Shown here piece after piece: positions 1 through 64,000 of a stretch of DNA of 64,000 nucleotides; positions within the stretch are counted from its first letter, which is position 1, and each line of letters starts with the position of its first letter. The stretch lies in contig JAZSOS010000049.1 of NCBI GenBank assembly GCA_045537045.1, forward strand, positions 18,143-82,142, given 5' to 3'. The DNA is from Eubacteriales bacterium (lineage in GTDB: Bacteria; Bacillota; Clostridia; Oscillospirales; JAAYXM01). The notes under the pieces were generated by a model that saw only the letters and a program-made list of their open reading frames with translations, was not told the origin of the DNA and ran no database searches. The translations under genes were made by a program, and so were the position numbers.

Positions 1-2054
1 CAAGCGCTGATTTTGACGAAGACGGCAAGGCAATTGATACCGGAACCTACAACATCAAGGCAACCGTAACAGCTCCGGGTTACAACACATGGGAAAAAGA
101 GGCTGTTCTCACGATTGAGCCAAAGGAAGTTACCGTAACGGGACTTGTTGCAGCAAACAAGACCTATGACGGAACAAACGCTGCAACAATCTCCGGCGGT
201 GCGCTTTCCGGCAAGGTTGAGGGTGACGACCTCGGCGTTATGGAATATCCGACCGCAGGTACGTTTGAGCAGACTGATGCCGGCAACAATCTCGAAGTAA
301 CCTTTGCTGATATCGTGCTCGATGGTGCGGATAAGGCAAACTACACGCTCACGCAGCCGACTCTTTCAGCAAACATTGAAAAGGTTGCAATCACCGTAAC
401 CGGAAAGAGCTATCCAATCAAGGCGGGCGCAGAGCTTCCGGATCTTGCAGAAGCTTTCGAAATCACATCAGGTGCGCTTGTTGGTGAGGACACCTTCTCA
501 GGCTCTGTCGCAACTGATGCAGATAATAATACAGAGGGTACATATAAGATTACGCAGGGTACTCTTGCACTCAGCGCGAACTATGATCTCACATTCGTTG
601 ACGGCGAAATCGTTGTAAGCCTTAAAACTCCGCAGAACATAACGGTCTCCGAAGCTCCGGCAAAGACCTACGGCGATGAGGGCTTTACTATTGAGGTAAC
701 ACCGGACGAAGCTTCAGGACTTGATACATTCACTTTCACAAGTTCTGATGAAAATGTTGCAACCGTTACTGCAGAAGGCGTTGTAACAATCGTTGGTGCA
801 GGTGAGGTAACAATCACCGTAGCACAGGCAGGTGACGAAGAATATGCTGCAAAGGAAATTCCGGTAGCATTTACCGTTGCACAGAAGGAAGTAACCGTAG
901 AGGCAATAGACCTCGACGAGAAGACAGCAACGCTTGTCGGAGTCCTCGAGGCAGACCTTGAAGATGTTGAGGCAGACTTTAGCAAGGTTGCTCTTGAAAT
1001 AATCCCCGAAGAGGGCGAGGAGCCGGCAGAGGACGAAGAACCCGTTGTTCCGACAACTGCAACCGCAAAGGTAACAGGTCTTGCGCTCAAGGGCGATAAG
1101 GCTGCAAACTACAAGCTTGCAGATGCGGAAATCGAAGCAGAAGTTTCTCTTGAAAATGTTGTAACGGTCGAAATCACAGCAACAAACGGAACTGTTACGG
1201 GTGACGGCACATATCTTATTGGTGCTGATGTAACAGTAACCGCAACGGCTAACGAAGGCTATAACTTCTCCGGCTGGTATGTTGAAGATGAAAAGGTATC
1301 GGAAGATGGTGAATATACCTTCACGGCAGATGAAAGTATTGCACTTGAAGCCAAGTTTACAAAGAAGCCGTCTCAGACTATCGGCGGCGGTGGCGGCGGA
1401 CTCTCCGCAGGCGGAGATAAGTCCAACGCAGGTGCTGACAAGCTCGGCAATGAGGATAAGGAAGAGACAACTGCTCCCGAAGAAACACCGGTTGTGACAC
1501 CGTCCGCTCCGGCAGGAAGCTTTGCTGACCTTGGTAACTACTCTTGGGCAGCAGATGCAATCACAAACCTCGTTGACAAGGGTATCATCAAGGGTACAAG
1601 CGCAACAACTTACTCACCGGCAAACAACATCATCCGCGCAGACTTTGTTGCTCTCGTTGTACGTATGTTCAACCTCACAAGCGCAGATACAGCAAACTTC
1701 GCAGATGTTGATGCATCCGATTACTTTGCAGCAGAGCTTGCAATCGCAAGAAACAGCGGTATTGTTGGCGGCATCGGCGATAACAAGTTCGCACCGCGCG
1801 GCAACATCACACGTCAGGATATGATGGTAATGCTTTACCGTGCAATGCAGAAGCTCGGAATCGAACTTAACGGAACACAGGCAACTGACGTTTCCGATAT
1901 GGACACTGTTTCTGAGTATGCAAAGGAAGCTGTTGAAACACTTATGGCTAACGGCATAATCAACGGCAAGAACGGCAAGATTGACCCAGAGGCATCGGCA
2001 ACACGTGCAGAGGTTGCAGTAATGCTTAACCGCGTTCTCGATCTTGTAAAATAA
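1..2054 (+). CDS. Cell-surface protein, 5' end outside the window. Repeated YDG/MBG-like and Ig-like modules, a Gly-rich linker and three C-terminal SLH repeats.
   Basis: The frame of the 240..2054 ORF stays open back to nt 3 (...KEVTVTGLVAANKTYDGTNAATISGG...), so the ATG at 240 is internal. The C-terminus has SLH-type repeats (FADLGNYSWAADAITNLVDKGIIKG, FADVDASDYFAAELAIARNSGIVGG). Confidence 0.8.
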   Translation, partial: SADFDEDGKAIDTGTYNIKATVTAPGYNTWEKEAVLTIEPKEVTVTGLVAANKTYDGTNAATISGGALSGKVEGDDLGVMEYPTAGTFEQTDAGNNLEVTFADIVLDGADKANYTLTQPTLSANIEKVAITVTGKSYPIKAGAELPDLAEAFEITSGALVGEDTFSGSVATDADNNTEGTYKITQGTLALSANYDLTFVDGEIVVSLKTPQNITVSEAPAKTYGDEGFTIEVTPDEASGLDTFTFTSSDENVATVTAEGVVTIVGAGEVTITVAQAGDEEYAAKEIPVAFTVAQKEVTVEAIDLDEKTATLVGVLEADLEDVEADFSKVALEIIPEEGEEPAEDEEPVVPTTATAKVTGLALKGDKAANYKLADAEIEAEVSLENVVTVEITATNGTVTGDGTYLIGADVTVTATANEGYNFSGWYVEDEKVSEDGEYTFTADESIALEAKFTKKPSQTIGGGGGGLSAGGDKSNAGADKLGNEDKEETTAPEETPVVTPSAPAGSFADLGNYSWAADAITNLVDKGIIKGTSATTYSPANNIIRADFVALVVRMFNLTSADTANFADVDASDYFAAELAIARNSGIVGGIGDNKFAPRGNITRQDMMVMLYRAMQKLGIELNGTQATDVSDMDTVSEYAKEAVETLMANGIINGKNGKIDPEASATRAEVAVMLNRVLDLVK

Positions 2055-2068
2055 CCCAATAAACATAA

Positions 2069-2098
2069 TATGCCTCGCGGCATTTGCCGCGGGGCATA
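2069..2098. terminator. Hairpin between convergent genes (13-bp stem, loop ATTT), probably a bidirectional terminator
   Basis: TATGCCTCGCGGC-ATTT-GCCGCGGGGCATA followed by AGTTTT. It lies between the stop at 2054 (+) and the stop at 2108 (-). Confidence 0.6.
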
Positions 2099-2107
2099 AG
2101 TTTTGTC

Positions 2108-3178
2108 TTACATCTCTCTGTTCTCAATTGCGTTGATGCCGTATCTTACGGCAAGCAGAATTCTTTCTCTTTCTTCCTCGTCTGCGCTCTCGTCAAGAAG
2201 CGCCTTCATTTTGGTAAGGAAAACACCGCGAAGTGTATCCTCACCGAGACCCTCCCATATATTGCGCGGAGGAACAGTTTTGTCCATTATTTCAAGCTCG
2301 GCGTATTTCGGAGAGAGCTTTTCATACAGTGCGTCAACGTCGGGGGGAACGCATTCTCCGGTAAGCGTAAGGCGCAGGTGAACCCGACCAACAGGGCAGG
2401 GAAGTGCGTTTTCAACGTCAACGCAGTCGGTAAGGTTAAGTGAAATTTCTTGGTAGCTCACATCGGAAACTGAGCGGCGATTAAGCGTGACATTGCCGTT
2501 TTCTATCGTGACGATACAAAAACCGCTGTCGTAGCATTCGCCAAAGTCGTGAGCTTCAAGACAACCGCAGTATGCATAATGCGTTTTTTTTGCCTTCAAA
2601 AGCTCTGTCGGCTTATGGACGTGAGCGAGCGCAACGTAAGCCGCTCCACTTGCGGCAATTTCGTCTGATGAGACAGGGCTGTAACCGTCGGTGTAGAGGT
2701 TTGAGTGCAGAGCCAGAATGTCTGTGCATTCATCGTCCGGGACGCTGAATCTGTCAAGAATGCGTCCGTCGTAAACCTCGCTGCTGTATGCCGCACCCCA
2801 TATGCGCACATCTTTTTCGGGAAGTTTCACATATGACAAAGTATCCTCAGTGAAGATATGTACGTTATCGGGGAAAGAAAGCGTCCTGTATGGAGAATTC
2901 GGTGTATACGGGTCGTGGTTGCCGGGAGTGATGAAAACAGGCATTTTTGCGCGCTTTAAATCCCGCAGAAAGCTTTCTGCAGTTTCGGGACGTATGGGAT
3001 ATGAATCAAAAACATCACCGGCAAGAATCATCGCATCGACATTCTCTGCATTTGCAATATCAATCACCCTTGAGAAAAGCTCCCGAGATTCGGAACGGCG
3101 AGCACGTGCTTCGTCCGGAGAAAGGGAAGTGAACGCGCTATCTAAATGTATGTCACCGGTGTGGAGAATTTTAAGCAT
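2108..3178 (-). CDS. Metallophosphoesterase, SbcD/YhaO-like DNA repair exonuclease family
   Basis: N-terminus MLKILHTGDIHLD plus the GDVFD and GNHD motifs typical of calcineurin-like phosphoesterases. 356-aa ORF. Confidence 0.7.
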   Translation of the reverse strand: MLKILHTGDIHLDSAFTSLSPDEARARRSESRELFSRVIDIANAENVDAMILAGDVFDSYPIRPETAESFLRDLKRAKMPVFITPGNHDPYTPNSPYRTLSFPDNVHIFTEDTLSYVKLPEKDVRIWGAAYSSEVYDGRILDRFSVPDDECTDILALHSNLYTDGYSPVSSDEIAASGAAYVALAHVHKPTELLKAKKTHYAYCGCLEAHDFGECYDSGFCIVTIENGNVTLNRRSVSDVSYQEISLNLTDCVDVENALPCPVGRVHLRLTLTGECVPPDVDALYEKLSPKYAELEIMDKTVPPRNIWEGLGEDTLRGVFLTKMKALLDESADEEERERILLAVRYGINAIENREM

Positions 3179-3185
3179 AGTGTAT

Positions 3186-3965
3186 CTATCCTTTCAGAAC
3201 GGTGTTTATGCGCTCGACGGAGATGCATTTTCCGTTATCGTCAATATCAAAGCACGCGCCGTTTATCATTGCAAAACCCTCGGCTTCCGCGAAACGCTCG
3301 GGAACGGAGCCGAGAAAGGATTTAAGCGATGTTTCGGGAGAACAGCCTATAACGGAACTGTATGGACCGGTCATTCCGAGGTCGCATATAAATCCCGTTC
3401 CGCCCGGGAGAATTTTCTCATCCGCGGTCTGGACGTGGGTGTGCGTACCCCACACAGCCGAAAGACGTCCGTCAGCGTAAAACCCGAACGCTTGTTTTTC
3501 GCTTGTTGCTTCAGCGTGAAAATCGCAGACGGCAAAATCGTATTTCCCGGCGCAGTCCGAGAGAATTTTGTCAAGCGCGAAAAAAGGATTGTCCGCGCCG
3601 AGCTGCATTCCGCACCGACCGATGAGATTTATAACGAGGGCGCGGCGACCGAATGCGTCAAAAATCCCGTAGCCACATCCGGGAGCATTACCCGGAACAT
3701 TATGCGGACGTAGCAGTGACGGTTCATTTTCGATATACGGTGCAATTCTGTTTTTGCCCCACATATGGTTACCGAGCGTGATTACATCCGCACCTGCGCG
3801 GAAAAGCATATCCGCGCTTTCGGGCAGAAGCCCCACCATATCTGCGTTTTCTCCGTTTATCACACAAAAGCGTGCGTTATATTCCTTTTTCAGTGCGTTT
3901 AAGTTGGTTTTGACAGCGTGTACTCCACTTTTGCCAACAACATCGCCTATTGCAAGAATTTTCAA
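3186..3965 (-). CDS. ymdB: YmdB-family metallophosphoesterase (2',3'-cyclic-nucleotide phosphodiesterase-like)
   Basis: MKILAIGDVVGKSG start and GNHMWG motif. It sits directly downstream of rny, as in other Firmicutes. Confidence 0.8.
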   Translation of the reverse strand: MKILAIGDVVGKSGVHAVKTNLNALKKEYNARFCVINGENADMVGLLPESADMLFRAGADVITLGNHMWGKNRIAPYIENEPSLLRPHNVPGNAPGCGYGIFDAFGRRALVINLIGRCGMQLGADNPFFALDKILSDCAGKYDFAVCDFHAEATSEKQAFGFYADGRLSAVWGTHTHVQTADEKILPGGTGFICDLGMTGPYSSVIGCSPETSLKSFLGSVPERFAEAEGFAMINGACFDIDDNGKCISVERINTVLKG

Positions 3966-4071
3966 TGAGTTTACCTCTTTCTGGAAAATAAATGTTTATG
4001 AAAAATAAGTGGTGTAATCTATATGATATTGTATCACAAATATCGGGATTACACCACAGTATTTTTAAATT

Positions 4072-5637
4072 TTATTTTGCGTAGTCGATAGCGCGCGTTT
4101 CACGGATAAGGTGAACCTTAATCTGACCGGGATATTCAAGGTCGTTTTCTATCTTCTTTGCAAGCTCGCGGGAGAGGAGAATGAGTTCATCGTCATTAAC
4201 CTCATCCGGCTTTACGATTATGCGGACCTCACGGCCTGCCTGGATTGCGTAAGAGCTTTCAACGCCCTTGAAGCTTGTTGCGATTTCTTCAAGCTTTTCA
4301 AGACGCTTGATGTAGTTCTCAAGGTTTTCGCGGCGTGCACCCGGGCGTGCGGCGCTGATTGCGTCTGCAGCCTGAACGATGCAGGCGATAACTGTTCGCG
4401 GTTCAACATCGCCGTGGTGCGCGTGGATCGCATGTATAACCTCTTCGTTTTCCTTGTACTTTTTCGCAAGGTCAACACCGATTGATACGTGTGAGCCTTC
4501 AACCTCGTGGTCAACGCTCTTTCCAAGGTCATGGAGAAGACCTGCACGCTTTGCGAGCATAACGTCAACGCCGAGTTCTGCAGCGAGAAGACCTGAGATA
4601 TGAGCAACCTCGATGGAGTGCTTGAGGACGTTCTGACCGTAGCTTGTACGGAAACGGAGACGACCGAGGAGTTTTACTATTTCAGGATTGAGTCCGTGAA
4701 CGCCGGTATCAAACGTTGCACGCTCACCTTCCTGCTTAATTACATGGTCAACATCACGGCGCGCCTTTTCAACCATTTCTTCGATTCTTGCCGGATGGAT
4801 GCGTCCGTCGGAGATAAGCTTCTCAAGAGAGAGGCGTGCGATCTCACGGCGAATCGGGTCAAAGCTTGAAAGTGTGATTGCCTCGGGGGTGTCGTCGATT
4901 ATAAGGTCAACACCCGTAAGGGTTTCAAGTGTTCTGATGTTGCGGCCTTCACGGCCGATGATGCGTCCCTTCATTTCGTCATTCGGAAGCGGAACGACGG
5001 AAACCGTTGCCTCGGCAACGTGGTCTGCTGCACACTTCTGAATTGCAAGGGAGATAAGATGACGAGCCTTTTCGTCTGCCTCATCCTTAAACTGTGCCTC
5101 TAAATCCTTAAGACGGACGGCATAGTCGTGGCGCACCTCAGATTCAAGATTCTGGATGAGATACTGCTTTGCTTCTTCGGCTGTATAGCCGGAAATTTTT
5201 TCGAGCATTTCAAGCTGACTGCGCTTTATCAGCTTAAGTTCTTCGTTGAGTGCATCGTTATCTTTGATTTTCTTTGAGAGAGTTGCGTCCTTCTGCTCTA
5301 TTGCCTCATGTTTTTTGTCGAGAGATTCTTCTCTCTGAACAACGCGGCGTTCCTGCTTCTGGAGCTCTGCGCGGCGATCCTTCATTTCACGGTCGAATTC
5401 CGTTCTGCTCTTGTGGATTTCTTCCTTTGCTTCAATAAGCATCTCGCGCTTTTTGTTTTCTGCTGTTTTGATGGAATCATTTACAATTCTTTTTGCTTCA
5501 TTCTCGGCACTTGAAATTGTTTTCTCTGCAACTTTTTTGCGGAACGTGATGCCGAGGATAAACGCAACAACTGCGAAAACGGCGACAACCGCCGCAATTA
5601 CGATCCATGCAATGGGGGAAAGTTCGGAAAAATTCAT
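4072..5637 (-). CDS. rny: Ribonuclease Y
   Basis: N-terminal TM helix, long coiled coil, KH region ([12 protein letters not shown]) and HD domain (LLHDLGK). 521 aa. Confidence 0.95.
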
Positions 5638-5849
5638 GTTGGTGCATTACCTCCTTAGTCTGATGATTGTTTTTAACATTTTGTTTCAAATTAATTATGT
5701 AATAAATCAAGTTATTGTAAAAGTGAAAAAAATTTCACACAGCGCAATCAATAACAACGATATTATCCACTTATATATTTTAGATGTAAATTGTCAATAT
5801 GTCAAGTTTAATCGCGTGGATTTTTAAAAAAATTTCTGTTTTTTTATTC

Positions 5850-5878
5850 TTGACAATTTCGCGGTGTCGGGATAACAT
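5850..5878 (+). promoter_or_regulatory. Sigma-70-type promoter candidate (TTGACA-17-TAACAT)
   Basis: TTGACA at 5850..5855, a 17-nt spacer and TAACAT at 5873..5878. This favours the second ATG (5909, preceded by GGAGG) as the CDS start. Confidence 0.45.
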
Positions 5879-5908
5879 AAGAATAAGATGTATTTCGGAG
5901 GCGCAAAA

Positions 5909-6622
5909 ATGCTTGATGAACTCGGTATAAACGGATTTGTTATGGAACAAGATGAAAAATATTTAAAGCTCGGTACGGATGCGATGATACTTTCCGAGTT
6001 TGCACATATTAAAAAGAATGACCGCGTGTGTGACCTTGGCTGCGGGGCGGGTGCGGTTTCAATTCTGCTTGCGGCGCGGTATGAGAATATAGAGCTTTGC
6101 GGAGTTGAAATTGTGGAAGGCGCGGCGGAGCTTTGCCGTCGCAATATAGTATACAACAATATCGGAGACAGAATGACGGTGTATTGCGAGGACTTAAAAA
6201 ACGTGCGGAGTCTGTTTCCTGCCGGAAGCTTTGATGCCGTGGTGTCCAACCCTCCGTTTATGCAGTCGGGGGGAGGTCTGCATACCGAAAACGAAGAACT
6301 TCTCATCGCGAGAATGGAAATATGCTGTACCATAGACGATGTGTGCGCCGCGGCGGCGTATCTTCTCAAATTCGGCGGAAGCTTTTCTCTCGTTCATCGT
6401 CCGGCGCGCCTTGCCGATTTGTTTTATGCGATGAGTAAGCACAACCTTGCGCCGAAGCGTATGCGCCTGGTGCAGGATACTGTGACGGCAGAACCGTCTC
6501 TTGTGCTTATCGAGGCACGGAAGGGAGGAAAAAGCGGTATAAAGAATATGCCTGTACTTATCCTTAAAAATCCCGACGGTAGTGAGAGAGAAGAAACAAA
6601 GAGAATTTACCGGAGAAAATAA
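5909..6622 (+). CDS. SAM-dependent methyltransferase, tRNA (adenine-N6) TrmN6/YfiC-like
   Basis: SAM-binding DLGCGAG motif and NPPF catalytic motif (VVSNPPFMQ). The track ORF starts at 5888, but the ATG at 5909 has a GGAGG SD. Confidence 0.7.
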   Translation: MLDELGINGFVMEQDEKYLKLGTDAMILSEFAHIKKNDRVCDLGCGAGAVSILLAARYENIELCGVEIVEGAAELCRRNIVYNNIGDRMTVYCEDLKNVRSLFPAGSFDAVVSNPPFMQSGGGLHTENEELLIARMEICCTIDDVCAAAAYLLKFGGSFSLVHRPARLADLFYAMSKHNLAPKRMRLVQDTVTAEPSLVLIEARKGGKSGIKNMPVLILKNPDGSEREETKRIYRRK

Positions 6623-6829
6623 CGTTCGTTATTTTGACGGTTTTAAAAGAACGATTTTGTCTAAAATGACGAAATTGTTCTTTCTTTATTGGTTCTCGCC
6701 AAAAGAAATCCTTGCAAAACACACAAAATAGAGTTATAATAAATTTATGCAGTGAAAAAACGGACGCATATCCGTTTTTTTCGTATAAATTTGTATGGGT
6801 GGAATCTCACCCCGAAAGGAATGAAAAAA

Positions 6830-7540
6830 ATGAGAGTGCTTGCTGTCGGGTGTCATGCTGATGGCCTCGGGCTCAGCTGCGGCGGAACTCTTGCCCGTAT
6901 GGTTAAGGAAGGGTATGAAGTATACACCTGCCACGTTTGCAACGGCGATATGGGGCATGCTGTCATTATGCCGGAAGAGCTTAATGCAATGCGTACAAAG
7001 GAAGCGGAAAACGCCGGCGCTGTTCTCGGTGTAAAGAAGGTTTATAATGTCAATGTAGGAGATTGTATGATTTATGCGGATGATATCAATGCCCGCCGCG
7101 AAATGGTCAGAATTCTCCGCGAGGTCAAGCCTGATTTCATAATCACGCACGGACCGGATGACTATATGAACGATCACCTTCAGGTAAGCCAGCTTGTTTT
7201 TGAAACGAGCTTTACGGCAACCGTAGGACATATGTTCCCGGAAACGGGAGCACCTATGGGCGGTGTTGTTCCAATTTATTATATGGATAACCTTGCAGGA
7301 ACAAACTTTGTCCCCGAAATGTATGTTGATGTTACGGACTATATCGACCAAAAGCTTTCTGCGGTAGAGTGCCACGAAAGCCAGATAGTTTGGATGCGTG
7401 AACATGATAAGATTGACTTTATCGAGTTTGTAAGATCCTGCACGCGTGCGCGCGGACTTCAGTGCGGCGTTATGTATGCCGAGGGCTTTAAGACCTGTAA
7501 GGCACACCTTCGCCAGACAACAATTAGACATTTGCCGTAA
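6830..7540 (+). CDS. PIG-L/LmbE-family N-acetyl-sugar deacetylase
   Basis: [31 protein letters not shown]... resembles the PIG-L N-terminus (AHPDD-like HADG, then H..D). The track ORF starts at 6752. The ATG at 6830 or 6821 follows an AAAGGAA SD. Confidence 0.7.
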
Positions 7541-7566
7541 GGCTTATTTTAAGGAGGATAAAAATT

Positions 7567-8514
7567 ATGGATTTCATTAGTACAGTAAAAGGCTCCCTTT
7601 TAGAGGGATTCTATCCGGCAGGCTGGGATTTCGAGAAGATTGACAAGTGCTGTTCCAATGCACCTGAGGCGATTTTCGAGCGCCAGAGCTTCTGGAACCC
7701 GGATTTTAAGCCGGTACAGTGTGACAACGTTGCGGAATTTGATATGATGATGGGCCACGAGATTGCAAACCAGATCAAAATGGCACGTGATGAAGGCATC
7801 AAGCTTGCAATGATTCTTCCGGCAGGCCCGATGGGTATGTACCGCTGGGCAGCATACTTCCTCAATGAGTGGGATGTAGACTGCTCTCACGTATACGGCT
7901 TTAACATGGACGAATGGTCTGATGCAGACGGTAACACACTCGACCCGTCCAACCCCGGTTCGTTTACATATGCAATGCGCGACGCATTCTATAGCAAGGT
8001 AAACAAGACTGTTCCGGAAAATCAGAGAAACTTCGCAACTAAGGAAAACCTTCCGACATATCCGGAAAAGATTGCGAAATTAAAGGCAGAGGGCGCACGC
8101 CTTATCACCACTTTTGGTATCGGACGTATGTGCCATATCGCATTCTGGGAGCCGCAGTTTGCAGCTGAGTTTGCGACAGAAGAAGAGTGGAAGAACCAGA
8201 TGTACCGCATCGGTGCAAAGCTTCACCCGCTCACAATTGAGCAGAATGCAATCACAAGCTTCAAGAGCCGCACAACTCTTGTTCCGTGCCGTGCAAACAC
8301 AATCGGCCCCGGTCTCTTCCTCCAGTCTGACCGCATCATCGGCGGCTGCGACGGTGCTCTTTCCCGCGGAATGCAGTGGCAGGGTATGTCTCTGTGGATG
8401 ACTCTCCGCTACGGTCCGACTCCGTGGATAACTTCTTCCTATATGCCCACTCTCGCAGGAAAGCTCTTCTTCCTTAAAGAGCTTGCAGGTCCGCTTGTTG
8501 CAGAGTGCAACTAA
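7567..8514 (+). CDS. NagB/6-phosphogluconolactonase-superfamily sugar-phosphate isomerase/deaminase-like protein
   Basis: Motifs in NagB order: [27 protein letters not shown] and a TIGPG segment. 315 aa. Confidence 0.6.
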
Positions 8515-8540
8515 TTGATATTTAAGTGAGGTAACATATA

Positions 8541-9581
8541 ATGAAAAAAGTAAGATGGGGAGTTATCGGCGCCGGCGGTATTGCAGACAGACGTACTCTT
8601 CCGGGCATGATGCTTTCCGATGAGGCAGAGCTTATTGCTGTTATGGAAATCAACGGTGAGCTTGCAGAAAAGCTTCGTGTAAAATACGGCGCAAAGCGCG
8701 CTTACACAGACCACAAGGCACTTCTCGCAGATCCCGAGGTTGATGTTGTTTACATCGCATCACCGGTTAACTGCCATAAGGAGCAGGCTATTGATGCCGC
8801 TCGCGCAAAGAAGGATATCCTTCTTGAGAAGCCGATTTGCCTTGACATTGCAGACGGTGAAGAAGTTCTCCGTGTTTGCGAAGAAGAGGGCGTAAAGATT
8901 GCAACAGGATTCCTTATGCGCTTCCACGCAATCAACTCAAAAATCCGCGAGATTGTTCAGTCCGGTCAGATTGGTCAGATTATCAATTGCCGTGCTCAGT
9001 TTAGCTGCTGGTATCCGGAAATTCCGGGCGCATGGCGTCAGGTAAAGGCTCTCTCAGGTGGCGGCGCACTCATGGATATGGGTGTTCACTGCATCGACCT
9101 TCTCCACTTCATCACAGGCTCAAAGGCAAAGCGTGTTGCATCCTTCTGCAAGACCAACACCTTCTCCTATGAGGTTGAGGATCAGGCTTCTCTTATGATG
9201 GAGCTTGAAAACGGTGCTGTTGCATATGTTGAGTCAAACTTCAACATTCCGGATGCAGTGCCAAGTAAGCTTGAAATCTACGGTACAGCAGGTTCAATCG
9301 TTGCTTACGGCACTCTTTCTCAGGAAGAGGGCGGAACAATTGATGTTATTGCCGCTGACAGCTCTCTCGGCTATGACGCACAGCAGACGAGAAACGAAGT
9401 CAAGAAGATGGAAGTCCAGGTTGAGTTCGGTAACATGTATACCAAGGAACTTGACAGCTTCGGTCGCTCACACCGCGACGGTGCTCCGGTTGAAGTTCCG
9501 GCAGCAGATGCAATTTATGCTCAGCGCGTAATTCAGGCTGCATACGAGTCTTCAGAGACAGGCAAGTTTGTAGAGCTTTAA
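8541..9581 (+). CDS. Gfo/Idh/MocA-family NAD(P)-dependent oxidoreductase
   Basis: N-terminal Rossmann motif VRWGVIGAGGIA and the family EKP motif (LLEKP). 346 aa. Confidence 0.85.
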   Translation: MKKVRWGVIGAGGIADRRTLPGMMLSDEAELIAVMEINGELAEKLRVKYGAKRAYTDHKALLADPEVDVVYIASPVNCHKEQAIDAARAKKDILLEKPICLDIADGEEVLRVCEEEGVKIATGFLMRFHAINSKIREIVQSGQIGQIINCRAQFSCWYPEIPGAWRQVKALSGGGALMDMGVHCIDLLHFITGSKAKRVASFCKTNTFSYEVEDQASLMMELENGAVAYVESNFNIPDAVPSKLEIYGTAGSIVAYGTLSQEEGGTIDVIAADSSLGYDAQQTRNEVKKMEVQVEFGNMYTKELDSFGRSHRDGAPVEVPAADAIYAQRVIQAAYESSETGKFVEL

Positions 9582-9673
9582 TCTTCAGGCAAGGTAAAAA
9601 ACTTTGCAACTAAAAAAGTTTTTTGCTCTCCGACATAAAATCAGGACTGTAATTTCAATATTGCACCAATAAG

Positions 9674-9710
9674 AAACAGCGCAAAAGTTAATTTTACTTT
9701 TGCGCTGTTT
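9674..9710. terminator. 15-bp stem hairpin between convergent genes (bidirectional terminator)
   Basis: AAACAGCGCAAAAGT-TAATTTT-ACTTTTGCGCTGTTT, with an A-run on the left and a T-run on the right. Confidence 0.7.
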
Positions 9711-9748
9711 TACTCATAATATAGTTTGCTGTGTGTAGTTTATGCACT

Positions 9749-10564
9749 TTACATACCGAATATATGCTTTATCGCGTGTGTTATGCCGAACTCGTCGTTT
9801 GAAAGCGTAACAAAATCGCAAATTTCCTTTATTTGCTCTTCTGCATTGCCCATAGCAACGGAAAAGCCGGCGGTGCGAAGCATAGTTTCGTCGTTCATGC
9901 TGTCGCCAAACGCAGCAATTTCACTAACCGGTATACCGAGCTTTTCGGCAAGGACTTTTATTCCGTTTCCCTTTGTTGTGTTATCGGGCATTATATCTAT
10001 CAGATTCTTGCCGGACGATACAATGGTGAGCGTGTTTTCTTCATTGAATCTCCGCTCAAATTCAGGAATGCGCGCAGTGTCGTCGTGGATGAGAATTTTC
10101 ACAATGTTTGAAAAAGCGTTTTTTGCCGGATACTGCGAGGCTTCGCGGATGGGAATCTTGAACTCTTGCGGAGCAGTTTCGTTATACGCCATAAAAAACT
10201 TTACCCGTTCGCTTGAGTATGCGTGGTAGACATATTCTGGAGTGTAGAAGAGATAGTCAATACCTTCCGTGTTTGCGGTATCAATTATCCGCTTTGCATC
10301 TTCTGCGCGTAATAATTTCCGGTGCAGAACCTCTCCCGTAGTGATATTTATTATCTGCCCGCCGTTGCAGGTGATGACCGGATCTGCAACGCCGAGAGAA
10401 TGAACATACTCACGTATTTGTAAATCCGAGCGACCGGTGGCAATGATGATTTTTACGCCCTTTTCGCTTAAGTTTCTGAGCGTTTTTTTGTCGGTATCCG
10501 AAATTACGTTTTCGGATGTCAGAAGCGTACCGTCAAGGTCAAATACGCAACAGCTGATTTTCAT
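9749..10564 (-). CDS. Cof-type HAD-IIB family hydrolase (sugar phosphatase-like)
   Basis: CVFDLDGTLL motif I, TGR motif II and a GDSMND motif near the C-terminus. 271 aa. Confidence 0.85.
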   Translation of the reverse strand: MKISCCVFDLDGTLLTSENVISDTDKKTLRNLSEKGVKIIIATGRSDLQIREYVHSLGVADPVITCNGGQIINITTGEVLHRKLLRAEDAKRIIDTANTEGIDYLFYTPEYVYHAYSSERVKFFMAYNETAPQEFKIPIREASQYPAKNAFSNIVKILIHDDTARIPEFERRFNEENTLTIVSSGKNLIDIMPDNTTKGNGIKVLAEKLGIPVSEIAAFGDSMNDETMLRTAGFSVAMGNAEEQIKEICDFVTLSNDEFGITHAIKHIFGM

Positions 10565-10651
10565 CTTCCATACCTCTTAACTTTTCAATTTTCGCTCTTA
10601 TCTTTTATATTATATGCAATCCCCGCCGTCAGGCGAGGATTAAAGAACAGT

Positions 10652-10990
10652 TTACTCCCAGTTTTTCCATATCTCGGGGCAATAGCCGATTGTTATTTCT
10701 CTGCCGTTTCTTACAATTGGCGTAGAAATAAGCTCCGGATTATCAAAAAGCTTGTCGGCTTTATCTTCATCGCTTGCCATATATTCAATAAAGCTTGCAT
10801 CATAGCCTTTTGCTTTTTTGTTTATCATCGCATCAAGCCCGACCTTTGACATAACAAGGTCAAACTCCTTTGGAGAAAGCCCAAAGCGGGGAAGGTCTAT
10901 CGCCTGGAATTTGATTCTTCTTTCTTTGAAGTATCTCTCTGCCTTTTTTGTATCAAAGCAGGACTTAGCACCGTAAATCTGTATATTCAT
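10652..10990 (-). CDS. ArsC/Spx/YffB-family thioredoxin-fold protein
   Basis: MNIQIYGAKSCFDTKKAERYFKERRIKFQAIDL is the typical family N-terminus. 112 aa. Confidence 0.7.
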   Translation of the reverse strand: MNIQIYGAKSCFDTKKAERYFKERRIKFQAIDLPRFGLSPKEFDLVMSKVGLDAMINKKAKGYDASFIEYMASDEDKADKLFDNPELISTPIVRNGREITIGYCPEIWKNWE

Positions 10991-11089
10991 TATTAAAAAG
11001 ACTCCATAACATACCTGAAATAGTTAAGATGCTGAGTTGCAGCAGCACTGCCGCGGAACTCAATTCCGTCAAAACCTATATCTGAGTTT

Positions 11090-12502
11090 TTATATCTCTT
11101 CTACCTTGATTGTGTTTGTATTTCCGGATTTTCCGTTGATGATTCCGCCGGTAAGAACAACGAGGTCACCCTTCTTGAGCGGGAGGTTGTCTTTTGCCGC
11201 GCGGGTTGCGTGATAGAACAAAACGTCGGAGGAGTTAAACTGCTCGCTGAGAACCGGAAGAACGCCCCAGGAAAGAGCAAGCTTGTACCATACCGCCTTG
11301 TTTGTTGCCATGCCTATGATATCTGTCGGCGCGCGGAAGCGGGATACCATACGCACCGTCATACCGGACATGGAGCTTACGACAATGGCTTTTGCATCAA
11401 TGTCTATTGCCATACCGCAGGTAGCATGGGAGATGGCGTCAACCTTGTTCTTTATCTTGAAAGAGCTTGTGCGGAAGCGCTTTTCATAGTTAATATTCTT
11501 TTCTGTTTCCTCAACTATCTCTTCCATTGCGGTTATGGTTTCAACCGGATATTTACCCGCCGCAGTTTCGCCCGAGAGCATAACCGCGCTCGTGCCGTCG
11601 TAAACTGCGTTTGCAACGTCGGAAATTTCGGCACGGGTCGGGCGCGGGTTGTGAATCATGGATTCAAGCATTTCCGTTGCGGTAATAACACGCTCTCCGA
11701 GCAGGCGGCACTTTGTGATGAGATATTTCTGTATTGCCGGAAGCTCCGCAAACGGAACTTCAACGCCGAGGTCACCGCGGGCAACCATAATACCTTCGCA
11801 GACCTCGCAAATTTCCTCAATGTTGTCAACACCCGAGCGGTTTTCAATTTTTGCAATAACCTCGATATTCTCTCCACCGTTTTGGGCAAGAAAGTTTTTA
11901 AGGTCAATCACGTCCTGATTTGATGAAACAAATGATGCAGCTACGAAATCAACTTCGTTTTCAATGCCGAAGAGAAGGTCTTCTTTATCCTGCTCGCTTA
12001 AGTATTCCTTTTTGAGAACTTTGTTTGGAAAGCTCATGCTCTTGCGGTTTGAAAGCTCGCCTCCTGCGATAACCTCGCAAATTACATCTCGACCGCTTAT
12101 CTCGGAAACCTGAAAGATGACGAGACCGTTGTTTACGAGCACGCGGTCGCCTACGGCAAGGTCGTTTGCAAGACCGGCATAGTTTACGGAAACGCGCGTG
12201 TTATCACCCACCACATCTTCTGTTGTGAAGGTGAATTTATCGCCGGCAACTACCGTGACCTTGTCGTTTTGGAAGGTTTTTATCCTGTATTCAGGGCCTT
12301 TTGTATCAAGCATAATTGCAATCGGCAGATTAAGCTTTTGGCGGACGCGCTTTATCATATCAAGCTTTTCTTTGTGTTCGGCGTGAGTGCCGTGAGAAAA
12401 GTTAAGGCGGGCAACGTTAAGTCCTGCGCGGCACATGGCTTCAAATGTGGCATCGTCTGCACTTGCCGGGCCTATGGTACAAACAATTTTTGTCTTTCGC
12501 AT
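11090..12502 (-). CDS. pyk: Pyruvate kinase
   Basis: MRKTKIVCTIGPA, NFSHG and MVARGDLGVE motifs. The start was moved to the ATG at 12502, which has an AAGGAAG SD 9 nt upstream. The track ORF starts at 12553. Confidence 0.95.
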   Translation of the reverse strand: MRKTKIVCTIGPASADDATFEAMCRAGLNVARLNFSHGTHAEHKEKLDMIKRVRQKLNLPIAIMLDTKGPEYRIKTFQNDKVTVVAGDKFTFTTEDVVGDNTRVSVNYAGLANDLAVGDRVLVNNGLVIFQVSEISGRDVICEVIAGGELSNRKSMSFPNKVLKKEYLSEQDKEDLLFGIENEVDFVAASFVSSNQDVIDLKNFLAQNGGENIEVIAKIENRSGVDNIEEICEVCEGIMVARGDLGVEVPFAELPAIQKYLITKCRLLGERVITATEMLESMIHNPRPTRAEISDVANAVYDGTSAVMLSGETAAGKYPVETITAMEEIVEETEKNINYEKRFRTSSFKIKNKVDAISHATCGMAIDIDAKAIVVSSMSGMTVRMVSRFRAPTDIIGMATNKAVWYKLALSWGVLPVLSEQFNSSDVLFYHATRAAKDNLPLKKGDLVVLTGGIINGKSGNTNTIKVEEI

Positions 12503-12625
12503 ATATAAATCTTCCTTTCCGGGAATAATCAAAACTTCCACCCAATATATCATATCACAGAATGGGCGGAAGATAAAGCAAAATTAATTTTTTCACAAGC
12601 TTTTTTATTGTGAATCAAAGAAACT

Positions 12626-13555
12626 TTAGCAAAACAGTCCCGGTGTTGAGAGATAGCGTGCGCCGGAGTCCGGAGCAATGGCAACGATAAGCTTACCTGC
12701 GTTTTCCGGGCGGCGTGCATAGCGCTCTGCTGCATAAATCGCAGCACCGGAGGTGATTCCGCAGAATATACCGTCAGTGCGGCAGATATCACGCGCGGCG
12801 GAATATGCATCTTCGGCAGAAACAGTTATAATCTCATCATAGCTTGCGGTATCAAGCGCTTTCGGAATGAAACCTGCGCCGATTCCCTGAAGCTTGTGCG
12901 CACCTGCGCATCCTCCCGAGAGAACGGGGGAGTCACACGGCTCGACTGCTATGACTTTGATTTGCGGATTCAGCTTTTTAAGTGCACGTCCGATTCCCGA
13001 AACGGTTCCGCCGGAACCCACGCCGCAAACAACGGCATCCACGCGCCCGTCTGTATCTTCCCATATCTCACGCGCTGTTGTTTCTTCGTGGATTGCGGGG
13101 TTTGCGGGGTTTTCAAACTGATTCGGAATAAAGCTTCCGGGAAGTTTGCGAGAAAGCTCTTCTGCTCTGCGTATTGCGCCATTCATCCCTTCGCTTCCGG
13201 GGGTGAGGACAAGCTCTGCACCATATGCAGAGAGAAGTGCACGCCGCTCTGCGCTCATTGTATCGGGCATTGTGAGAACAACGCGGTATCCGCGGGCAGC
13301 ACCTATTGCGGCGAGCCCGATGCCCGTGTTTCCACTTGTTGGCTCAATGATAACCGAGCCGGGCGCGAGAAGTCCACGCTTTTCAGCATCCAGTATCATA
13401 CCGAGCGCTGCGCGATCCTTTACGCTGCCGGTCGGGTTGAGGTATTCAAGCTTTGCCGCAACGGTTGCGGGGATTTTTCGCTCGGATATATAGTTTCGAA
13501 GCTCCAGTATCGGTGTGTTTCCGATAATGCTTTCTATGGACTTGTGAATGTTCAC
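12626..13555 (-). CDS. cysK: Cysteine synthase A (O-acetylserine sulfhydrylase)
   Basis: PLP-lysine region NPTGSVKDRAA and TSGNTGIGLA loop. 309 aa. Confidence 0.9.
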   Translation of the reverse strand: MNIHKSIESIIGNTPILELRNYISERKIPATVAAKLEYLNPTGSVKDRAALGMILDAEKRGLLAPGSVIIEPTSGNTGIGLAAIGAARGYRVVLTMPDTMSAERRALLSAYGAELVLTPGSEGMNGAIRRAEELSRKLPGSFIPNQFENPANPAIHEETTAREIWEDTDGRVDAVVCGVGSGGTVSGIGRALKKLNPQIKVIAVEPCDSPVLSGGCAGAHKLQGIGAGFIPKALDTASYDEIITVSAEDAYSAARDICRTDGIFCGITSGAAIYAAERYARRPENAGKLIVAIAPDSGARYLSTPGLFC

Positions 13556-13567
13556 AGGTGCAACCTC

Positions 13568-14314
13568 CTAAATATGACCGAGAAGCTTTGCCTTGACAAG
13601 TGCAAAACCTTCACGGACTGCATAATTTATGCGAAGAATGGGAAGAGATGACTTCGCAGAGAGCATCACGGCAGGAAGACCTTGCTTTTTTGCAAGAAGC
13701 CGTGCGCGGAATATGTGATAATCGCTTGACACAATCGCCGCGCTCCCGCCGCCGCGTGAGTCGATTATTTCGCGTGAGTAAATCAGGTTTTCATTTGTGT
13801 TCGTTGCTTTTTCTTCTTTTATTATCCTCGCGCGGGGGATTCCGTTGGAAACAAGATACCTCTCCATCGCGAGTGCCTCGGTTATCGTTTCGCCGCTACC
13901 CTGAGAACCGCTTACTATTGCGATGCTCGCGGGGTATTCGGTCATATATGTGACTGTGCGCTGCAGCCTGTCAACGAGAGTGAGCGACGGCGTTTCTTTG
14001 TCAAGCCCCGCGCCGAGAACGATTACATAATCGCACGCTACTGGCGCATCACCGCTCATGTCTCGTACGACAATACCTGTCATTACTGCGGTAAACCCGA
14101 TGCCGAGCGCGGCGAGGGCGACGACGATGCGCCGCAGAATGATAAGTGCACGATTTGTTATTCCGATGCTGAGCGCAAGATAGATAAGAAATGCGCCGAG
14201 AACGAAAATCAGAAATCCGGTAAAGCTGTATCCGACAAGGCAAAAGATAAAAACAAATGAAACGCAGAAGCAGAGCGCGGCAAAAAGAGAAAGAACCTTT
14301 TTCATATTACTCAT
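13568..14314 (-). CDS. YdcF/ElyC (DUF218) family membrane protein
   Basis: N-terminal TM helices followed by a DUF218-like core (VIVLGAG..., TNTNENL, SSDYHIFRA). Confidence 0.7.
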   Translation of the reverse strand: MSNMKKVLSLFAALCFCVSFVFIFCLVGYSFTGFLIFVLGAFLIYLALSIGITNRALIILRRIVVALAALGIGFTAVMTGIVVRDMSGDAPVACDYVIVLGAGLDKETPSLTLVDRLQRTVTYMTEYPASIAIVSGSQGSGETITEALAMERYLVSNGIPRARIIKEEKATNTNENLIYSREIIDSRGGGSAAIVSSDYHIFRARLLAKKQGLPAVMLSAKSSLPILRINYAVREGFALVKAKLLGHI

Positions 14315-15044
14315 TGATTTCGCGGAACATGTTCGTTGCGCGGCGCTTATGTGCGCTTCTTGAATGGTAACGATTGATGATTTCGATGCTTTCCGGCTTT
14401 CCTGTTCCGTTTAAAATGTATTCATCAATTTCGGCATACGTTACGCCCATGTCCTTTTCGTCCGTCTGCCCTTCATACAATCCTGCTGACGGAGCTTTCG
14501 TGATAACGGACTCCGGTGCGCCGAGAAAACGCAGGAACTCATAGACTTCACCGACAGTCAGGTCGGAGATGGGGTTGAAGTCACATGCGCCGTCTCCGTG
14601 CTTTGTGAAATATCCCATATAACGCTCACTGCGGTTTCCCGTACCTGCAACAAGGCGGTTTTCCGCTGCCGCAACGGTGTAAAGCGTCGTCATGCGAAGT
14701 CTTGGCGGGAGATTTACAAGCGCATTGCTATTAAGCTCGACCTCATCGCCCATCATTTCAAGCATAGCCGCACGGACGGGGGTTAAATCGAATGTGCGGT
14801 GCTCGATGTTAAATTTCTTTGCAACGGCAAGCGCGTCGTCCATATCCGAGCCGAAATTTTGCTTTGAGTGGCAGGGCATCTGTATGCAGACCGTGTTTTC
14901 ACACGCCTTTTTGCAGAGAATGCCGACAAGCGCACAGTCCTTTCCGCCGGAGTTTCCGAAAACAATTCCCGAGGTATGGCTTTCCTCTATAAGATTTTTT
15001 ATATAAGAGACTCGATCATTAAGCTCTTTTGCATAATCGCGCAT
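14307..15044 (-). CDS. nadE: Ammonia-dependent NAD+ synthetase
   Basis: PP-loop SGGKDC. The start was moved to the ATG at 15044 (MRDYAKELNDRV), which has an AAAGGA SD. The track ORF starts at 15086. Confidence 0.85.
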   Translation of the reverse strand: MRDYAKELNDRVSYIKNLIEESHTSGIVFGNSGGKDCALVGILCKKACENTVCIQMPCHSKQNFGSDMDDALAVAKKFNIEHRTFDLTPVRAAMLEMMGDEVELNSNALVNLPPRLRMTTLYTVAAAENRLVAGTGNRSERYMGYFTKHGDGACDFNPISDLTVGEVYEFLRFLGAPESVITKAPSAGLYEGQTDEKDMGVTYAEIDEYILNGTGKPESIEIINRYHSRSAHKRRATNMFREINE

Positions 15045-15128
15045 AATAAAACATCCTTTCAGTATTATAGAAACAGTATACCACAAATTCCCGCTCTATA
15101 CAAGAAAAAGAGCAACGATAAAAGAAAG

Positions 15129-15166
15129 AAACGTTCTTGCAGCGCAACTCCGCCGCAAGAACGTTT
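15129..15166 (-). terminator. Terminator hairpin downstream of the AEC transporter gene. Copy 1 of a conserved hairpin family.
   Basis: AAACGTTCTTGCAGCG-CAACTC-CGCCGCAAGAACGTTT. On the minus strand the single mismatch becomes G-U. See the partner at 21399..21436. Confidence 0.65.
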
Positions 15167-15170
15167 GCTG

Positions 15171-16139
15171 TTACAGATACACTATAAAAAGTAAATACAT
15201 TAGTGGAATTGTAATAACAGACAGTGTGTGTGATATCATAGTCATTGATGCGCCGGTTTTTGTCTCTCCTCCGTATGCCGCAGGATAAACTATTGTATTA
15301 AGACCAAGCGGTGTTCCAAATGCAACCAGAGCCAGCGTCATAATTTCCTTGCTCGTTCCTATGCCTTTTAATATAAGCAAAATAACAGCAGGGATAACGA
15401 CCAGTCTCAAAAAGGAAGCTATATATACTTTCTTGTTTGATATAAGCTCTTTGAAATTATATCCGCCAATCACAAATCCTGCCAGAACCATAGCAACGGG
15501 GCCTTGGCATTTTCCTGCACTGTCAAATGCATTAATCAAGAATTCCGGTACATATTGTGTTAAGTTGAGAAGTCCGAATAACATACCGATTATTAAAGCT
15601 ATCATCGGTGGGGTCAAAAGTCCTTTTTTAAAATTATCAAAAATACTTGCGTTTTGTTCTTTCGGTATCAATATGTATAAGCCCCAGCTGCTGCACAAAA
15701 TTCCAACCCAAAATACAAATAATGAGTATTTATAGAAAAAATCTGCTCCCCATACACCAAGGATTATAAAATTACCCATAAAGCCGTAATTCCCGAAAGT
15801 CATGGCATACTTATAAATATTTCTCTGGTATGCATTTTCGGATGACTCCGGATTTTTCCTTACAAAACATCTCGACAGCGGATAAGAAAGAATAATGGAG
15901 AATAAAACAATTACAAGCCCGTACAGTATGAGATTTGCATTTTCTGTAAAGGTCTCAACCGTACATTTGGTCATCTGGTTAAACAAAGAAAGCGCGGGAA
16001 CAAAAATAAATGTTTCCATCTTCGCCATCACAGTTCCTGAATTTTCCGGAAACTTGCTTGTCTTTCTTAATAAAAAGCCCACTGAAATCAGGCTGAACAT
16101 CATTAGCATTTGCTTTAATGTAAGATTAAAAATTTCCAT
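15171..16139 (-). CDS. AEC (auxin efflux carrier) family transporter
   Basis: 322-aa polytopic membrane protein with two hydrophobic halves, typical of AEC/malate-type permeases. Confidence 0.7.
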   Translation of the reverse strand: MEIFNLTLKQMLMMFSLISVGFLLRKTSKFPENSGTVMAKMETFIFVPALSLFNQMTKCTVETFTENANLILYGLVIVLFSIILSYPLSRCFVRKNPESSENAYQRNIYKYAMTFGNYGFMGNFIILGVWGADFFYKYSLFVFWVGILCSSWGLYILIPKEQNASIFDNFKKGLLTPPMIALIIGMLFGLLNLTQYVPEFLINAFDSAGKCQGPVAMVLAGFVIGGYNFKELISNKKVYIASFLRLVVIPAVILLILKGIGTSKEIMTLALVAFGTPLGLNTIVYPAAYGGETKTGASMTMISHTLSVITIPLMYLLFIVYL

Positions 16140-16153
16140 ATGTTTCTCCTGTG

Positions 16154-16933
16154 TTAAATGCGCAACAGCCGTTTTGCGTTTCGTGAAAAGATTTGTTCCT
16201 TTTCGCTGTCAGTGAGCAACGGGTCAAGCAGCACGCTTCCGATGAATGTGGCAGGGCTGCAGGTTGGGAAATCCGAACCGAAGAGGATTCTGTCTGCACC
16301 CACCTCATCAATTGCGCGCCGAAGCATACCGTAGCGGTGGGGTCCAAGACCGGAAATATCCAGATAATAGTTCTCAAACCTTTTCATGCGCTCGATATGA
16401 CGCATGAAATCCGGATACTCACCCGGGTGTGCGCCGACGATGATAACATCGCGGTGGCAATTTAGCATTTCATCCATCGCATCGTCATAACGGTCCCAAC
16501 TGTGAAGGCTCACAACCATATTATGCTTTGCAGCCTCATCAAGAAGATGCGAGAATTCTTCGGAGGAATAATCCTCCCATCCGTCAAGATATGGAACAAG
16601 CTCACCCACAAGCTTGATTCCGAGCTTTGCCATGCGCTTAATTTCAGCGATTGATTCATCAACATAATTGGGATTTATGTGAAACCCGGGGATATAAAAA
16701 TCGCCGTACTGCTCACGGAGTTTCAATGCTTCATCATTGTTTTTTTGTATATCCGCCCAAGCTGTTTTTTTCGAAAGAGAGTTTACCGAACCGCAGATTT
16801 TTGTAACATTGAGGGAGGCGAAAATTCCCCGGGTGTTTTCAGTGCTCATTCTGCAAAAGTCTTTATGCGCGCAGATGTTTGTCTGCACATCCCAAAAGGG
16901 ATGTGTGTGGAAGTCTATAATCTCAAAGCTCAT
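16154..16933 (-). CDS. Amidohydrolase-family (TIM-barrel metal-dependent) hydrolase
   Basis: IIDFHTHPF N-terminal metal-binding motif and C-terminal ILFGSDFP motif. Confidence 0.7.
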   Translation of the reverse strand: MSFEIIDFHTHPFWDVQTNICAHKDFCRMSTENTRGIFASLNVTKICGSVNSLSKKTAWADIQKNNDEALKLREQYGDFYIPGFHINPNYVDESIAEIKRMAKLGIKLVGELVPYLDGWEDYSSEEFSHLLDEAAKHNMVVSLHSWDRYDDAMDEMLNCHRDVIIVGAHPGEYPDFMRHIERMKRFENYYLDISGLGPHRYGMLRRAIDEVGADRILFGSDFPTCSPATFIGSVLLDPLLTDSEKEQIFSRNAKRLLRI

Positions 16934-17810
16934 CGCTTGTCTCCTCCGCAGAGTGTGATTTTCGTCTGTCGGTAGACTGCTTTCTGTATTCCTTAACCGT
17001 CATACCGTACTTGTTTTTAAAATGCCTTGTGAAATTCCGCTCATCTCCGAAGCCGACCATATCAACAAGCTCGCGAACCGAATAATTGCGCTCGTTTAAA
17101 AGGATTGCCGCGTGCGTAAGCCGCACATCAATGAGATGCTTTACAAGCGTTGTTCCGGTTTTGGTTTTGAATATGCGTGTAAGCTGTGCGTAGCTTATGT
17201 GAAGAAGCTGGGGCAGAGCATTCACGGTAAAATCAATGTTTGAATAGTTAAGCTCTATAAGCTCTTTTGCGTTGGCAACTATGTCAATTTCCATATCGGA
17301 AAGGGATTCCGGTGCAGAAGAAGACATATTCATAACAAGTATCTGCATAAAGGTTGAAAGCGTCATATAGTACCGCATAGAGATTGGAACATCGGCGGTG
17401 AAAAGCTCGGTTAAAAGATGCGTAACCGTCTGCGGGGATTTTGCCGTGCGAACCGGATTTTCTCTTGAAAATCCCATGGCTTTTGCCATGTCGCGTGCCG
17501 AATCGTGAATTATCGAGAACCAGAAATAACACCACGGGTCAGATTTGCTCGGGTAATACATATGCGTTTCATCAGGCGGCAGGAAGAAAAAATCTCCTGC
17601 GTTTATCTGATATGTTTTTCCGTTAAAGGCAAGTGTTCCGCGGCCTTCGCACACGTAGTGCAGCATGTACGTCGGCTGGACGCAAAGGAATTTCTGGTGA
17701 TCGTTTTTCTTGCGGAAATCGTGGAATCCGATTTGCACAAAGTTAAGGGGACCGCGGTCTTCTTTATTAAACGAAAAAACAGTGTTTTTTGAAAGCGCCA
17801 TGTGTATCAC
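16923..17810 (-). CDS. AraC-family transcriptional regulator (cupin sensor domain plus two HTH)
   Basis: C-terminal AraC signature (...SVRELVDMVGFGDERNFTRHFKNKYGMTVKEYR). 295 aa. It overlaps the downstream amidohydrolase gene by 11 nt. Confidence 0.85.
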   Translation of the reverse strand: MIHMALSKNTVFSFNKEDRGPLNFVQIGFHDFRKKNDHQKFLCVQPTYMLHYVCEGRGTLAFNGKTYQINAGDFFFLPPDETHMYYPSKSDPWCYFWFSIIHDSARDMAKAMGFSRENPVRTAKSPQTVTHLLTELFTADVPISMRYYMTLSTFMQILVMNMSSSAPESLSDMEIDIVANAKELIELNYSNIDFTVNALPQLLHISYAQLTRIFKTKTGTTLVKHLIDVRLTHAAILLNERNYSVRELVDMVGFGDERNFTRHFKNKYGMTVKEYRKQSTDRRKSHSAEETSDEL

Positions 17811-17840
17811 ACTCCTTACATTATAAAATGCCGGTGTCTT

Positions 17841-18713
17841 TTAAAAATCCTCGGGGTCGGGAATTTCCATAACTGCGCCGCCGTTTTTCGCGGAAATATC
17901 AGCTATGATTCCCGGAATTGCCATACGTATACCAAGGTCAACATCAACCGGCGGTTCCGTATCATTCAAGATGCAGTCAACAAACGACAACACCATTTTT
18001 TTGTCTGCACCGCCATGCCCCTCGGCACCTACCGAGGTTTCCTCCGGATACTGAAGCGTTACGGGAACATCTATTTTAGCTTCAAGCGTACCCGGAACAT
18101 CAGAAAATCTCGCAAAATAATGTGCGTCATCAAGACGCTTGGTTTTGTCCGTTTCCACGGTTCCGCGCGTACCTATAATTTCAAAATTATGGTCAAAACC
18201 GACGTATGCGCCGAAGCAGATGAGTATTCGTATAACTGCACCCTTTGCGGTTTTGAAAATCGCAACGCCGTTTTGTGCAGAGATTGTTTTATAAGGATTA
18301 TACGAAACCTCCGGTACCATACACGAAACGCTTACGCATTTGTCGTCCAATATGTAGAGAAGCGGACCTAAATCATGCGTTAAGTATTTGATTGCGGGAT
18401 TGAATGTGCGCCAGTGCCCGTCGGCAGGTTTTTCTTCTTCGAATTTAAGATAATCCGTTGAGTGGAGATATTCAGCCTCTGCATAGATTGCCTCGCCGAG
18501 CTTTCCGGCTTCATACATCTTCTTCCACGAATCAATAAATGCCCACCAGCAGCAATTCTCACCTGCCATATACTTAAGCTCAGGATGCGCCTTGACCGTC
18601 GCACGGAGCTTTTTTGCTTCTTCGACGGAGTTTACCGGCGGAATTTCGCTGAGAACATGCTTTCCTGCCGCCATTGCTTTTTCAACGTAAGGAACATGAC
18701 AAATAGCGTCAGT
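17841..18713 (-). pseudogene. 5'-truncated Gfo/Idh/MocA oxidoreductase gene (Rossmann domain missing)
   Basis: The ORF begins at ...AMAAGKHVLSEIP, the motif that normally sits about 90-100 aa into the family. Family-like sequence extends only about 13 codons further (TDAICHVPYVEK). A stop closes the frame at 18756..18758. The upper coordinate is approximate. Confidence 0.7.
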
Positions 18714-19840
18714 ATGTCGATATGTATGATACTGAAAAGGGATATGTTTACACCATTACACCCGGCCAGTCTGTGCGTATACCGCTTACATACAGCGAAG
18801 ACTTTACACCGCGGTTTGAGCCGATGAACGATTCTGTTTCTGCTTCTGCCGGAAGCTCGGTTTCAGTCACAGTAAAAGCAACGAGCGATCTTTTGGAGAG
18901 CATAACGTATTCCGCAGAGACGCTTCCGCGCGGTGCAAGCCTTAATAGCACAACGGGAGAGGTAACGTGGAGACCGGATAACTCACAGGTTGGCAAAAAC
19001 CACTTTGCCGTAACGGCAACTGATGAGTCGGGAAGGCAGTCAACCGTCCACTTCTATGTAACGGTTTACGGCTCGACCACAGGCGGAAGCAAAAATGAAG
19101 AGACTGAAACTCCCGGGACAGAAACTACCGACACACCTGCGGGTGGCGGCGGTGGAGGAGGCGGTGGCGCACCGACCGACAAACCCGATGATGAAACAAA
19201 CACTGACAGCGGGGAGACTACCGACGACACTGAAAACGGAGATACAGAAAGCGCACCCGATACCTCGGGTGAAACGGAAAGTATCCGTTTCGCAGACATT
19301 GGTAACCACACATGGGCGGCGGATGCAATCAATACCCTTGCAACGGAGGGTATAATCCGCGGAACAAGCGAAACAACCTTCTCTCCGGCAAGCAACATAA
19401 CCCGCGCAGATTTCGCTCTGCTCCTTGTCCGAGCGTTCAATCTTACAAGCGAAAATGCGGAGAACTTTGCAGATGTTTCGGCAACAGATTACTTTGCAAC
19501 TGAGCTTGCGATAGCACGCAATACGGGTATTGTCGGTGGAATAGGTGAGAATAAATACGCACCCCGCAACAATATCACCCGTCAGGACATGATGGTTATC
19601 GTCTATCGCGCGTTACAGAACATCGGTATAGAGTTCGGAGAAAACGTTGAACCGCAATATGAGGACTTTGTCAGCGTTGCAGATTATGCAAAATCCGCCG
19701 TTTCTGCACTTATCGGCGCAGGACTTGTCAATGGTAAGAACGGACGTATCGCGCCGGTGGATTACACCACCCGCGCGGAAGTCGCAGTGCTTATAAAGAG
19801 AATAATTGATTATACAAACAAGGAGGACACATTACAATGA
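18707..19840 (+). pseudogene. 5'-truncated SLH-anchored surface protein gene. No signal peptide; it may still be translated from the ATG at 18722.
   Basis: The frame opens just after the TAG at 18704..18706. The product starts mid-domain (YDTEKGYVYTITPGQ...), followed by an Ig-like domain, a poly-Gly/acidic linker and three SLH repeats. Confidence 0.6.
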
Positions 19841-21393
19841 AAAAACTTATCGCGTTAATTCTCGCAGGAATTATGATTTTCGCGCTGTGCGCGTGCGGAA
19901 CAGGAAACGGTATATCAGGTGACGTATCATATGATATTCCCGAAGGAAAACAAATCCCTGACGATGCTGTTGTTGATATAACAATAGCAAGCCATGCTTC
20001 ATGGCCGTATGAAGAAGATTGGAAGGTGTGGGAGTATATTAAGGAGAGCATCGGCGGGACACTTAACATAAATGCTGTTCCGGCAACAGACTTTGCAACA
20101 AAATTCCCGCTTATAATGGCAGCTCCCGATGACCTTCCGGATCTGATACATTTTCAGGGAAAGCCTGCAGGACACGCAAATTACTGTGCACAGGGCGCAT
20201 TCCTTGCATTTGATGATTACAGCGAATTTCTGCCGGACTATGAAAAGTTCTGGGAAAATGTTCCGGAAGATGAAAAATGGATGAAAGATGTTCGCAAAAG
20301 CTTTGACGGAAAGATTTATTATTCTCCGTCTCACGGACTTGAGCGGAGCACAAACATCCGTGCATGGCTTTACCGCAAAGATATTTTCGATAAGCACGGT
20401 TTGAAAGCACCGGAGACGATGGATGAGCTCTATGAAGTTTCCAAAAAGCTTAAGGAAATATATCCGGACTCTTATCCGTTTTCAATCCGCTCGGGATTGC
20501 AGAATTTGAACGTTATCGGAACATCATGGAAGCCGGGATTCTGCTTCAATGAGTACTACGACTTTGAAAATGAGAAGTGGAGCTACGGTGCGACAGAAGA
20601 CGTTATGTTTGAGTTGGTAGAGTTCTTCAACAAAATGGTTTCTGAAAAGCTCGTTCCTGCGGATTTCTTCACAATAAACACAAGCTCATGGCAGGAGCTG
20701 GTTTCGACCAACCGCGGCTTTATTATGCCGGAATATCAGGTACGTATTGACTTCTTCAACAGTATGGCAAGAGCATCAAATCCGGAGTTTAACCTCACTG
20801 CAATGATGCCGCCACGTGCAGATAACGGTATGGGCGTAAATATGATAAACAAGTTCAATTTCGTACCGTCGGGATATTCTGTATGCAACACGGGAGATAA
20901 AGCATCAATTGCCAATGCTTTCCGCATAATCAACTGGTTTTACACAGATGAGGCGTGTGAGCTTGTTTCGTGGGGTAAAGAAGGAGAGACATATGAGGTT
21001 GTAGACGGGAAAAAGCAGTTTATAATGGGTGAAGAGTCTGAAACAATCCAGACGCTCTATGGCGTAAATACACTCGGAACACACACACGCTTTGCGCCCG
21101 ATGCGATAGACGCATCAATTTCCGAAGAGCAGGCGGCAACGACCGATTTCATCCTTGAGCATACCTACCCCAACCTTCAGCCGAATCTGTATCTTGAGTT
21201 TTCAAGCGAACAGAACGACAGAATTGCAGATTTAAAAACCTCGATAGAGACCTTTGTGCTGGAAAACATCCAGAAATTTATTATAGGTCAGAGACCTCTG
21301 TCAGAATGGGATACCTTCAGTGAGGAGCTTTCAAAGCTTCCGGTTGATGAGCTTTTGGCTGTATTTGACGAAGCGTATCAAAGCGTAAAATAA
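19837..21393 (+). CDS. Extracellular solute-binding lipoprotein (ABC transporter family-1 SBP), orphan
   Basis: Lipobox signal peptide MKKLIALILAGIMIFALCACG. 518 aa. No permease or ATPase genes are adjacent. The start overlaps the upstream stop (ATGA). Confidence 0.8.
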   Translation: MKKLIALILAGIMIFALCACGTGNGISGDVSYDIPEGKQIPDDAVVDITIASHASWPYEEDWKVWEYIKESIGGTLNINAVPATDFATKFPLIMAAPDDLPDLIHFQGKPAGHANYCAQGAFLAFDDYSEFLPDYEKFWENVPEDEKWMKDVRKSFDGKIYYSPSHGLERSTNIRAWLYRKDIFDKHGLKAPETMDELYEVSKKLKEIYPDSYPFSIRSGLQNLNVIGTSWKPGFCFNEYYDFENEKWSYGATEDVMFELVEFFNKMVSEKLVPADFFTINTSSWQELVSTNRGFIMPEYQVRIDFFNSMARASNPEFNLTAMMPPRADNGMGVNMINKFNFVPSGYSVCNTGDKASIANAFRIINWFYTDEACELVSWGKEGETYEVVDGKKQFIMGEESETIQTLYGVNTLGTHTRFAPDAIDASISEEQAATTDFILEHTYPNLQPNLYLEFSSEQNDRIADLKTSIETFVLENIQKFIIGQRPLSEWDTFSEELSKLPVDELLAVFDEAYQSVK

Positions 21394-21398
21394 AACAA

Positions 21399-21436
21399 AA
21401 ACGTTCTTGCGGCGTATTCTCGCTGCAAGAACGTTT
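21399..21436 (+). terminator. Terminator hairpin after the SBP gene. Copy 2 of the conserved hairpin family.
   Basis: AAACGTTCTTGCGGCG-TATTCT-CGCTGCAAGAACGTTT followed by AATTTTT. It is the reverse complement of copy 1 except for the 6-nt loop. Confidence 0.7.
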
Positions 21437-21455
21437 AATTTTTATTGAATTTATT

Positions 21456-22436
21456 TTATAAAAGGTTTTTGCGAAGTTCTTCACCGCTTGCCGGATGAAG
21501 ATATGCCGGTGCGATATCAAAAACAGTTTTTGCACCGCAAATGCCTTCACGGTTTAAACGATACGCCGCGCGGGCATACGCCGTTAGCACGCTTGCGGTA
21601 AACTCAGGGTTAGAGTCAAGCTTTAAGCTGTATTCAATTACGTGAGAGTTTTTGCCGTTATTCGTTGTTCCCGTGCGGAAAACTCTGCCGCCGTGGGGGA
21701 TACCTGCGTGGTCGCGGTTAAGCTCTTCCTGAGAAATGAAGTGAACGGTTGTATCGTAATCTGCAAAATAGTTCGGCATAGTAACGATTTCGCGCTCAAT
21801 CCGTGCAAGGTCAGCTCCCTCTTCCGCTACGACAAAGCACTCGCGCGTGTGCTTCTGGCGCGTTGTAAGCGTCGGATTCTCTCCGGCGCGGACGCTCTCG
21901 AGTGCGCTTTCTACCGGAACGGTGTACTGGCGGGCATCGACAACACCGTCAATTCTGCGTATTGCATCGGAGTGTCCCTGGCTTACGCCCTTGCCCCAGA
22001 AGGTATAGTCATTTCCGTCCGGAAGTATTGCCTGACCGTAAAGACGGTTGAGCGAAAACATACCCGGGTCCCAGCCGACGGAGATTATGCTCACTTTTTT
22101 TGCATCACGGCTCTCTTTATCAACATTTGCAAAATGCTCGGGGATTTTTGCGTGGGTGTCAAAGCTGTCAATTACGTTGAAATGCTTTGCAAGCTCGGGT
22201 GTCTGGGTTGGAAGGTCATTGGCGCTTCCGCCGCAGAGGATCAGAACGTCGATATCATTTTTCATTTGGGCGGCTTTGTCTATATGATATACCGGAACAT
22301 TTGTCACCGGCTTTACACTTTCGGGTGAGCGTCTTGTAAAGAGCGCACAAAGCTCCATATCAGGGGCGGCACTGACCGCACATTCAACACCACGGCCGAG
22401 ATTTCCGTAGCCTGCAATTGCAACTTTTATCTTCAT
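21456..22436 (-). CDS. ddh: meso-Diaminopimelate D-dehydrogenase
   Basis: MKIKVAIAGYGNLGRG N-terminus and conserved WGKGVSQGHSDA segment. 326 aa. Confidence 0.85.
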   Translation of the reverse strand: MKIKVAIAGYGNLGRGVECAVSAAPDMELCALFTRRSPESVKPVTNVPVYHIDKAAQMKNDIDVLILCGGSANDLPTQTPELAKHFNVIDSFDTHAKIPEHFANVDKESRDAKKVSIISVGWDPGMFSLNRLYGQAILPDGNDYTFWGKGVSQGHSDAIRRIDGVVDARQYTVPVESALESVRAGENPTLTTRQKHTRECFVVAEEGADLARIEREIVTMPNYFADYDTTVHFISQEELNRDHAGIPHGGRVFRTGTTNNGKNSHVIEYSLKLDSNPEFTASVLTAYARAAYRLNREGICGAKTVFDIAPAYLHPASGEELRKNLL

Positions 22437-22495
22437 ATTTAAAACTTCCTTTCGGGGTGATTTAACACTGCCTTATGATGAATAATTAAAACACA

Positions 22496-22533
22496 AAATC
22501 GCCTGAATGTCAATGTTTTGAGGCGGTTTTTTT
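22496..22533. terminator. Weak hairpin plus T7 run between ddh and the feoB 3' end
   Basis: CGCCT...AGGCG stem with A-rich left and T-rich right flanks. Short stem and long loop. Confidence 0.35.
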
Positions 22534-22536
22534 GCG

Positions 22537-23381
22537 CTATAACAGTATTTTTACAATTATATTCAGTAACATACACGAGACTATGCCGAAAAGTGTCGGC
22601 AATGCCGCGGCGACAAGCGTCCAGAGAAAGCTTCCGCTCTCTTTTTTTATTGTCATCAGAGTTGTTGAACACGGCCAGTGCATGAGAGAAAAAAGCATAA
22701 CGCTTATCGCGGTTTGTATCCCCCATCCGTTGCTGCGCAGAAGTGCGGAGAGCGTGCCAAGGTCGCTTATGTCCGTAAGCGACCCGCTGGCGGTGTATGC
22801 CATTATTATGATGGGAATAACTATTTCGTTGGCGGGAAGCCCAAGGATAAAAGCCATAAGGATAACACCGTCAAGGCCCAAAAGCCGCCCGAACGGGTCG
22901 AGAAAAGAAGAACAGTGGACAAGAAGCGTTTCCCCGCCGATTGCAATATTTGCCATAAGCCAGATAAGAAGACCGGCAGGCGCGGCTGCGCTTACTGCAC
23001 GGCCGAGGACGAATAGGGTTCTGTCAAAGACTGAGCGGATGATAACCTTGCCGACCTGAGGGGCGCGGTAGGGAGAAAGCTCGAGTGTAAAAGATGACGG
23101 AACCCCGCGCAGGAGGGTTGTCGACAGAAGCTTTGACGCAAGAAAGGACATAAGTATGCCGAGAAGGATAAGGCAGGTGAGGGAAGCCGCTGCGAGTCCG
23201 GATTTTAAAAGGCCTCCGCCACGTCCGATAAAGAAAATTGTAAGAATGGAAATAAGCGCGGGAAAGCGCCCGTTGCATGGAATAAAGCTGTTGGTTAGCA
23301 TCGCGATAAGCCGTTCGCGCGGTGAGTCTATAATTCTGCAACCGACAACCCCGGCGGCATTGCACCCAAATCCCATACACG
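22537..23381 (-). pseudogene. feoB: feoB 3' fragment (membrane domain) separated from its 5' half by the inserted element
   Basis: From ...CMGFGCNAAGVVGCRIIDSPRERLIAMLTNSFIPCNGRFP... onward it is a polytopic FeoB-type membrane domain. Codons upstream of 23381 (MTNTTAVPIFAYQISLSS) are element-derived. Confidence 0.85.
23377..23381. other. attL core (ACACG)
   Basis: The same pentamer occurs at the right junction (43746..43750). feoB-like coding sequence stops exactly here. Confidence 0.7.
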
Positions 23382-23663
23382 AGGATAGAGAAATTTGGTA
23401 TGCAAAAATAGGCACAGCAGTTGTATTGGTCATGTATCTTTAATTGAGTATTTAACGATGTTGAGTGTTGAATTGATTATACATCTTCACACCGCGGCAC
23501 CAAAAAATATAAAACGAACAGTGAATTTAAGAAAACACATGCTATCAGGCAACCAAAAACGGCTTAATTACTATGTTTTTCAAAGCAGATTTTGTCTTAA
23601 GCCATTCGCGGATGAGTTCGACAAAACTAAGCTTTATCGCCAATTCCACAACTTTTTCAAATT

Positions 23664-23703
23664 AAAAAATTGCACCTTGTTTAACTTCAAAGTGCAATTT
23701 TTC
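23664..23703. terminator. Hairpin with A-run and T-run flanks downstream of the nuclease-like gene
   Basis: AAATTGCAC...GTGCAATTT stem flanked by AAAAA and TTTTT. Confidence 0.55.
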
Positions 23704-23728
23704 TTTGTTTTATGCGATTTTGCCGAAA

Positions 23729-24394
23729 TTAATAGTAAATTGCAAAGTGGAAACAATCACTTTCCTTACCAACAAATGTACAGTTACACTCTTTTCCTTT
23801 GTATCCAATAGGAGTAATTTGAAGCCGTTGATAAGCTATCTCATAGTTGTACTCTAAGTCTGCTGTTCTTGTTGGGAACTGCGGTCTTATAAGAAAAGGG
23901 AAAAAGCACAACTTACTTTCATTTACAAGCGGCTTGCCTCCCTTACCTTCCCCTAACTGAATTATCTTAGAAAAAGAGTCAACGCAATTAAACCACGCTA
24001 TTATAAACGCTGACTTTCCTTTATTATCGTTGTTGATCTCACTTAGCAACCAATTAAAATCGTACTGTATTTCCTTCCACCCTTTACTGCACGAATACGT
24101 TCCTGATTGGGTTCTCCAGCTCCGCAAATACTTTAGTTCTATCTTAAAGCGTTTATTCTCAATGAAAATGTCATGATTAGTTTTACCTGAATCATCACTA
24201 TCTTCTGTCTTAGTTGTATACCTTGCCATATTTTTAAAGGGATATCCAACTCTCATCATCATATCAGTTTCGCTAAAACTTTTGTCTGCAACTTTTTTCA
24301 TTTCATCTGCAGAACAGTTTTTATAAGCTATATTCAATTCGTCAATGATAAGACTACAATTAGGAATAAGATACTGCTCTATTGTCAATTCCAA
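23729..24394 (-). CDS. Hypothetical protein with a PD-(D/E)xK nuclease-like motif
   Basis: ...NHDIFIENKRFKIELKYL... fits D-(X)n-E-X-K. The start was placed at the TTG at 24394, 9 nt after an AGGAG SD. The track starts at the GTG at 24403, which abuts the SD. Confidence 0.45.
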   Translation of the reverse strand: MELTIEQYLIPNCSLIIDELNIAYKNCSADEMKKVADKSFSETDMMMRVGYPFKNMARYTTKTEDSDDSGKTNHDIFIENKRFKIELKYLRSWRTQSGTYSCSKGWKEIQYDFNWLLSEINNDNKGKSAFIIAWFNCVDSFSKIIQLGEGKGGKPLVNESKLCFFPFLIRPQFPTRTADLEYNYEIAYQRLQITPIGYKGKECNCTFVGKESDCFHFAIYY

Positions 24395-24468
24395 GTAGAA
24401 CACTCCTGATGGTTATATATTTACATTTATTGTGTCCTACTTTTTAAAAAAAATACAAATTATGCCAA

Positions 24469-25032
24469 TTATTTCATGCATCTTTTTGCCCGTATCAACG
24501 TACTCTTACTTATTCCGGTCATATTTTCCACTTCTTTATAGGTATGACTCTGCAACAGATCCATAGCAAGTCTAATTTGTTCACTATTAAACTTTTTAGG
24601 TCTGCCTTCTTTAAAGTTGGGGTTTTGCTTCGCTATTGCTTTACCTGACTGAGTACGCTCAATAATCATTGCTCTTTCAAATTCTGCAAACGCTAACAGG
24701 TTTGTGACTATCAGCCTTCCCATTGGAGTATCTTCTATAAGCCCCATGTTAAGGATATGAATACGCACGCCTTTATTCATGAGATTATCTATATAGGTTA
24801 ACCCCTCTTTTGTTGTTCTGCAGAAACGGTCAAGCTTTGTTACTACAAGAATATCTCCGGTACGCATCTTTTCCAATAGTGCATTAAATAAAGGGCGTTC
24901 CTTTGCTCCTGAATAGCTCTCTATGATAATTTCCGACTCTGCATATCTTCCTTTAATGTTCTGAGTTTGTTCTTCTATGCTATTGCCGTCTAATTGTCCT
25001 TTAGTGCTTACTCTGCAATATCCATATATCAC
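24469..25032 (-). CDS. Small serine recombinase (resolvase/invertase family) with a C-terminal HTH
   Basis: [11 protein letters not shown] catalytic-serine motif, [11 protein letters not shown]-helix [15 protein letters not shown] and C-terminal HTH ([12 protein letters not shown]). 187 aa. Confidence 0.9.
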
Positions 25033-25056
25033 GAAAATGACCTCTCTTCATAAGTT

Positions 25057-25143
25057 ACTTTTGACACCTAGTTTTGACACCATTCAAACACGCATGGATT
25101 CATACGGTAGATAAAAGTGTTAATTCTTTCAAGTTTTGACACT
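25057..25143. repeat. Three copies of (A)NTTTTGACAC upstream of the small recombinase gene
   Basis: ACTTTTGACACC at 25057..25068, AGTTTTGACACC at 25070..25081 and AGTTTTGACACT at 25132..25143. Confidence 0.6.
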
Positions 25144-25160
25144 TTTAGTTTTTAATTATT

Positions 25161-25186
25161 GGGCGGTTGTTACACCGCCCTTTTTT
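25161..25186 (+). terminator. Intrinsic terminator oriented for the plus strand
   Basis: GGGCGGT-TGTTAC-ACCGCCC followed by TTTTTT. The left flank is not A-rich, so it works for the plus strand only, although the neighbouring genes are on the minus strand. Confidence 0.5.
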
Positions 25187-25188
25187 CG

Positions 25189-25476
25189 TTAGTGGTTTGA
25201 ACTCTGTACCTTTCCATCAAAAGCTCCGCGCAAATCTTTTTCCAGTGCGTTGATTTTTGCTTCAGCTATATCGCTATACTCTCTGAGTATGTATGCGACG
25301 TTTAAAAGCGTATCATTTGTAAATGCGCTTCCTTCCACAGAAAGTGCTTCTACTAATATATCAGCAATTGAACGGACTTTTGCAAATACATTGCCACAAT
25401 CTTCTGCTTCTTCGGCTAATTGAAATAACGAGCAGCGCATAAGTTCAACAACTTCTTTGTTAGTCATCAAATTCAA
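25189..25476 (-). CDS. Hypothetical protein (95 aa)
   Basis: ORF in the leftward operon, overlapping the upstream ORF by 17 nt. No recognisable motif. Confidence 0.5.
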   Translation of the reverse strand: MNLMTNKEVVELMRCSLFQLAEEAEDCGNVFAKVRSIADILVEALSVEGSAFTNDTLLNVAYILREYSDIAEAKINALEKDLRGAFDGKVQSSNH

Positions 25477-26161
25477 CTCCTTCCGTATTTTCCGCTATGT
25501 CACAAAAAAGTGTTTCATGAAAAACATCTGATGGTGGGTCGGGTTGAATGTCATCCGGTATTGTTTTTTCGGTGCTTATGATTCCCTCCCATTGCTTGTA
25601 CTGCTCTGTTTGTAATATTTCCGGTGGAGTGAAAAGCATAAGATGCATAAGCTCAGCAACTTGTTCCATATTAAAAAACCTTGCGCCGTCTGTTACTCTT
25701 GCCGCTATGTAGGAGAGTGCAAATTCCTCTCGTGGAGTTATTTGTAGCTTTTCGTCGTTGACTTCTCTTAGCCAGTTTAAATAAACCTCATGGCTGTAAT
25801 TCAACATAAGCACATGTTTTACTGCTTCGGATAAAATTTGTTGTTCGGTGCACTTATTGGGTGCCGGGACAACCAACTTTTTCAAATCCCATGTCCCTGT
25901 GTCTTTTGTTTCGTCGAAGTAGAGATTGATTCCCAAACTTTTCAACATATTCAAGTCTTCTCCGAAATCTAGACATTTCAATTTCCAGATATACTTTTGG
26001 GTGAGACGTTTGTTGCGTCGCTCGGCTTTACTCTTTTTCTTTGTTGTTCCCAATCGATCAATTTCTTTATTTGTCTGAGCCAGTTCTTTAACTAATCCGT
26101 CAGCCCTTTCAAGATATATCTTTCTCAACTCCGCTTTTTGCTTATTGGTCATCTTAAACAT
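25460..26161 (-). CDS. Hypothetical protein (233 aa)
   Basis: Long ORF in the leftward operon. Lys-rich N-terminus and acidic C-terminus. No motif recognised. Confidence 0.55.
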   Translation of the reverse strand: MFKMTNKQKAELRKIYLERADGLVKELAQTNKEIDRLGTTKKKSKAERRNKRLTQKYIWKLKCLDFGEDLNMLKSLGINLYFDETKDTGTWDLKKLVVPAPNKCTEQQILSEAVKHVLMLNYSHEVYLNWLREVNDEKLQITPREEFALSYIAARVTDGARFFNMEQVAELMHLMLFTPPEILQTEQYKQWEGIISTEKTIPDDIQPDPPSDVFHETLFCDIAENTEGVEFDD

Positions 26162-26172
26162 CCTTTTCTCCT

Positions 26173-26373
26173 TTATGCATACAATTTATTATGTATTGTC
26201 GCTGTCTGAAAACGTGCCAGTTCTGCAACTGTTTTACAGTCTGGAATCTTAATATTACGGATTCCAAAATCCTTCAATATTCGCCTCGTAGCCTTAATGT
26301 CTGCCGTTGTAGGTCTTGAATTAGCCTCGTGCTGTGTCATAATATAGATATTATCAAGTGAACTCATCTGCAA
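26173..26373 (-). CDS. Hypothetical protein (66 aa)
   Basis: Compact ORF packed between neighbours in the operon. Confidence 0.4.
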   Translation of the reverse strand: MQMSSLDNIYIMTQHEANSRPTTADIKATRRILKDFGIRNIKIPDCKTVAELARFQTATIHNKLYA

Positions 26374-26546
26374 GCCCTCCTTTCCAGTAATTTAAGGCTT
26401 TTGATTCCGTAAGAGATAAGTAACCACGCAACAGCGAATTGCCTGATTATTTCTCTCATAGTGATGCTTCCGCAGTCTGATGCTCCGGCTGTTCCGAATA
26501 AAAGCAGAACCCCTGCACCGATAAACAAATAATATAGAAACCTCAT
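26364..26546 (-). CDS. Small membrane protein (two predicted TM helices)
   Basis: MRFLYYLFIGAGVLLLFGTAG...FAVAWLLISYGI hydrophobic segments. Confidence 0.4.
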   Translation of the reverse strand: MRFLYYLFIGAGVLLLFGTAGASDCGSITMREIIRQFAVAWLLISYGIKSLKLLERRACR

Positions 26547-26608
26547 TATTAAACATCCTTTCTTTTGTATAGTGCGGTTTTTCCGCAGAACCGCAAAACT
26601 GCTTATAT

Positions 26609-26881
26609 TTAATACTCCGGTGGAAATAAAACAGTTGTTGCCGATCTATCGGCTTCTGTTATAATCCATATTTTTCCGCGGACTGTCGGATATGCTCCGA
26701 CTATTCGCAAACCGTTTTCAAGTGCAAAGGCATTTTCCTGTGCATCTTCTTTTACGACATCGCCCCAATCACCGGTAATAAAACGCCTTATGGCATCGAC
26801 TACGTCATATGAAAAACGCTCATCTTGTTCCATTGCCTTTGATACCCCGCAGGTAGCTGTTAATTTTCCAAGTTCAAACAT
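26609..26881 (-). CDS. Conserved MGE-associated small protein (GDWG ... IWIITEADRSxTTxLFPxEY type)
   Basis: From memory this family occurs on plasmids and ICEs of gut Firmicutes and Bacteroidetes. The start was moved to the ATG at 26881 (GGAG SD 9 nt upstream), which removes the overlap with the sigma-like gene. Confidence 0.5.
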   Translation of the reverse strand: MFELGKLTATCGVSKAMEQDERFSYDVVDAIRRFITGDWGDVVKEDAQENAFALENGLRIVGAYPTVRGKIWIITEADRSATTVLFPPEY

Positions 26882-26898
26882 ATTTAAATCTCCAATCT

Positions 26899-27483
26899 TT
26901 ATATTGCGGGTGCGACTGTTGCACCCCACTTATCAAAATATTTTTGCTTAATTTTCTTTTTTACATCATAGAATGCCTGACGCGAAAGATTGAACTCGCG
27001 CTCTATCTGTGTCGGTGTATATCCCTTTAAAAGTAGAGAAACGATTTCTGTTTGCTTTTTTGAAAGCTTGAGAGATAGAATCCGTTTAACCCTCTGCTTG
27101 TTTTCCTCTTCACGTTCCAGTTGGTCTTGTGCTTCTTCCAAATCTTCAAAAGGATTAACACCAATGTAATTATAAAGGCTTCTTTTTTCGTCTTGTTCTG
27201 CAGAATAGTCTGCATCAAGGCTGACGGTTTTCCGGGTTGCTTTTAGTTTTGCATAATTGCCAAGCTCTGAACGTATATCCCATTTGCAAATCGTTACTAC
27301 ACTATATTCTTGCAACTCCGGTTTTCTGTGCCATTTTTGAATGCCTTTTAAATAACCTATGGCTGCAATGTCGTAGAAATCCGAAACTGAATATCCATGC
27401 AAGCGCAAGAATGTATAAATATAATTATGATACTTTTCTGCATCAAGTCTTTCTGCATCTGTTAACGGCTGAAGTTTAAACAT
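26899..27483 (-). CDS. Sigma-70-family-like protein (region 2-like N-terminus, region 4 HTH C-terminus)
   Basis: C-terminal LSKKQTEIVSLLLKGYTPTQIEREFNLSRQAFYDVKKKI resembles a region 4/LuxR-type HTH. The N-terminus has the aromatic-rich pattern of region 2. Confidence 0.6.
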   Translation of the reverse strand: MFKLQPLTDAERLDAEKYHNYIYTFLRLHGYSVSDFYDIAAIGYLKGIQKWHRKPELQEYSVVTICKWDIRSELGNYAKLKATRKTVSLDADYSAEQDEKRSLYNYIGVNPFEDLEEAQDQLEREEENKQRVKRILSLKLSKKQTEIVSLLLKGYTPTQIEREFNLSRQAFYDVKKKIKQKYFDKWGATVAPAI

Positions 27484-27545
27484 GTTAGAATACTCCTTTA
27501 TCTTTATTTTTGATATGTGGGCGGGTGGTGTTCCCGCCCTTTCAA

Positions 27546-28052
27546 TTAGATAACTTCAAGCTTTAATTGTGGCTGACTTGTAACCATCTGTGAGCCGAAT
27601 AAATCTCTTATCTCGTCAAGCGTGAAAGTCTTATTATTACGCTTGCGGTAATTTGTGTCATGCAGATACCAAGCCGTCTTTGACTTGCTAAAGCGGAATT
27701 TTAAGTGCTTCAGTGTTTCACGGTGTGGGTATGTATTTCCCGACACCCACAGCCAACTACCACATATTTCCACTTGCACACCCTCAAGAGAAATTAAGCG
27801 GTTTATTATCTCTCTGAACTCTTCCGGCGTTTCGTCTGTCGCTGTCTTTGCTGTGTATGTCTTGCCGTCTGATGTGCTGTGAATGTTTTTGAGCCGTTCA
27901 AAGAGTATACCATATTCGGCATTTATTTGCTTCATATGCTCTGCATTGCCGCCTCTGTCAGGGTGATGCTCAAAAGCGAGCTTCTTATATTGCTTTTTAA
28001 GCTCTTCAACTGTCTGCGGATTATCAAACCATAACATTTCAAACCGTAACAT
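27546..28052 (-). CDS. J-domain (DnaJ-like) protein
   Basis: ELKKQYKKLAFEHHPDRGGNAEHMKQINAEYGILFERL contains the HPD motif. The C-terminal domain has a ...CGSWLWVSGNTY... segment. Confidence 0.8.
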   Translation of the reverse strand: MLRFEMLWFDNPQTVEELKKQYKKLAFEHHPDRGGNAEHMKQINAEYGILFERLKNIHSTSDGKTYTAKTATDETPEEFREIINRLISLEGVQVEICGSWLWVSGNTYPHRETLKHLKFRFSKSKTAWYLHDTNYRKRNNKTFTLDEIRDLFGSQMVTSQPQLKLEVI

Positions 28053-28178
28053 TTTTAATTACTCCTTTTTATTTGACGTTTGGAGCGGTCAGTGATATAA
28101 TAATGTATATGTAACCGCTCCTTTACTCGGTTCGTGTTACTTGCCTTTACAAACTGGTACTTTGTAAGGGCATTTTTA

Positions 28179-28454
28179 TCACGCTATTGAAAATCTTTTC
28201 GATGTAGTTGTCTTTGTGAACTGTTCATATAAATCTGCGTATTTATTCTTAAATGCCGTGCTATCGAAACGAGTAGAAGTCACCTGCTTATATCGGACTT
28301 TATACTCATTTGTTGAAATCTCATCAACCTGCCGAAGCTCCATTTCTTTCTTGAGTTCGTCCTTAATGGCTTCTTGCTCGGCTTCAATCTCTTCTGCCCA
28401 TCTGGTAAGCTCTTTTAGCTTTCTTACCTTCTCATTAATACTTATTGTTGTCAT
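28179..28454 (-). CDS. Small coiled-coil protein common in Firmicutes mobile elements (ends ...TTSKRFSIA)
   Basis: The start was moved to the ATG at 28454 (MTTISINEK...), which has an AAAGGAG SD. The N-terminal 58 codons of the track ORF look non-coding (promoter region). Confidence 0.55.
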   Translation of the reverse strand: MTTISINEKVRKLKELTRWAEEIEAEQEAIKDELKKEMELRQVDEISTNEYKVRYKQVTSTRFDSTAFKNKYADLYEQFTKTTTSKRFSIA

Positions 28455-28621
28455 TTGTAACGACTCCTTTAATATTATTTGCTCTGGGGTGTTGCCCTTT
28501 GAGCTTGATATAAGTATACACCCATTTTGAGTGTATTTCAATTGACGGATTACACAAAGTACACACTTATTTCTTGTGTATATTGTACACTTGATATAAG
28601 TGTATGCAAAAATGGTGCTTA

Positions 28622-28650
28622 TTGACATAAAAAGAATTGTTTGATATAAT
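28622..28650 (+). promoter_or_regulatory. Consensus sigma-70 promoter (TTGACA-17-TATAAT)
   Basis: TTGACA at 28622..28627, a 17-nt spacer and TATAAT at 28645..28650, just upstream of the HTH gene. Confidence 0.7.
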
Positions 28651-28671
28651 CACTTAAAAGAGGTGTATAAC

Positions 28672-28896
28672 TTGATAAAATATAAAGTTGATGTTTTGGA
28701 GAAATTAAAAGAAAAAAATTTTTCAGCATATGTATTGCGAAAAGAAAAATTAATAGGGGAAGCAATGATACAAAAAATAAGAGCTAAAGATTTACCGTCA
28801 TGGAAAACGCTTGATACTATATGCAGATTGCTAGCTTGCGACGTCGGAGACATTCTTGAATACATCCCAGACGACAAAGAAAAAACGCAATCCTAA
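28672..28896 (+). CDS. XRE/Cro-type HTH transcriptional regulator
   Basis: MIKYKVDVLEKLKEKNFSAYVLRKEKLIGEAMIQKIRAKD...TLDTICRLLACDVGDILEY is a typical small phage/ICE HTH family. The TTG at 28672 follows an AAGAGG SD. The track uses the GTG at 28663. Confidence 0.7.
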   Translation: MIKYKVDVLEKLKEKNFSAYVLRKEKLIGEAMIQKIRAKDLPSWKTLDTICRLLACDVGDILEYIPDDKEKTQS

Positions 28897-29113
28897 AACC
28901 TAACAGAGCGGGCGTTCTAATACCCGTATCAGGCGCAGAATTGCGTTTTTAGAGTATAATATATTTAATATGTAAGTTTATGTGTTAGTGTGTACTATGC
29001 CGAGAAAAAGACAGTACAGGGCTGTGTTTACATTTATAACACCGTTGTTCTCTCCGGAATACGCGGTAGCACTTCTATCCACACGTCGAGTCAAAAATTA
29101 GAACATCGAAGAA

Positions 29114-29146
29114 CAAAAAAACACCCTCACCGATTAAGGTGAGGGT
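29114..29146 (-). terminator. Intrinsic terminator of the leftward TA operon
   Basis: ACCCTCACC-GATTAA-GGTGAGGGT with an A8 run on its left, which is a U-run on the minus strand. Confidence 0.75.
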
Positions 29147-29171
29147 AAATTAGTTGTAAGCTATAAGAATA

Positions 29172-29528
29172 TCATTCGGCAATCAACTTATCTACCAAAG
29201 AAGGATCTTGCTCAATTAGATAGATTAATTTGCGTGCCGTAGGGGTTGGATTAGATTTACCGCATTCCCAAGCTTCAACTGTGCGACAAGAAACACCAAG
29301 AACAGAAGCAAATGATTTTTGAGTCATAGAGAGTGAGATTCTAATTTTGGATACATTCACATCAGGAAGTGATTGTTTTCTTGCGAAAGTTTCTGCGCTT
29401 GCTTTGCCTTTTTCATATGCCAAAGCTTCATTAAGACCATCCATTATACCGGAAAAGAAATCAATGTTTTTGAAATTATCTTCTATTTCTTCCATTGATA
29501 AAGAAGACTTAAAGCGTAATTCTTGCAT
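29172..29528 (-). CDS. HTH (XRE-type) antitoxin, HigA/MqsA-like
   Basis: C-terminal HTH (LSMTQKSFASVLGVSCRTVEAWECGKSNPT). The ATG at 29528 has an AAGGAG SD and lies 4 nt after the toxin stop. Confidence 0.7.
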   Translation of the reverse strand: MQELRFKSSLSMEEIEDNFKNIDFFSGIMDGLNEALAYEKGKASAETFARKQSLPDVNVSKIRISLSMTQKSFASVLGVSCRTVEAWECGKSNPTPTARKLIYLIEQDPSLVDKLIAE

Positions 29529-29532
29529 ACTA

Positions 29533-29862
29533 TCACTCCTTTTTAATCTCATCTACTAAGGTCTTAATCGCTTTTTTCTGTTCTGAGGTCAAATCTTCTT
29601 GCACATTCTTAGGATATGCAAAAAGCAAATATAATTTCTCTTTTTCAAAAACATCAAGATAAATAACTCTGCCACCGCCACTTTTGCCTTTAGCATCAAG
29701 CTGTATGCGTAATTTTCGCGCACCGCCACTACCTTGTATGACATCTCCTCTTTGTGGATTTTCGAGCAGTATGTTTTCAAGTGTTTTTAAATCATCGTCT
29801 GTTAATCCCATTGCTTTCCAACATCTATGAAAAGGCGCAGTAAAAATAAATTCTCTTGTCAT
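29533..29862 (-). CDS. RelE/ParE-superfamily (HigB/Gp49-like) toxin
   Basis: 109-aa basic protein. The ...GGARKLRIQLDAKGKSGGGRVIYLDVFEKEKLYLLFAYPKN... pattern is typical of this toxin family, and the toxin-first gene order is HigBA-like. Confidence 0.7.
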   Translation of the reverse strand: MTREFIFTAPFHRCWKAMGLTDDDLKTLENILLENPQRGDVIQGSGGARKLRIQLDAKGKSGGGRVIYLDVFEKEKLYLLFAYPKNVQEDLTSEQKKAIKTLVDEIKKE

Positions 29863-29890
29863 TTCATCACTTCTTCACTTTATGATTGTA

Positions 29891-29937
29891 CGGTATTATC
29901 GTAGTTATATTATATACGATATTATCGTAGTTGTCAA
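29891..29937 (-). promoter_or_regulatory. TA-operon promoter (TTGACA-17-TATAAT on the minus strand) overlapped by two 16-bp direct repeats
   Basis: On the minus strand the -35 box is at 29932..29937 and the -10 box at 29909..29914. The repeats are CGGTATTATCGTAGTT (29891..29906) and CGATATTATCGTAGTT (29917..29932). Confidence 0.65.
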
Positions 29938-29997
29938 GCGTTTTTGATTTTTTAATTAATTTAATTTAATATTTTTCATTCTTCTACATATAATTAA

Positions 29998-30037
29998 AGT
30001 GTACACTATTGACATAATGTACACTTTTTGTTATAAT
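29998..30037 (+). promoter_or_regulatory. Consensus promoter (TTGACA-17-TATAAT) flanked and overlapped by two AGTGTACACT-type palindromes
   Basis: AGTGTACACT at 29998..30007, TTGACA at 30009..30014, AATGTACACT at 30016..30025 and TATAAT at 30032..30037. Confidence 0.7.
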
Positions 30038-30052
30038 GGAGGTGCAAAGGAG

Positions 30053-30487
30053 ATGAATGATATGTTAACTATGAACGCTACAGATGTACGCAAGAATTGG
30101 AGCGAAGTATCGGATAGCGTAATCAGAGAACGTCCGAGCTTTATTAAACGCACTCGTGACTATATGATGCTTTCCAGTCTTGAATTGATGAATGACTTGT
30201 TAGCTGCATATACTTTTACCGCTGAGAGATTTACAGAATCAGACGGTAGTATTACTTTGTCCTTAAATGAGATTGACTTAGTTGAGAACGCAGAGACCGA
30301 AGCTAAAGCAAAAGAGCAGCTTGCGAATGCCATTCTTGAATATGCTTATGATTACTATAGTGAGTATAAGGTTTGGTCAACTGCACCGAATAGAAAGGCT
30401 CATATTCCATATGTATTTAAGGCGATTATACTCGACGATGTTAAGCAGATTGGAGAGTGTATTCAATGCCGAGATGGAAAGAACTAA
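30053..30487 (+). CDS. Putative antitoxin (Phd/YefM-like N-terminus) of the second TA pair
   Basis: The N-terminus ...MNATDVRKNWSEVSDSVIRERPSFIKR... resembles Phd/YefM-type antitoxins. It overlaps the downstream toxin-like gene by 22 nt. The start is ambiguous (30053 or 30062). Confidence 0.5.
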   Translation: MNDMLTMNATDVRKNWSEVSDSVIRERPSFIKRTRDYMMLSSLELMNDLLAAYTFTAERFTESDGSITLSLNEIDLVENAETEAKAKEQLANAILEYAYDYYSEYKVWSTAPNRKAHIPYVFKAIILDDVKQIGECIQCRDGKN

Positions 30488-30684
30488 AGAGATTTTGCGA
30501 GCGGGACGGCTGGGAACTGTATAAAGACACAGACCACTACTTTTATCGCAAGCGGGATGAAGATGGAAACATCCGCATGACAAAGGTATCAAAAGGCAGT
30601 GGAGAGATACATACTCATATGTGGAGAGAAATACTAAAGAAGCAGTTACAAGTAAGCGAAGAGTATTTCAACCGGATGATATAA
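30466..30684 (+). CDS. HicA/YcfA-like toxin
   Basis: MPRWKELKRFCERDGWELYKDTDHYFYRK...VSKGSGEIHTHMWREILKKQL matches the small YcfA/HicA pattern. GGAGAG SD 8 nt upstream. Confidence 0.5.
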   Translation: MPRWKELKRFCERDGWELYKDTDHYFYRKRDEDGNIRMTKVSKGSGEIHTHMWREILKKQLQVSEEYFNRMI

Positions 30685-30742
30685 TAAAATGACGATAACC
30701 GTTATCTGTAATGGGTAACGGTTATTTTTGTTGAAAAAGTTA

Positions 30743-30771
30743 TTGACACAAATTCAATCATATGATACACT
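30743..30771 (+). promoter_or_regulatory. Promoter candidate (TTGACA-17-TACACT with a TG extension)
   Basis: TTGACA at 30743..30748, a TGA extension and TACACT at 30766..30771. Confidence 0.5.
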
Positions 30772-30805
30772 GTTCATAAATTTAAAAATGAACGAGGTGG
30801 GATTT

Positions 30806-31354
30806 GTGACATTTCATGATTATATTAAAAATCATACAAAATACGGGCGCGGGAATATAGATTTAAAAAAATGCTGTGCTTACAAGATCGACAAAATTTT
30901 AAGAGAAGAAAATTTCCCTAATCGATGCATCAGATTTAAACTTTACGGAAAAACTTTTGGTTTCCGAGCAGATTATAATCTCGATTTAGACCACGATATT
31001 CAAGCAAGCGCTGACAATTACATAGATATCTTTGATGAACTAAAACCTATGGAGGCAAGGAATCTTCTATGTTTTATGTACTTTGAATTCCGGGACAAGT
31101 ATATTGAAATGTCCGAAGAGATAGAGAGACTTAAACAAAGTATAAGCGATCTCGAAGATGTTCAAAAACAGTTAAATGACATAAAAGAGAAGCGTTCACA
31201 TGCGGGAAGACCTCCTATATCAGTTAAAAAAAGACAAAGGGTTTTAGAGTTGAGAGAGCAGAAAATGTCTTTTTCTCAAATCAGTAAAGAATTGAAAATA
31301 AGTAGAGGTTCTGTTCATAAAATAATAAATGAACAAAATGGCGGAAAAGCTTGA
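30806..31354 (+). CDS. Hypothetical protein with a C-terminal resolvase-type HTH
   Basis: GRPPISVKKRQRVLELREQKMSFSQISKELKISRGSVHKII resembles the HTH_7/Hin DNA-binding domain with no catalytic domain. The GTG at 30806 follows a GAGGTGG SD, and the promoter lies inside the track ORF. Confidence 0.55.
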   Translation: MTFHDYIKNHTKYGRGNIDLKKCCAYKIDKILREENFPNRCIRFKLYGKTFGFRADYNLDLDHDIQASADNYIDIFDELKPMEARNLLCFMYFEFRDKYIEMSEEIERLKQSISDLEDVQKQLNDIKEKRSHAGRPPISVKKRQRVLELREQKMSFSQISKELKISRGSVHKIINEQNGGKA

Positions 31355-31498
31355 TTTTGCATATTACAAAAAGCGTTTTTATGTTATCTTGGGGATATAA
31401 CACCAATAACAGCAAATAAATATAGATTTTACACAATAATGCAGTTATTTATCAAGATGTACTCGAATTTTTATTTTCTGTATTTTAGGCTAAATATA

Positions 31499-31524
31499 CG
31501 ATATATATTAGTACCTATATATCG
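31499..31524. promoter_or_regulatory. 9-bp inverted repeat (CGATATATA-N8-TATATATCG) just upstream of the RHH gene
   Basis: Perfect arms at 31499..31507 and 31516..31524, 17 nt before the ATG at 31541. Confidence 0.45.
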
Positions 31525-31540
31525 CGCGAAAGGAAAAACT

Positions 31541-32005
31541 ATGTCAATATCTGAAGCACAAAAACGAGCAAGTAAAAAGTATTTAAAAACACATAATAAA
31601 CAGATAAAGCTATCTATGCCAATACATGAAGCAAAAGCTCTTGAACGCTATTGCAAGAAGCATAATGTAACAAAGATGGGATTGATACGCAGTCTTATAC
31701 GAGCTGAAATAGAAAGAGACTTCGGGAGAGAACATCGGGATTTCGAGCTTTGGATTTCGGAAAAATGGCACGAGGCAAAAGCAGAGGGGGTTGTTACACA
31801 GGAGCAAGAAAATGAGTTGAGCAATAACAACCGTAGGAGAGAAGACATCGAAAATGCCATTCCTTATTTGCATACACTAATGAGAGCGGGATATATTTCA
31901 CTTGATGAAGACGGATATTTCAAGACTACGAGTATTCGCGATACTCCGGAAAGATTTGAAGAAAAACATAAGGCATCGTCAGGAATGTTTTTTGTTTTGA
32001 GATGA
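31541..32005 (+). CDS. Ribbon-helix-helix (CopG/MetJ-like) domain protein
   Basis: MSISEAQKRASKKYLKTHNKQIKLSMPIHEAKALERYCKKHNVTKMGLIRSLI fits a beta-strand plus two-helix RHH layout. The ATG at 31541 has an AAAGGAAAA SD. The track ORF starts at 31439. Confidence 0.55.
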   Translation: MSISEAQKRASKKYLKTHNKQIKLSMPIHEAKALERYCKKHNVTKMGLIRSLIRAEIERDFGREHRDFELWISEKWHEAKAEGVVTQEQENELSNNNRRREDIENAIPYLHTLMRAGYISLDEDGYFKTTSIRDTPERFEEKHKASSGMFFVLR

Positions 32006-32211
32006 TGTATCAAACAGATCAAAGTCATGATTAATTTCATGGCTTTGTTTTTTTGTCCATTTTTCAAAACCACGATGAAATCATAATTTCAACAACAAAA
32101 CTCCACGCAAATCAAAACTGATGAAAATTCGCTCAAAAATTTTTTCAAACAGAGAATATAAGAGTAGGCAATAAATTTTTGCTGAAATTTATAAGATGTG
32201 GAGTTTGATTA

Positions 32212-32832
32212 ATGAAGACAAAAGAAATAAAGACAAATGCAATTATCATCAACGAGGCAATCAATAAAGTAAAAAAAGAATTTAAGAGCGGGATTAATGT
32301 TTCTGAATTGGATATGTCCGAAATTGAGACAGTATTGGAACGTGTCAATGCGATACATAAACCGAAAGAAAGAGAGCGGGCGCTTAGAACCTTTGACAGA
32401 GCATTAGACAGATTTGCAGAGTACATAGCGAAACATTCAACAGATGAAGGTTTCTATACAGAGAAAACAGATAAAAACGATGTAGAATCTGAAGCTCAGT
32501 TAAAAGCGGGGCTGTACGACAAGAGGCGACCTGTTAACCAAACAGTATTTTCGGCTTTCTTATGCAATGGTGAAGACGGAAGCGAGTTTTACACATTTGA
32601 ACTTGGAGAAGATGCAGGGCATCGCATTGAAAATTACACTGAGTTGCAAATCATGCTTGATGAAGCTTTTTCTCTTCTAAAAGAGGATGTAAAGCTTGTT
32701 GGTAGGTTGTACGAGAATGGATACACAATAGAAGAAAGTGCGAGGATTTCAGGTCTAACTCCTAAGCAAGTAAGAGGACGAAGAGATAAGTATTTAAATA
32801 TGAGGAAAGATATTTTACAAAAAGTTTTATAA
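32212..32832 (+). CDS. Second sigma-like / region-4 HTH regulator
   Basis: C-terminal VKLVGRLYENGYTIEESARISGLTPKQVRGRRDKYLNMRKDI resembles sigma-70 region 4. Confidence 0.5.
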   Translation: MKTKEIKTNAIIINEAINKVKKEFKSGINVSELDMSEIETVLERVNAIHKPKERERALRTFDRALDRFAEYIAKHSTDEGFYTEKTDKNDVESEAQLKAGLYDKRRPVNQTVFSAFLCNGEDGSEFYTFELGEDAGHRIENYTELQIMLDEAFSLLKEDVKLVGRLYENGYTIEESARISGLTPKQVRGRRDKYLNMRKDILQKVL

Positions 32833-32859
32833 AAAAGGGCAAATCGTGTGGAGAAGTGC

Positions 32860-33072
32860 AACTATATAGTGTGAGAGTTAAGGTGAACGTGCTTCGCGAA
32901 CACGATTGGAGATAAAGACGCACCTTCTTGTTAAGACCTTGCGTGGGTATTCTTTCCCGGAATGCCCTGTTACGTAGCGCAAACTCAACGGGATGAGATG
33001 CCGAGTTCCAACTCTTTAACTTTCCGTTTAGATATAGAGGAGGGGAGTAATATAGCTCCACACTATATAGTT
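32860..33072. repeat. Perfect 14-bp inverted repeat (AACTATATAGTGTG / CACACTATATAGTT) bracketing 185 bp of non-coding DNA
   Basis: Arms at 32860..32873 and 33059..33072. Each contains the 10-bp palindrome ACTATATAGT. More ATATAG motifs occur at about 33032..33037 and 33050..33055. Confidence 0.8.
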
Positions 33073-33182
33073 AGTACGAATTCGATTAACGATGATATGT
33101 CTTCCCGGCTTCTCTCCTCTTGCTATTTTTTTAATCATTTAGGATAAACAGTATTTACCAATTAACTGAAAGGAGGTTTACC

Positions 33183-33359
33183 ATGTTAAAAGATCGAGTA
33201 AAGCACTACATAGAGATAACAGGCATTCCTAAATCAGTGTTTTGCAAAAGGTTAGGTTTTACTGTTCAGTCACTCTATTTATGGCTGAAAGATGAGCGAC
33301 GGTTTTCTCTTGAGACCGAAGAACGCATAAAGAAATATCTCGCGCAGTTTAACTTCTAA
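33183..33359 (+). CDS. Small HTH protein (58 aa, below the ORF-track cutoff)
   Basis: The ATG at 33183 is preceded by a GAAAGGAGG SD. It translates to MLKDRVKHYIEITGIPKSVFCKRLGFTVQSLYLWLKDERRFSLETEERIKKYLAQFNF. Confidence 0.65.
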   Translation: MLKDRVKHYIEITGIPKSVFCKRLGFTVQSLYLWLKDERRFSLETEERIKKYLAQFNF

Positions 33360-33426
33360 AAAGGGAGAACAATATATAAGGAGGTGATCGCAATGGAGAG
33401 AACCTAAAACTAACCATACAACACAA

Positions 33427-34689
33427 ATGAAACAAAGGAGAGGATTTTATATAACAAACACAAACGAAAAGATTATAACGGTTATTGATAGTCTAATGGG
33501 TTCAGGGAAGACTCAGTGGAGCATCCAGTACATCAACGCAAATCAATACGATAATATCTTATACATAACACCGTTCCTAAAAGAAGTGGAACGCATAATC
33601 ACATCGACCAATAGAAACTTCAAACAGCCAATTAACAAAGGCGAAGGTAAGCTTCAAAGCATTAATGACCTATTAGAGGGACAAGAAGACATAGCCTGTA
33701 CACACGAGCTTTTCAAGCACCTGAACGAAGAAAGCAAACAACGCATTAAAGAAGGTCATTATACATTGATACTTGATGAAGTGCTTAATGTCATTGAGCC
33801 GTATGACGATGTTAAACAGAACGATATGGATTTATTAAAAAACAGTGGATGCGTTACTGTTGATGATGAGGGGTACATTGTTTGGAACGAGGATAAGAAA
33901 GATTATGATACAAAATATAATGAAATAAGAGACTTAGCGCAGAATAGAAGCTTGATTTACATTAATCAAAAGTTGCTCTTATGGAAATATCCACCTGACA
34001 TATTCACCTTGTTTGATAAGATATATGTTCTTACATATTTATTTGAAGCAAGTATACTGAAACATTATTTTGATTTATATGGATTCCAGTATGAGAAAAA
34101 GAGTGTAATTAAACAGGATACTTGTTACGCAATAGTTGACTATTTTGTGCCTGATACAACACAGTTCAAGGAGAGAGTAAATATTTACGAAGGCATTCTC
34201 AATGATAACTTCAATCAGAAATTAACATCACTATCAAAAACATGGTTCAATGCCAAGACCAATACAAAAACTCAAATGAAAATCAAAAATAATATATATA
34301 ACTATTTTCAAAATATAGTAAAAGCTCCTGCAAGCTCTATACTATGGACTACATTTAAAGCAGCTAAGTCGAAATTAAAAGGAAAAGGATATTCGAGCAA
34401 GTTCTTAGCCTGTAATTGTAGAGCAACTAACGAATACGACGAAGCATATAATCTCGCTTATTGCGTTAATATATATCTTCATCCGGCAGTGACTCAATTC
34501 TTTTATCAAAAAAACATCAATGTTGATGAAGACTTATTTGCTCTCTCAGAGATGCTTCAGTTTGTTTGGCGATCCGCAATTCGCAAAGGCGAAGAGATAA
34601 ACATATACATACCATCAATAAGAATGAGAAATTTACTGATAAACTGGTTAAATATGTCGTTGAATAACCAAGCGTTAAAGGTAGCTTAG
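33427..34689 (+). CDS. P-loop NTPase, SF2 helicase-like
   Basis: Walker A (SLMGSGKTQ), Walker B/DExx (TLILDEV) and a motif VI-like segment (QFVWRSAIRKG). 420 aa. There is no SD of its own. See the upstream mini-ORF. Confidence 0.6.
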   Translation: MKQRRGFYITNTNEKIITVIDSLMGSGKTQWSIQYINANQYDNILYITPFLKEVERIITSTNRNFKQPINKGEGKLQSINDLLEGQEDIACTHELFKHLNEESKQRIKEGHYTLILDEVLNVIEPYDDVKQNDMDLLKNSGCVTVDDEGYIVWNEDKKDYDTKYNEIRDLAQNRSLIYINQKLLLWKYPPDIFTLFDKIYVLTYLFEASILKHYFDLYGFQYEKKSVIKQDTCYAIVDYFVPDTTQFKERVNIYEGILNDNFNQKLTSLSKTWFNAKTNTKTQMKIKNNIYNYFQNIVKAPASSILWTTFKAAKSKLKGKGYSSKFLACNCRATNEYDEAYNLAYCVNIYLHPAVTQFFYQKNINVDEDLFALSEMLQFVWRSAIRKGEEINIYIPSIRMRNLLINWLNMSLNNQALKVA

Positions 34690-34990
34690 GAAATCGACCT
34701 TCCTAAACTTTTCAAAAAACATAGTAATCATGCGGGTTTCGAGAAATTTTCTTTAAAGAGAGGAGGTATTAAAAATATGATGAAAAATTAGATATAAATA
34801 TTCACATTAGCCTTACGGCATTACACCAATCGGTTGTTTCACAACCTCATGGTGCTGTCAGCTTTTACTGGCGTAAAATCCGACAGGATTAAATCTTTAA
34901 TCTCATTTATGGGCTTTGAGTTGTATGGGTCAACAGCTCAAGTACCGGGACTGAGTAAAAATAAATTAACAAAGGAGTAGGGAAAGACAA

Positions 34991-35674
34991 TTGAGAACGA
35001 AAGGAAGTAAAAACAAGGGATTAACAGCAGAAGAATACAAAGAACTTTTTGAGAAGTACAAGGGCGATGTGTTGTTTGAAAATGAAGAAGCGAGACAAAT
35101 GGTAAAGCATAAGCCGTACTTATTTATTACAGATAAGGGCAGAGTTCTCTCGGTAAAAAAAGACCGAATAAGAGTACGAAAACAAACACAGAGAGTGCAA
35201 AAGTATAGTAATGATACAAAAGGAAGCAACGAGAGAAAGCATTGTGTTTGTATCTTAATAGATGGCAAACCAAAAGTCTATTATACACACCTACTGGTCG
35301 CAGAATATTTTTCCGATAAGATTTCTTCATTTGTTACTGGAGATGAAGATAAAACTATCATTCATCACATTAAGGGATATGATCCAACATCAGATAGTAA
35401 TAATAATGTGAATAACCTCATCCGAATGAATCCACGTACACACCTGTTGATGCACAGTATGGGGGTTAAGTCAACAGAGGAAGAAAGGCAGAAATGGAGA
35501 GAAAGAATATATAGAGTGATAGGAGATAAGCACTGTATGTTTTATAAATCTCCTGATGGGCAGTATTCAGGGGTTCTACCTTTGACAGACAAAGAGTTTG
35601 AATTATTATCAAACTCCGAAGAATATAAGAACAAATTTTTAGAAAATCACTTAGAAAAGAAAGGAATTATTTAA
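34991..35674 (+). CDS. HNH homing-type endonuclease (NUMOD4-like N-terminus)
   Basis: YLFITDKGRVLS (NUMOD4-like) and IIHHIKG...NNVNNLIRMNPRTHLLMH (H-N-H). TTG start with an AAAGGAG SD. Confidence 0.7.
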   Translation: MRTKGSKNKGLTAEEYKELFEKYKGDVLFENEEARQMVKHKPYLFITDKGRVLSVKKDRIRVRKQTQRVQKYSNDTKGSNERKHCVCILIDGKPKVYYTHLLVAEYFSDKISSFVTGDEDKTIIHHIKGYDPTSDSNNNVNNLIRMNPRTHLLMHSMGVKSTEEERQKWRERIYRVIGDKHCMFYKSPDGQYSGVLPLTDKEFELLSNSEEYKNKFLENHLEKKGII

Positions 35675-35676
35675 TT

Positions 35677-35907
35677 ATGATTATGAATAACGAAAGCAAA
35701 AACAAGAATCCATTTATCCAACTCGGCTGGATTGTAATGCCTGAAGATATAGATAATCCGGATGGAAATATTGATTATTATGGGCTGTATATGAGAACTG
35801 ATAAGTGGGTGCGCTATCCATCAAATAATGTGCAGCAAAGCGAAAGCACTGAGACAAAGCGAATGTCTTTCGGAGAGAAACTAAAATGGGTATTCAGCAA
35901 CAAATAG
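35677..35907 (+). CDS. Hypothetical protein (76 aa)
   Basis: ORF tightly packed after the HNH gene. No motif recognised. Confidence 0.4.
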   Translation: MIMNNESKNKNPFIQLGWIVMPEDIDNPDGNIDYYGLYMRTDKWVRYPSNNVQQSESTETKRMSFGEKLKWVFSNK

Positions 35908-36335
35908 ATAAAATCATTCGGAAGCACGACTTAAGATTAAAAGTCATAGCCGATAAGGTTATGACAGAGACAAAAGACGAGTTGATTAGAAGACTTGACG
36001 AAGATTTCTATAAAAGCTACTCGCCTTTGGATTACGAGCGCTCGTATGATCTGATATCTGCTGTTGACGGTCGTATAACCAAGAACGGCGTAGCAGACTA
36101 TACCATCGAAGTCTACTTCGACGAGACAAAAATTCGTCCGAGAAGTCGAGCGGGCTTTAGTGCTCATATGGGATTTGATGGCAAACCGTTTGTGCATGGG
36201 ATTGTTGAGGCGATAGAACACGGCTTTAAAAGCAAATATAACCCGCGGCACGGCGAAGAGTTTAAGATAATATCAAAAACGCAAAAAGATGCAGAAAAAA
36301 TAGCTAATAAGCTATTAAAAAGTTATATAAAATGA
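35886..36335 (+). CDS. Hypothetical protein (149 aa), possibly a virion-module remnant
   Basis: ORF upstream of the tape-measure gene. No confident family assignment. Confidence 0.45.
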   Translation: MGIQQQIDKIIRKHDLRLKVIADKVMTETKDELIRRLDEDFYKSYSPLDYERSYDLISAVDGRITKNGVADYTIEVYFDETKIRPRSRAGFSAHMGFDGKPFVHGIVEAIEHGFKSKYNPRHGEEFKIISKTQKDAEKIANKLLKSYIK

Positions 36336-36354
36336 TTTTTAGGAGGAAAACAAT

Positions 36355-36807
36355 ATGGATAAGATTAATTACAAAGGAACAAGCCTTACAGAGCTTATAA
36401 AGCTCTCACTCATTGGTGCTGAGAATTGCACAGAGAAAAACGAAGACGGCATTACGGTTATAAATTCACTGAAGAAGCAGCTTTACATAAAGACAGTTGC
36501 AGTAGGTCGACTTCTTAAGGCTGTTGACATTAAGGAAGATGAGATGATGTCTATTTCTGATTTTGATAATTGCAATATTTCAGAAAGCAATGTAGGCACC
36601 GGGAAGAATCGCTTCATTGAGGATGTAAAGGCATTCAAGGCTATGCTTGATGATGAGATTCGCAACGTTATTACCCGTGAGAATGATATTATGACTCGCA
36701 TTAATGAGGCTATCAAAACAGAAATTACACCTGAAAATATTGCGAAACTCAACGAGAGCAAAGACGAGCTGATAGAAAAGCTTGATGAAATGAAGACCGA
36801 AGCATAA
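36355..36807 (+). CDS. Hypothetical acidic protein (150 aa), in the position of a tail-assembly chaperone
   Basis: AGGAGG SD. It lies immediately upstream of the tape-measure gene. The assignment is by position only. Confidence 0.45.
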   Translation: MDKINYKGTSLTELIKLSLIGAENCTEKNEDGITVINSLKKQLYIKTVAVGRLLKAVDIKEDEMMSISDFDNCNISESNVGTGKNRFIEDVKAFKAMLDDEIRNVITRENDIMTRINEAIKTEITPENIAKLNESKDELIEKLDEMKTEA

Positions 36808-36821
36808 GAAAGGAGTGAGCC

Positions 36822-39800
36822 ATGAGCGATGATGTAATTAGGGTCAGGTTACAAATTGACCAAAACACAGCACAATCAGTTGAGGGACAAGTCAGGAATC
36901 TTGTCTCTCGACTTAATAACCAACGAATTACGCTGAGTTTCAATTCAAGCGCGATAAATAATTGTATATCGCAGTTGGAACGACTTGAACAGACCGCGCG
37001 AAGAATTCAGAATGCAAATATTAATATTAACGCGAATCTTAATGAGACTCAGCAGACATATAGATTGGAGACTGAGCGTATCAGGGCATTAAGTGAACAA
37101 CAGCGGGTAGCACAGCAAGTTGCTGTTGAGCGGGAGCGAACTCTCCGATCTGAGAACAACGCAATAAGCGCATTAACTAGAGAGAACAGAACGTTAACCG
37201 TTAATCGCAACATTACCGAAGAGGTTACAAACAATGTAAGGCACACTCACGAGCATATCAGGAGAGCGGGCGATGCGACTAATGATTTTGTGGCGCATTT
37301 AGGGCGCGGATTACAGCATTTAATCCAGTACCGGATTTTCAGTGAACTTTTAAATAAATTCTCTGAAGGTTTCCAAGAGCTTAAATCAACGGATGATGCT
37401 ATGGTGTCATTAAAAAAGGTCACTGATGAAACTGATGAAAAATACAATCAATTTCTTGATTCAGCAAGAGAAAAAGCAGATAGACTTGCCCGTTCTGTAT
37501 CAAGTGTTGTAGACCAAACTGCACGATGGGCAAAACTCGGATTTAACGTAGAGGAAGCAGCTATACTTTCCGAAACATCTTCTATCTACGCTAATGTTGG
37601 CGAAGTCTCAGATGAAACCGCCGTATCAGATATTGTTACGGCAATGAAAGCATTTAATATTGAAGCAAAAGACAGTATTCAGATTATAGATAAACTCAAC
37701 AATCTCGGCAATAAATTTGCAGTCAGCTCAGCAGGTTTGGGCGAGGGATTGTCAAAATCCGCTTCTGCTCTTAAGTTTGCAGGTAACGACATAAACCAAA
37801 CTTTGGCAATGATTACAGGTGGTACTGAAATAGTTCAGGATGCTTCAATAATGGGCAATGCCCTCAAGGTTTTAAGTATGCGTATCAGAGGAATGAAGGG
37901 CGAGCTTGAAGAACTCGGCGAGGAGTATGAAAATGTCGAGTCAATTTCTAAAATCCAAACGCAAATCCTCAACCTCACACATGGTGCGGTAAATATATTT
38001 GATGATAACGGTAACTTTAGAAGCACATATAACATTTTAGAGGATATCGCCGAAGTATGGGAGCGCATTTCACAGACAGACCAAGCGGCACTTCTCGAAA
38101 CTATAGCTGGGAAGCAAAGAGGTAATCAGATATCAGCATTAATTCAGTCGTTTCAGTCAGGACAAGCACAAAAAGCTCTTTCTGATGCTATCAACTCGAG
38201 CGGGAGCGCTCTTAAAGAACAGGAACGCTGGTTAGACAGCATCGAGGCGAAGCAACAGAAAGTATTCACCGCATGGGCTAACTACATTGCAGGGATGTCT
38301 AACGTCGAGACTATTAAAGGATCATTAGACCTGTTAGCATCTGCTATAGACGCGCTTAATGCGCCTGTAGGTCGGCTAATTAGCCAAATAATTCTTGTTA
38401 ATACGGCTCTCGCGTTAACCGGGAGATTATGGAATGGTATTCGCGCACGTTCAATCATAGCTGATACTCTCGCTGTCGGTGTCGCTGAAGGCAGTCTCGG
38501 CACTGCAATAGGATTGGTTACTGAGCAGTTAGGTAGACAAGCATTAGCTTGGATTGCTTCTCCGCTTGGAATGGCAACAGTGGCGGCAGTTGGTATATAT
38601 GCTATCGTCAAAACGGTCGATTCCCTCACCATATCGCTTGAAGAATCCCGCGAAGCACTTTCTAACTTAAAGTCGGAATATTCAAGTATAAAATCCGAAT
38701 TGCAGGGATTGAATGACGAGCTTCAAACCACCCGACAGAGACTTGCCGAGCTTGAAAGTAAGGACAAGCTTACATTTACTGAGAACGAGGAACTCGAAAC
38801 TCTCCGCAAGCAGAATAATGAACTTGAGAGACAAAATGATTTGCTTGAAATGCAAGAAAAAATCAAAGCAAAAGAAGTTAACGATAAGTTTGTTGAAACA
38901 ATGGAATCTGATGCTGGCAAGATAGAATATGCTTCTGGTAATACAAAAAGAAAAGAGACTCGTGGTGGATATGCATACGAAGTAAATGTAACAGACATTA
39001 CCGAAAAAGAGTATGCCTTTAACCAAATAAAAGAATTGTCTAAGCTGTATGCCGAAAGAGAAAAAGCGACAACAGAAGAACAAATAAAGGCAATTAATAA
39101 AAGAATAGAGACAGTCAACAAGTATATTCAAGACAAAAATAAAGAATGGTCAGAAGATGCCGAAGGTATAGAATACATTCAAAATCCAACCACAGAAGAT
39201 GATAAAAAGGTTAATGAATGGATTGACTTTATAAACGACTTCCAAGACAAAATGGCTATTGCTATGGGTGGTACAGATGCTAAAACAAATGCATTTAACC
39301 GAATAGTCGACAACTGGCAGTTTGATGAAGCATTGCAAGGACTCCAAGACTTAGGTAAGCAAGGCAAGGTTACAGCAGAAATGCTCAAAGATCCTGCGTA
39401 TGGTGACTTTATTCAAAAGCTCATTGATATAGGCTTTATATCCGGAAGAACCGACTATGATTTACAACAGGTGGCTAACGCCTTCAATGGAGTTGGACAA
39501 TCAGCTCAGGATGCGAGAAAAGAGCTTACTAAGTATGCAGAGGCGAAAAACGGTGTAATTGCCAAAAAATTAAACACTGAAGATGATATACGCCAGCTCA
39601 TAAATTTAGCGAACGCAGCGGGTGCAAGTGCGGATGCCTTAAACCGTCTTGAGATTATGCGGCAAAACCTACTCCCGGGAGCAAGCAAAGATGCAAAGCG
39701 TCGTGGTAACTATATCAAGCGCACAATTGAAAATGGTAGCTTTAATTTTGGTTTTATTCCGCTGAAGGCAGAAGATTACATAGACAATAGCGGTGGTAGT

Positions 39801-41738
39801 TCATCCGGTGACGATTCTTCCAAATCTTCTGACAAAGACAAGCCCGATAAAGCAGACCCGACAGATGCAATAATCAATCGCATAGCCGCTCCTGTCGAAG
39901 CACTTGAAAGACAGGGCGAAATCATTGATAATCAGCTTGATATGGTCGACGCCGAAAAAGAGTATGACAAGTATGTTGAACTCACAAATAAAGCTCTCGA
40001 TAATAGGCTCAAGACCATTGAAGCAAGCAAGACTGCTCAAAACGAACTCAGTAAAGAAGCACAAAAGATACGAGATAAGTATAAAGGTATAGATGTTGAC
40101 TCTTTCTTCCATGCTAACGGCGAATTTACAGAAGCATACAATAGTTATCATGATTCATTCGGCTCTAAGGCAAAACAAGAAGCCTTTGCAGACGATATGA
40201 AGATGATACAGGAGTTCAAAAAAGAATGGTTTGAGTATTACGATGACATTATGGGTCTTGAAAAGGAAGTCTTTGATTTACGCAAAGATTTACAAGATGC
40301 ACACTATGACCACCTTTCAAGTCTTATCGACCAACTCGAACGCCATGCAGACCTTCGTGAGAAACAAGCCGAGGACGACAAAGAACATTACGACTACCTT
40401 ATAGATAAAGAGCAAGCCCTTCTCGACATGAAGAAAGCACAGTTTGGTCTTGAAAATAAACTTTTGTCTGCAAGAAGAGAAGCAGAGAAAGCTCTTGCAA
40501 CATCTAAGATAGGTTCTGAATATCTCGATGAAGAAACCCGCAATCTTGTCTACAACGAAGACGATTATAAGTTAGAGATGGACAAGATAAAGGAAATCTC
40601 TGGCGAGGTAGATGGACTTACCGAAGAATATATATCCAAACTTAATAAGTTGGGTGAAGAGGAGATATATAAAGCCGAGGAAATCACGGCACAGTATGAG
40701 CGTAGACTTGCCCTCAAAGAGAAAGAACTTGAAATTGTACAGGCTGAGATTGACCTTCAGAAGAAGCAAGATGCGCTTAATAATGTTCTTGCAGAAAAGA
40801 ATATCCGACAAATAGTTGACGGCAAATGGGTATGGACACACGACACAGACCAGCTCCGTCAGGCGACTGAGGATTTAGCAGATGCGAAAGCTCAGGTAGA
40901 ACAGCTTGAACGCGAGAAAACGCAGTTGGAGTATACCAACAGCTTAAAGGCTCGAATTGGTCAGTGGCAACTTGAACAAGAAGCTATTGACAATGCAATG
41001 GAAGACCTTCATGATAAGATTGAAGAGTTTTCTACTAAGGTAGAACTCCTCAAAGACCCGCTTGATAATTTTGCAGATATTGTAAACGAGCTGACGGCTG
41101 AATTAGGTAGCATTAACATTGAAAGCTATACAAGCAGTAGTTCATCAAATGGTTCAGGTTCTTCATCCGGTTCTTCTTCAAGCTCCGGCAGATGGGGTAG
41201 CGTAGACCCAAATGCTAATGTTGGTTCTGTTGTCCAGCAGATGATGAACAACTCTACCAAATGGCACGTTTCAGACAGCGCTACCAAGGCAGAGCTTCAC
41301 GCGACAAACCAAAAGCTTGCGGCTTCAATTGGCGCGGATTATAACCCGTCAAACGGCAAATATTATCAGAATGGCAAACCGCTTTATGACAGTGGCGGTG
41401 TTCTTAAAGGACTTGGCGGAATAAAGGCAACCGAGAAAGATGAGATTGTTCTTTCTCCGAGCCTTACCGAAAAGATACTTACTCCCGAGAACAACCTTCT
41501 GTTTGATAGGTTTGCGAATAACCTTGAAACTATTTTTGATATGAATACGCTTAGACCATTGGCAGATATGTTCAATATCCCGAAACCAAATGTGGACTTC
41601 TCTAAGAATATTGCAGACAGAGCTGTAACTAATAATTACAACATGAACGGCAATGTGAATATCACGGAAGCTGATGACATTGAAGACACACTTAGAAGAC
41701 TGCTCCACACAGTACAGGCAAAATCCCTCAATAACTAA
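36822..41738 (+). CDS. Phage tail tape-measure protein (TP901-family core)
   Basis: 1638 aa. The core ...ARWAKLGFNVEEAAILSETSSIYANVGEVSD...KFAVSSAGLGEGLSKSASALKFAG...GNALKVLSMRIRG... matches my memory of the TP901 TMP core. It is followed by hydrophobic helices and more than 800 aa of coiled coil. Confidence 0.85.
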   Translation: MSDDVIRVRLQIDQNTAQSVEGQVRNLVSRLNNQRITLSFNSSAINNCISQLERLEQTARRIQNANININANLNETQQTYRLETERIRALSEQQRVAQQVAVERERTLRSENNAISALTRENRTLTVNRNITEEVTNNVRHTHEHIRRAGDATNDFVAHLGRGLQHLIQYRIFSELLNKFSEGFQELKSTDDAMVSLKKVTDETDEKYNQFLDSAREKADRLARSVSSVVDQTARWAKLGFNVEEAAILSETSSIYANVGEVSDETAVSDIVTAMKAFNIEAKDSIQIIDKLNNLGNKFAVSSAGLGEGLSKSASALKFAGNDINQTLAMITGGTEIVQDASIMGNALKVLSMRIRGMKGELEELGEEYENVESISKIQTQILNLTHGAVNIFDDNGNFRSTYNILEDIAEVWERISQTDQAALLETIAGKQRGNQISALIQSFQSGQAQKALSDAINSSGSALKEQERWLDSIEAKQQKVFTAWANYIAGMSNVETIKGSLDLLASAIDALNAPVGRLISQIILVNTALALTGRLWNGIRARSIIADTLAVGVAEGSLGTAIGLVTEQLGRQALAWIASPLGMATVAAVGIYAIVKTVDSLTISLEESREALSNLKSEYSSIKSELQGLNDELQTTRQRLAELESKDKLTFTENEELETLRKQNNELERQNDLLEMQEKIKAKEVNDKFVETMESDAGKIEYASGNTKRKETRGGYAYEVNVTDITEKEYAFNQIKELSKLYAEREKATTEEQIKAINKRIETVNKYIQDKNKEWSEDAEGIEYIQNPTTEDDKKVNEWIDFINDFQDKMAIAMGGTDAKTNAFNRIVDNWQFDEALQGLQDLGKQGKVTAEMLKDPAYGDFIQKLIDIGFISGRTDYDLQQVANAFNGVGQSAQDARKELTKYAEAKNGVIAKKLNTEDDIRQLINLANAAGASADALNRLEIMRQNLLPGASKDAKRRGNYIKRTIENGSFNFGFIPLKAEDYIDNSGGSSSGDDSSKSSDKDKPDKADPTDAIINRIAAPVEALERQGEIIDNQLDMVDAEKEYDKYVELTNKALDNRLKTIEASKTAQNELSKEAQKIRDKYKGIDVDSFFHANGEFTEAYNSYHDSFGSKAKQEAFADDMKMIQEFKKEWFEYYDDIMGLEKEVFDLRKDLQDAHYDHLSSLIDQLERHADLREKQAEDDKEHYDYLIDKEQALLDMKKAQFGLENKLLSARREAEKALATSKIGSEYLDEETRNLVYNEDDYKLEMDKIKEISGEVDGLTEEYISKLNKLGEEEIYKAEEITAQYERRLALKEKELEIVQAEIDLQKKQDALNNVLAEKNIRQIVDGKWVWTHDTDQLRQATEDLADAKAQVEQLEREKTQLEYTNSLKARIGQWQLEQEAIDNAMEDLHDKIEEFSTKVELLKDPLDNFADIVNELTAELGSINIESYTSSSSSNGSGSSSGSSSSSGRWGSVDPNANVGSVVQQMMNNSTKWHVSDSATKAELHATNQKLAASIGADYNPSNGKYYQNGKPLYDSGGVLKGLGGIKATEKDEIVLSPSLTEKILTPENNLLFDRFANNLETIFDMNTLRPLADMFNIPKPNVDFSKNIADRAVTNNYNMNGNVNITEADDIEDTLRRLLHTVQAKSLNN

Positions 41739-41804
41739 AACACGAGCGGGCGGTTTAATCGTGCCGTCCGCTCACCCAAAAAACGAAAAAGGAGAAATGA
41801 ATTA

Positions 41805-42089
41805 TTGACGAATAATATAATAAATTATAATCCGCGAAAGATTTTAGTGTTTCCGTCGGTTGGAATTTCATATAATAACGACGGTGATGCTTGTATGAAC
41901 GAGACTAATCAAAACTCACAGTACATAAGAGAAAATTCCGTTATTAACATCGAAAGATTTTTCACAACTAATAACGTAAATATAAATGACATATTAAAAA
42001 TGTATGTGGTAGAAAATTTGGACAAAAGATGTTACAATAATAATACCAATACAACTGTTGTGTCCCACACAAAGGAGGTAAATGAATGA
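41805..42089 (+). CDS. Hypothetical Asn-rich protein (94 aa) overlapping the recombinase start
   Basis: TTG start 10 nt after a GGAG SD. ATGA overlap with the recombinase gene. Confidence 0.4.
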   Translation: MTNNIINYNPRKILVFPSVGISYNNDGDACMNETNQNSQYIRENSVINIERFFTTNNVNINDILKMYVVENLDKRCYNNNTNTTVVSHTKEVNE

Positions 42090-43735
42090 GGGAACAACAG
42101 GTAAAAAAAGTTTATAGGACTGCTCTATATCTAAGACTGTCAAAAGATGATGAAGGAGCTGGGGAAAGCTCAAGTATTACAACTCAAAGAAGCATTTTAC
42201 AAGAGTATGCAGACAAACATGGATTGGTAGTTGTTGACGAGTATTCGGATGACGGGTTCTCCGGCACAAACTATGACCGACCAGAATTTAAACGCATGAT
42301 TGAGGATATTGAAAACGGTAAGATAAACTGTGTCCTTACAAAAGACCTATCGCGGTTAGGGAGAAACAGTGCACGAACAACAGACTTACTGGATGAATAT
42401 TTCCCTGCACACAGAGTACGTTACATATCCGTTATTGATGGTTATGATTCCTTTAATCTGACAAGCGGAACATCTATGACAGCATCGTTTATGACAGTCA
42501 TGAATGAGATGTATGCGAGAGATATAAGCAACAAGATACGTACTGCGTTTAACGCAAAAATGGAACGTGGCGAATGCATAGCGAGCTTTGCACCATATGG
42601 TTATAAGAAAGATGTGGAGCATGGCAATAAAAACCGATTAGTTATCGACTACCAAGTTGCGCATGTTGTAAAAGAAATTTTTCAAATGGCAGCAGACGGA
42701 AAAGCACCAAGCGAGATTGCAAAACACTTGAATAATAAATGTGTTGCGACTCCGGCAGTGTACCGTTGTATGTCTCGACCATATCTTAATGTTGATAACT
42801 ATACACAGCGCAAGGAATGGACTTCTGCTATGGTTTGTAAGATGCTGAAAAACGAGGTGTATTTAGGAAAGACCCTGCAAGGCAAGACTAACAAAATATC
42901 GTTCAAAAGCAAAGTAACACAAGCAAGACCAAGAAGTGAATGGATAGTGATTGAGAACACGCATGAGCCATTAATCACAGAGGAGATGTTCAACATTGTC
43001 CGAAATCGAAGTGTATCACGGCGTTGTTTGCCGACGAAAGGATTTACAAATGTTTTTGCCGGTATAGCCAAGTGTGCTGATTGCGGAAGAAATATGAGTC
43101 TTGCACCATCGAGGAAAAAGGGTACGACATATAATTTGTGTTGTGGCGGTTATAAAGCTTATGATTCCACCGAATGCAGTAATCACTTTATAAGTTATGA
43201 TTTGCTCTATGATGCCGTTCTTCAAGAGTTGCAAGGTTGGTTGGCGTTATCTCAAGATGACAAAACCAAAATAGCAAAGGAACTTGAGCAAGAGAAAATG
43301 CACCGGACAGAAAACACAGGAGCAAATCAAACAATTGCTAACATGAAAAAGAGAGTTGACGAGCTTTCTTTTTTGATGAAAAAGCTGTTTGAAAACTACA
43401 CATTTAACCGAATAAATGAAGCGATGTATGAAAAACTGTCTGCTGAATACAGTAATGAATTAACAGACCTTGAAAAAGCCATCGAAGATATCAGAGGCAA
43501 TGTTAAAGTCGAACAAGACAGAAAAGACAGATATAATAATTTCTTTTCTCTTTTGGAAGAAGTAACCGATGTCAAAGAACTGACAAAGCCACTGCTTCAA
43601 AAGTTAATTGAGCGGATAGAGATAGAGCAGGGTGAATACTACAAAGAGGAAAACGGAAAAAGGCTGAAAAGGCAGACTGTACGCATATATTATCGCTTTA
43701 TCGGATGTGTGGGAGAACAAGAAAAAACACCCTAA
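42086..43735 (+). CDS. Large serine recombinase (resolvase domain, recombinase domain, zinc ribbon, coiled coil, DUF4368-like tail)
   Basis: ALYLRLSKDDE...SITTQR catalytic region, LTKDLSRLGRN, Cys cluster CADCGRNMS...LCCGGY and C-terminal ...IERIEIEQGEYY...VRIYYRFIG. The stop lies 10 bp from the attR core. Confidence 0.9.
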   Translation: MREQQVKKVYRTALYLRLSKDDEGAGESSSITTQRSILQEYADKHGLVVVDEYSDDGFSGTNYDRPEFKRMIEDIENGKINCVLTKDLSRLGRNSARTTDLLDEYFPAHRVRYISVIDGYDSFNLTSGTSMTASFMTVMNEMYARDISNKIRTAFNAKMERGECIASFAPYGYKKDVEHGNKNRLVIDYQVAHVVKEIFQMAADGKAPSEIAKHLNNKCVATPAVYRCMSRPYLNVDNYTQRKEWTSAMVCKMLKNEVYLGKTLQGKTNKISFKSKVTQARPRSEWIVIENTHEPLITEEMFNIVRNRSVSRRCLPTKGFTNVFAGIAKCADCGRNMSLAPSRKKGTTYNLCCGGYKAYDSTECSNHFISYDLLYDAVLQELQGWLALSQDDKTKIAKELEQEKMHRTENTGANQTIANMKKRVDELSFLMKKLFENYTFNRINEAMYEKLSAEYSNELTDLEKAIEDIRGNVKVEQDRKDRYNNFFSLLEEVTDVKELTKPLLQKLIERIEIEQGEYYKEENGKRLKRQTVRIYYRFIGCVGEQEKTP

Positions 43736-43745
43736 ATTTCCATCT

Positions 43746-43750
43746 ACACG
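43746..43750. other. attR core (ACACG)
   Basis: Identical to 23377..23381. feoB-like coding sequence resumes exactly here. Confidence 0.7.
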
Positions 43751-44807
43751 TTGTCAGCCCCTGCTTTCCGCAGGCACCGCATTTTTTAAATATGCGGTCT
43801 AAGTTAAATGCAACGCGAGGGAGATATCCGAGGTCTTCCAAAAGTGTGAATAAAGGAAAGAATATTGCCATGGGCGGGAGCATTACGGAAACTACCCACG
43901 AAAGCGTGCGGTATACGCCGAAGACGAGCGCTTCGCACACCGGTGTTGGCAAGTGCAGGAAAGAAAGCAGACGGAAAATATCATCCTCAAGACCAAGCAG
44001 AAAACCGGACAAAAGTGAAGACGGGTAATTTGCACCCTCAATTGTCAGCCAGAATATTCCGAGAAGCATCAGGAGCATTATTGGAAATCCCAAAAGCTTG
44101 CTTGTAAGGATTTTATCTGCAAATCGTTCGCGGTACGAATAGCTACCAGAGTCCGGTTTCTTTACCGAAAGGCTGTAAATACGTTCGGCTTCACACGTAA
44201 GCTCTTCTGCCGAGTGGAAAGGAGTACGCTTGTGCGGCAAAGGGTCTGAAATAGCGGATTCTATGGTATCGAGAAGAGCATCAAGTCCCTTGCCGTCACG
44301 AGCGCGGGTTGCAACGACGGGAAGCGAAAGCTCCCGGGAGAGAGCGTCAAGGTCAATTTCTATTTTCTTCTTTTTTGCCTCGTCCATAAGATTTACGCAT
44401 ACAATTACGTTTTCGGCAATTTCTGCAGTTTGCAGAACAAGAATAAGATTGCGCTCGAGGCACGTTGCATCACAGACTACGACAACGGCATCGGAGAGAC
44501 CGGAATACAAGAAATCACGCGCCACCTCTTCCTCGGCAGAGGAAGGAGAGAGCGAGTATGTACCCGGAATATCGATGAGTACATAGCCGTGTCCGTTTCT
44601 TTCACAGAAGCCTTGCGCATTTGTCACGGTTTTGCCAGGCCAGTTACCGGTGTGCTGGCGCAGTCCCGTCAGCTCGTTAAAAACCGTGCTTTTGCCGACG
44701 TATGGGTTTCCGGCAAGTGCAATTATGCGGTCGTTCGGGTTTCGTTTTTTTATAGTAAGCGTACTGTCCGCGGCACCTTTGCCCACGGAGTCACGGGTAA
44801 GTCCCAA
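43746..44807 (-). pseudogene. feoB: feoB 5' fragment (G domain, helical domain and first membrane segments)
   Basis: G1 motif GNPYVGKST, then DIPGTYSL. The FeoB-like sequence ends ...RIFKKCGACGKQGLTTC. The ORF then reads 13 element-derived codons to a stop at 43698. Confidence 0.85.
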
Positions 44808-44813
44808 TTAAAA

Positions 44814-45053
44814 TCACTCCATCCTTTCAATGAGAACATATTTTGCATCATCCCGGCGCAAGGCAATAAGTGCGCCGCGTATAAGATATGCCACAGGGTC
44901 TCCGAGCGGGCTTTTCATAATACATTCCACTCTTGTCCCTTTAATCAGTCCGAGGTCGCGCAGACGCCCATAGATACTGCTTTCCTCCGACAGGGAAAAG
45001 ACGTGTCCGGTTTGCCCCGGAAGCATATCACAAAGACGGATTTTTCCGTGCAT
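44814..45053 (-). CDS. feoA: FeoA family protein
   Basis: 79-aa SH3-like FeoA pattern (...LRDLGLIKGTRVECI...GDPVAYLIRGALIALRRDDA) directly upstream of feoB. Confidence 0.85.
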   Translation of the reverse strand: MHGKIRLCDMLPGQTGHVFSLSEESSIYGRLRDLGLIKGTRVECIMKSPLGDPVAYLIRGALIALRRDDAKYVLIERME

Positions 45054-45199
45054 GATCAGTTCACTCCCGAAATGTGGTTTTTCATTTTACCTTATGCCCG
45101 AAAAGGACGTGGCGTTACACGAAATCACAGTGTACATAACCTCCAAACAACACTTATTAAAAATAAAAACGCTTTTTTACGGTTTTTGAAAAATATTTC

Positions 45200-45228
45200 T
45201 TGCAAAATGATGTAAAAATTGATAGAAT
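45200..45228 (+). promoter_or_regulatory. Promoter candidate for smc (TTGCAA-17-TAGAAT)
   Basis: TTGCAA at 45200..45205, a 17-nt spacer and TAGAAT at 45223..45228. Confidence 0.5.
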
Positions 45229-45298
45229 ATACTAGTATGATTGTGTACGTATAAAATTAATTTTGCATTTTACACTTATAAAAAGGGAGGTGGATTGT

Positions 45299-48200
45299 TT
45301 GCGTTTAAAAAGTCTTGAACTGCAGGGGTTTAAATCATTCCCGGACAAAACCGTCATATCTTTCGGCGACGGAATAACGGCTATCGTTGGACCTAACGGC
45401 AGCGGAAAGTCTAACATTTCCGACGCTGTGCGCTGGGTTCTGGGCGAGCAGTCCACCCGTACGCTTCGCGGAAGCAATATGCAGGACGTTATTTTTGCGG
45501 GAACGCAGAAGAGAAGCGCGGTCGGCTTTGCAGAGGTATCGCTGACCATTGACAACTCTGACGGCGTACTCCCGTGTGAGTATAACGAGGTTACCGTTAC
45601 CCGCCGCCTTTACCGCTCGGGCGAAAGTGAATATTACATCAACCGAAGCTCTGTCCGTTTGCGCGATATAAATGAGATGTTTATGGATACAGGTCTTGGG
45701 CGTGACGGTTATTCGATTATCGGTCAGGGGCGCATTGATGAAATTCTCTCTGCAAAGAGTGGAGATCGCCGCGAGATTTTTGAGGAAGCGTCGGGTATTT
45801 CAAAGTTCCGTCACCGCAAGGAGGAATCGGAACGCAAGCTTGCATCAACAGAAGAAAACCTTATCCGTCTGCGTGATATTCTCACCGAGATTGAAGCGCA
45901 GGTCGGTCCGCTGAAAGTACAGGCGGAAAAGGCAAAGGAATACATAAAAATATTTGATGAGCTGCGCGGTCTTGAGGTTACCGTATGGACGGAAAACCTT
46001 GCTCGTGCAAAGGAAAATGCTCAGAAATACATAAACGATTATGAGGTTGTGTGCGCACAGTTTAATTCATCAAAGGCTGCGCTTGAAAGCCTGTATGCAG
46101 AGGTTGAAACGCTTGCTGAGAAGATGCGCGAAAAGGATGTCGAGGCAGAAAACGCTCGTGAGCAGGAGCGTGAAGCCGAGCGGGAAATCCACGAAATGCA
46201 GAGTGCAATCGCAACGCTTGAGGCAACTGTTGCAAACAACATAAAGAATATCGAGCGTATCCGCGCGGAGATAAATGATGAAACAACCCGCGCAGAGGAC
46301 ATTGCCGCGCAGATAAAGGCGAGAAACGACAGGGTGGAGGAGCTTGAAGCATCTGCCCGTGAAATAGAAAAGAACATTGAAGAGCTACGCGAGGCAGCCG
46401 CCGCCGCGACAGGCAAGAGTGAGTCAACTGAGGCGCAGCTTGACGATTTGCGTCTGCGTGAGCGTATGTGCGAGGATGATATAAGCAAGCTTCGCATTGC
46501 TATGTCGGCATCTGAAGCCGAGCTTGCGGGATTTGATACACGCCGCGTCGATATTGAGGCAGAGCTTCAGACGCGTGAAGCCGAGCTTGCCGAGTCCAAA
46601 AAGAAATTTGCCGTTGTAAAGGAAGAATTTTCCGAGGCACAGGAAAAATGCTCAAGTGCGGAAAATATGTTAAACGGCTTTGAAATGAAATACAAATCCC
46701 GCGGAGAAAGGTTTGAGCGGCTGAAAGAGAACTGTGGCAAGCTGTCATTAAACCGCGAGTCGCTTGAAAACAAGCTTCGCATGCTCCGCGAAATGGAAAG
46801 AGATTTGCAGGGTTATTCCTATGCCGTAAAAAATATAATGAAGGCAAAGGATGCGGGAAGCCTGGGCGGAATATACGGAACGGTTTCCCAGCTTATCCGT
46901 GTTTCCGAGAAATACACGGTTGCAATTGAAACCATACTCGGCGGTGCTCTCCAGAACGTTATCGTGGGGGATGAACGCGATTCAAAAGAGGCGATTGCAT
47001 ATCTCAAACGCACCGACGGCGGGCGTGCAACCTTTATGCCGCTCGACACTGTAAAGGGGAATGAGCTTACACAGAAAGGTCTTTCCGAACAGGCGGGCTT
47101 TGTCGGGCTTGCATCACATCTTGTAGAGTACGATGAAAAATTCTCTCCCGCAATCCGATATCTTCTCGGAAAGATTGCTGTTTGCGACAACATAAACAGT
47201 GCATCCGCGCTTGCAAAAAAATACGGCTACAGCTTCCGTATAGTTACGCTTGACGGGCAGATAATAAATTCGGGCGGTACGTACACCGGCGGTAGTGTGA
47301 ACAAGACATCGGGAATACTTACCAGAACAAATGAAATTAAAAAGATAGATGCCGAGCTTTCCTCCCTTGCAGGAAAGATAGATGCAGCAAATGCCGAAAA
47401 GGCAGAGGCTGAGCGTGAATACAATGCGCTTACCTATGAAATGGAAGTCTGCCGCAACGATAAGCGCGCCTGCGAGGATATTCTTCTTAAGGCGGAAACG
47501 GAAATTGAGCATTATAAAACGCTTCACCGTCACCTCAACGAGCTTATCGACTCTCTTGGTGAAGAGCTTACGTCTCTTGCGGGAAAGAAAAGCCAGTCCG
47601 AGCGGATTATGCAGACCACGCGCGAGTGCATAGCCGAAAAGGAAGCGGAGCTTTCAAAGCTGCGTGAAGAGGAAGCGGCGCTTATTTCAGGAAATGCAGA
47701 GCTTGCAACCCGCAAAACGGAGCTTGCCGAGAAAATGTCTGAGCGCTCCGCGACGCTTGCAGCTATTCGCGCTGAGGCTGCGGAAGCTGTGCGTGCACGC
47801 GAGGAAATTGAGAAGCTTTCCGATGCTCTTGCAGGTGACCGTGAGGTAAAAGAGCAGAGTATTCGAAAGATTGAGTCAGAAAACGAAGCTCTCGCGAAAG
47901 ACATTGCGGAGAAGAAGCTTGATGCAGAAGACAGGCGCCAAAATAAAGATAATATTAAAAAGAGAATATCAGGTATTGTAGAGGCCCGTCTTTCCCTTGA
48001 GGCTGAGCGTAACCGCAAGGACAAGGAAAGCAAAGAAAAGAACAACGAGATACTGGGACTTGAAAAAGAGCGTTCCCGCCTTGAAATGAAGAAAGAGTCT
48101 GCCACCCGTGAGGAACAGCAGATTACCGAAAAGCTCTGGGATTCTTATGAGCTTACGATGGGGACTGCAGATAAATATATTGTTGAGATTCCGTCTATCC

Positions 48201-48874
48201 CTGAGGCGACAAAGCGGATATCCGAGCTTAAGAGCGCGGTGAGAAAGCTGGGCGATGTAAACGTCAATGCCATTGAAGAATACGACAAGGTATCCGTGCG
48301 CTATGAGTTTATGACAAAACAGTGCGGTGACCTTGAAAAAGCAAAGACAGAGCTTGAGCGGATGATTGCCGAAATAACCGAAGAAATGCAGACGATTTTC
48401 GCTGAGCAGTTCAAGGTTATCAACAAAAACTTCGGAGAAACCTTCTCCGAAATATTCGGCGGCGGTATGGCAGAGCTTGTGCTTGAAGATGAGGGTGATA
48501 TCCTAAACTGCGGTATTGAAATCCGCGTCCAGCCGCCCGGAAAGACGCTCAAAACGATAACGCTTCTTTCCGGCGGTGAACGTGCGCTCGTTGCCATTGC
48601 GCTTTACTTTGCAATTATGAAGATACGTCCGACGCCGTTCTGCGTGCTCGACGAAATCGAAGCCGCGCTTGATGATGTCAACGTTGCAAGATACGCTGAG
48701 TATTTGCGCCGTCTTGCCGCAACAACTCAGTTTATTGTTATCACGCACCGTCGCGGAACGATGGAAGAGGCAGACACGCTTTACGGTGTAACCATGCAGG
48801 AAAAAGGCGTTTCCAAGATGCTTGCAATAAGCATCTCCGAGGTTGAGCGCTCAATCGGCGTAAAGCTTACTTAA
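45299..48874 (+). CDS. smc: Chromosome segregation protein SMC
   Basis: LRLKSLELQGFKSF...GPNGSGKSN Walker A, long coiled coils, hinge, LSGGE signature and Walker B CVLDEIEAALD. The TTG at 45299 lies 8 nt after an AAGGGAGG SD. The track starts at 45263. Confidence 0.95.
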   Translation: MRLKSLELQGFKSFPDKTVISFGDGITAIVGPNGSGKSNISDAVRWVLGEQSTRTLRGSNMQDVIFAGTQKRSAVGFAEVSLTIDNSDGVLPCEYNEVTVTRRLYRSGESEYYINRSSVRLRDINEMFMDTGLGRDGYSIIGQGRIDEILSAKSGDRREIFEEASGISKFRHRKEESERKLASTEENLIRLRDILTEIEAQVGPLKVQAEKAKEYIKIFDELRGLEVTVWTENLARAKENAQKYINDYEVVCAQFNSSKAALESLYAEVETLAEKMREKDVEAENAREQEREAEREIHEMQSAIATLEATVANNIKNIERIRAEINDETTRAEDIAAQIKARNDRVEELEASAREIEKNIEELREAAAAATGKSESTEAQLDDLRLRERMCEDDISKLRIAMSASEAELAGFDTRRVDIEAELQTREAELAESKKKFAVVKEEFSEAQEKCSSAENMLNGFEMKYKSRGERFERLKENCGKLSLNRESLENKLRMLREMERDLQGYSYAVKNIMKAKDAGSLGGIYGTVSQLIRVSEKYTVAIETILGGALQNVIVGDERDSKEAIAYLKRTDGGRATFMPLDTVKGNELTQKGLSEQAGFVGLASHLVEYDEKFSPAIRYLLGKIAVCDNINSASALAKKYGYSFRIVTLDGQIINSGGTYTGGSVNKTSGILTRTNEIKKIDAELSSLAGKIDAANAEKAEAEREYNALTYEMEVCRNDKRACEDILLKAETEIEHYKTLHRHLNELIDSLGEELTSLAGKKSQSERIMQTTRECIAEKEAELSKLREEEAALISGNAELATRKTELAEKMSERSATLAAIRAEAAEAVRAREEIEKLSDALAGDREVKEQSIRKIESENEALAKDIAEKKLDAEDRRQNKDNIKKRISGIVEARLSLEAERNRKDKESKEKNNEILGLEKERSRLEMKKESATREEQQITEKLWDSYELTMGTADKYIVEIPSIPEATKRISELKSAVRKLGDVNVNAIEEYDKVSVRYEFMTKQCGDLEKAKTELERMIAEITEEMQTIFAEQFKVINKNFGETFSEIFGGGMAELVLEDEGDILNCGIEIRVQPPGKTLKTITLLSGGERALVAIALYFAIMKIRPTPFCVLDEIEAALDDVNVARYAEYLRRLAATTQFIVITHRRGTMEEADTLYGVTMQEKGVSKMLAISISEVERSIGVKLT

Positions 48875-48891
48875 GCCGCGGAGAGGCGAAC

Positions 48892-48924
48892 GGCTTGAGG
48901 GGTTCGGCTCCCCTCAGCTTAAAG
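48892..48924 (+). repeat. Intergenic repeat with a tRNA T-arm-like hairpin, copy A
   Basis: GGCTTGAGGGGTTCGGCTCCCCTCAGCTTAAAG. It differs at 3 positions from the copy at 52636..52669. Confidence 0.7.
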
Positions 48925-48946
48925 AAATTTTAAAGAGGTTTTTTAA

Positions 48947-49858
48947 ATGGGACTATTCGATAAAATAAAACAGGGGCTTGCGAAAACCCGCGCGGCAGTT
49001 GGAAATCAGCTTGCGAGTATTGTGCGCAGCTTTTCATCCGACCGCGAGGAAATGCTTGAAGAGCTGGAAGAAACGCTCATCATGGCAGACCTGGGTGTTG
49101 CAACTGCGATGAAGGTTACGGATGCTCTGCGTGAAAGCGTCAAGGAGAAAAAGCTTCATGATGCAGATGAAATACTTGCGGAAATTAAGTCAATTCTTCT
49201 TGATATCCTCATTGCAAACGCAAAAGAAAATGCAGGATCAAAACAGAAAGCTATTCTTATCGTAGGTGTAAATGGTGTCGGAAAAACCACAACGATAGGA
49301 AAGCTTGCGTCAAGATATATTGCAGAGGGAAAGCGCGTTGTTCTTGCGGCGGGAGATACGTTCCGTGCCGCGGCGGGAGAACAGCTTGATATCTGGGCAA
49401 AACGCTCGGGGGCGGATATCATCCGCCATGCCGAGGGTGCAGACCCCGCGGCTGTCGTTTTTGACGCGGCAAATGCCGCACGCGCAAGAGGGGCGGATGT
49501 GCTTATCTGTGATACGGCAGGGCGCTTGCACAATAACCAGAACCTTATGAACGAGCTTGCGAAAATCCGACGTGTGCTTGAGCGCGAGCTTCCCGATGCG
49601 GAGATTGAATCATACCTCGTGCTTGATGCAACAACAGGGCAGAACGCGCTTATTCAGGCAAAAAAGTTTAATGAGGTTGCAAATCTCTCGGGAATAATCC
49701 TTACAAAGCTTGATGGCACGGCAAAGGGCGGTATCGTTATCTCCATTGCCGATGAAATGAGCCTGCCGATAAAATATATCGGCGTTGGCGAGCAGATTGA
49801 CGACCTTACCGAGTTTGATGCAGAAGGCTTTGTTGATGCACTTTTTGAGGTGGTATAA
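48947..49858 (+). CDS. ftsY: Signal recognition particle receptor FtsY
   Basis: GVNGVGKTTTIGKL, DTFRAAA, DTAGR and TKLDGTAKGG motifs. Confidence 0.95.
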   Translation: MGLFDKIKQGLAKTRAAVGNQLASIVRSFSSDREEMLEELEETLIMADLGVATAMKVTDALRESVKEKKLHDADEILAEIKSILLDILIANAKENAGSKQKAILIVGVNGVGKTTTIGKLASRYIAEGKRVVLAAGDTFRAAAGEQLDIWAKRSGADIIRHAEGADPAAVVFDAANAARARGADVLICDTAGRLHNNQNLMNELAKIRRVLERELPDAEIESYLVLDATTGQNALIQAKKFNEVANLSGIILTKLDGTAKGGIVISIADEMSLPIKYIGVGEQIDDLTEFDAEGFVDALFEVV

Positions 49859-50452
49859 ATGGAGTTTATAATCGCTACGAATAACAAAAAGAAATTGCGT
49901 GAAATGGGCGCAATTCTTGAAAAGCTCGGCGTACGTGCGCTGTCTCTTGCCGAGGCGGGAATAGAATCCGATGCCGAGGAAACGGGGACGACATTTGAGG
50001 AAAATTCGCGCATAAAGGCGCTTGCCGCGATGAGGGTTGCAAATCTTCCTGCAATAGCTGACGATTCCGGTCTTGAGGTTGATGCGCTTGGTGGCGAGCC
50101 GGGTGTGTATTCCGCACGCTACGGCGGGGATAAGTGCCGCGATGATGTAGAGCGTTATGAGTATCTTCTTGAAAATATGAAGGATGTTCCGGACGGAAAG
50201 CGTCAGGCTCGCTTTGTTTCCGTTATAACTTGTGTATTCCCCGACGGGCGTGAAATTTCTGCCCGCGGCGAGATTGAGGGTGAGATACTTCGCGCGCCAC
50301 ACGGCGAGGGCGGATTCGGCTACGACCCTGTGTTCTTCGTTCCCGATGAGGGCATGACCACTGCGGAAATGACGCAGGAAAGAAAAAACGAGATATCCCA
50401 CCGAGCAAAATCTCTGCGTATTATGGCACAAAAGTTAGAGGAAATTCTGTAA
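49859..50452 (+). CDS. rdgB: Non-canonical purine NTP pyrophosphatase (RdgB/HAM1 family)
   Basis: IATNNKKKLREM, DDSGLEVDALGGEPGVYSARY and FGYDPVF motifs. Confidence 0.9.
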   Translation: MEFIIATNNKKKLREMGAILEKLGVRALSLAEAGIESDAEETGTTFEENSRIKALAAMRVANLPAIADDSGLEVDALGGEPGVYSARYGGDKCRDDVERYEYLLENMKDVPDGKRQARFVSVITCVFPDGREISARGEIEGEILRAPHGEGGFGYDPVFFVPDEGMTTAEMTQERKNEISHRAKSLRIMAQKLEEIL

Positions 50453-51070
50453 ATGCGAACGGGACTTATGGGCGGCACGTTCAATCCGCCGCATATGGGG
50501 CATATAAACGCCGCACGCGCAGCAAAAGATGAGCTGTCTCTTGACCGGATTATCTTTATTCCTACGGGAACTCCGCCGCATAAGCAGATAGCAGAGCACT
50601 CTGCGACTACGGAACAACGCCTTGAAATGACTTATCTTGCGGCAAAGACTCTCGGCGCGGAGGTAAGCGATATCGAGATAAAGCGCGAAGGAAAAAGCTT
50701 TACGGTGTATACCTTGCGCGAGCTTCACAAAAAATATCCGGAGGATGAGCTGTGGCTTATTATGGGAACGGATATGTTTTTAAGCCTTGAAACATGGTTT
50801 TGTTTTGAAGAGATTTTTTCTCTTGCCTCTGTTGCGGCAGTTGCACGCGAAAATGATGATAAGGAAAAGCTTCTTGCATATTCAGAGTATTTGAAGGAAA
50901 AATACGGTGCGAAAACGCGTGTGTTGGAGGTAGCGGCGCTTACCGTATCGTCAACAGAGCTTCGTCCGGGAAAAAATCGCAAAGAGCTTCAGAAATTCTT
51001 ACCGCCGGAAGTTTATGATTATATAATCCGAAAAAATCTTTACGGAATTTCGGGGTGTGATAAAATTTGA
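50453..51070 (+). CDS. nadD: Nicotinate-nucleotide adenylyltransferase
   Basis: GGTFNPPHMGH motif and the ISSTxxR-like VSSTELR. Confidence 0.9.
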   Translation: MRTGLMGGTFNPPHMGHINAARAAKDELSLDRIIFIPTGTPPHKQIAEHSATTEQRLEMTYLAAKTLGAEVSDIEIKREGKSFTVYTLRELHKKYPEDELWLIMGTDMFLSLETWFCFEEIFSLASVAAVARENDDKEKLLAYSEYLKEKYGAKTRVLEVAALTVSSTELRPGKNRKELQKFLPPEVYDYIIRKNLYGISGCDKI

Positions 51071-51627
51071 CAGAAAAAGAGATAGAACAGCGTGTAAAAT
51101 CAGTAATGAGTGAAAAGAGATACCGTCACACGCTCGGCTGTGTTGATATGGCAGAGCGCCTTGCTGAAAAGTGGGGAGCGGATACCTCTCTCGCACGTCG
51201 GGCGGCACTTTTGCACGATATAGCAAAGGAAATGCCTTATGACAAGCAGCTTTCTCTGGTTGATGAACATGGTATTATATTAAACCGCGTTCAGCGTTCG
51301 GAAAAGATTATCCATGCTTTTTCAGGTGCAATCATCGCGTGGCGTGAGTTTGACGAGCCGGAGGAGGTATGCGGCGCAATCCGTTGGCATACCACGGCAA
51401 AGAGCGGGATGACGCTTCTTGAAAAAATAATATGGCTTGCAGACCTGACCGAAGAGGGAAGAAGCTTTGACGGCGTTTGTGAAATACGCAAACTCGCGTT
51501 TGAGGATTTGTCCCGTGCTCTTATTTCGGGGTTTGATACAACACTGCGCGTGCTTATTTCGCGCGGCTGTGAGATTGATTCAAATATGGTAAAGGCGCGT
51601 AATTTTGAAATTGCCGCCAACAGTTGA
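51067..51627 (+). CDS. yqeK: HD-domain protein YqeK (bis(5'-nucleosyl)-tetraphosphatase family)
   Basis: RYRHTLGC...LLHDIAKE HD motif, in the conserved position after nadD. TTG start overlapping the nadD stop. Confidence 0.8.
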   Translation: MTEKEIEQRVKSVMSEKRYRHTLGCVDMAERLAEKWGADTSLARRAALLHDIAKEMPYDKQLSLVDEHGIILNRVQRSEKIIHAFSGAIIAWREFDEPEEVCGAIRWHTTAKSGMTLLEKIIWLADLTEEGRSFDGVCEIRKLAFEDLSRALISGFDTTLRVLISRGCEIDSNMVKARNFEIAANS

Positions 51628-51646
51628 AAGGACTGTTTCACAAAAG

Positions 51647-52618
51647 ATGAAAAAAATGAGACTCAGCAACAAGGCTAAATATACAATATCGGCAATTCTG
51701 GTCATCGCGGCGGCAATTATGGTTGCGGCGGCACTGGTGATAGATAACATCCGCCCACCGGCGGCAGAGCCGGTCAGCACTTCCTCCCGTGGAAGTGTTA
51801 TCCGCGATGAAAAGATATCTATGATAGACCGCGAGCACAGAGAGGGTACATTTACGATGCTTGTCGTAGGAACCGATGCGGCAAGTATGAGCACAGACAC
51901 CATTATGCTTGCAAGCTTTGATACGGTCGAAAAGAAAATGAACATTTTAAGCATCCCGCGTGACACTATTATAAACGCGAGACGCGCCACAAAGAAGATA
52001 AACGCGGCTTACGCGATGTCAAAGGGCGATATCTACACGCTGTTTGACGAGGTGCAGAGCGTTACCGGCATACGTCCGGATAAATATGTGCTTGTTACAG
52101 TGGATGCGTTTGTGTATGTTATTGATGCAATCGGCGGCGTCACGGTTGATGTTCCAATTGATATGCATTATAAAGACCCGACGCAGGACCTTGTTATAGA
52201 TATAGATAAAGGTCTGCAGACTCTTGACGGCTACGACGCAATGGGTTTTATGCGCTACCGTGCAACGTATGCCGACGGAGACCTTGGAAGAATCAAGGTT
52301 CAGCATACCTTTGTTGAAGCTGTTATAAAGAAAATGCTCACTCCAGCAACGTTTGCCAAGATTCCGGAGCTTTCCGGCATAATAATAGACAATCTCGAAA
52401 CCGACTTAACCCTCGGCAACGGCATTTGGCTCGGCAAGCAGATGCTTACGATGAATCTTGAAGAGGATGTAGAGATGCACACGCTTCCGGGGTACGCAAA
52501 TTACTACGAAGGACTTTCGTACTACTTCCCCAAGGAAGACGAAGCGCTTGCGCTTATCAACGAATATTATAATCCGTACACAACGCCGATTGAAGAACTC
52601 AATCTGTTTAAAGTATAA
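51647..52618 (+). CDS. LytR-CpsA-Psr (LCP) family cell-envelope phosphotransferase
   Basis: N-terminal TM anchor, then ...NILSIPRDT...KINAAYA... LCP core. The start is 51647 or 51656. The track starts at 51605. Confidence 0.8.
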   Translation: MKKMRLSNKAKYTISAILVIAAAIMVAAALVIDNIRPPAAEPVSTSSRGSVIRDEKISMIDREHREGTFTMLVVGTDAASMSTDTIMLASFDTVEKKMNILSIPRDTIINARRATKKINAAYAMSKGDIYTLFDEVQSVTGIRPDKYVLVTVDAFVYVIDAIGGVTVDVPIDMHYKDPTQDLVIDIDKGLQTLDGYDAMGFMRYRATYADGDLGRIKVQHTFVEAVIKKMLTPATFAKIPELSGIIIDNLETDLTLGNGIWLGKQMLTMNLEEDVEMHTLPGYANYYEGLSYYFPKEDEALALINEYYNPYTTPIEELNLFKV

Positions 52619-52635
52619 AAATTTAACAAGTTTAA

Positions 52636-52669
52636 GGCTTGAGGGGTTCGACTCTCCTCGGCTTAAAAG
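52636..52669 (+). repeat. Intergenic repeat with a tRNA T-arm-like hairpin, copy B
   Basis: GGCTTGAGGGGTTCGACTCTCCTCGGCTTAAAAG. The TTCGACT loop matches the tRNA T-loop pattern. Confidence 0.7.
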
Positions 52670-52683
52670 GGAGGGAAGAAATA

Positions 52684-53037
52684 ATGAATATAAAGGAACA
52701 GGTAAAATGCGCGGTTAGGGCACTTGATACAAAGCTTGCGCTGGACATAAACGTTTTAAAGATTGAAGAAATCACAACCTTGTCCGAGTATTTTATAATC
52801 TGCACCGGTAATTCAAACACACACGTGCGCACGCTCAAGGAAGCCGTTGAGCAGAAGTTTGACGAGGCGGAAATTGCACCGCACCATATTGAAGGTCACG
52901 GCGGTTCGTGGGTTCTTATGGACTACGGCAGCATAATAATCCACATTTTCACAGACGAAGGAAGAAGATTTTATCAGCTTGACAAGGTATGGGCAGATGC
53001 AACTGCCTTATCCGTTGAAGAAATGTTAAGTGAGTAA
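52684..53037 (+). CDS. rsfS: Ribosome silencing factor RsfS (iojap)
   Basis: ...[16 protein letters not shown]... and ...[14 protein letters not shown]... motifs. The ATG at 52684 follows a GGGAGGGAAG SD. Confidence 0.9.
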
Positions 53038-53050
53038 AGGGGTTTTACAA

Positions 53051-55453
53051 ATGAAGTATGATTTTAGTGCAATTGAAAAAAAGTGGCAGAAGCGCTGGGA
53101 AGACGAAAAGGCATTCCACGCTGAAAATGGCGGCGACAAGAAAAAGTTTTATGCACTTGTCGAGTTCCCGTACCCGTCGGGTAACGGTCTGCATGTAGGT
53201 CACGCGCGTCCATATACTGCGCTTGATGTTATTTCCAGAAAGCGCCGTATGGACGGCTATAACGTTCTTTTCCCGATGGGATGGGATGCATTCGGACTTC
53301 CTACGGAAAACTATGCAATACAGCATAAAATTCATCCGGCAGAAGTAACAAAGAAGAATGTTGCATTCTTCAAATCACAGCTTACATCCCTCGGTTATTC
53401 CATCGACTGGGACAGAGAGATAAACACCACAGACCCAAACTATTTTAAGTGGACACAGTGGATTTTCTTAAAGCTTTTTGAAAAGGGACTTGCATATAAG
53501 ATGCAGATGCCCGTAAACTGGTGCACATCCTGTAAGTGCGTGCTTGCAAACGAAGAGGTTGTAAACGGCGGCTGTGAGCGTTGCGGAAGCGAAGTTGTCC
53601 GCAAGGAAAAGAGCCAGTGGATGCTCAAGATTACCGAATATGCAGAGCGCCTTATCAACGACCTTGACGATGTTGATTTTATCGAGCGCGTAAAAATCCA
53701 GCAGAAGAACTGGATTGGCAAGTCTACCGGTGCAGAGGTTAAGTTTGCAACAACCGCAAACGATACGCTTACCGTATATACCACACGTCCGGACACACTT
53801 TTCGGTGCTACATATATGGTTATCTCTCCGGAGCATCCGTATGTTGAAAAGTGGAAGGATATCATAAAGAACTATGATGAAGTTCGCGCATATGCAGAGC
53901 TTTCCGCAAAGAAGTCAGACTTTGAGCGAACAGAGCTTGCAAAGGATAAAACCGGCGCGAAAATCGAGGGAGTTTCGGCAATCAATCCCGTAAATGGCAA
54001 GGAGATTCCGATTTTCATTTCCGACTATGTTCTCATGTCCTACGGCACAGGTGCAATTATGGCAGTTCCGGCACACGACACGCGTGACTGGGATTTTGCA
54101 AAGAAGTTTGACCTCCCGATTATCGAGGTTGTAGCCGGCGGCGATGTTCAAAATGAAGCATTTACCGATGTCGAAACAGGCAAGATGGTAAACTCCGGCT
54201 TCCTTGACGGTCTTGAAGTCAGCGAGGCAAAGAAAAAGATTATCGAGTTTCTTGAAAAAGAAGGGCTCGGCACACCGAAAACAAACTACAAGCTCCGCGA
54301 CTGGGTTTTCTCACGTCAGAGATACTGGGGCGAGCCGATTCCGCTTGTATATTGCGAAAAGTGCGGATGGGTTCCCGTTCCGGAAAGCGAGCTTCCGCTT
54401 CGCCTTCCCGAGGTTGAGTCCTACGAGCCGACGGATAACGGCGAAAGCCCCATTGCAAACATCACCGATTGGGTGAACACCACCTGCCCGCATTGCGGCG
54501 CACCGGCAAAGCGCGAGACTGACACCATGCCTCAGTGGGCAGGCTCCAGCTGGTATTTCCTCCGCTATATGGATCCGCATTGCGATACCGCACTTGCATC
54601 GAAAGAGGCTCTTGATTACTGGGCACCGGTTGACTGGTACAACGGCGGTATGGAGCATACCACGCTTCACCTTCTCTATTCACGCTTCTGGCATAAGTTC
54701 CTCTACGATATCGGCGTTGTTCCGACGAAGGAGCCGTATGCAAAGCGTACAAGCCACGGTATGATTCTCGGCGAAAACGGCGAGAAGATGTCAAAATCCC
54801 GTGGAAATGTTATAAACCCGAACGATATCATCAATCAGTTCGGTGCAGATACAATGCGCCTTTACATTATGTATATCGGCGACTTTGAAAAGGTTGCATC
54901 ATGGGACAGCCAGGCAGTCAAGGGCTGTAAGCGCTTCCTTGACCGTATCTGGAATCTTGCCGAGAATGCAGATGCGTCTGACGAGATTACCGCAAAGAAC
55001 GAGGCGGCAATTCATAAGACGATAAAGAAGGTCGGCGACGATATCGAAAACATGAAGTTCAACACCGCGATTGCCGCTATGATGGCGCTTATCAACGACT
55101 TCAGCTCAAATGGCACAACCCGCGGTGAGATGAAGATTCTTCTTAAGCTTCTCTCTCCGTTTGCTCCGCATATGGCAGAGGAACTCTGGGAAAGCTACGG
55201 CGAGAAGACAATGCTTGCAAAAGAAACATGGCCTCTGTATGACGAGAGCAAGACCCGCGCATCTGAGGTTGAGATTGCAGTTCAGGTATGCGGAAAGATA
55301 AAGAGCCGTATAACCGTTCCGGCAGACCTTTCGGATGATGAAGTTATAAAGCTTGCATCTGCAGAGCCGAAGGTAGCGGAAGCGCTTGCAAACGGTAATC
55401 TCGTTAAGAGTATTGTCGTAAAAAACAGACTTGTCAACCTCATCATAAAATAA
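53051..55453 (+). CDS. leuS: Leucine--tRNA ligase
   Basis: [13 protein letters not shown] (HIGH) and KMSKS motifs, plus the CP1 editing domain. The ATG at 53051 gives [16 protein letters not shown]. Confidence 0.95.
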
Positions 55454-55489
55454 ATTTTCAAATTCACGAATAATTTAAAATTATTATTG

Positions 55490-55518
55490 TTGACATAAAG
55501 CAACTTTTCTATTATAAT
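55490..55518 (+). promoter_or_regulatory. Consensus promoter for rpsU (TTGACA-17-TATAAT)
   Basis: TTGACA at 55490..55495, a 17-nt spacer and TATAAT at 55513..55518. Confidence 0.7.
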
Positions 55519-55568
55519 AGTAATGTTAATATTTATTTTTGGTTCTGATCGCGGAGGGAGGGATAACA

Positions 55569-55748
55569 ATGTCAGAAATCCGTTTAAAGGAAAATGAGTC
55601 TTTGGAGAGCGCTCTCAAAAGATTCAAGCGTTCCTGCGCAAAGTCAGGCGTTCTCTCCGAGCTGCGTAAGCGAGAGCATTATGAAAGCCCGAGCGTAAAG
55701 CGCCGTAAGAAGAGCGAAGCCGCACGCGCAAAGAAAAAGAGATATTAA
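55569..55748 (+). CDS. rpsU: 30S ribosomal protein S21
   Basis: [48 protein letters not shown]... The ATG at 55569 follows a GGAGGGAGG SD. Confidence 0.95.
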
Positions 55749-55752
55749 AAAG

Positions 55753-55786
55753 AAAATCGCAAGGCAAATCTGCCTTGCGATTTTTG
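55753..55786 (+). terminator. rpsU intrinsic terminator
   Basis: AAAATCGCAAGGCA-AATC-TGCCTTGCGATTTT followed by T residues. Confidence 0.8.
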
Positions 55787-55810
55787 TAATATAAAAAACG
55801 GGTAATGAAA

Positions 55811-55841
55811 ATGAGCTGTGACGAATCTCGCCACAGCTCAT
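55811..55841 (-). terminator. Hairpin downstream of the ferredoxin gene
   Basis: ATGAGCTGTG-11 nt-CACAGCTCAT with an A-rich left flank. Confidence 0.55.
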
Positions 55842-55857
55842 TGAAATCTTCGGGGGA

Positions 55858-56028
55858 TTATTCCTCGGAGATAGCATCTACCGGGCAAGCACTTGCACAC
55901 TCACCGCAGCCAGCGCATGCGTCCTTGTCGATAACGTACTTTGTATCACCTTCGGAGATTGCACCAAGGGGGCAAGCACCTGCACAAGAACCACACATTA
56001 CGCACTCGTCGCTAATTACATATGCCAT
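55858..56028 (-). CDS. 2x[4Fe-4S] ferredoxin (56 aa, below the ORF-track cutoff)
   Basis: Minus-strand translation: MAYVISDECVMCGSCAGACPLGAISEGDTKYVIDKDACAGCGECASACPVDAISEE, with two CxxCxxCxxxCP motifs. GGAGGTG SD upstream. The plus-strand ORF 55805..56068 is its antisense shadow. Confidence 0.9.
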   Translation of the reverse strand: MAYVISDECVMCGSCAGACPLGAISEGDTKYVIDKDACAGCGECASACPVDAISEE

Positions 56029-56217
56029 GTCAATAACACCTCCATCTTTTTCAATATATCTATTGTAACAATGAATAAGAAAAAAATCAATAGGGTAAAC
56101 TAAAAAAATTTGAAAAATTACAAAAAAGTTTATATTGTCGAAAATGCTTATGTATAAAACACCGGATAAAAAGGTAAAATTTAATCTGTGGAATCAAAAT
56201 ACAAATCGGAGGAAACC

Positions 56218-58647
56218 ATGTTTTTTGAGAACAGATTTACGCTTCGTGCGGAAAGCGTGCTTCGGTGTGCACATGAATGTGCGGCAGAACTCGGGCACGG
56301 ATATGTGGGGAGTGAGCATATTCTTCTGGGGATACTTCGTGACGGAGAGGGCAAGGCTGCAAAATTACTGATTGCAGAGGGCGTTTCTGCAGAAAAAGTG
56401 AGAAGCTGCGTAATTTCCCGAACCGGCATCGGAAAAGCTCATAAAAATACGCTTCAGGGGTTAAGCCCGTGTTCTCGGAGAATAGTGAGATGTGCGTATA
56501 ACAAATCAAAAAGCACGGGTGACGGTTTCATCGGGGACGAGCATTTGCTTGCCGGAATCATTTGCGAGGACTCCTGCAGCGCGAAAAAGCTTTTAAAAAG
56601 CATGGGAACGGATACGGAAAAGCTCGCGCGGCTTATTATGCCATCTGGAGGGGATAACGGCGCGGATTGCAGAAAAAACGCTGATAATCGCCGCAGTTCT
56701 GAAAAAAACGAAACAAAATTACTTAAAAACTACGGGAGAGATTTGTGTGAGCTTGTCCGTGAGGGCAAAACCGATCCGGTAATCGGGCGAGAGAAAGAGC
56801 TTCGGCACGTTATAGAAATACTTGCGCGAAGAACGAAAAACAATCCGCTTCTGATAGGAGACCCCGGTGTCGGAAAAACAGCCGTTGCAGAGGGGCTTGC
56901 AGAGCGCATTGTAAAAGGAAATGTGCCGCGCATTCTTTCGGGAAAAAGGATTTTTATGCTTGATATCTCCGGAGTTGTTGCCGGCACGAAATACAGAGGT
57001 GAGTTCGAAGAACGCATACGCTCGATATTGCGCGAAGTAAGCCGCGTAGGAGATATAATTCTATTTATAGACGAAATACACAACATTGTGGGCGCGGGAG
57101 CGGCAGAGGGGGCGATAGATGCTGCGAACATATTAAAGCCTGCACTTTCACGCCGCGAAATCCAGATTATAGGTGCGACAACGCACGAGGAGTACCGAAA
57201 GTATATCGAACCGTCTGCCGCGCTTTCACGCAGATTCCAGACGGTAGAGGTTGAGGAGCCTTCAAAAGAGGAAAGTACAGAGATTCTTGCGGGACTGAGG
57301 GAAAGATACGAACAGCATCACAAGATAAGAATTACGGACGAGGCAATAGCTGCCGCGATTGAGCTTTCAGAAAAGTATATCCCGCAGCGCCGCCTGCCGG
57401 ATAAAGCAATAGATTTGATTGATGAGGCGGCAAGCCGAGCGAAGATATACGCATCGTCGCCGCCTCCGCGTATGCGCGAGCTTGAGGAAAATATAGTGAA
57501 CGCTGTCGGTATGAAAGAAAAGTGCATACAGACGGAGGACTTTGAGGGCGCGGCACGTTTTCGGGACAGAGAAGAAAGCTTAAGGCGAGAGCTTTCTATG
57601 GTGAGTGAGAGCTGGCAAAAGGTACTTGAAGGGCGTGCTGAGATTGACTTTGACAGTATCGCAGAAACGGTGTGTATGCGCACCGGAATCCCCGCATCAA
57701 GGATAACGCGCGAGGAAAGCCGCAGGCTTCTTGAGTTTGAGGAACTTCTCAGGAAAAGAATTATAGGGCAGGAAAAGGCGATTGCGGCGGTGGCACGGGC
57801 GGTGCGCAGGGGAAGGCTCGGTTTTTCGGATCCGAGGCGTCCTATCGGATCGTTTTTGTTCGCAGGTCCCACAGGTGTGGGGAAAACGGAGCTGTGTCGT
57901 GCGTTGTCAGAGGCTCTTTTTGACGATGAGAACAAGATTATCCGTATGGATATGTCGGAATATATGGAAAAGCATGAGTTGTCAAAGCTTCTGGGCTCAC
58001 CTCCCGGATACGTGGGACACGACGGTGGAACAACTCTTGCGGACAGAGTTTGCGATGCCCCGTATTCCGTTATTCTTTTCGATGAAATAGAAAAAGCGCA
58101 TCCGGATGTGATCAACATTCTTCTTCAGATTCTTGAGGACGGGACAATTACGGATTCCCACGGCAAAAGGGCAGATTTTAAAAACACTGTGATTGTGATG
58201 ACTTCAAATATTGGTGCAGAGAGAATGTGTGCCGCAAGCGTGGGCTTTGGAACCGGCGGGAAAAATGAGATTTCAGAAGTGACAAAAAGCGTGGTTGCAG
58301 ATATAAAAAAGAGCTTTCGGCCGGAGCTTTTCAATCGCATCGATGATGTGATTGTCTTTTCAAAGCTTACAGAAGAAGAAGCGAGCCGTATCTGCGATAT
58401 GATGATATCGACACTTTCTAAAAGGCTTTTAAAGCTTGGAATTGAGCTTGAAGTGACGGATGAGGCAAAGCACTTTATTGTATCGCACGGCTTTGATGAA
58501 AAATACGGTGCACGAGGACTTCGCCGTGAACTTCAGAACAAAGTTTCGGATGTCCTGGCCGAGGAATATCTAAAAAACGAGTGTGCCACAGGTAACTACC
58601 AGATATATTGTGAAAACGAAGAAATAAGAGCACGGCGTGCAGTGTAA
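56218..58647 (+). CDS. clpC: ATP-dependent Clp protease ATP-binding subunit ClpC-type (two AAA+ modules)
   Basis: Clp N-repeat, Walker A GDPGVGKT and GPTGVGKT, and a middle-domain coiled coil. The ATG at 56218 follows a GGAGG SD. Confidence 0.9.
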   Translation: MFFENRFTLRAESVLRCAHECAAELGHGYVGSEHILLGILRDGEGKAAKLLIAEGVSAEKVRSCVISRTGIGKAHKNTLQGLSPCSRRIVRCAYNKSKSTGDGFIGDEHLLAGIICEDSCSAKKLLKSMGTDTEKLARLIMPSGGDNGADCRKNADNRRSSEKNETKLLKNYGRDLCELVREGKTDPVIGREKELRHVIEILARRTKNNPLLIGDPGVGKTAVAEGLAERIVKGNVPRILSGKRIFMLDISGVVAGTKYRGEFEERIRSILREVSRVGDIILFIDEIHNIVGAGAAEGAIDAANILKPALSRREIQIIGATTHEEYRKYIEPSAALSRRFQTVEVEEPSKEESTEILAGLRERYEQHHKIRITDEAIAAAIELSEKYIPQRRLPDKAIDLIDEAASRAKIYASSPPPRMRELEENIVNAVGMKEKCIQTEDFEGAARFRDREESLRRELSMVSESWQKVLEGRAEIDFDSIAETVCMRTGIPASRITREESRRLLEFEELLRKRIIGQEKAIAAVARAVRRGRLGFSDPRRPIGSFLFAGPTGVGKTELCRALSEALFDDENKIIRMDMSEYMEKHELSKLLGSPPGYVGHDGGTTLADRVCDAPYSVILFDEIEKAHPDVINILLQILEDGTITDSHGKRADFKNTVIVMTSNIGAERMCAASVGFGTGGKNEISEVTKSVVADIKKSFRPELFNRIDDVIVFSKLTEEEASRICDMMISTLSKRLLKLGIELEVTDEAKHFIVSHGFDEKYGARGLRRELQNKVSDVLAEEYLKNECATGNYQIYCENEEIRARRAV

Positions 58648-58786
58648 ATGTTACATTGCACGCTATGTTGTTGTAAAATCGTATCTTTTATATGGAAAAA
58701 GGTTGAAATTAAGGAGTGATGCATTGTTTTTAAGCAGAAAACGATGTATAATCGGAATGTGAATATATCACAGAAAGGGAAAATAT

Positions 58787-60575
58787 ATGAGTAATTTACA
58801 TTATTTATGCATAACGCCAGACCTTGAAAAAGAAGGTGTTTCCGTTGTTCTTCATACGGAGAAAACAGTCACCGGTGCCGGCTGTAAAATTTTTGATGCC
58901 GAAGGCAAATGTGTTACGGAGACGAACGTATCTCCGGAGAACAATTCTTTTTCATATCAATTGAAAATCCTGTGCTGTGGATGATTGAAAATCCGTATCT
59001 GTACAGGCTGAGTGCCGAGATTACATATGAGGACGGAACTAGCGAAAGCGTTACCGATACGTTTGGCATGAGAAGTCTCGGAACATGTGGTCGCGATATT
59101 CTGCTCAACGGAAAGCCGTTTTATATGCGTGCAGTTATTCGCGGAACAATCTGCCACGACCACGAAAACATCCTTGATCTTGATGAAGAGGAGTTTTATG
59201 CAAAGTTTATCCGAACGGCAAAGGAATACGGCTTCAACACAATCCGTTTCCACTCGCGCATACCGCCGAAAGCGTGCTTCCGCGCTGCAGACAGGCTCGG
59301 TATGTTTATACATGTAGAGCTTCGCACAAAGGATGAGGAATATAACAACCTTGAAGAGATGGTAAATGGTGTAGGGGTGTATGTAAGTGACGAAAGAATC
59401 CGTGAGACTGCATATAACCTTATGAATCATCCGTCGTTTATGGTATATTGCATCGGAAACGAAATAAAGCATCCGGGCGATAATCCGCGCGTTCGAGAGA
59501 TTGCAGCCGTTATTAAGGAAACTGACCCGTCGCGTCTTTTTATAGACACCTGCGCTCACGGGGAGTTTGAGCGTGATTACGTTGAGTTTGATGTTCAGCA
59601 TATGAGCTATTTTTATCCGTTCGGCAAAAACTACGATATGTTTGAAAACACCGATAACCTTCTTGTTTTCGGCTCGTGCACGGGGCTGCAGACTGTCACG
59701 GGAGAGGATGGCGGAAAGGTTACCCGCACAATTGTACCGGAACGTCCGATTGTTGCGCATGAGGTTTGCCATTATACGGCATTGAGGGATTACGATACTC
59801 TTGCAAAGAAGTATGAGGCTGCAGGCAAGCCTGCTCCATGGTGGCTTGCGGAGGAAAAGAAAATGATTGCCGCAAAAGGCCTTACGGAAGATTACGCAGA
59901 GCTTTTCCGCGCAAGTAAGGCATTTCAGCTTATGAGCTTATTGATACAGACACCGGAGAGACGCTTGTTTCCGGAGGTCTTGACAATCTTGATATTGATA
60001 AGCGCGGATACTTTGAGCTTTGCAAAATTCATATAACCTTCCCGAAAACAGACAGGGCAAAGAATCTTCGAATCGTCGCACGGCTTATTGATGATTCCGA
60101 TAAGATAATTCTTGATAATTTCCCGATAAAGGTCACTCCAATTTTCAGGGAGACGGACAAAAGCAGCCGTGACCGCTTTGATGCATATGCAAGCTCGTTT
60201 AATCTTCCTGAGCTTCAGTATGACCGCACGCTCCGTTTGTTCTCGCATATCTGCGAAATGAAGGTCGGATGTGGAAAGTTAATCATTACGGGACTCAACT
60301 TTACCGGTCTTGGAATCCAGCTTCCGGAGGTCTGCGGAATGTTTGAAGCGCTTATTAATTATGCAAAGAGCGATAAGTTCTGCCCGGAAGCGGAGATTGA
60401 GCTTGAAGCACTGAGAGAACACCTTATGCACAACAGTACGCTCGGTCCCGTGCGTGAGCGTATGATGACGCAGTATTGGCAGCTTGATGAAGAGCCTGTC
60501 GAGAGTGCACGATACTGGAAAGAGTCACGAGAGTATTGCGAAGAGGGAGATCGTCTCGGACAGAAACTTAACTGA
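58787..60575 (+). pseudogene. GH2-like (clan GH-A) glycoside hydrolase gene broken by at least two frameshifts
   Basis: Three colinear ORF pieces (58787..58984, 58909..60036 and about 59919..60575). The frame switches at a T5 run (58948..58952) and near 59919..59937. Motifs present: NPYLY, NTIRFHS and NHPSFMVYCIGNE. Confidence 0.7.
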
Positions 60576-60606
60576 TGTAATTTAACAGCGGACAGAAAAT
60601 ACACGA

Positions 60607-60638
60607 AGAACCGTGCGGCACAACTGCCGCACGGTTCT
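60607..60638. terminator. 13-bp stem hairpin between convergent genes
   Basis: AGAACCGTGCGGC-ACAACT-GCCGCACGGTTCT followed by TT. Confidence 0.7.
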
Positions 60639-60652
60639 TTGGCTTTATTTAC

Positions 60653-63600
60653 TTAGATGATATCACATTTGTCGAGAATGTTATACATAAGCTGGATAAG
60701 CTCGGCTCTTGTAACGTTTGCCTTCGGATTAAGTCTTCCGTTGTTGTCGCCGTTTACAATGCCTGCCTGAACACACTCTGCAATGTTTACCTTTGCCCAG
60801 TTATCAACAGTTGCTGCATCTGTAAACTTTGAAAGGATGCTTGTTGCCTCGCTGAGCGTCATATCCGAGGATTCCGATACGCTCTTGCCGTTCATAAATC
60901 TTATCGCACGGGCAACGATTGTCATTGCCTCGGCACGTGTAAGGCTCTTTGACGGCTTGAATGTGGAGTCGGGGTATCCTGATATAAGCTCAAGAGAAAC
61001 TGTTGACATAACGGCATCGAAATAGTTGTCAGTTGATATCATATCAAAGAACGGGCTTGCGCCTTCGCTGTCACAGAGGATGCCGAGCGTTCTCGCCATA
61101 ATCGTGACGGTTTCGGAACGCGAAATAGCTTCCGAGCCGTTTAATGTGCTTCCGGGTTTGCCGGTAAGAATAAGGCGTGCAGCAAGTGCGTTTGTCGGAG
61201 ACTGTGCCCAGTTGAGAGTCTGAAGAGTTCTTGAAGAGGAAATTGCTGCGTAATCGCCGTCGGAAAGCGTTTTCGCGATGAGATAAACAACTCCGCTTGT
61301 GATATCGGAAGAACTTGGTACAGGAACAATGCTTCCTGATTTTTCAATTCTCACGGCGGTGAACGCCGTTTTGTTGTTGCTTGGCTCCTTAATCAGGAAG
61401 CGCTTTTCCGCGAACAACTTGTGAGTGATTTCCGTGCTTGTGCCGGAGGCTGAGATAAGCTTTGCACTAAGATTCTTTGCGTGTGACTCGATTGTAAAGG
61501 AGTCAGAGGTGGAAGCGCTTGCAAGTGAGCTTGAAACACCTGATGTTGAATCGCTTACCGTAATTGAAAGTGTATCGGAAGAAGTGATTTCGGAAATGTT
61601 GCTTGTGGGGAGATAGTATGTTGCATTTCCGAGGGAAAGGGCCACTGTGCTTCCATAACGCTTGAGATTTTCAACGATGTCGCCGGTTAAGTTGAGCGTT
61701 GCGCTCTTTGCACTGTCGGCAACCTTTACAAGGAACTCAATTTGCTTTGCATAGGTGTTGAATTTGGAGAGACCGGAGACCGATATAACCGGAGAATCTC
61801 CGCTTGCCTGTTCTGAGGTAAAGCCTGTGACAACCACATTGTTTATGTAGGTTCTTATGTTTCCTTCTGCTTCGCCGAGAGGGAGCGTTGTAATTGCAGT
61901 GGAAACGGATCTGCCGTCTGCCTTGCGGAGTGCACCGGAAAGAATCTTAATCTGTGAGAAATATTCATCCGCGGGTTCTGCAAGAACGATGAGAAGCTCG
62001 TTTGTTTCAGTGTCAAGGCGCACATAGTCGTTGGAGGTAAGCGTTTCGAATCTTCCGCTTCTTGATATCTGGATTTTAGATTTCAAATCATCGAGTGAAT
62101 CTTTGTTGTTATAAAGCGCTTCATCAAACTTAAGCGTAACGGTGTATAAATCTTCCGAAAGTGTAGCGGTTACATCACCGCTGTAATCTGCACTTCCGTT
62201 GCTTGTTTCGTCGGAAGAACTGCTTCCCGATACGCTGACGTAGTCAGTAACTATGGTGTCGTTTTGTACATATCCTGATTCATAATCGGCAAGTGTGTTC
62301 CCTGCAATTCTAAAACGGTTGCGTGTACCTTCAAGGGGAACGGTAAGAAGAATCGTAATTACGTTTGACGGGGAAATGGTTATTATATCGTTGCCTGAAA
62401 GAGATTCATACGAGCCGCCGTTGCGTGAGACCGTAACGGCATCGTGAAGGTCGGCTTTTGAAACCTTCTTTATATCTCTGTCAAAGTAGATACGCGCACG
62501 CTGTGCACTGCTGTCGTAAGTGATTTTTGTAAACTCGGGTGCGCTCTCATCGTCGTAATAGTCGTCGTTATTGCTACTGTCTGACATACCCGCCACAAGA
62601 TAACCGGTAGTAAAGGAGGATGTAAGCTTAGCTCCTGTTTTTGACGAAACTGTGTTGCCTGTAACGCGGACTCTGTTGTACGAGCCGGTAAGTTCTTCAC
62701 GGAGAGAAATGGTCATCATGTTGTCCGAGAACGTAACGCTGTCGTATGAAGAAAGTGTTTCAAAAGTGCCGCCATTACGCGAAAGGGTGATGTGCGAACG
62801 GAGTTCGCTTGTTGTCAGTTCTGAAATTTTCTGAACGGGAACTGTAAAATAAATAACAATTTTTTTATTGCTTGAAAGGAATGAACTTGCGTATGACGGT
62901 GCGGCAGAAGCGGAGACTCCTTTTGTTACATCGTCGGTGATGATGTCCGTCGCTATGATTTTTCCGTAGTAATCCGCAATTGTGCCGCCACTGATTTTGA
63001 TGTAGTTTTTAGATGCGGAGAGCGGCTCACTGAATGTGATTTTTATGTAGTTTGAGCCTATGGAAACAGAGTCGTTTCCAGCGAGTGTTTCGTATTTGTT
63101 TGTGCTTCCGCGGCTTACCCAAATGTTGGATTTTAGAAGAGATGTTGCAAGTGTTGAGTTTACACCCGAGGTTGCAAGTCCGTTTTTGATTCTCTGTGTG
63201 AAATAGATGGTAACTGAGTTTCTTGTATCGCTTATGTTTGTGTAATCAATCTCCGGGGTTGCAGATGTTGTAGAAGCGTCAATTGCCGGAGTTGTAATTT
63301 CTGTAAGGTTGATGTTTCCACGAAGATTCTGAAGCTTGCCTGCGGCAATTTTGAACTTTGAGTATTTGCCGGAAAGCCACTCGTCGAGATAAATTTCAAT
63401 CTCGCCCTTTTCGTTGTCGATTGTTATATGGTCTTCGGGGATGGTTTCGTTAAAGGTAGAACCATTACGTGCAAGCGTGATATATCCGTTTTTGAGTGAT
63501 GCATCGTTGGGGTATCCGCGTACTCCGGTTTTAAACTTTATTGTAACGGTCTGGTCATCACTGTTAAGCACTACGTTGTTTTCTTCGGCAAGCTCAGGTC

Positions 63601-64000
63601 CGCGCGCGTCAAAAAGCGGAGTATCCACATCCTCTGTCTGACCTGAAAACGTACCATTTAATATCCTGAAAAAGTTGTCTGATTGGGAGAGTGAAGAGTC
63701 AAGCGTTATGTAAAGACAACTTCCTGAAACGGAATATGATGTTGAGGATGAAAGGTTGGAAAGAGAAGCACCTCCACGGCTGAGTTTAATCTTTCCATTA
63801 AAACTCGAGGGAGCCAGATTTTCGATATCTCTGTCGAATCTGATGGTTATGTGTGAACGTGTAGTGTTCATTGATACACCCTCAACTACCGGATTTGAAC
63901 TGGTAACGGCAAGTGCTCCGAGCGGAAACACGGATAAAAGCAATGATACGATAAGTAATAAATTTACCGCCTTTTTTAATACATTCCTGGCTTTTCTCAT
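60653..64000 (-). CDS. Large SLH-anchored surface protein (signal peptide, many Ig-like repeats of about 90-100 aa, three C-terminal SLH repeats)
   Basis: The start codon is the last three bases of the window (MRKARNVLKKAVNLLLIVSLLLSVFPLGALA). A recurring ...ITLSRNGGTFETLS... module pattern is present. The C-terminus has SLH repeats. Confidence 0.8.
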   Translation of the reverse strand: MRKARNVLKKAVNLLLIVSLLLSVFPLGALAVTSSNPVVEGVSMNTTRSHITIRFDRDIENLAPSSFNGKIKLSRGGASLSNLSSSTSYSVSGSCLYITLDSSLSQSDNFFRILNGTFSGQTEDVDTPLFDARGPELAEENNVVLNSDDQTVTIKFKTGVRGYPNDASLKNGYITLARNGSTFNETIPEDHITIDNEKGEIEIYLDEWLSGKYSKFKIAAGKLQNLRGNINLTEITTPAIDASTTSATPEIDYTNISDTRNSVTIYFTQRIKNGLATSGVNSTLATSLLKSNIWVSRGSTNKYETLAGNDSVSIGSNYIKITFSEPLSASKNYIKISGGTIADYYGKIIATDIITDDVTKGVSASAAPSYASSFLSSNKKIVIYFTVPVQKISELTTSELRSHITLSRNGGTFETLSSYDSVTFSDNMMTISLREELTGSYNRVRVTGNTVSSKTGAKLTSSFTTGYLVAGMSDSSNNDDYYDDESAPEFTKITYDSSAQRARIYFDRDIKKVSKADLHDAVTVSRNGGSYESLSGNDIITISPSNVITILLTVPLEGTRNRFRIAGNTLADYESGYVQNDTIVTDYVSVSGSSSSDETSNGSADYSGDVTATLSEDLYTVTLKFDEALYNNKDSLDDLKSKIQISRSGRFETLTSNDYVRLDTETNELLIVLAEPADEYFSQIKILSGALRKADGRSVSTAITTLPLGEAEGNIRTYINNVVVTGFTSEQASGDSPVISVSGLSKFNTYAKQIEFLVKVADSAKSATLNLTGDIVENLKRYGSTVALSLGNATYYLPTSNISEITSSDTLSITVSDSTSGVSSSLASASTSDSFTIESHAKNLSAKLISASGTSTEITHKLFAEKRFLIKEPSNNKTAFTAVRIEKSGSIVPVPSSSDITSGVVYLIAKTLSDGDYAAISSSRTLQTLNWAQSPTNALAARLILTGKPGSTLNGSEAISRSETVTIMARTLGILCDSEGASPFFDMISTDNYFDAVMSTVSLELISGYPDSTFKPSKSLTRAEAMTIVARAIRFMNGKSVSESSDMTLSEATSILSKFTDAATVDNWAKVNIAECVQAGIVNGDNNGRLNPKANVTRAELIQLMYNILDKCDII

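Follow-up and report, generated by a model that had tools for sequence, protein, structure and literature searches.

Probable serine-integrase attP arms at the two ends of a 20.4-kb phage-derived element in a clostridial feoB gene

The 64-kb window (the whole stretch of DNA that was analysed) carries a feoB gene in two parts, separated by 20.4 kb of low-GC DNA, and the same few bases stand at both breaks with inverted heptamers on their inner sides. This arrangement raises the question of whether the DNA just inside the two breaks is a single recombination site taken apart by integration, and if so, which enzyme uses it and at which bases the strands are exchanged. We consider it highly probable that the two inner sequences are the P' and P half-sites of the attP of a phage-derived element, and that the element was put into feoB by its own recombinase (Table 1). 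The site is ordinary in architecture, a pseudo-palindromic serine-integrase attP; its central dinucleotide would be far less so.

Table 1. Positions in the window of the element, the interrupted gene, the recombinase, and the parts of the attachment site
Feature	Position	Strand	Content or basis
Integrated element	23382..43750		20,369 bp including one copy of the crossover dinucleotide; GC, frame restoration, empty sites, L040 identity drop
feoB 3' part	22537..23379	-	FeoB residues ~354-633; attB half-site, FeoB_C side
feoB 5' part	43751..44807	-	FeoB residues 1 to ~352, G-protein domain and first gate; attB half-site, FeoB_N side
Large serine recombinase, 549 aa	42086..43735	+	Resolvase, Recombinase, Zn_ribbon_recom, DUF4368; last gene of the element
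Small ORF, 94 aa	41805..42089	+	End overlaps recombinase start; kept upstream of related recombinases
TACACG, left copy (attL in window orientation)	23376..23381	+	Identity block common to both junctions
TACACG, right copy (attR)	43745..43750	+	Identity block common to both junctions
attP half-site P, adjoining the recombinase gene	43725..43748	+	AAATTTC 43734-43740 and outer CAC/CAT motif
attP half-site P', distal to the recombinase gene	23382..23405	+	GAAATTT 23390-23396 and outer GGTATGC (reverse complement GCATACC)
Putative crossover CG, left copy	23380..23381		Bases 2-3 of feoB codon ACG (Thr353), minus strand
Putative crossover CG, right copy	43749..43750		Same basis as left copy

Element boundaries and the interrupted feoB gene

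The GC profile steps at both ends of the element, from ~0.47 in the flanks to 0.35-0.42 inside (~23.4-43.7 kb). Excision in silico, joining 22537-23381 to 43751-44807 on the minus strand, produces a single open frame for a FeoB of 633 aa, which runs uninterrupted across the conserved motif GLTTCMGFGCNAAGV. Intact FeoB orthologues (P0121, P0122, and P0124) are also 633 aa long and 88-91% identical to it. Empty-site DNA from three loci (L121-L123) aligns colinearly with the joined flanks, with ~85% nucleotide identity over 2.3 kb, and has the same gene order, FeoA-FeoB-DAPDH. The codon at the insertion point is ACA or ACC, never ACG, in the closest empty sites found, which would therefore not be exact targets for the window element. 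Going by match names, the hosts of the intact FeoB matches are Oscillospiraceae-like Clostridia.

A boundary can also be read from a second host, in which the recombinase of locus L040 is 99% identical to that of the window. Over the 600 nt that lead to the core the two loci have 99.5% nucleotide identity, and past the core 82.6%; this fall places the element boundary at the core and indicates recent movement between hosts. The original prediction had the element end at the proposed cores, and the restored frame, the colinear empty sites, and the identity drop agree with it, fixing the ends to the base pair. The insertion lies within the open reading frame and inactivates a ferrous-iron transporter gene, and precise excision is predicted to rebuild an intact feoB.

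Besides the recombinase, the element encodes a 1638-aa tape-measure protein, HNH-like, sigma-like, and DnaJ-domain proteins, toxin-antitoxin modules, and a small resolvase/invertase. Searches for Pfam and PHROG domains retrieved no recognizable capsid, portal, or terminase genes in the element, which appears from its gene content to be phage-derived but incomplete. No tRNA or Rfam feature was found anywhere in the 64-kb window, and a tRNA-type att site was rejected on that ground.

At the left end of the element, ORFs of 224 and 187 aa both have GTG starts. The 224-aa gene adjoins the P' arm, and a 98% identical copy of it at locus L205 has homology to the window that ends at ~23437, before the arm is reached; 23382-23437 thus goes with the att/int module and not with the 224-aa gene. 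Other homologues of the 224-aa protein lie in different contexts, and the left-end genes led us to no second attL.

The recombinase and its relatives

The product of the last gene of the element has the architecture of a serine integrase: an N-terminal resolvase-type catalytic domain (PF00239, 7.9e-24), followed by the Recombinase domain (PF07508, 3.6e-22) and the zinc ribbon (PF13408, 1.8e-12) in that order, with DUF4368 (PF14287, 1.4e-15) in addition. It matches an integrase family in PHROG (3e-102), and its best PDB matches are the TnpX N-terminal catalytic domain (6.5e-26) and then SPbeta SprA. In an alignment with 17 homologues (A1), the catalytic residues R17, S19, D87, R90, and R93 are invariant, as are the zinc-ribbon cysteines C330, C333, C353, and C364. 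This complete large-serine-recombinase architecture in Pfam bears out the earlier choice of the gene as the recombinase of the element. The small serine recombinase at 24469-25032 (187 aa) was rejected as the integrase, having a resolvase domain and a helix-turn-helix only, with neither the Recombinase nor the zinc-ribbon domain.

The 94-aa ORF directly upstream of the recombinase gene has counterparts by tblastn in L038 (86%) and in L009-L011 (45-53%), and ORFs of 58 and 72 aa fill its position in L039, L209, and L210. Its product has no Pfam match; we consider it a candidate accessory or directionality factor.

The recombinase has abundant homologues, whose loci we took from genomes, metagenomes, and assemblies. 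All relatives with at least ~46% identity and a readable insertion site split feoB at residue ~353, a count that leaves aside L046 and L209 (73% recombinase identity for L209), whose recovered sequence contains no feoB junction. Relatives with no more than 44% identity (L048, L012, and L049) are inserted elsewhere than feoB ~353. These sequence comparisons point to a clade of DUF4368 large serine recombinases not described before (~46-99% identity), which uses one position of a highly conserved feoB motif in diverse Clostridia; the literature searched contained no link between serine recombinases or integrases and feoB. The best related recombinases in other collections are only 24-29% (IMG/VR), 37% (GenBank phages), and 41% (plasmids) identical, and no unintegrated relative of the element was found in these three sets.

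Arms and crossover of the reconstructed attP

Joining the ends of the element gives the circular-form site ...CACCCT-AAATTTC-CATCTACA-CG-AGGATAGA-GAAATTT-GGTATGC..., a pseudo-palindrome of ~50 bp, and joining the flanks gives an attB that reads ...CTGACAA-CG-TGTATGGGATTTGGG... on the feoB sense strand. The predicted junctions are CCATCTACACGAGGATAGAG for attP and CCCATACACGTTGTCAGCC for attB; the minimal sites are predicted to be 43725-43750 plus 23382-23405 and 23356-23381 plus 43751-43774, respectively. In the integrated state, the core was first described as the pentamer ACACG (23377-23381 and 43746-43750), with AGGATAGAGAAATTTGG at 23382-23398 following the left copy and CCTAAATTTCCATCT at 43731-43745 preceding the right copy.

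The heptamers in these two arms, AAATTTC and GAAATTT, had been reported as exact reverse complements at similar distances from the core. They are exactly that, and the distances are equal when counted from the dinucleotide CG, from which each heptamer is exactly 8 nt away. Within the reconstructed attP they are 18 nt apart, with their geometric centre between C43749 and G43750. By the numbering used for A118/LI, the AAATTTC motif takes positions 9-15 from the centre and the outer CAT/GCAT motif positions ~17-22, which fit a site of ~50 bp.

How much this dyad says at a single locus was assessed with two null models. When stretches of element sequence were joined at random, 0.9% of the chimeras had an exact inverted repeat of at least 7 nt that lay no more than 20 nt from the join on each side, with an asymmetry of no more than 4 nt. 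Symmetry about CG is 13/24, the maximum of the 17 centres tested (P = 0.004); with the centre fixed, the null has a mean of 6.3 and an sd of 2.2, and 13/24 or more occurs in 0.4% of trials. Taken alone, the single-locus dyad (P ~0.004-0.009) is suggestive only. Odds of just 0.4-0.9% leave some room for the heptamers having arisen by chance in AT-rich DNA, in which AAATTT is self-complementary and common; the window has no excess of AAATTTC itself (26 sites observed, 30 expected). A related reading has the left copy kept only as the 3' end, stop, or terminator of the recombinase gene and silent on the crossover: the P arm overlaps the recombinase stop codon TAA (43733-35), the left heptamer itself overlaps this TAA, and most of the compared arms adjoin a recombinase gene.

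Comparison across relatives carries the dyad beyond what chance would be expected to give. Aligned as arm, centre, and host, 11 of 11 arms (window P, window P', and those of L040, L038, L039, L009, L010, L011, L041, L013, and L210), associated with recombinases 51-99% identical and found in different hosts, read AAATTTC, 8 nt, dinucleotide, feoB; the distal arm is known for the window and L059 only, so that the second AAATTTC arm comes from one element. The 8-nt register is unchanged whether the arm abuts the FeoB_N or the FeoB_C half, and it holds across hosts with differing flanks, an invariance relative to feoB that tells against chance. L038 and L040 have the same P arm as the window, and that of L039 is near-identical. 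Conservation of the arm is not a by-product of the recombinase 3' end, since the L039 arm lies 3.3 kb away from the L039 recombinase gene, the recombinase stop codon stands at other offsets from the heptamer in L013 and L210, and the distal arm of the window, which adjoins no recombinase gene, has the inverted motif at the same 8-nt distance. Nor could the dyad serve as a terminator while the element is integrated, because it exists only after circularization; with the arms 20 kb apart when integrated, a terminator or operator was rejected. Readings that make the heptamers an accident or a by-product of the gene end are, we judge, very improbable.

A subgroup at 46-50% recombinase identity (L042, L043, L044, L045, L047, and L059) has the arm motifs xCAAC and GCATTC instead, and its arms meet the host at the same feoB position in the same register. 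Its member L059 is a minimal element of 3,042 bp with both junctions in one locus and with arm motifs GCAAC and TATAC. The attP reconstructed from L059 has a dyad of 12/24 at the same feoB dinucleotide and no more than 8 at every other centre. The original prediction had used the dyad as support for the true crossover region; that argument, not a strong one from the window alone, holds once the arms of relatives are added.

The same relatives narrow the crossover itself. Placed by the original prediction in the pentamer, the exchange seems correctly located, but the two junctions have a block of 6 nt in common (TACACG) and the crossover most likely occupies 2 bp at its right edge. There are no long direct repeats, just short identities of 6 bp in the window and 4 bp in L059; on the feoB sense strand these blocks read CGTGTA and CATG, and their sole overlap is bases 2-3 of the codon A[C/T]G. 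A homologous P arm, with remnants of the recombinase 3' end, lies on FeoB_N in the window and L038 and on FeoB_C in L039, and since this one arm is used in both orientations, the register is equal in both only if the cut falls 8 nt from the heptamer. Arm symmetry, the intersection of the identity blocks, and the two-orientation arm make CG, the last two bases of the pentamer, the most likely crossover, about which the ~50-bp attP is pseudo-palindromic both in its 13/24 symmetry and in the register of its arms.

A crossover one base over, at the non-palindromic AC (43748-49 / 23379-80), would keep the att sites but leave the heptamers at unequal distances from the cut, 7 and 9 nt. This dinucleotide reads GT on the feoB sense strand, where the final base of A[C/T]G is followed by the first of TGT. 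Its centre has nearly the symmetry of CG (12/24 against 13/24), it falls inside the shared block TACACG, and a non-palindromic core fits known polarity control (PMC3836970). GT is moreover the same in hosts with ATG and with ACG, so that the window and L038 (93% identical, with an identical P arm) would need no different cores. Yet the two L059 junctions have different bases after ATG (A at one, T at the other), so GT is not common to both, and the L059 dyad is centred unambiguously on codon bases 2-3. With a cut at AC, the distance to the P-arm heptamer would also vary, being 7 nt in the window and 9 nt in L039 and L210, which is incompatible with a fixed protein-DNA register. We therefore hold a crossover at AC to be quite unlikely and retain CG.

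With CG as the crossover, the window and L040 would have a palindromic central dinucleotide, whereas relatives would have CA or TG: read from the P arm, the dinucleotide in other members is CA if the arm abuts FeoB_N and TG if it abuts FeoB_C. The putative CG core of the window and L040 is explained by a host codon that is ACG (Thr) there and ATG (Met) in most hosts, and L038, at 93% identity, must then carry CA, changed together with the host codon. As a natural core CG would be unusual, for a palindrome should abolish control of polarity. On a neighbour-joining tree of the recombinases, insertion orientation changed at least three times in the clade. CA and TG are mutual reverse complements, and CG is one substitution from each, which suggests that orientation flips pass through palindromic intermediates such as the CG of the window. 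We offer, tentatively and as a doubtful rather than a favoured proposal, that the natural crossover is a palindromic CG with no built-in polarity, and that the window is a living intermediate of an orientation flip between the L038 type (93%, FeoB_N) and the L039 type (74%, FeoB_C).

By analogy with the solved serine integrases (A118/LI), a recombinase dimer would bind both quasi-symmetric arms, and the two strands would be cut 2 nt apart at the central CG. The subunits would then rotate and the ends would be religated to those of an attB in feoB that had been cut in the same way, which would give the observed junctions; the reverse reaction would regenerate an intact feoB. The ~50-bp attP/attB pair is of interest as a candidate orthogonal integrase system.

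Present activity is a separate matter from the identity of the sites, and it is the former that is addressed by a reading of the junctions as relics, in which the element is a decayed, immobile prophage remnant whose sites are no longer recombined. Such decay would suit an element that has a tape-measure gene and none of the recognizable capsid, portal, and terminase genes, and a relative (L038) with a large internal deletion. No free attP was found, either: an exact 20-mer across the predicted junction had no match in IMG/VR, a degenerate dyad pattern had 81 matches there, 0 of them beside a related recombinase (we regard these as chance), and a pattern with the arm joined to FeoB_C had no match. 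IMG/VR yielded neither an excised circle nor an attP junction that could be linked to a related recombinase. Against decay, the recombinase ORF is intact and its catalytic residues are invariant, both arms and both core copies are intact, and a recombinase gene and arm at 99.5% nucleotide identity beside an feoB flank at 82.6% (L040) imply recent horizontal movement. We think it unlikely that the sites are relics, and the element may still be mobile.

Comparison with known serine recombinase systems

Elements with a large serine recombinase that split an open reading frame and rebuild the gene by precise excision include skin (SpoIVCA) in sigK and SPbeta (SprA) in spsM. The window element likewise splits an open reading frame and encodes a large serine recombinase, for which SprA is the second-best PDB match. 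It differs from skin and SPbeta in that feoB is not a sporulation gene, and nothing in the sequence analysed points to developmentally regulated excision.

Listeria-type integrases A118 and LI provide the closest parallel in site architecture. In the attP of A118, which is pseudo-palindromic, the recombinase and zinc-ribbon domains contact half-sites of 25 bp (PMC3783163, PMC3556126). The window shares with A118/LI a pseudo-palindromic attP of ~25-bp half-sites, a 2-bp crossover in a short identity block, and insertion in a protein-coding gene that excision restores (PMC3783163, PMC3556126), as well as the domain order Resolvase, Recombinase, zinc ribbon. The proteins themselves are only distantly related, and the PDB sequence matches included neither an A118 nor an LI chain. 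The A118 target is comK and its core the non-palindromic GG, as against feoB and, putatively, the palindromic CG in the window. In the LI attB the zinc-ribbon motif is shifted 5 bp inward relative to attP; by eye, no such 5-bp shift was apparent in the window attB, which has just a weak AAAT with a 3-bp shift in the FeoB_C half.

The closest characterized proteins are TnpX (Tn4451/3) and TndX (Tn5397), the latter 35% identical over 99% of the length; they share with the window recombinase the DUF4368 C-terminal domain and hosts among the Clostridia. TnpX and TndX move transposons into many sites, with crossover at GA. The GA dinucleotide is mentioned for TndX-type elements (PMC4430133, PMC3672683), and DUF4368 recombinases were typically multi-targeting in a large survey (bioRxiv 10.1101/2021.11.05.467528). 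The window departs from both hallmarks: its TACACG / CGTGTA block has no GA on either strand, and its clade (at least 46% identity, readable sites) is found at one feoB position. If true, the palindromic-CG reading would also show how a TnpX/TndX-like DUF4368 clade, of a usually promiscuous kind, became strictly specific for one feoB codon.

Bxb1 and phiBT1, in which polarity is determined by the central dinucleotide alone, resemble the window clade in having quasi-symmetric arms and an insertion orientation that follows the central dinucleotide, but their natural cores are the non-palindromic GT, whereas the window and L040 apparently have a natural palindromic CG. A central dinucleotide that is not palindromic normally gives serine integrases their control of polarity (PMC3836970; Ghosh et al. 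2003 as cited in PMC3556126), and artificial palindromic cores abolished polarity in vitro and gave antiparallel products (PMC3836970). An apparent palindromic core, in a clade with repeated flips of orientation, would provide a natural test case for how the polarity of a serine integrase is set and changed.

Inferred crossover codon, attachment half-sites and the left-end joint

The feoB codon that carries the inferred crossover (window 23379-23381) is polymorphic among close hosts, reading ACG in the window and in L040 (the locus with a 99%-identical recombinase), ACA at two empty feoB sites (L121 and L122), ACC at a third (L123) and, in most of the remaining hosts, ATG. If crossover takes place at bases 2-3 of this codon, excision would be predicted to leave the element's dinucleotide in feoB.

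The attB half on the side of FeoB_C, the 3' part of the gene (window 23356-23379; reverse complement GGCATTGCACCCAAATCCCATACA), resembles the attP arms. Its inner CCATACA matches CCATCTACA and CCATCCA in those arms, its AAAT motif lies 3 bp nearer the centre than in attP, and its GCATTG is similar to GCATTC, the outer motif seen in the distant subgroup. On this sequence comparison, the likeness may reflect shared recognition, or else chance plus coding constraint.

At the left end of the element, a 224-aa gene has a 98%-identical copy in another contig (L205). Because homology between the two stops at about 23437 (window 23382-23437 versus L205:3960-4145), the alignment indicates a mosaic joint at which the att arm module adjoins the cargo beside it.

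Gene content of the window element and its relatives

The small serine recombinase of the window element lies close to the left end and reads outward. The promoter-like units (TTGACA, 17 nt, then TATAAT or TACACT; see table) are found in the element's divergent regulatory region, adjoining toxin-antitoxin and HTH genes. Despite the tape-measure gene, no capsid, portal or terminase gene is recognisable in the window element; it may represent either a prophage in decay or something akin to a satellite. Compared to the window, L038 (93%-identical recombinase) has a deletion of ~7.5 kb, which places a 206-aa gene (window 32212-32832) immediately next to tape-measure residues 1162-1636 (L038:1886-3304).

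Features of the window element and of related loci
Feature	Location	Strand	Description
Second, small serine recombinase	window 24469-25032	-	187 aa; Resolvase + HTH; PHROG 'DNA invertase'
Promoter-like unit, three copies	window 28620-28650, 30007-30037, 30741-30771		31 nt, near-consensus
Tape-measure protein	window 36822-41738		1638 aa
L039 cargo	L039:2653-5920		3.3 kb between recombinase stop codon and P arm
Minimal relative	L059:8603-11647		3,042 bp, between both feoB halves
Second feoB insert in L059	L059:11774-15820

The cargo of L039 (74%-identical recombinase) encodes RelB and a CBM48/alpha-amylase enzyme and includes a 104-aa ORF. Flanking this cargo are a GGATGYTAA repeat and what remains of a recombinase 3' end; in L209 (73%), unrelated genes likewise lie downstream of the recombinase gene.

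Minimal relative and second interruption of feoB

The short element in L059 contains the recombinase and a single 281-aa ORF, and a complete attL/attR pair can be read from it. Possible identities are an intervening element or a mobile element reduced to a minimum.

Several gut metagenome contigs show a second break in feoB, at residue about 393, ~40 codons downstream. FeoB homology in L042 and L045 likewise ends at this residue, and the second insert in L059 carries a 959-aa ORF together with a 321-aa ORF encoding a further, unrelated serine recombinase (23% identical). Elements with serine recombinases seem to have a hot spot in feoB.

Follow-up and report, generated by a model that had tools for sequence, protein, structure and literature searches.

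Vibrio PLEs integrate via a large serine recombinase, and SPbeta uses SprA, a large serine recombinase, for its own integration. Genes for a tape measure, a chaperone and a hub are present in PLEs, which build chimeric tails; in these, the PLE tape measure was found by experiment to replace that of the helper. In addition, Rta of PLE11 targets the tape measure of phage ICP1 (Nature 2026, PMC12987554). Tail-assembly interference by mobile elements is also known from the Tai systems (PMC11364771). The EPIPs of Mycolicibacterium aichiense are satellites that contain a tape-measure gene and a serine integrase, and with which changes in tail length have been observed (bioRxiv, December 2025, PMC12822802). 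Putative tape-measure genes have also been noted in cf-PICIs (Extended Data Fig. 10, PMC12987554).

The locus described here is a low-GC integrative element of 20.4 kb. It occupies positions 23376–43750 of the window, i.e., of the whole 64-kb stretch of DNA that was analysed, and splits the iron-transporter gene feoB. The GC content of the element is 0.33–0.43, compared with mostly 0.44–0.53 in the flanking host sequence. A large serine recombinase put the element precisely into feoB. The same 6-bp core, TACACG, is found at both ends, and when the flanks are joined in silico, a single unbroken 633-aa FeoB ORF is obtained. The recombinase domains, the short crossover core and the precise reconstitution of the target are those of an element integrated by an enzyme of this class, and they confirm the clean att sites and intact recombinase described in the initial annotation. 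The gene order and sizes given there for the rightward half (an SF2-like NTPase, an HNH endonuclease, three small ORFs, a tape measure, one small ORF and the recombinase) agree with the ORF calls and profile matches (Table 1). The 94-aa ORF is a possible directionality factor; in relatives with tyrosine integrases, its position is occupied by an HTH_17 Xis.

Table 1. Features of the element and its boundaries, in window coordinates.
Feature	Position	Strand	Evidence or remark
attL crossover core TACACG	23376–23381		Junction with C-terminal half of feoB (22537–23433, minus strand)
224-aa ORF, left end	23729–24403	−	No family match
Small serine resolvase/invertase	24469–25032	−	Resolvase 1.8e-34; HTH_49
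Five small/medium ORFs (95, 233, 66, 60, 106 aa), function unassigned	25189–26929	−	86–98% identity with L002/L063-type element
194-aa sigma-like/HTH protein	26899–27483	−	phrog_37022 2.7e-12; phrog_1740 sigma factor 1.6e-4
168-aa DnaJ-domain protein	27546–28052	−	PF00226 1.4e-7; phrog_15863 3.4e-44
ORF with phrog_6244 and Gp157-like similarity	28179–28628	−	Conserved part is the last 93 aa
RelE-like toxin (29533–29862) and HTH/MqsA-like antitoxin (29172–29552)	29172–29862	−	
PHD_like antitoxin and HicA-like toxin	29999–30684	+	PF12910 1.9e-30 (antitoxin)
Three putative regulators (208-aa HTH; 188-aa ribbon-helix-helix/RepB_RCR_reg-like; 206-aa sigma-like)	30728–32832	+	
58-aa small ORF	33183–33359	+	Weak similarity to HTH regulators
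YonV-like SF2 helicase, 420 aa	33427–34689	+	phrog_2467 8.6e-77; weak ResIII match; Pfam YonV_C
HNH endonuclease, 227 aa	34991–35674	+	phrog_59, 6.8e-7
76-aa ORF	35677–35907	+	Weakly conserved in L002/L003
YomN-family protein, 149 aa, pI 9.1	35886–36335	+	Phage tail-module gene
Acidic 150-aa ORF, pI 4.75	36355–36807	+	Directly upstream of tape-measure gene; element-specific
Tape-measure protein, 1638 aa	36822–41738	+	PF10145 1e-22; phrog_4211 2.7e-84
94-aa ORF	41805–42089	+	Between tape-measure gene and recombinase; not conserved in relatives
Large serine recombinase, 549 aa	42086–43735	+	Pfam Resolvase, Recombinase, Zn_ribbon_recom, DUF4368
attR crossover core TACACG	43745–43750		Junction with N-terminal half of feoB (43698–44807, minus strand)

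The initial annotation recognised neither terminase, portal, capsid, tail-tube, baseplate or lysis genes nor a relaxase, coupling protein or VirB4, and held that the element is neither a prophage nor an ICE. Profile scans of 28 ORFs with Pfam and PHROGs uphold this: no capsid, portal, terminase, tail tube, baseplate, holin or endolysin was matched, and the same holds for the relaxase, the type IV coupling protein and the VirB4-type ATPase of ICEs and mobilisable elements. Only three ORFs of the element exceed 250 aa (the tape measure, the SF2 helicase and the recombinase), and a hidden large terminase or portal is therefore excluded by size. As in PICIs and SaPIs, an integrase and regulators are present; a small terminase and a primase or Rep were not recognised among the 28 ORFs, and iterons were not found in the element. 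A pac or cos site was likewise not recognised in the element, and no helper prophage lies within the 64-kb window.

Three toxin–antitoxin-like modules are present in the element, and its small serine resolvase/invertase has a counterpart at the left end of an L063-type relative. The 206-aa sigma-like protein has a homologue in the relative L055 (3e-22), and the 58-aa ORF is kept in all tape-measure-bearing relatives that cover the region.

The profile matches identify the 1638-aa ORF as a genuine phage tail tape-measure protein of the TP901/PhageMin_Tail type. The PF10145 match spans aa 216–430 and covers the full 201-position profile, and six further tape-measure PHROGs match. The N-terminus (aa 1–180) is element-specific, a hydrophobic, membrane-type segment lies at aa 574–596, and the long C-terminal part is conserved within the element family. 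The tape measure shows 60–100% identity to that of the relatives L002/L003, but only 23–41% across aa 181–477, and this PF10145 core (about aa 181–477) is 56–70% identical to genuine phage tape measures. The nearest donors of the core adjoin YomU_Tube, YomV, YomW and YomX genes. Judging by these identities, the tape measure is a mosaic, its core domain having been exchanged with the tape measures of SPbeta-like phages.

A YomN-family gene lies upstream of the tape-measure gene, and only the 94-aa ORF and the recombinase follow downstream. The YomN-family profile matches 50 ORFs, and at most SPbeta-like phage loci the hit precedes the tape-measure gene by 0–100 nt. Members of the family give matches to phrog_7299 ‘virion structural protein’. 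AF2 gave no usable model for the YomN-like protein (pLDDT 44). The gene stands where a chaperone is expected and, from gene position and pI only, we infer a chaperone role for the YomN-like protein and regard the acidic 150-aa ORF as a candidate second chaperone. The acidic ORF has only 12 cluster representatives among 1.84 billion proteins, and no homologue was found outside the element family. Because the 149-aa ORF is a YomN-family tail-module gene, the tape measure is, contrary to what had been supposed, not the only virion-related gene; for head and lysis genes, the supposition is upheld. Similarly, the three small ORFs previously listed (76, 149 and 150 aa) are present, but one of them belongs to a phage tail module. 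The estimated dN/dS is 0.21 for the tape measure (0.05–0.2 in most segments), 0.1–0.2 for the YomN-like gene, about 0.2 for the acidic ORF and 0.06–0.08 for YonV. The cassette genes are intact and, with dN/dS of about 0.05–0.25, under purifying selection, which covers the whole tape measure, including its C-terminal part.

The 420-aa helicase is 42–44% identical to YonV of SPbeta/phi3T. Its AF2 model (pLDDT 71.5) shows a two-RecA-domain fold, and the nearest structures are the XPD, Hel308 and DEAD-box SF2 helicases. The adjacent HNH protein shares only 47% identity with its L002/L003 counterpart, compared with 94–96% for the YonV-like gene, and is probably a free-standing homing endonuclease. 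In other elements with the YonV backbone, the same slot contains a YonO-type RNA polymerase, radical SAM, tubulin or a ClpX-like ATPase.

The same gene order recurs in several divergent lineages: the 58-aa ORF and, further on, the YomN-like gene, the acidic 150-aa ORF, the tape measure, a small ORF or Xis, and the integrase. The tape measures of these lineages are only 30–75% identical, and the integrases are of the tyrosine or serine class and occupy different host sites. The L002/L063–L067 type is represented by at least 23 contigs from several samples, in which Xis and a tyrosine integrase lie beside a glucosamine-6-P isomerase gene. In L003, L053 and L075, the cassette is followed by a tyrosine integrase and then by host genes, and L055, L073 and L076 carry the same cassette on contigs that stop before any integrase. 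The L075 tape measure bears an NlpC/P60 wall hydrolase, a feature of functional Gram-positive tape measures. Among the IMG/VR viral contigs and JGI metagenome contigs, scans with the tape measure or YonV found no close relative. These comparisons assign the element to a family that is rare but conserved among Clostridia of gut and rumen type. At the integrase-proximal end of its members stands a fixed cassette, made up of the 58-aa ORF, the YomN-family protein, the acidic 150-aa protein and a full-length tape measure; the backbone holds regulators, toxin–antitoxin pairs and a resolvase, and usually also an SF2 helicase of the SPbeta YonV type. Repeated horizontal movement is indicated by the differences in integrase class and insertion site.

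Like the element, PLEs are chromosomal islands of similar size with their own tape measure and genes in the chaperone position, and without capsid or lysis genes. This likeness is one of gene content, and no library match to the element points to PLE proteins. The PLE host is Vibrio and its helper is the lytic myovirus ICP1, whereas the element resides in Bacillota and its presumed helper is a temperate SPbeta-like siphophage. Unlike PLE, the element has no recognised baseplate-hub gene, RepA, capsid-remodelling gene or Rta-like inhibitor, and its cassette partners are the YomN-family protein and the novel acidic ORF. The chimeric tails of PLE were shown experimentally, whereas the function of the element is read only from its genes. 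EPIPs also combine a serine integrase with a tape-measure gene, but they encode in addition a small terminase, head-tail adaptor, stopper, scaffold and major capsid protein, none of which is found in the element. The cf-PICIs are integrated satellites with a tape-measure gene noted; of the capsid, portal, protease, connector, HNH and small-terminase genes that define them, the element has only HNH. The homologous parts of the element (YonV, the YomN family and the tape-measure core) have their source in SPbeta-like phages, i.e., SPbeta/phi3T, C. difficile pCD1602_4 and uncultured Clostridial phages of 100–200 kb. SPbeta-like phages of 100–135 kb possess heads, the YomU tail tube, a baseplate and lysis genes, whereas the element, at 20 kb, has only two or three genes in common with a complete SPbeta-like genome; with pCD1602_4, these are only YonV and a YomN-like gene.

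Of the three readings offered in the initial annotation (a deleted prophage, a satellite that supplies its own tape measure to a helper phage, and a tape-measure-like protein used for something else), the satellite is the best supported. We consider the chances about even that the element is a phage satellite whose helpers are large SPbeta-like siphophages and that it forms chimeric tails around its own tape measure. This would no longer be the new kind of tail hijacking that had been suggested, because Vibrio PLEs have been shown to do so (PMC12987554) and EPIPs also possess a tape-measure gene (PMC12822802). Induction of a helper, or infection by one, would lead the element to excise and replicate, with the YonV-like helicase as a candidate replication factor. 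The cassette would then be expressed, and tail-tube and tip proteins from the helper would be assembled on the tape measure of the element, which the YomN-like and acidic proteins would serve as chaperones or partners. For capsids, packaging and lysis, the element would rely on the helper. With a tape measure of its own, the satellite would have tails of a specific length (about 246 nm, taking 0.15 nm for each residue) and, as with Vibrio PLE11, could evade, or itself exert, interference directed against the tape measure of the helper. Several points count against this reading: a small terminase, a pac or cos site and a primase or Rep went unrecognised, the 64-kb window contains no helper prophage, the scanned IMG/VR and JGI contigs yielded no close relative, the acidic ORF lacks homologues beyond the family, and a 20-kb genome would have to be packaged as multimers in a capsid made for 100–135 kb.

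It is also conceivable, though rather unlikely, that the element is an island for defence or interference, whose tape measure and partner proteins poison tail assembly in infecting SPbeta-like phages as a dominant-negative tail core, while the element itself is not packaged and persists vertically or moves by other means. Tail-assembly interference is an established phenomenon (Tai systems, PMC11364771; PLE11 Rta), and the toxin–antitoxin-like modules, the element-specific tape-measure N-terminus and acidic ORF, and core swapping with phage tape measures, which fits an arms race, all speak for such an island. However, a full-length 5-kb tape measure, all of it under purifying selection, exceeds the needs of a decoy, one relative's tape measure carries a wall-hydrolase domain, PADLOC detected no known defence protein in the element, and the repeated horizontal movement would be left unexplained. 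Moreover, interference and self-transfer coexist in PLE, so the island is in part not a rival to the satellite reading.

There is little probability that an SPbeta-like prophage decayed to give the element, retaining the integrase, with the cassette as functionless left-over cargo. The SPbeta-like homologues of YonV, YomN and the tape measure, the lack of recognised replication and packaging genes and the rarity of the family would fit such an origin, but the same short order is kept in the divergent lineages, whose integrases and sites differ, the cassette ORFs are all intact under purifying selection, and most genes of the element have no counterpart in pCD1602_4. The relatives were searched for a long prophage form; none was found, and all those with a known downstream flank are of the short form. 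The deleted prophage, as a unique product of decay, is thus not borne out. It is equally improbable that the element moves by conjugation in trans (oriT only) or generalised transduction while a tape-measure-like protein is co-opted outside the virion, e.g., in the envelope, as might be suggested by the lack of virion genes beyond the cassette, the membrane-type segment and the quite different cargo in the same slot of related YonV-backbone elements, since no conjugation genes were found, the tape measure always travels with a YomN-family gene, its neighbour in real phage tail modules, the core so closely resembles genuine phage tape measures, and an NlpC/P60 domain, typical of injecting tape measures, occurs in one relative.

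The satellite reading can be extended, as a possible but doubtful generalisation, to a large, hitherto unrecognised class of satellites of SPbeta-like phages in gut and rumen Clostridia, with a YonV-helicase backbone and interchangeable, helper-derived “hijack cassettes” near the integrase. The tape-measure cassette would then be an independent, convergent form of the PLE strategy, and the core swaps would reflect a tail-core arms race. The present lineage carries YomN, the acidic ORF and the tape measure, and others carry a YonO-type single-subunit RNA polymerase, radical SAM and tubulin, or a ClpX-like ATPase.

No satellite of SPbeta-like phages was found in the literature searched. Virus and ICE finders probably miss such elements, and the ordered set of a YomN-like gene, an acidic 150-aa ORF, a tape measure and an integrase offers a compact marker for gut metagenomes. 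With a swappable core and a family-private N-terminus, the family lends itself naturally to the question of which tape-measure regions have to match the helper. Should the elements prove to be satellites, substitution of the tail core would be a recurrent strategy and not a peculiarity of Vibrio PLEs; it would have arisen separately in Bacillota, directed at large temperate SPbeta-type siphophages.

The insertion in feoB stands out as a low-GC block at approximately 23.4 to 43.8 kb in the window, with a GC content of 0.33-0.43, and the flanking host DNA lies mostly at 0.44-0.53. The same hexamer is found at both junctions. Removal of the inserted segment restores a single 633-aa ORF, the N-terminus of which matches FeoB GTPase domains (1e-40). 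The restored ORF and the shared hexamer thus define a precisely inserted element of 20.4 kb (see table). A 549-aa large serine recombinase containing four of the four expected domains forms the end of the element, and it was this enzyme that carried out the precise integration. Two more 1-kb bins of low GC content, 0.40 and 0.37, are present in the window within host DNA of 0.45-0.50.

In total, 28 ORFs were scanned against Pfam and PHROGs. The 1638-aa product matches phage tape measures (PF10145, 1e-22; phrog_4211, 2.7e-84). No match to a capsid, portal, protease, terminase, tail tube or baseplate was found among the 28 ORFs in these libraries, nor to a holin, endolysin, relaxase, coupling protein or VirB4. 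Only three ORFs of the element are longer than 250 aa and each has been identified, which leaves none large enough for a hidden portal or large terminase. The initial annotation had noted no head, packaging, lysis or conjugation genes beside the tape measure, and this was confirmed. Because the defining genes were looked for and are absent, the element is not a prophage, an ICE, a PICI/SaPI or a cf-PICI. The Rfam and tRNA scans were empty, the repeat search gave no iterons or cos-like repeats, and the element showed no recognisable packaging signal, small terminase or replication initiator. Pfam does not support an assignment of the 58-aa ORF to DUF5659, and the relatives have DUF5659 ORFs as genes of their own. 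At the far left of the element, the resolvase/invertase adjoins the 224-aa ORF and is conserved in two related loci, L063 and L061. A near-consensus sigma-70 promoter (TTGACA, 17 nt, TATAAT) occurs in three copies. Two of them fall inside the 5' ends of mechanically called ORFs, so these genes probably start further downstream.

Features of the element, its insertion site and related loci (window positions unless a locus is named)
Feature	Position	Strand	Remark
Low-GC bin	5001-6000		GC 0.40
Low-GC bin	15001-16000		GC 0.37
feoB C-terminal half	22537-23433	minus	ORF
Left junction hexamer	23376-23381		TACACG
Segment whose removal restores feoB	23382-43750
224-aa ORF	23729-24403	minus	left arm; no family match
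Small resolvase/invertase	24469-25032	minus	left arm; HTH_49
Five ORFs		minus	left arm; no assigned function
Sigma-like HTH protein, DnaJ-domain protein, Gp157-like ORF, RelE/HTH toxin-antitoxin pair		minus	left arm
Sigma-70 promoter	28620-28650
Mechanically called ORF	29999-30487
Sigma-70 promoter	30007-30037
Mechanically called ORF	30728-31354
Sigma-70 promoter	30741-30771
PHD-like/HicA-like pair		plus	right arm
Three regulators (HTH, ribbon-helix-helix, sigma-like)		plus	right arm
58-aa ORF, 420-aa NTPase		plus	right arm
HNH endonuclease	34991-35674	plus	right arm
76-aa ORF		plus	right arm
149-aa ORF	35886-36335	plus	right arm; YomN family
150-aa ORF		plus	right arm; acidic
1638-aa tape measure, 94-aa ORF, recombinase		plus	right arm, last genes
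feoB N-terminal half	43698-44807	minus	ORF
Right junction hexamer	43745-43750		TACACG
HNH of relative L002	L002:8197-8844
Genes replacing the toxin-antitoxin/regulator block	L063:4837-5580, L063:3793-4401
663-aa ORF of relative L055	L055:15454-17442		not a recombinase
2607-aa tape measure of relative L075	L075:6411-14234

A genome scan with the tape measure revealed two full-length relatives, L002 and L003, with 72-73% identity. Both keep the upstream synteny (YonV, 94-96% identical; the HNH endonuclease; small ORFs), and in both the tape measure is followed by a 392-aa tyrosine integrase and then by ordinary host genes. The L002 type, in which an HTH_17 excisionase precedes the integrase, accounts for at least 23 contigs, which come from several samples, and is always the same short element. 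More distant tape measures, 30-43% identical, show the same architecture. In L053 the order is YomN-like ORF, acidic ORF, tape measure, 104-aa ORF, tyrosine integrase and host genes, and in L075 it is YomN, acidic ORF, tape measure, Xis, tyrosine integrase and a host gene. The L075 tape measure ends in a C-terminal NlpC/P60 peptidoglycan hydrolase domain, and Xis and the integrase follow it directly. The same cassette is present in L055, L073 and L076, on contigs that end early. The 58-aa, YomN-like and acidic ORFs and the tape measure are common to all relatives that cover the region. Judged by these relatives, the element is a member of a family and not an accident, and comparison of the loci shows that integrase and insertion site have changed repeatedly within it. 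No long form with head or lysis genes turned up among the relatives, and the short form recurs, so that a unique deletion of a full-length prophage, one of the readings raised earlier, is not supported.

Two candidates were rejected. The 663-aa L055 ORF that follows the tape measure and a 94-aa ORF, and is truncated where the contig stops, was examined as a serine recombinase; it is not one, and it has no PHROG match. The Enterococcus 'phage' record OR846621 (25.9 kb), considered as a packaged relative, shares the DnaJ protein and nothing else. In the L002/L063-type element, the place of the toxin-antitoxin/regulator block is taken by genes for a PBECR4-domain protein and for a 247-aa protein that carries the C-terminal domain of RNA polymerase alpha.

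The tape measure has phage ancestry. Its N-terminal third is 23-31% identical to tape measures of large siphophages, among them Brevibacillus Sundance, Enterocloster CB473P1 and SPbeta CwlP, and it is 50-70% identical to tape measures of uncultured phages, many on 100-200 kb contigs. An IMG/VR scan with it returned only large-phage contigs sharing the core domain and no element-type relatives. Against L002 and L003, identity is 60-100% along the length, except at aa ~181-477, where it falls to 23-41%. This segment corresponds exactly to the PF10145 core, its boundaries are sharp, and in the window it is 56-70% identical to phage tape measures. The pattern is that of a clean domain replacement, in which the core was evidently exchanged through recombination with a phage. 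One of the closest core-domain donors, P0028, sits among genes named YomX_N, YomW, YomV_2nd and YomU_Tube by Pfam, and its phage is SPbeta-like. The comparisons establish genetic exchange with tape measures of SPbeta-like phages. The N-terminal 190 residues are confined to the element family, and the C-terminal 240 have only weak matches outside it. The HNH endonuclease is 47% identical to that of L002, beside a YonV gene that is 94-96% identical. Such divergence is typical of a mobile homing endonuclease and looks like turnover. A different, larger HNH occupies the same position in L055.

The initial annotation had treated the tape measure as the sole virion gene. This holds with respect to capsid and similar genes but not for the 149-aa ORF, which belongs to the YomN family of phage tail modules. 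Direct library scans barely detect it. With a profile of five element copies, homologues appear upstream of the tape-measure gene in approximately 20 phage loci, CB473P1 and SPbeta YomN among them, and the expanded profile matches 50 ORFs, lying 0-100 nt upstream of that gene in most phage loci. The position directly upstream of the tape-measure gene is the classical one for a tail assembly chaperone. Among 19 family members, five have phrog_7299 'virion structural protein' as a match and one has 'tail completion or Neck1'; Pfam recognises YomN in the copies of L075 and L076 and, weakly, in that of L053. With this gene beside it, the tape measure is not an orphan and travels with its usual phage neighbour. 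For the acidic 150-aa ORF (pI 4.75), a search of 5.8 billion proteins gave ten close homologues and one of 1.84 billion gave 12 cluster representatives. The phage loci have no homologue, and by these searches the ORF is specific to the element family. It gave no hhalign match to SPbeta YomL or YomO. PDB sequence searches with both profiles gave no match, and the single-sequence model of the YomN-like ORF was unusable (pLDDT 44).

Along 95% of its length, the 420-aa protein shares 42-44% identity with YonV of SPbeta, phi3T and related phages and with that of an SPbeta-like phage-plasmid of 132 kb from C. difficile; its precomputed Pfam assignment is YonV_C. Its AF2 model (36 homologues, pLDDT 71.5) is nearest to XPD, Hel308 and DEAD-box SF2 helicases, together with uncharacterised phage proteins. 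The PDB sequence search gave no match, scans yielded a single short fragment from JGI metagenome contigs and nothing from IMG/VR, and the literature search gave nothing useful on YonV, YomN or other SPbeta structural proteins. There are more than 2,200 homologues of the YonV-type helicases, and several of them sit in other small integrative elements ending in Xis and a tyrosine integrase. In L057-L060, which are contexts of the YonV homologue P0188, and in L061, the position ahead of the integrase, where the present element has its tape measure, holds other large cargo: either a 1062-1087-aa RdRP-fold (SPbeta YonO-like) RNA polymerase, radical SAM enzyme and tubulin homologue, or a 960-aa ORF together with a ClpX-like ATPase. 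A tape measure of 1691 aa lies far upstream of YonV in L061. This suggests a broader, perhaps single large, YonV backbone family that may exchange phage-derived modules.

When the window is compared with L002/L003, the tape measure has a dN/dS of 0.21-0.23 (0.05-0.2 in most segments), the YomN-like ORF 0.10-0.20, the acidic ORF 0.19-0.23 and YonV 0.06-0.08. These low values mean that the cassette is being maintained, and the comparisons establish it as conserved and under selection, with the tape measure and its phage-type neighbour as its members. There is about an even chance that the element is a satellite of an SPbeta-like helper, bringing its own tape measure for chimeric tails. The helper, of which the window shows none, would supply the capsid and the remaining tail parts and would take care of packaging and lysis; the tails would be built on the element's own tape measure, with possible chaperone or partner roles for the YomN-like and acidic proteins, as position and charge suggest. 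A tape measure of 1638 aa (183 kDa) would give a tail of about 246 nm. An island that acts by interference only is unlikely; the PADLOC scan was empty. A functionless remnant is improbable for a cassette under such selection, and just as improbable is a use of the tape measure outside virions, with transfer by other routes.

A satellite with its own tape measure has parallels. Every Vibrio PLE has genes for a tape measure and a chaperone, to which PLE11 adds one for a baseplate hub. In PLE virions the tape measure is that of the PLE, and the one of the helper ICP1 is kept out, which allows PLE11 to use an inhibitor against the tape measure of its helper (PMC12987554). Mycolicibacterium EPIPs likewise carry a tape measure, and tail lengths are altered (PMC12822802). 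No satellite of SPbeta-like phages was found in the literature searched. The element is most like the PLEs in its presumed way of working but differs in host phylum, in the kind of presumed helper and in the cassette partners. Tail hijacking with a satellite tape measure is therefore no longer the new kind first proposed, the literature of 2025-2026 having overtaken that description.
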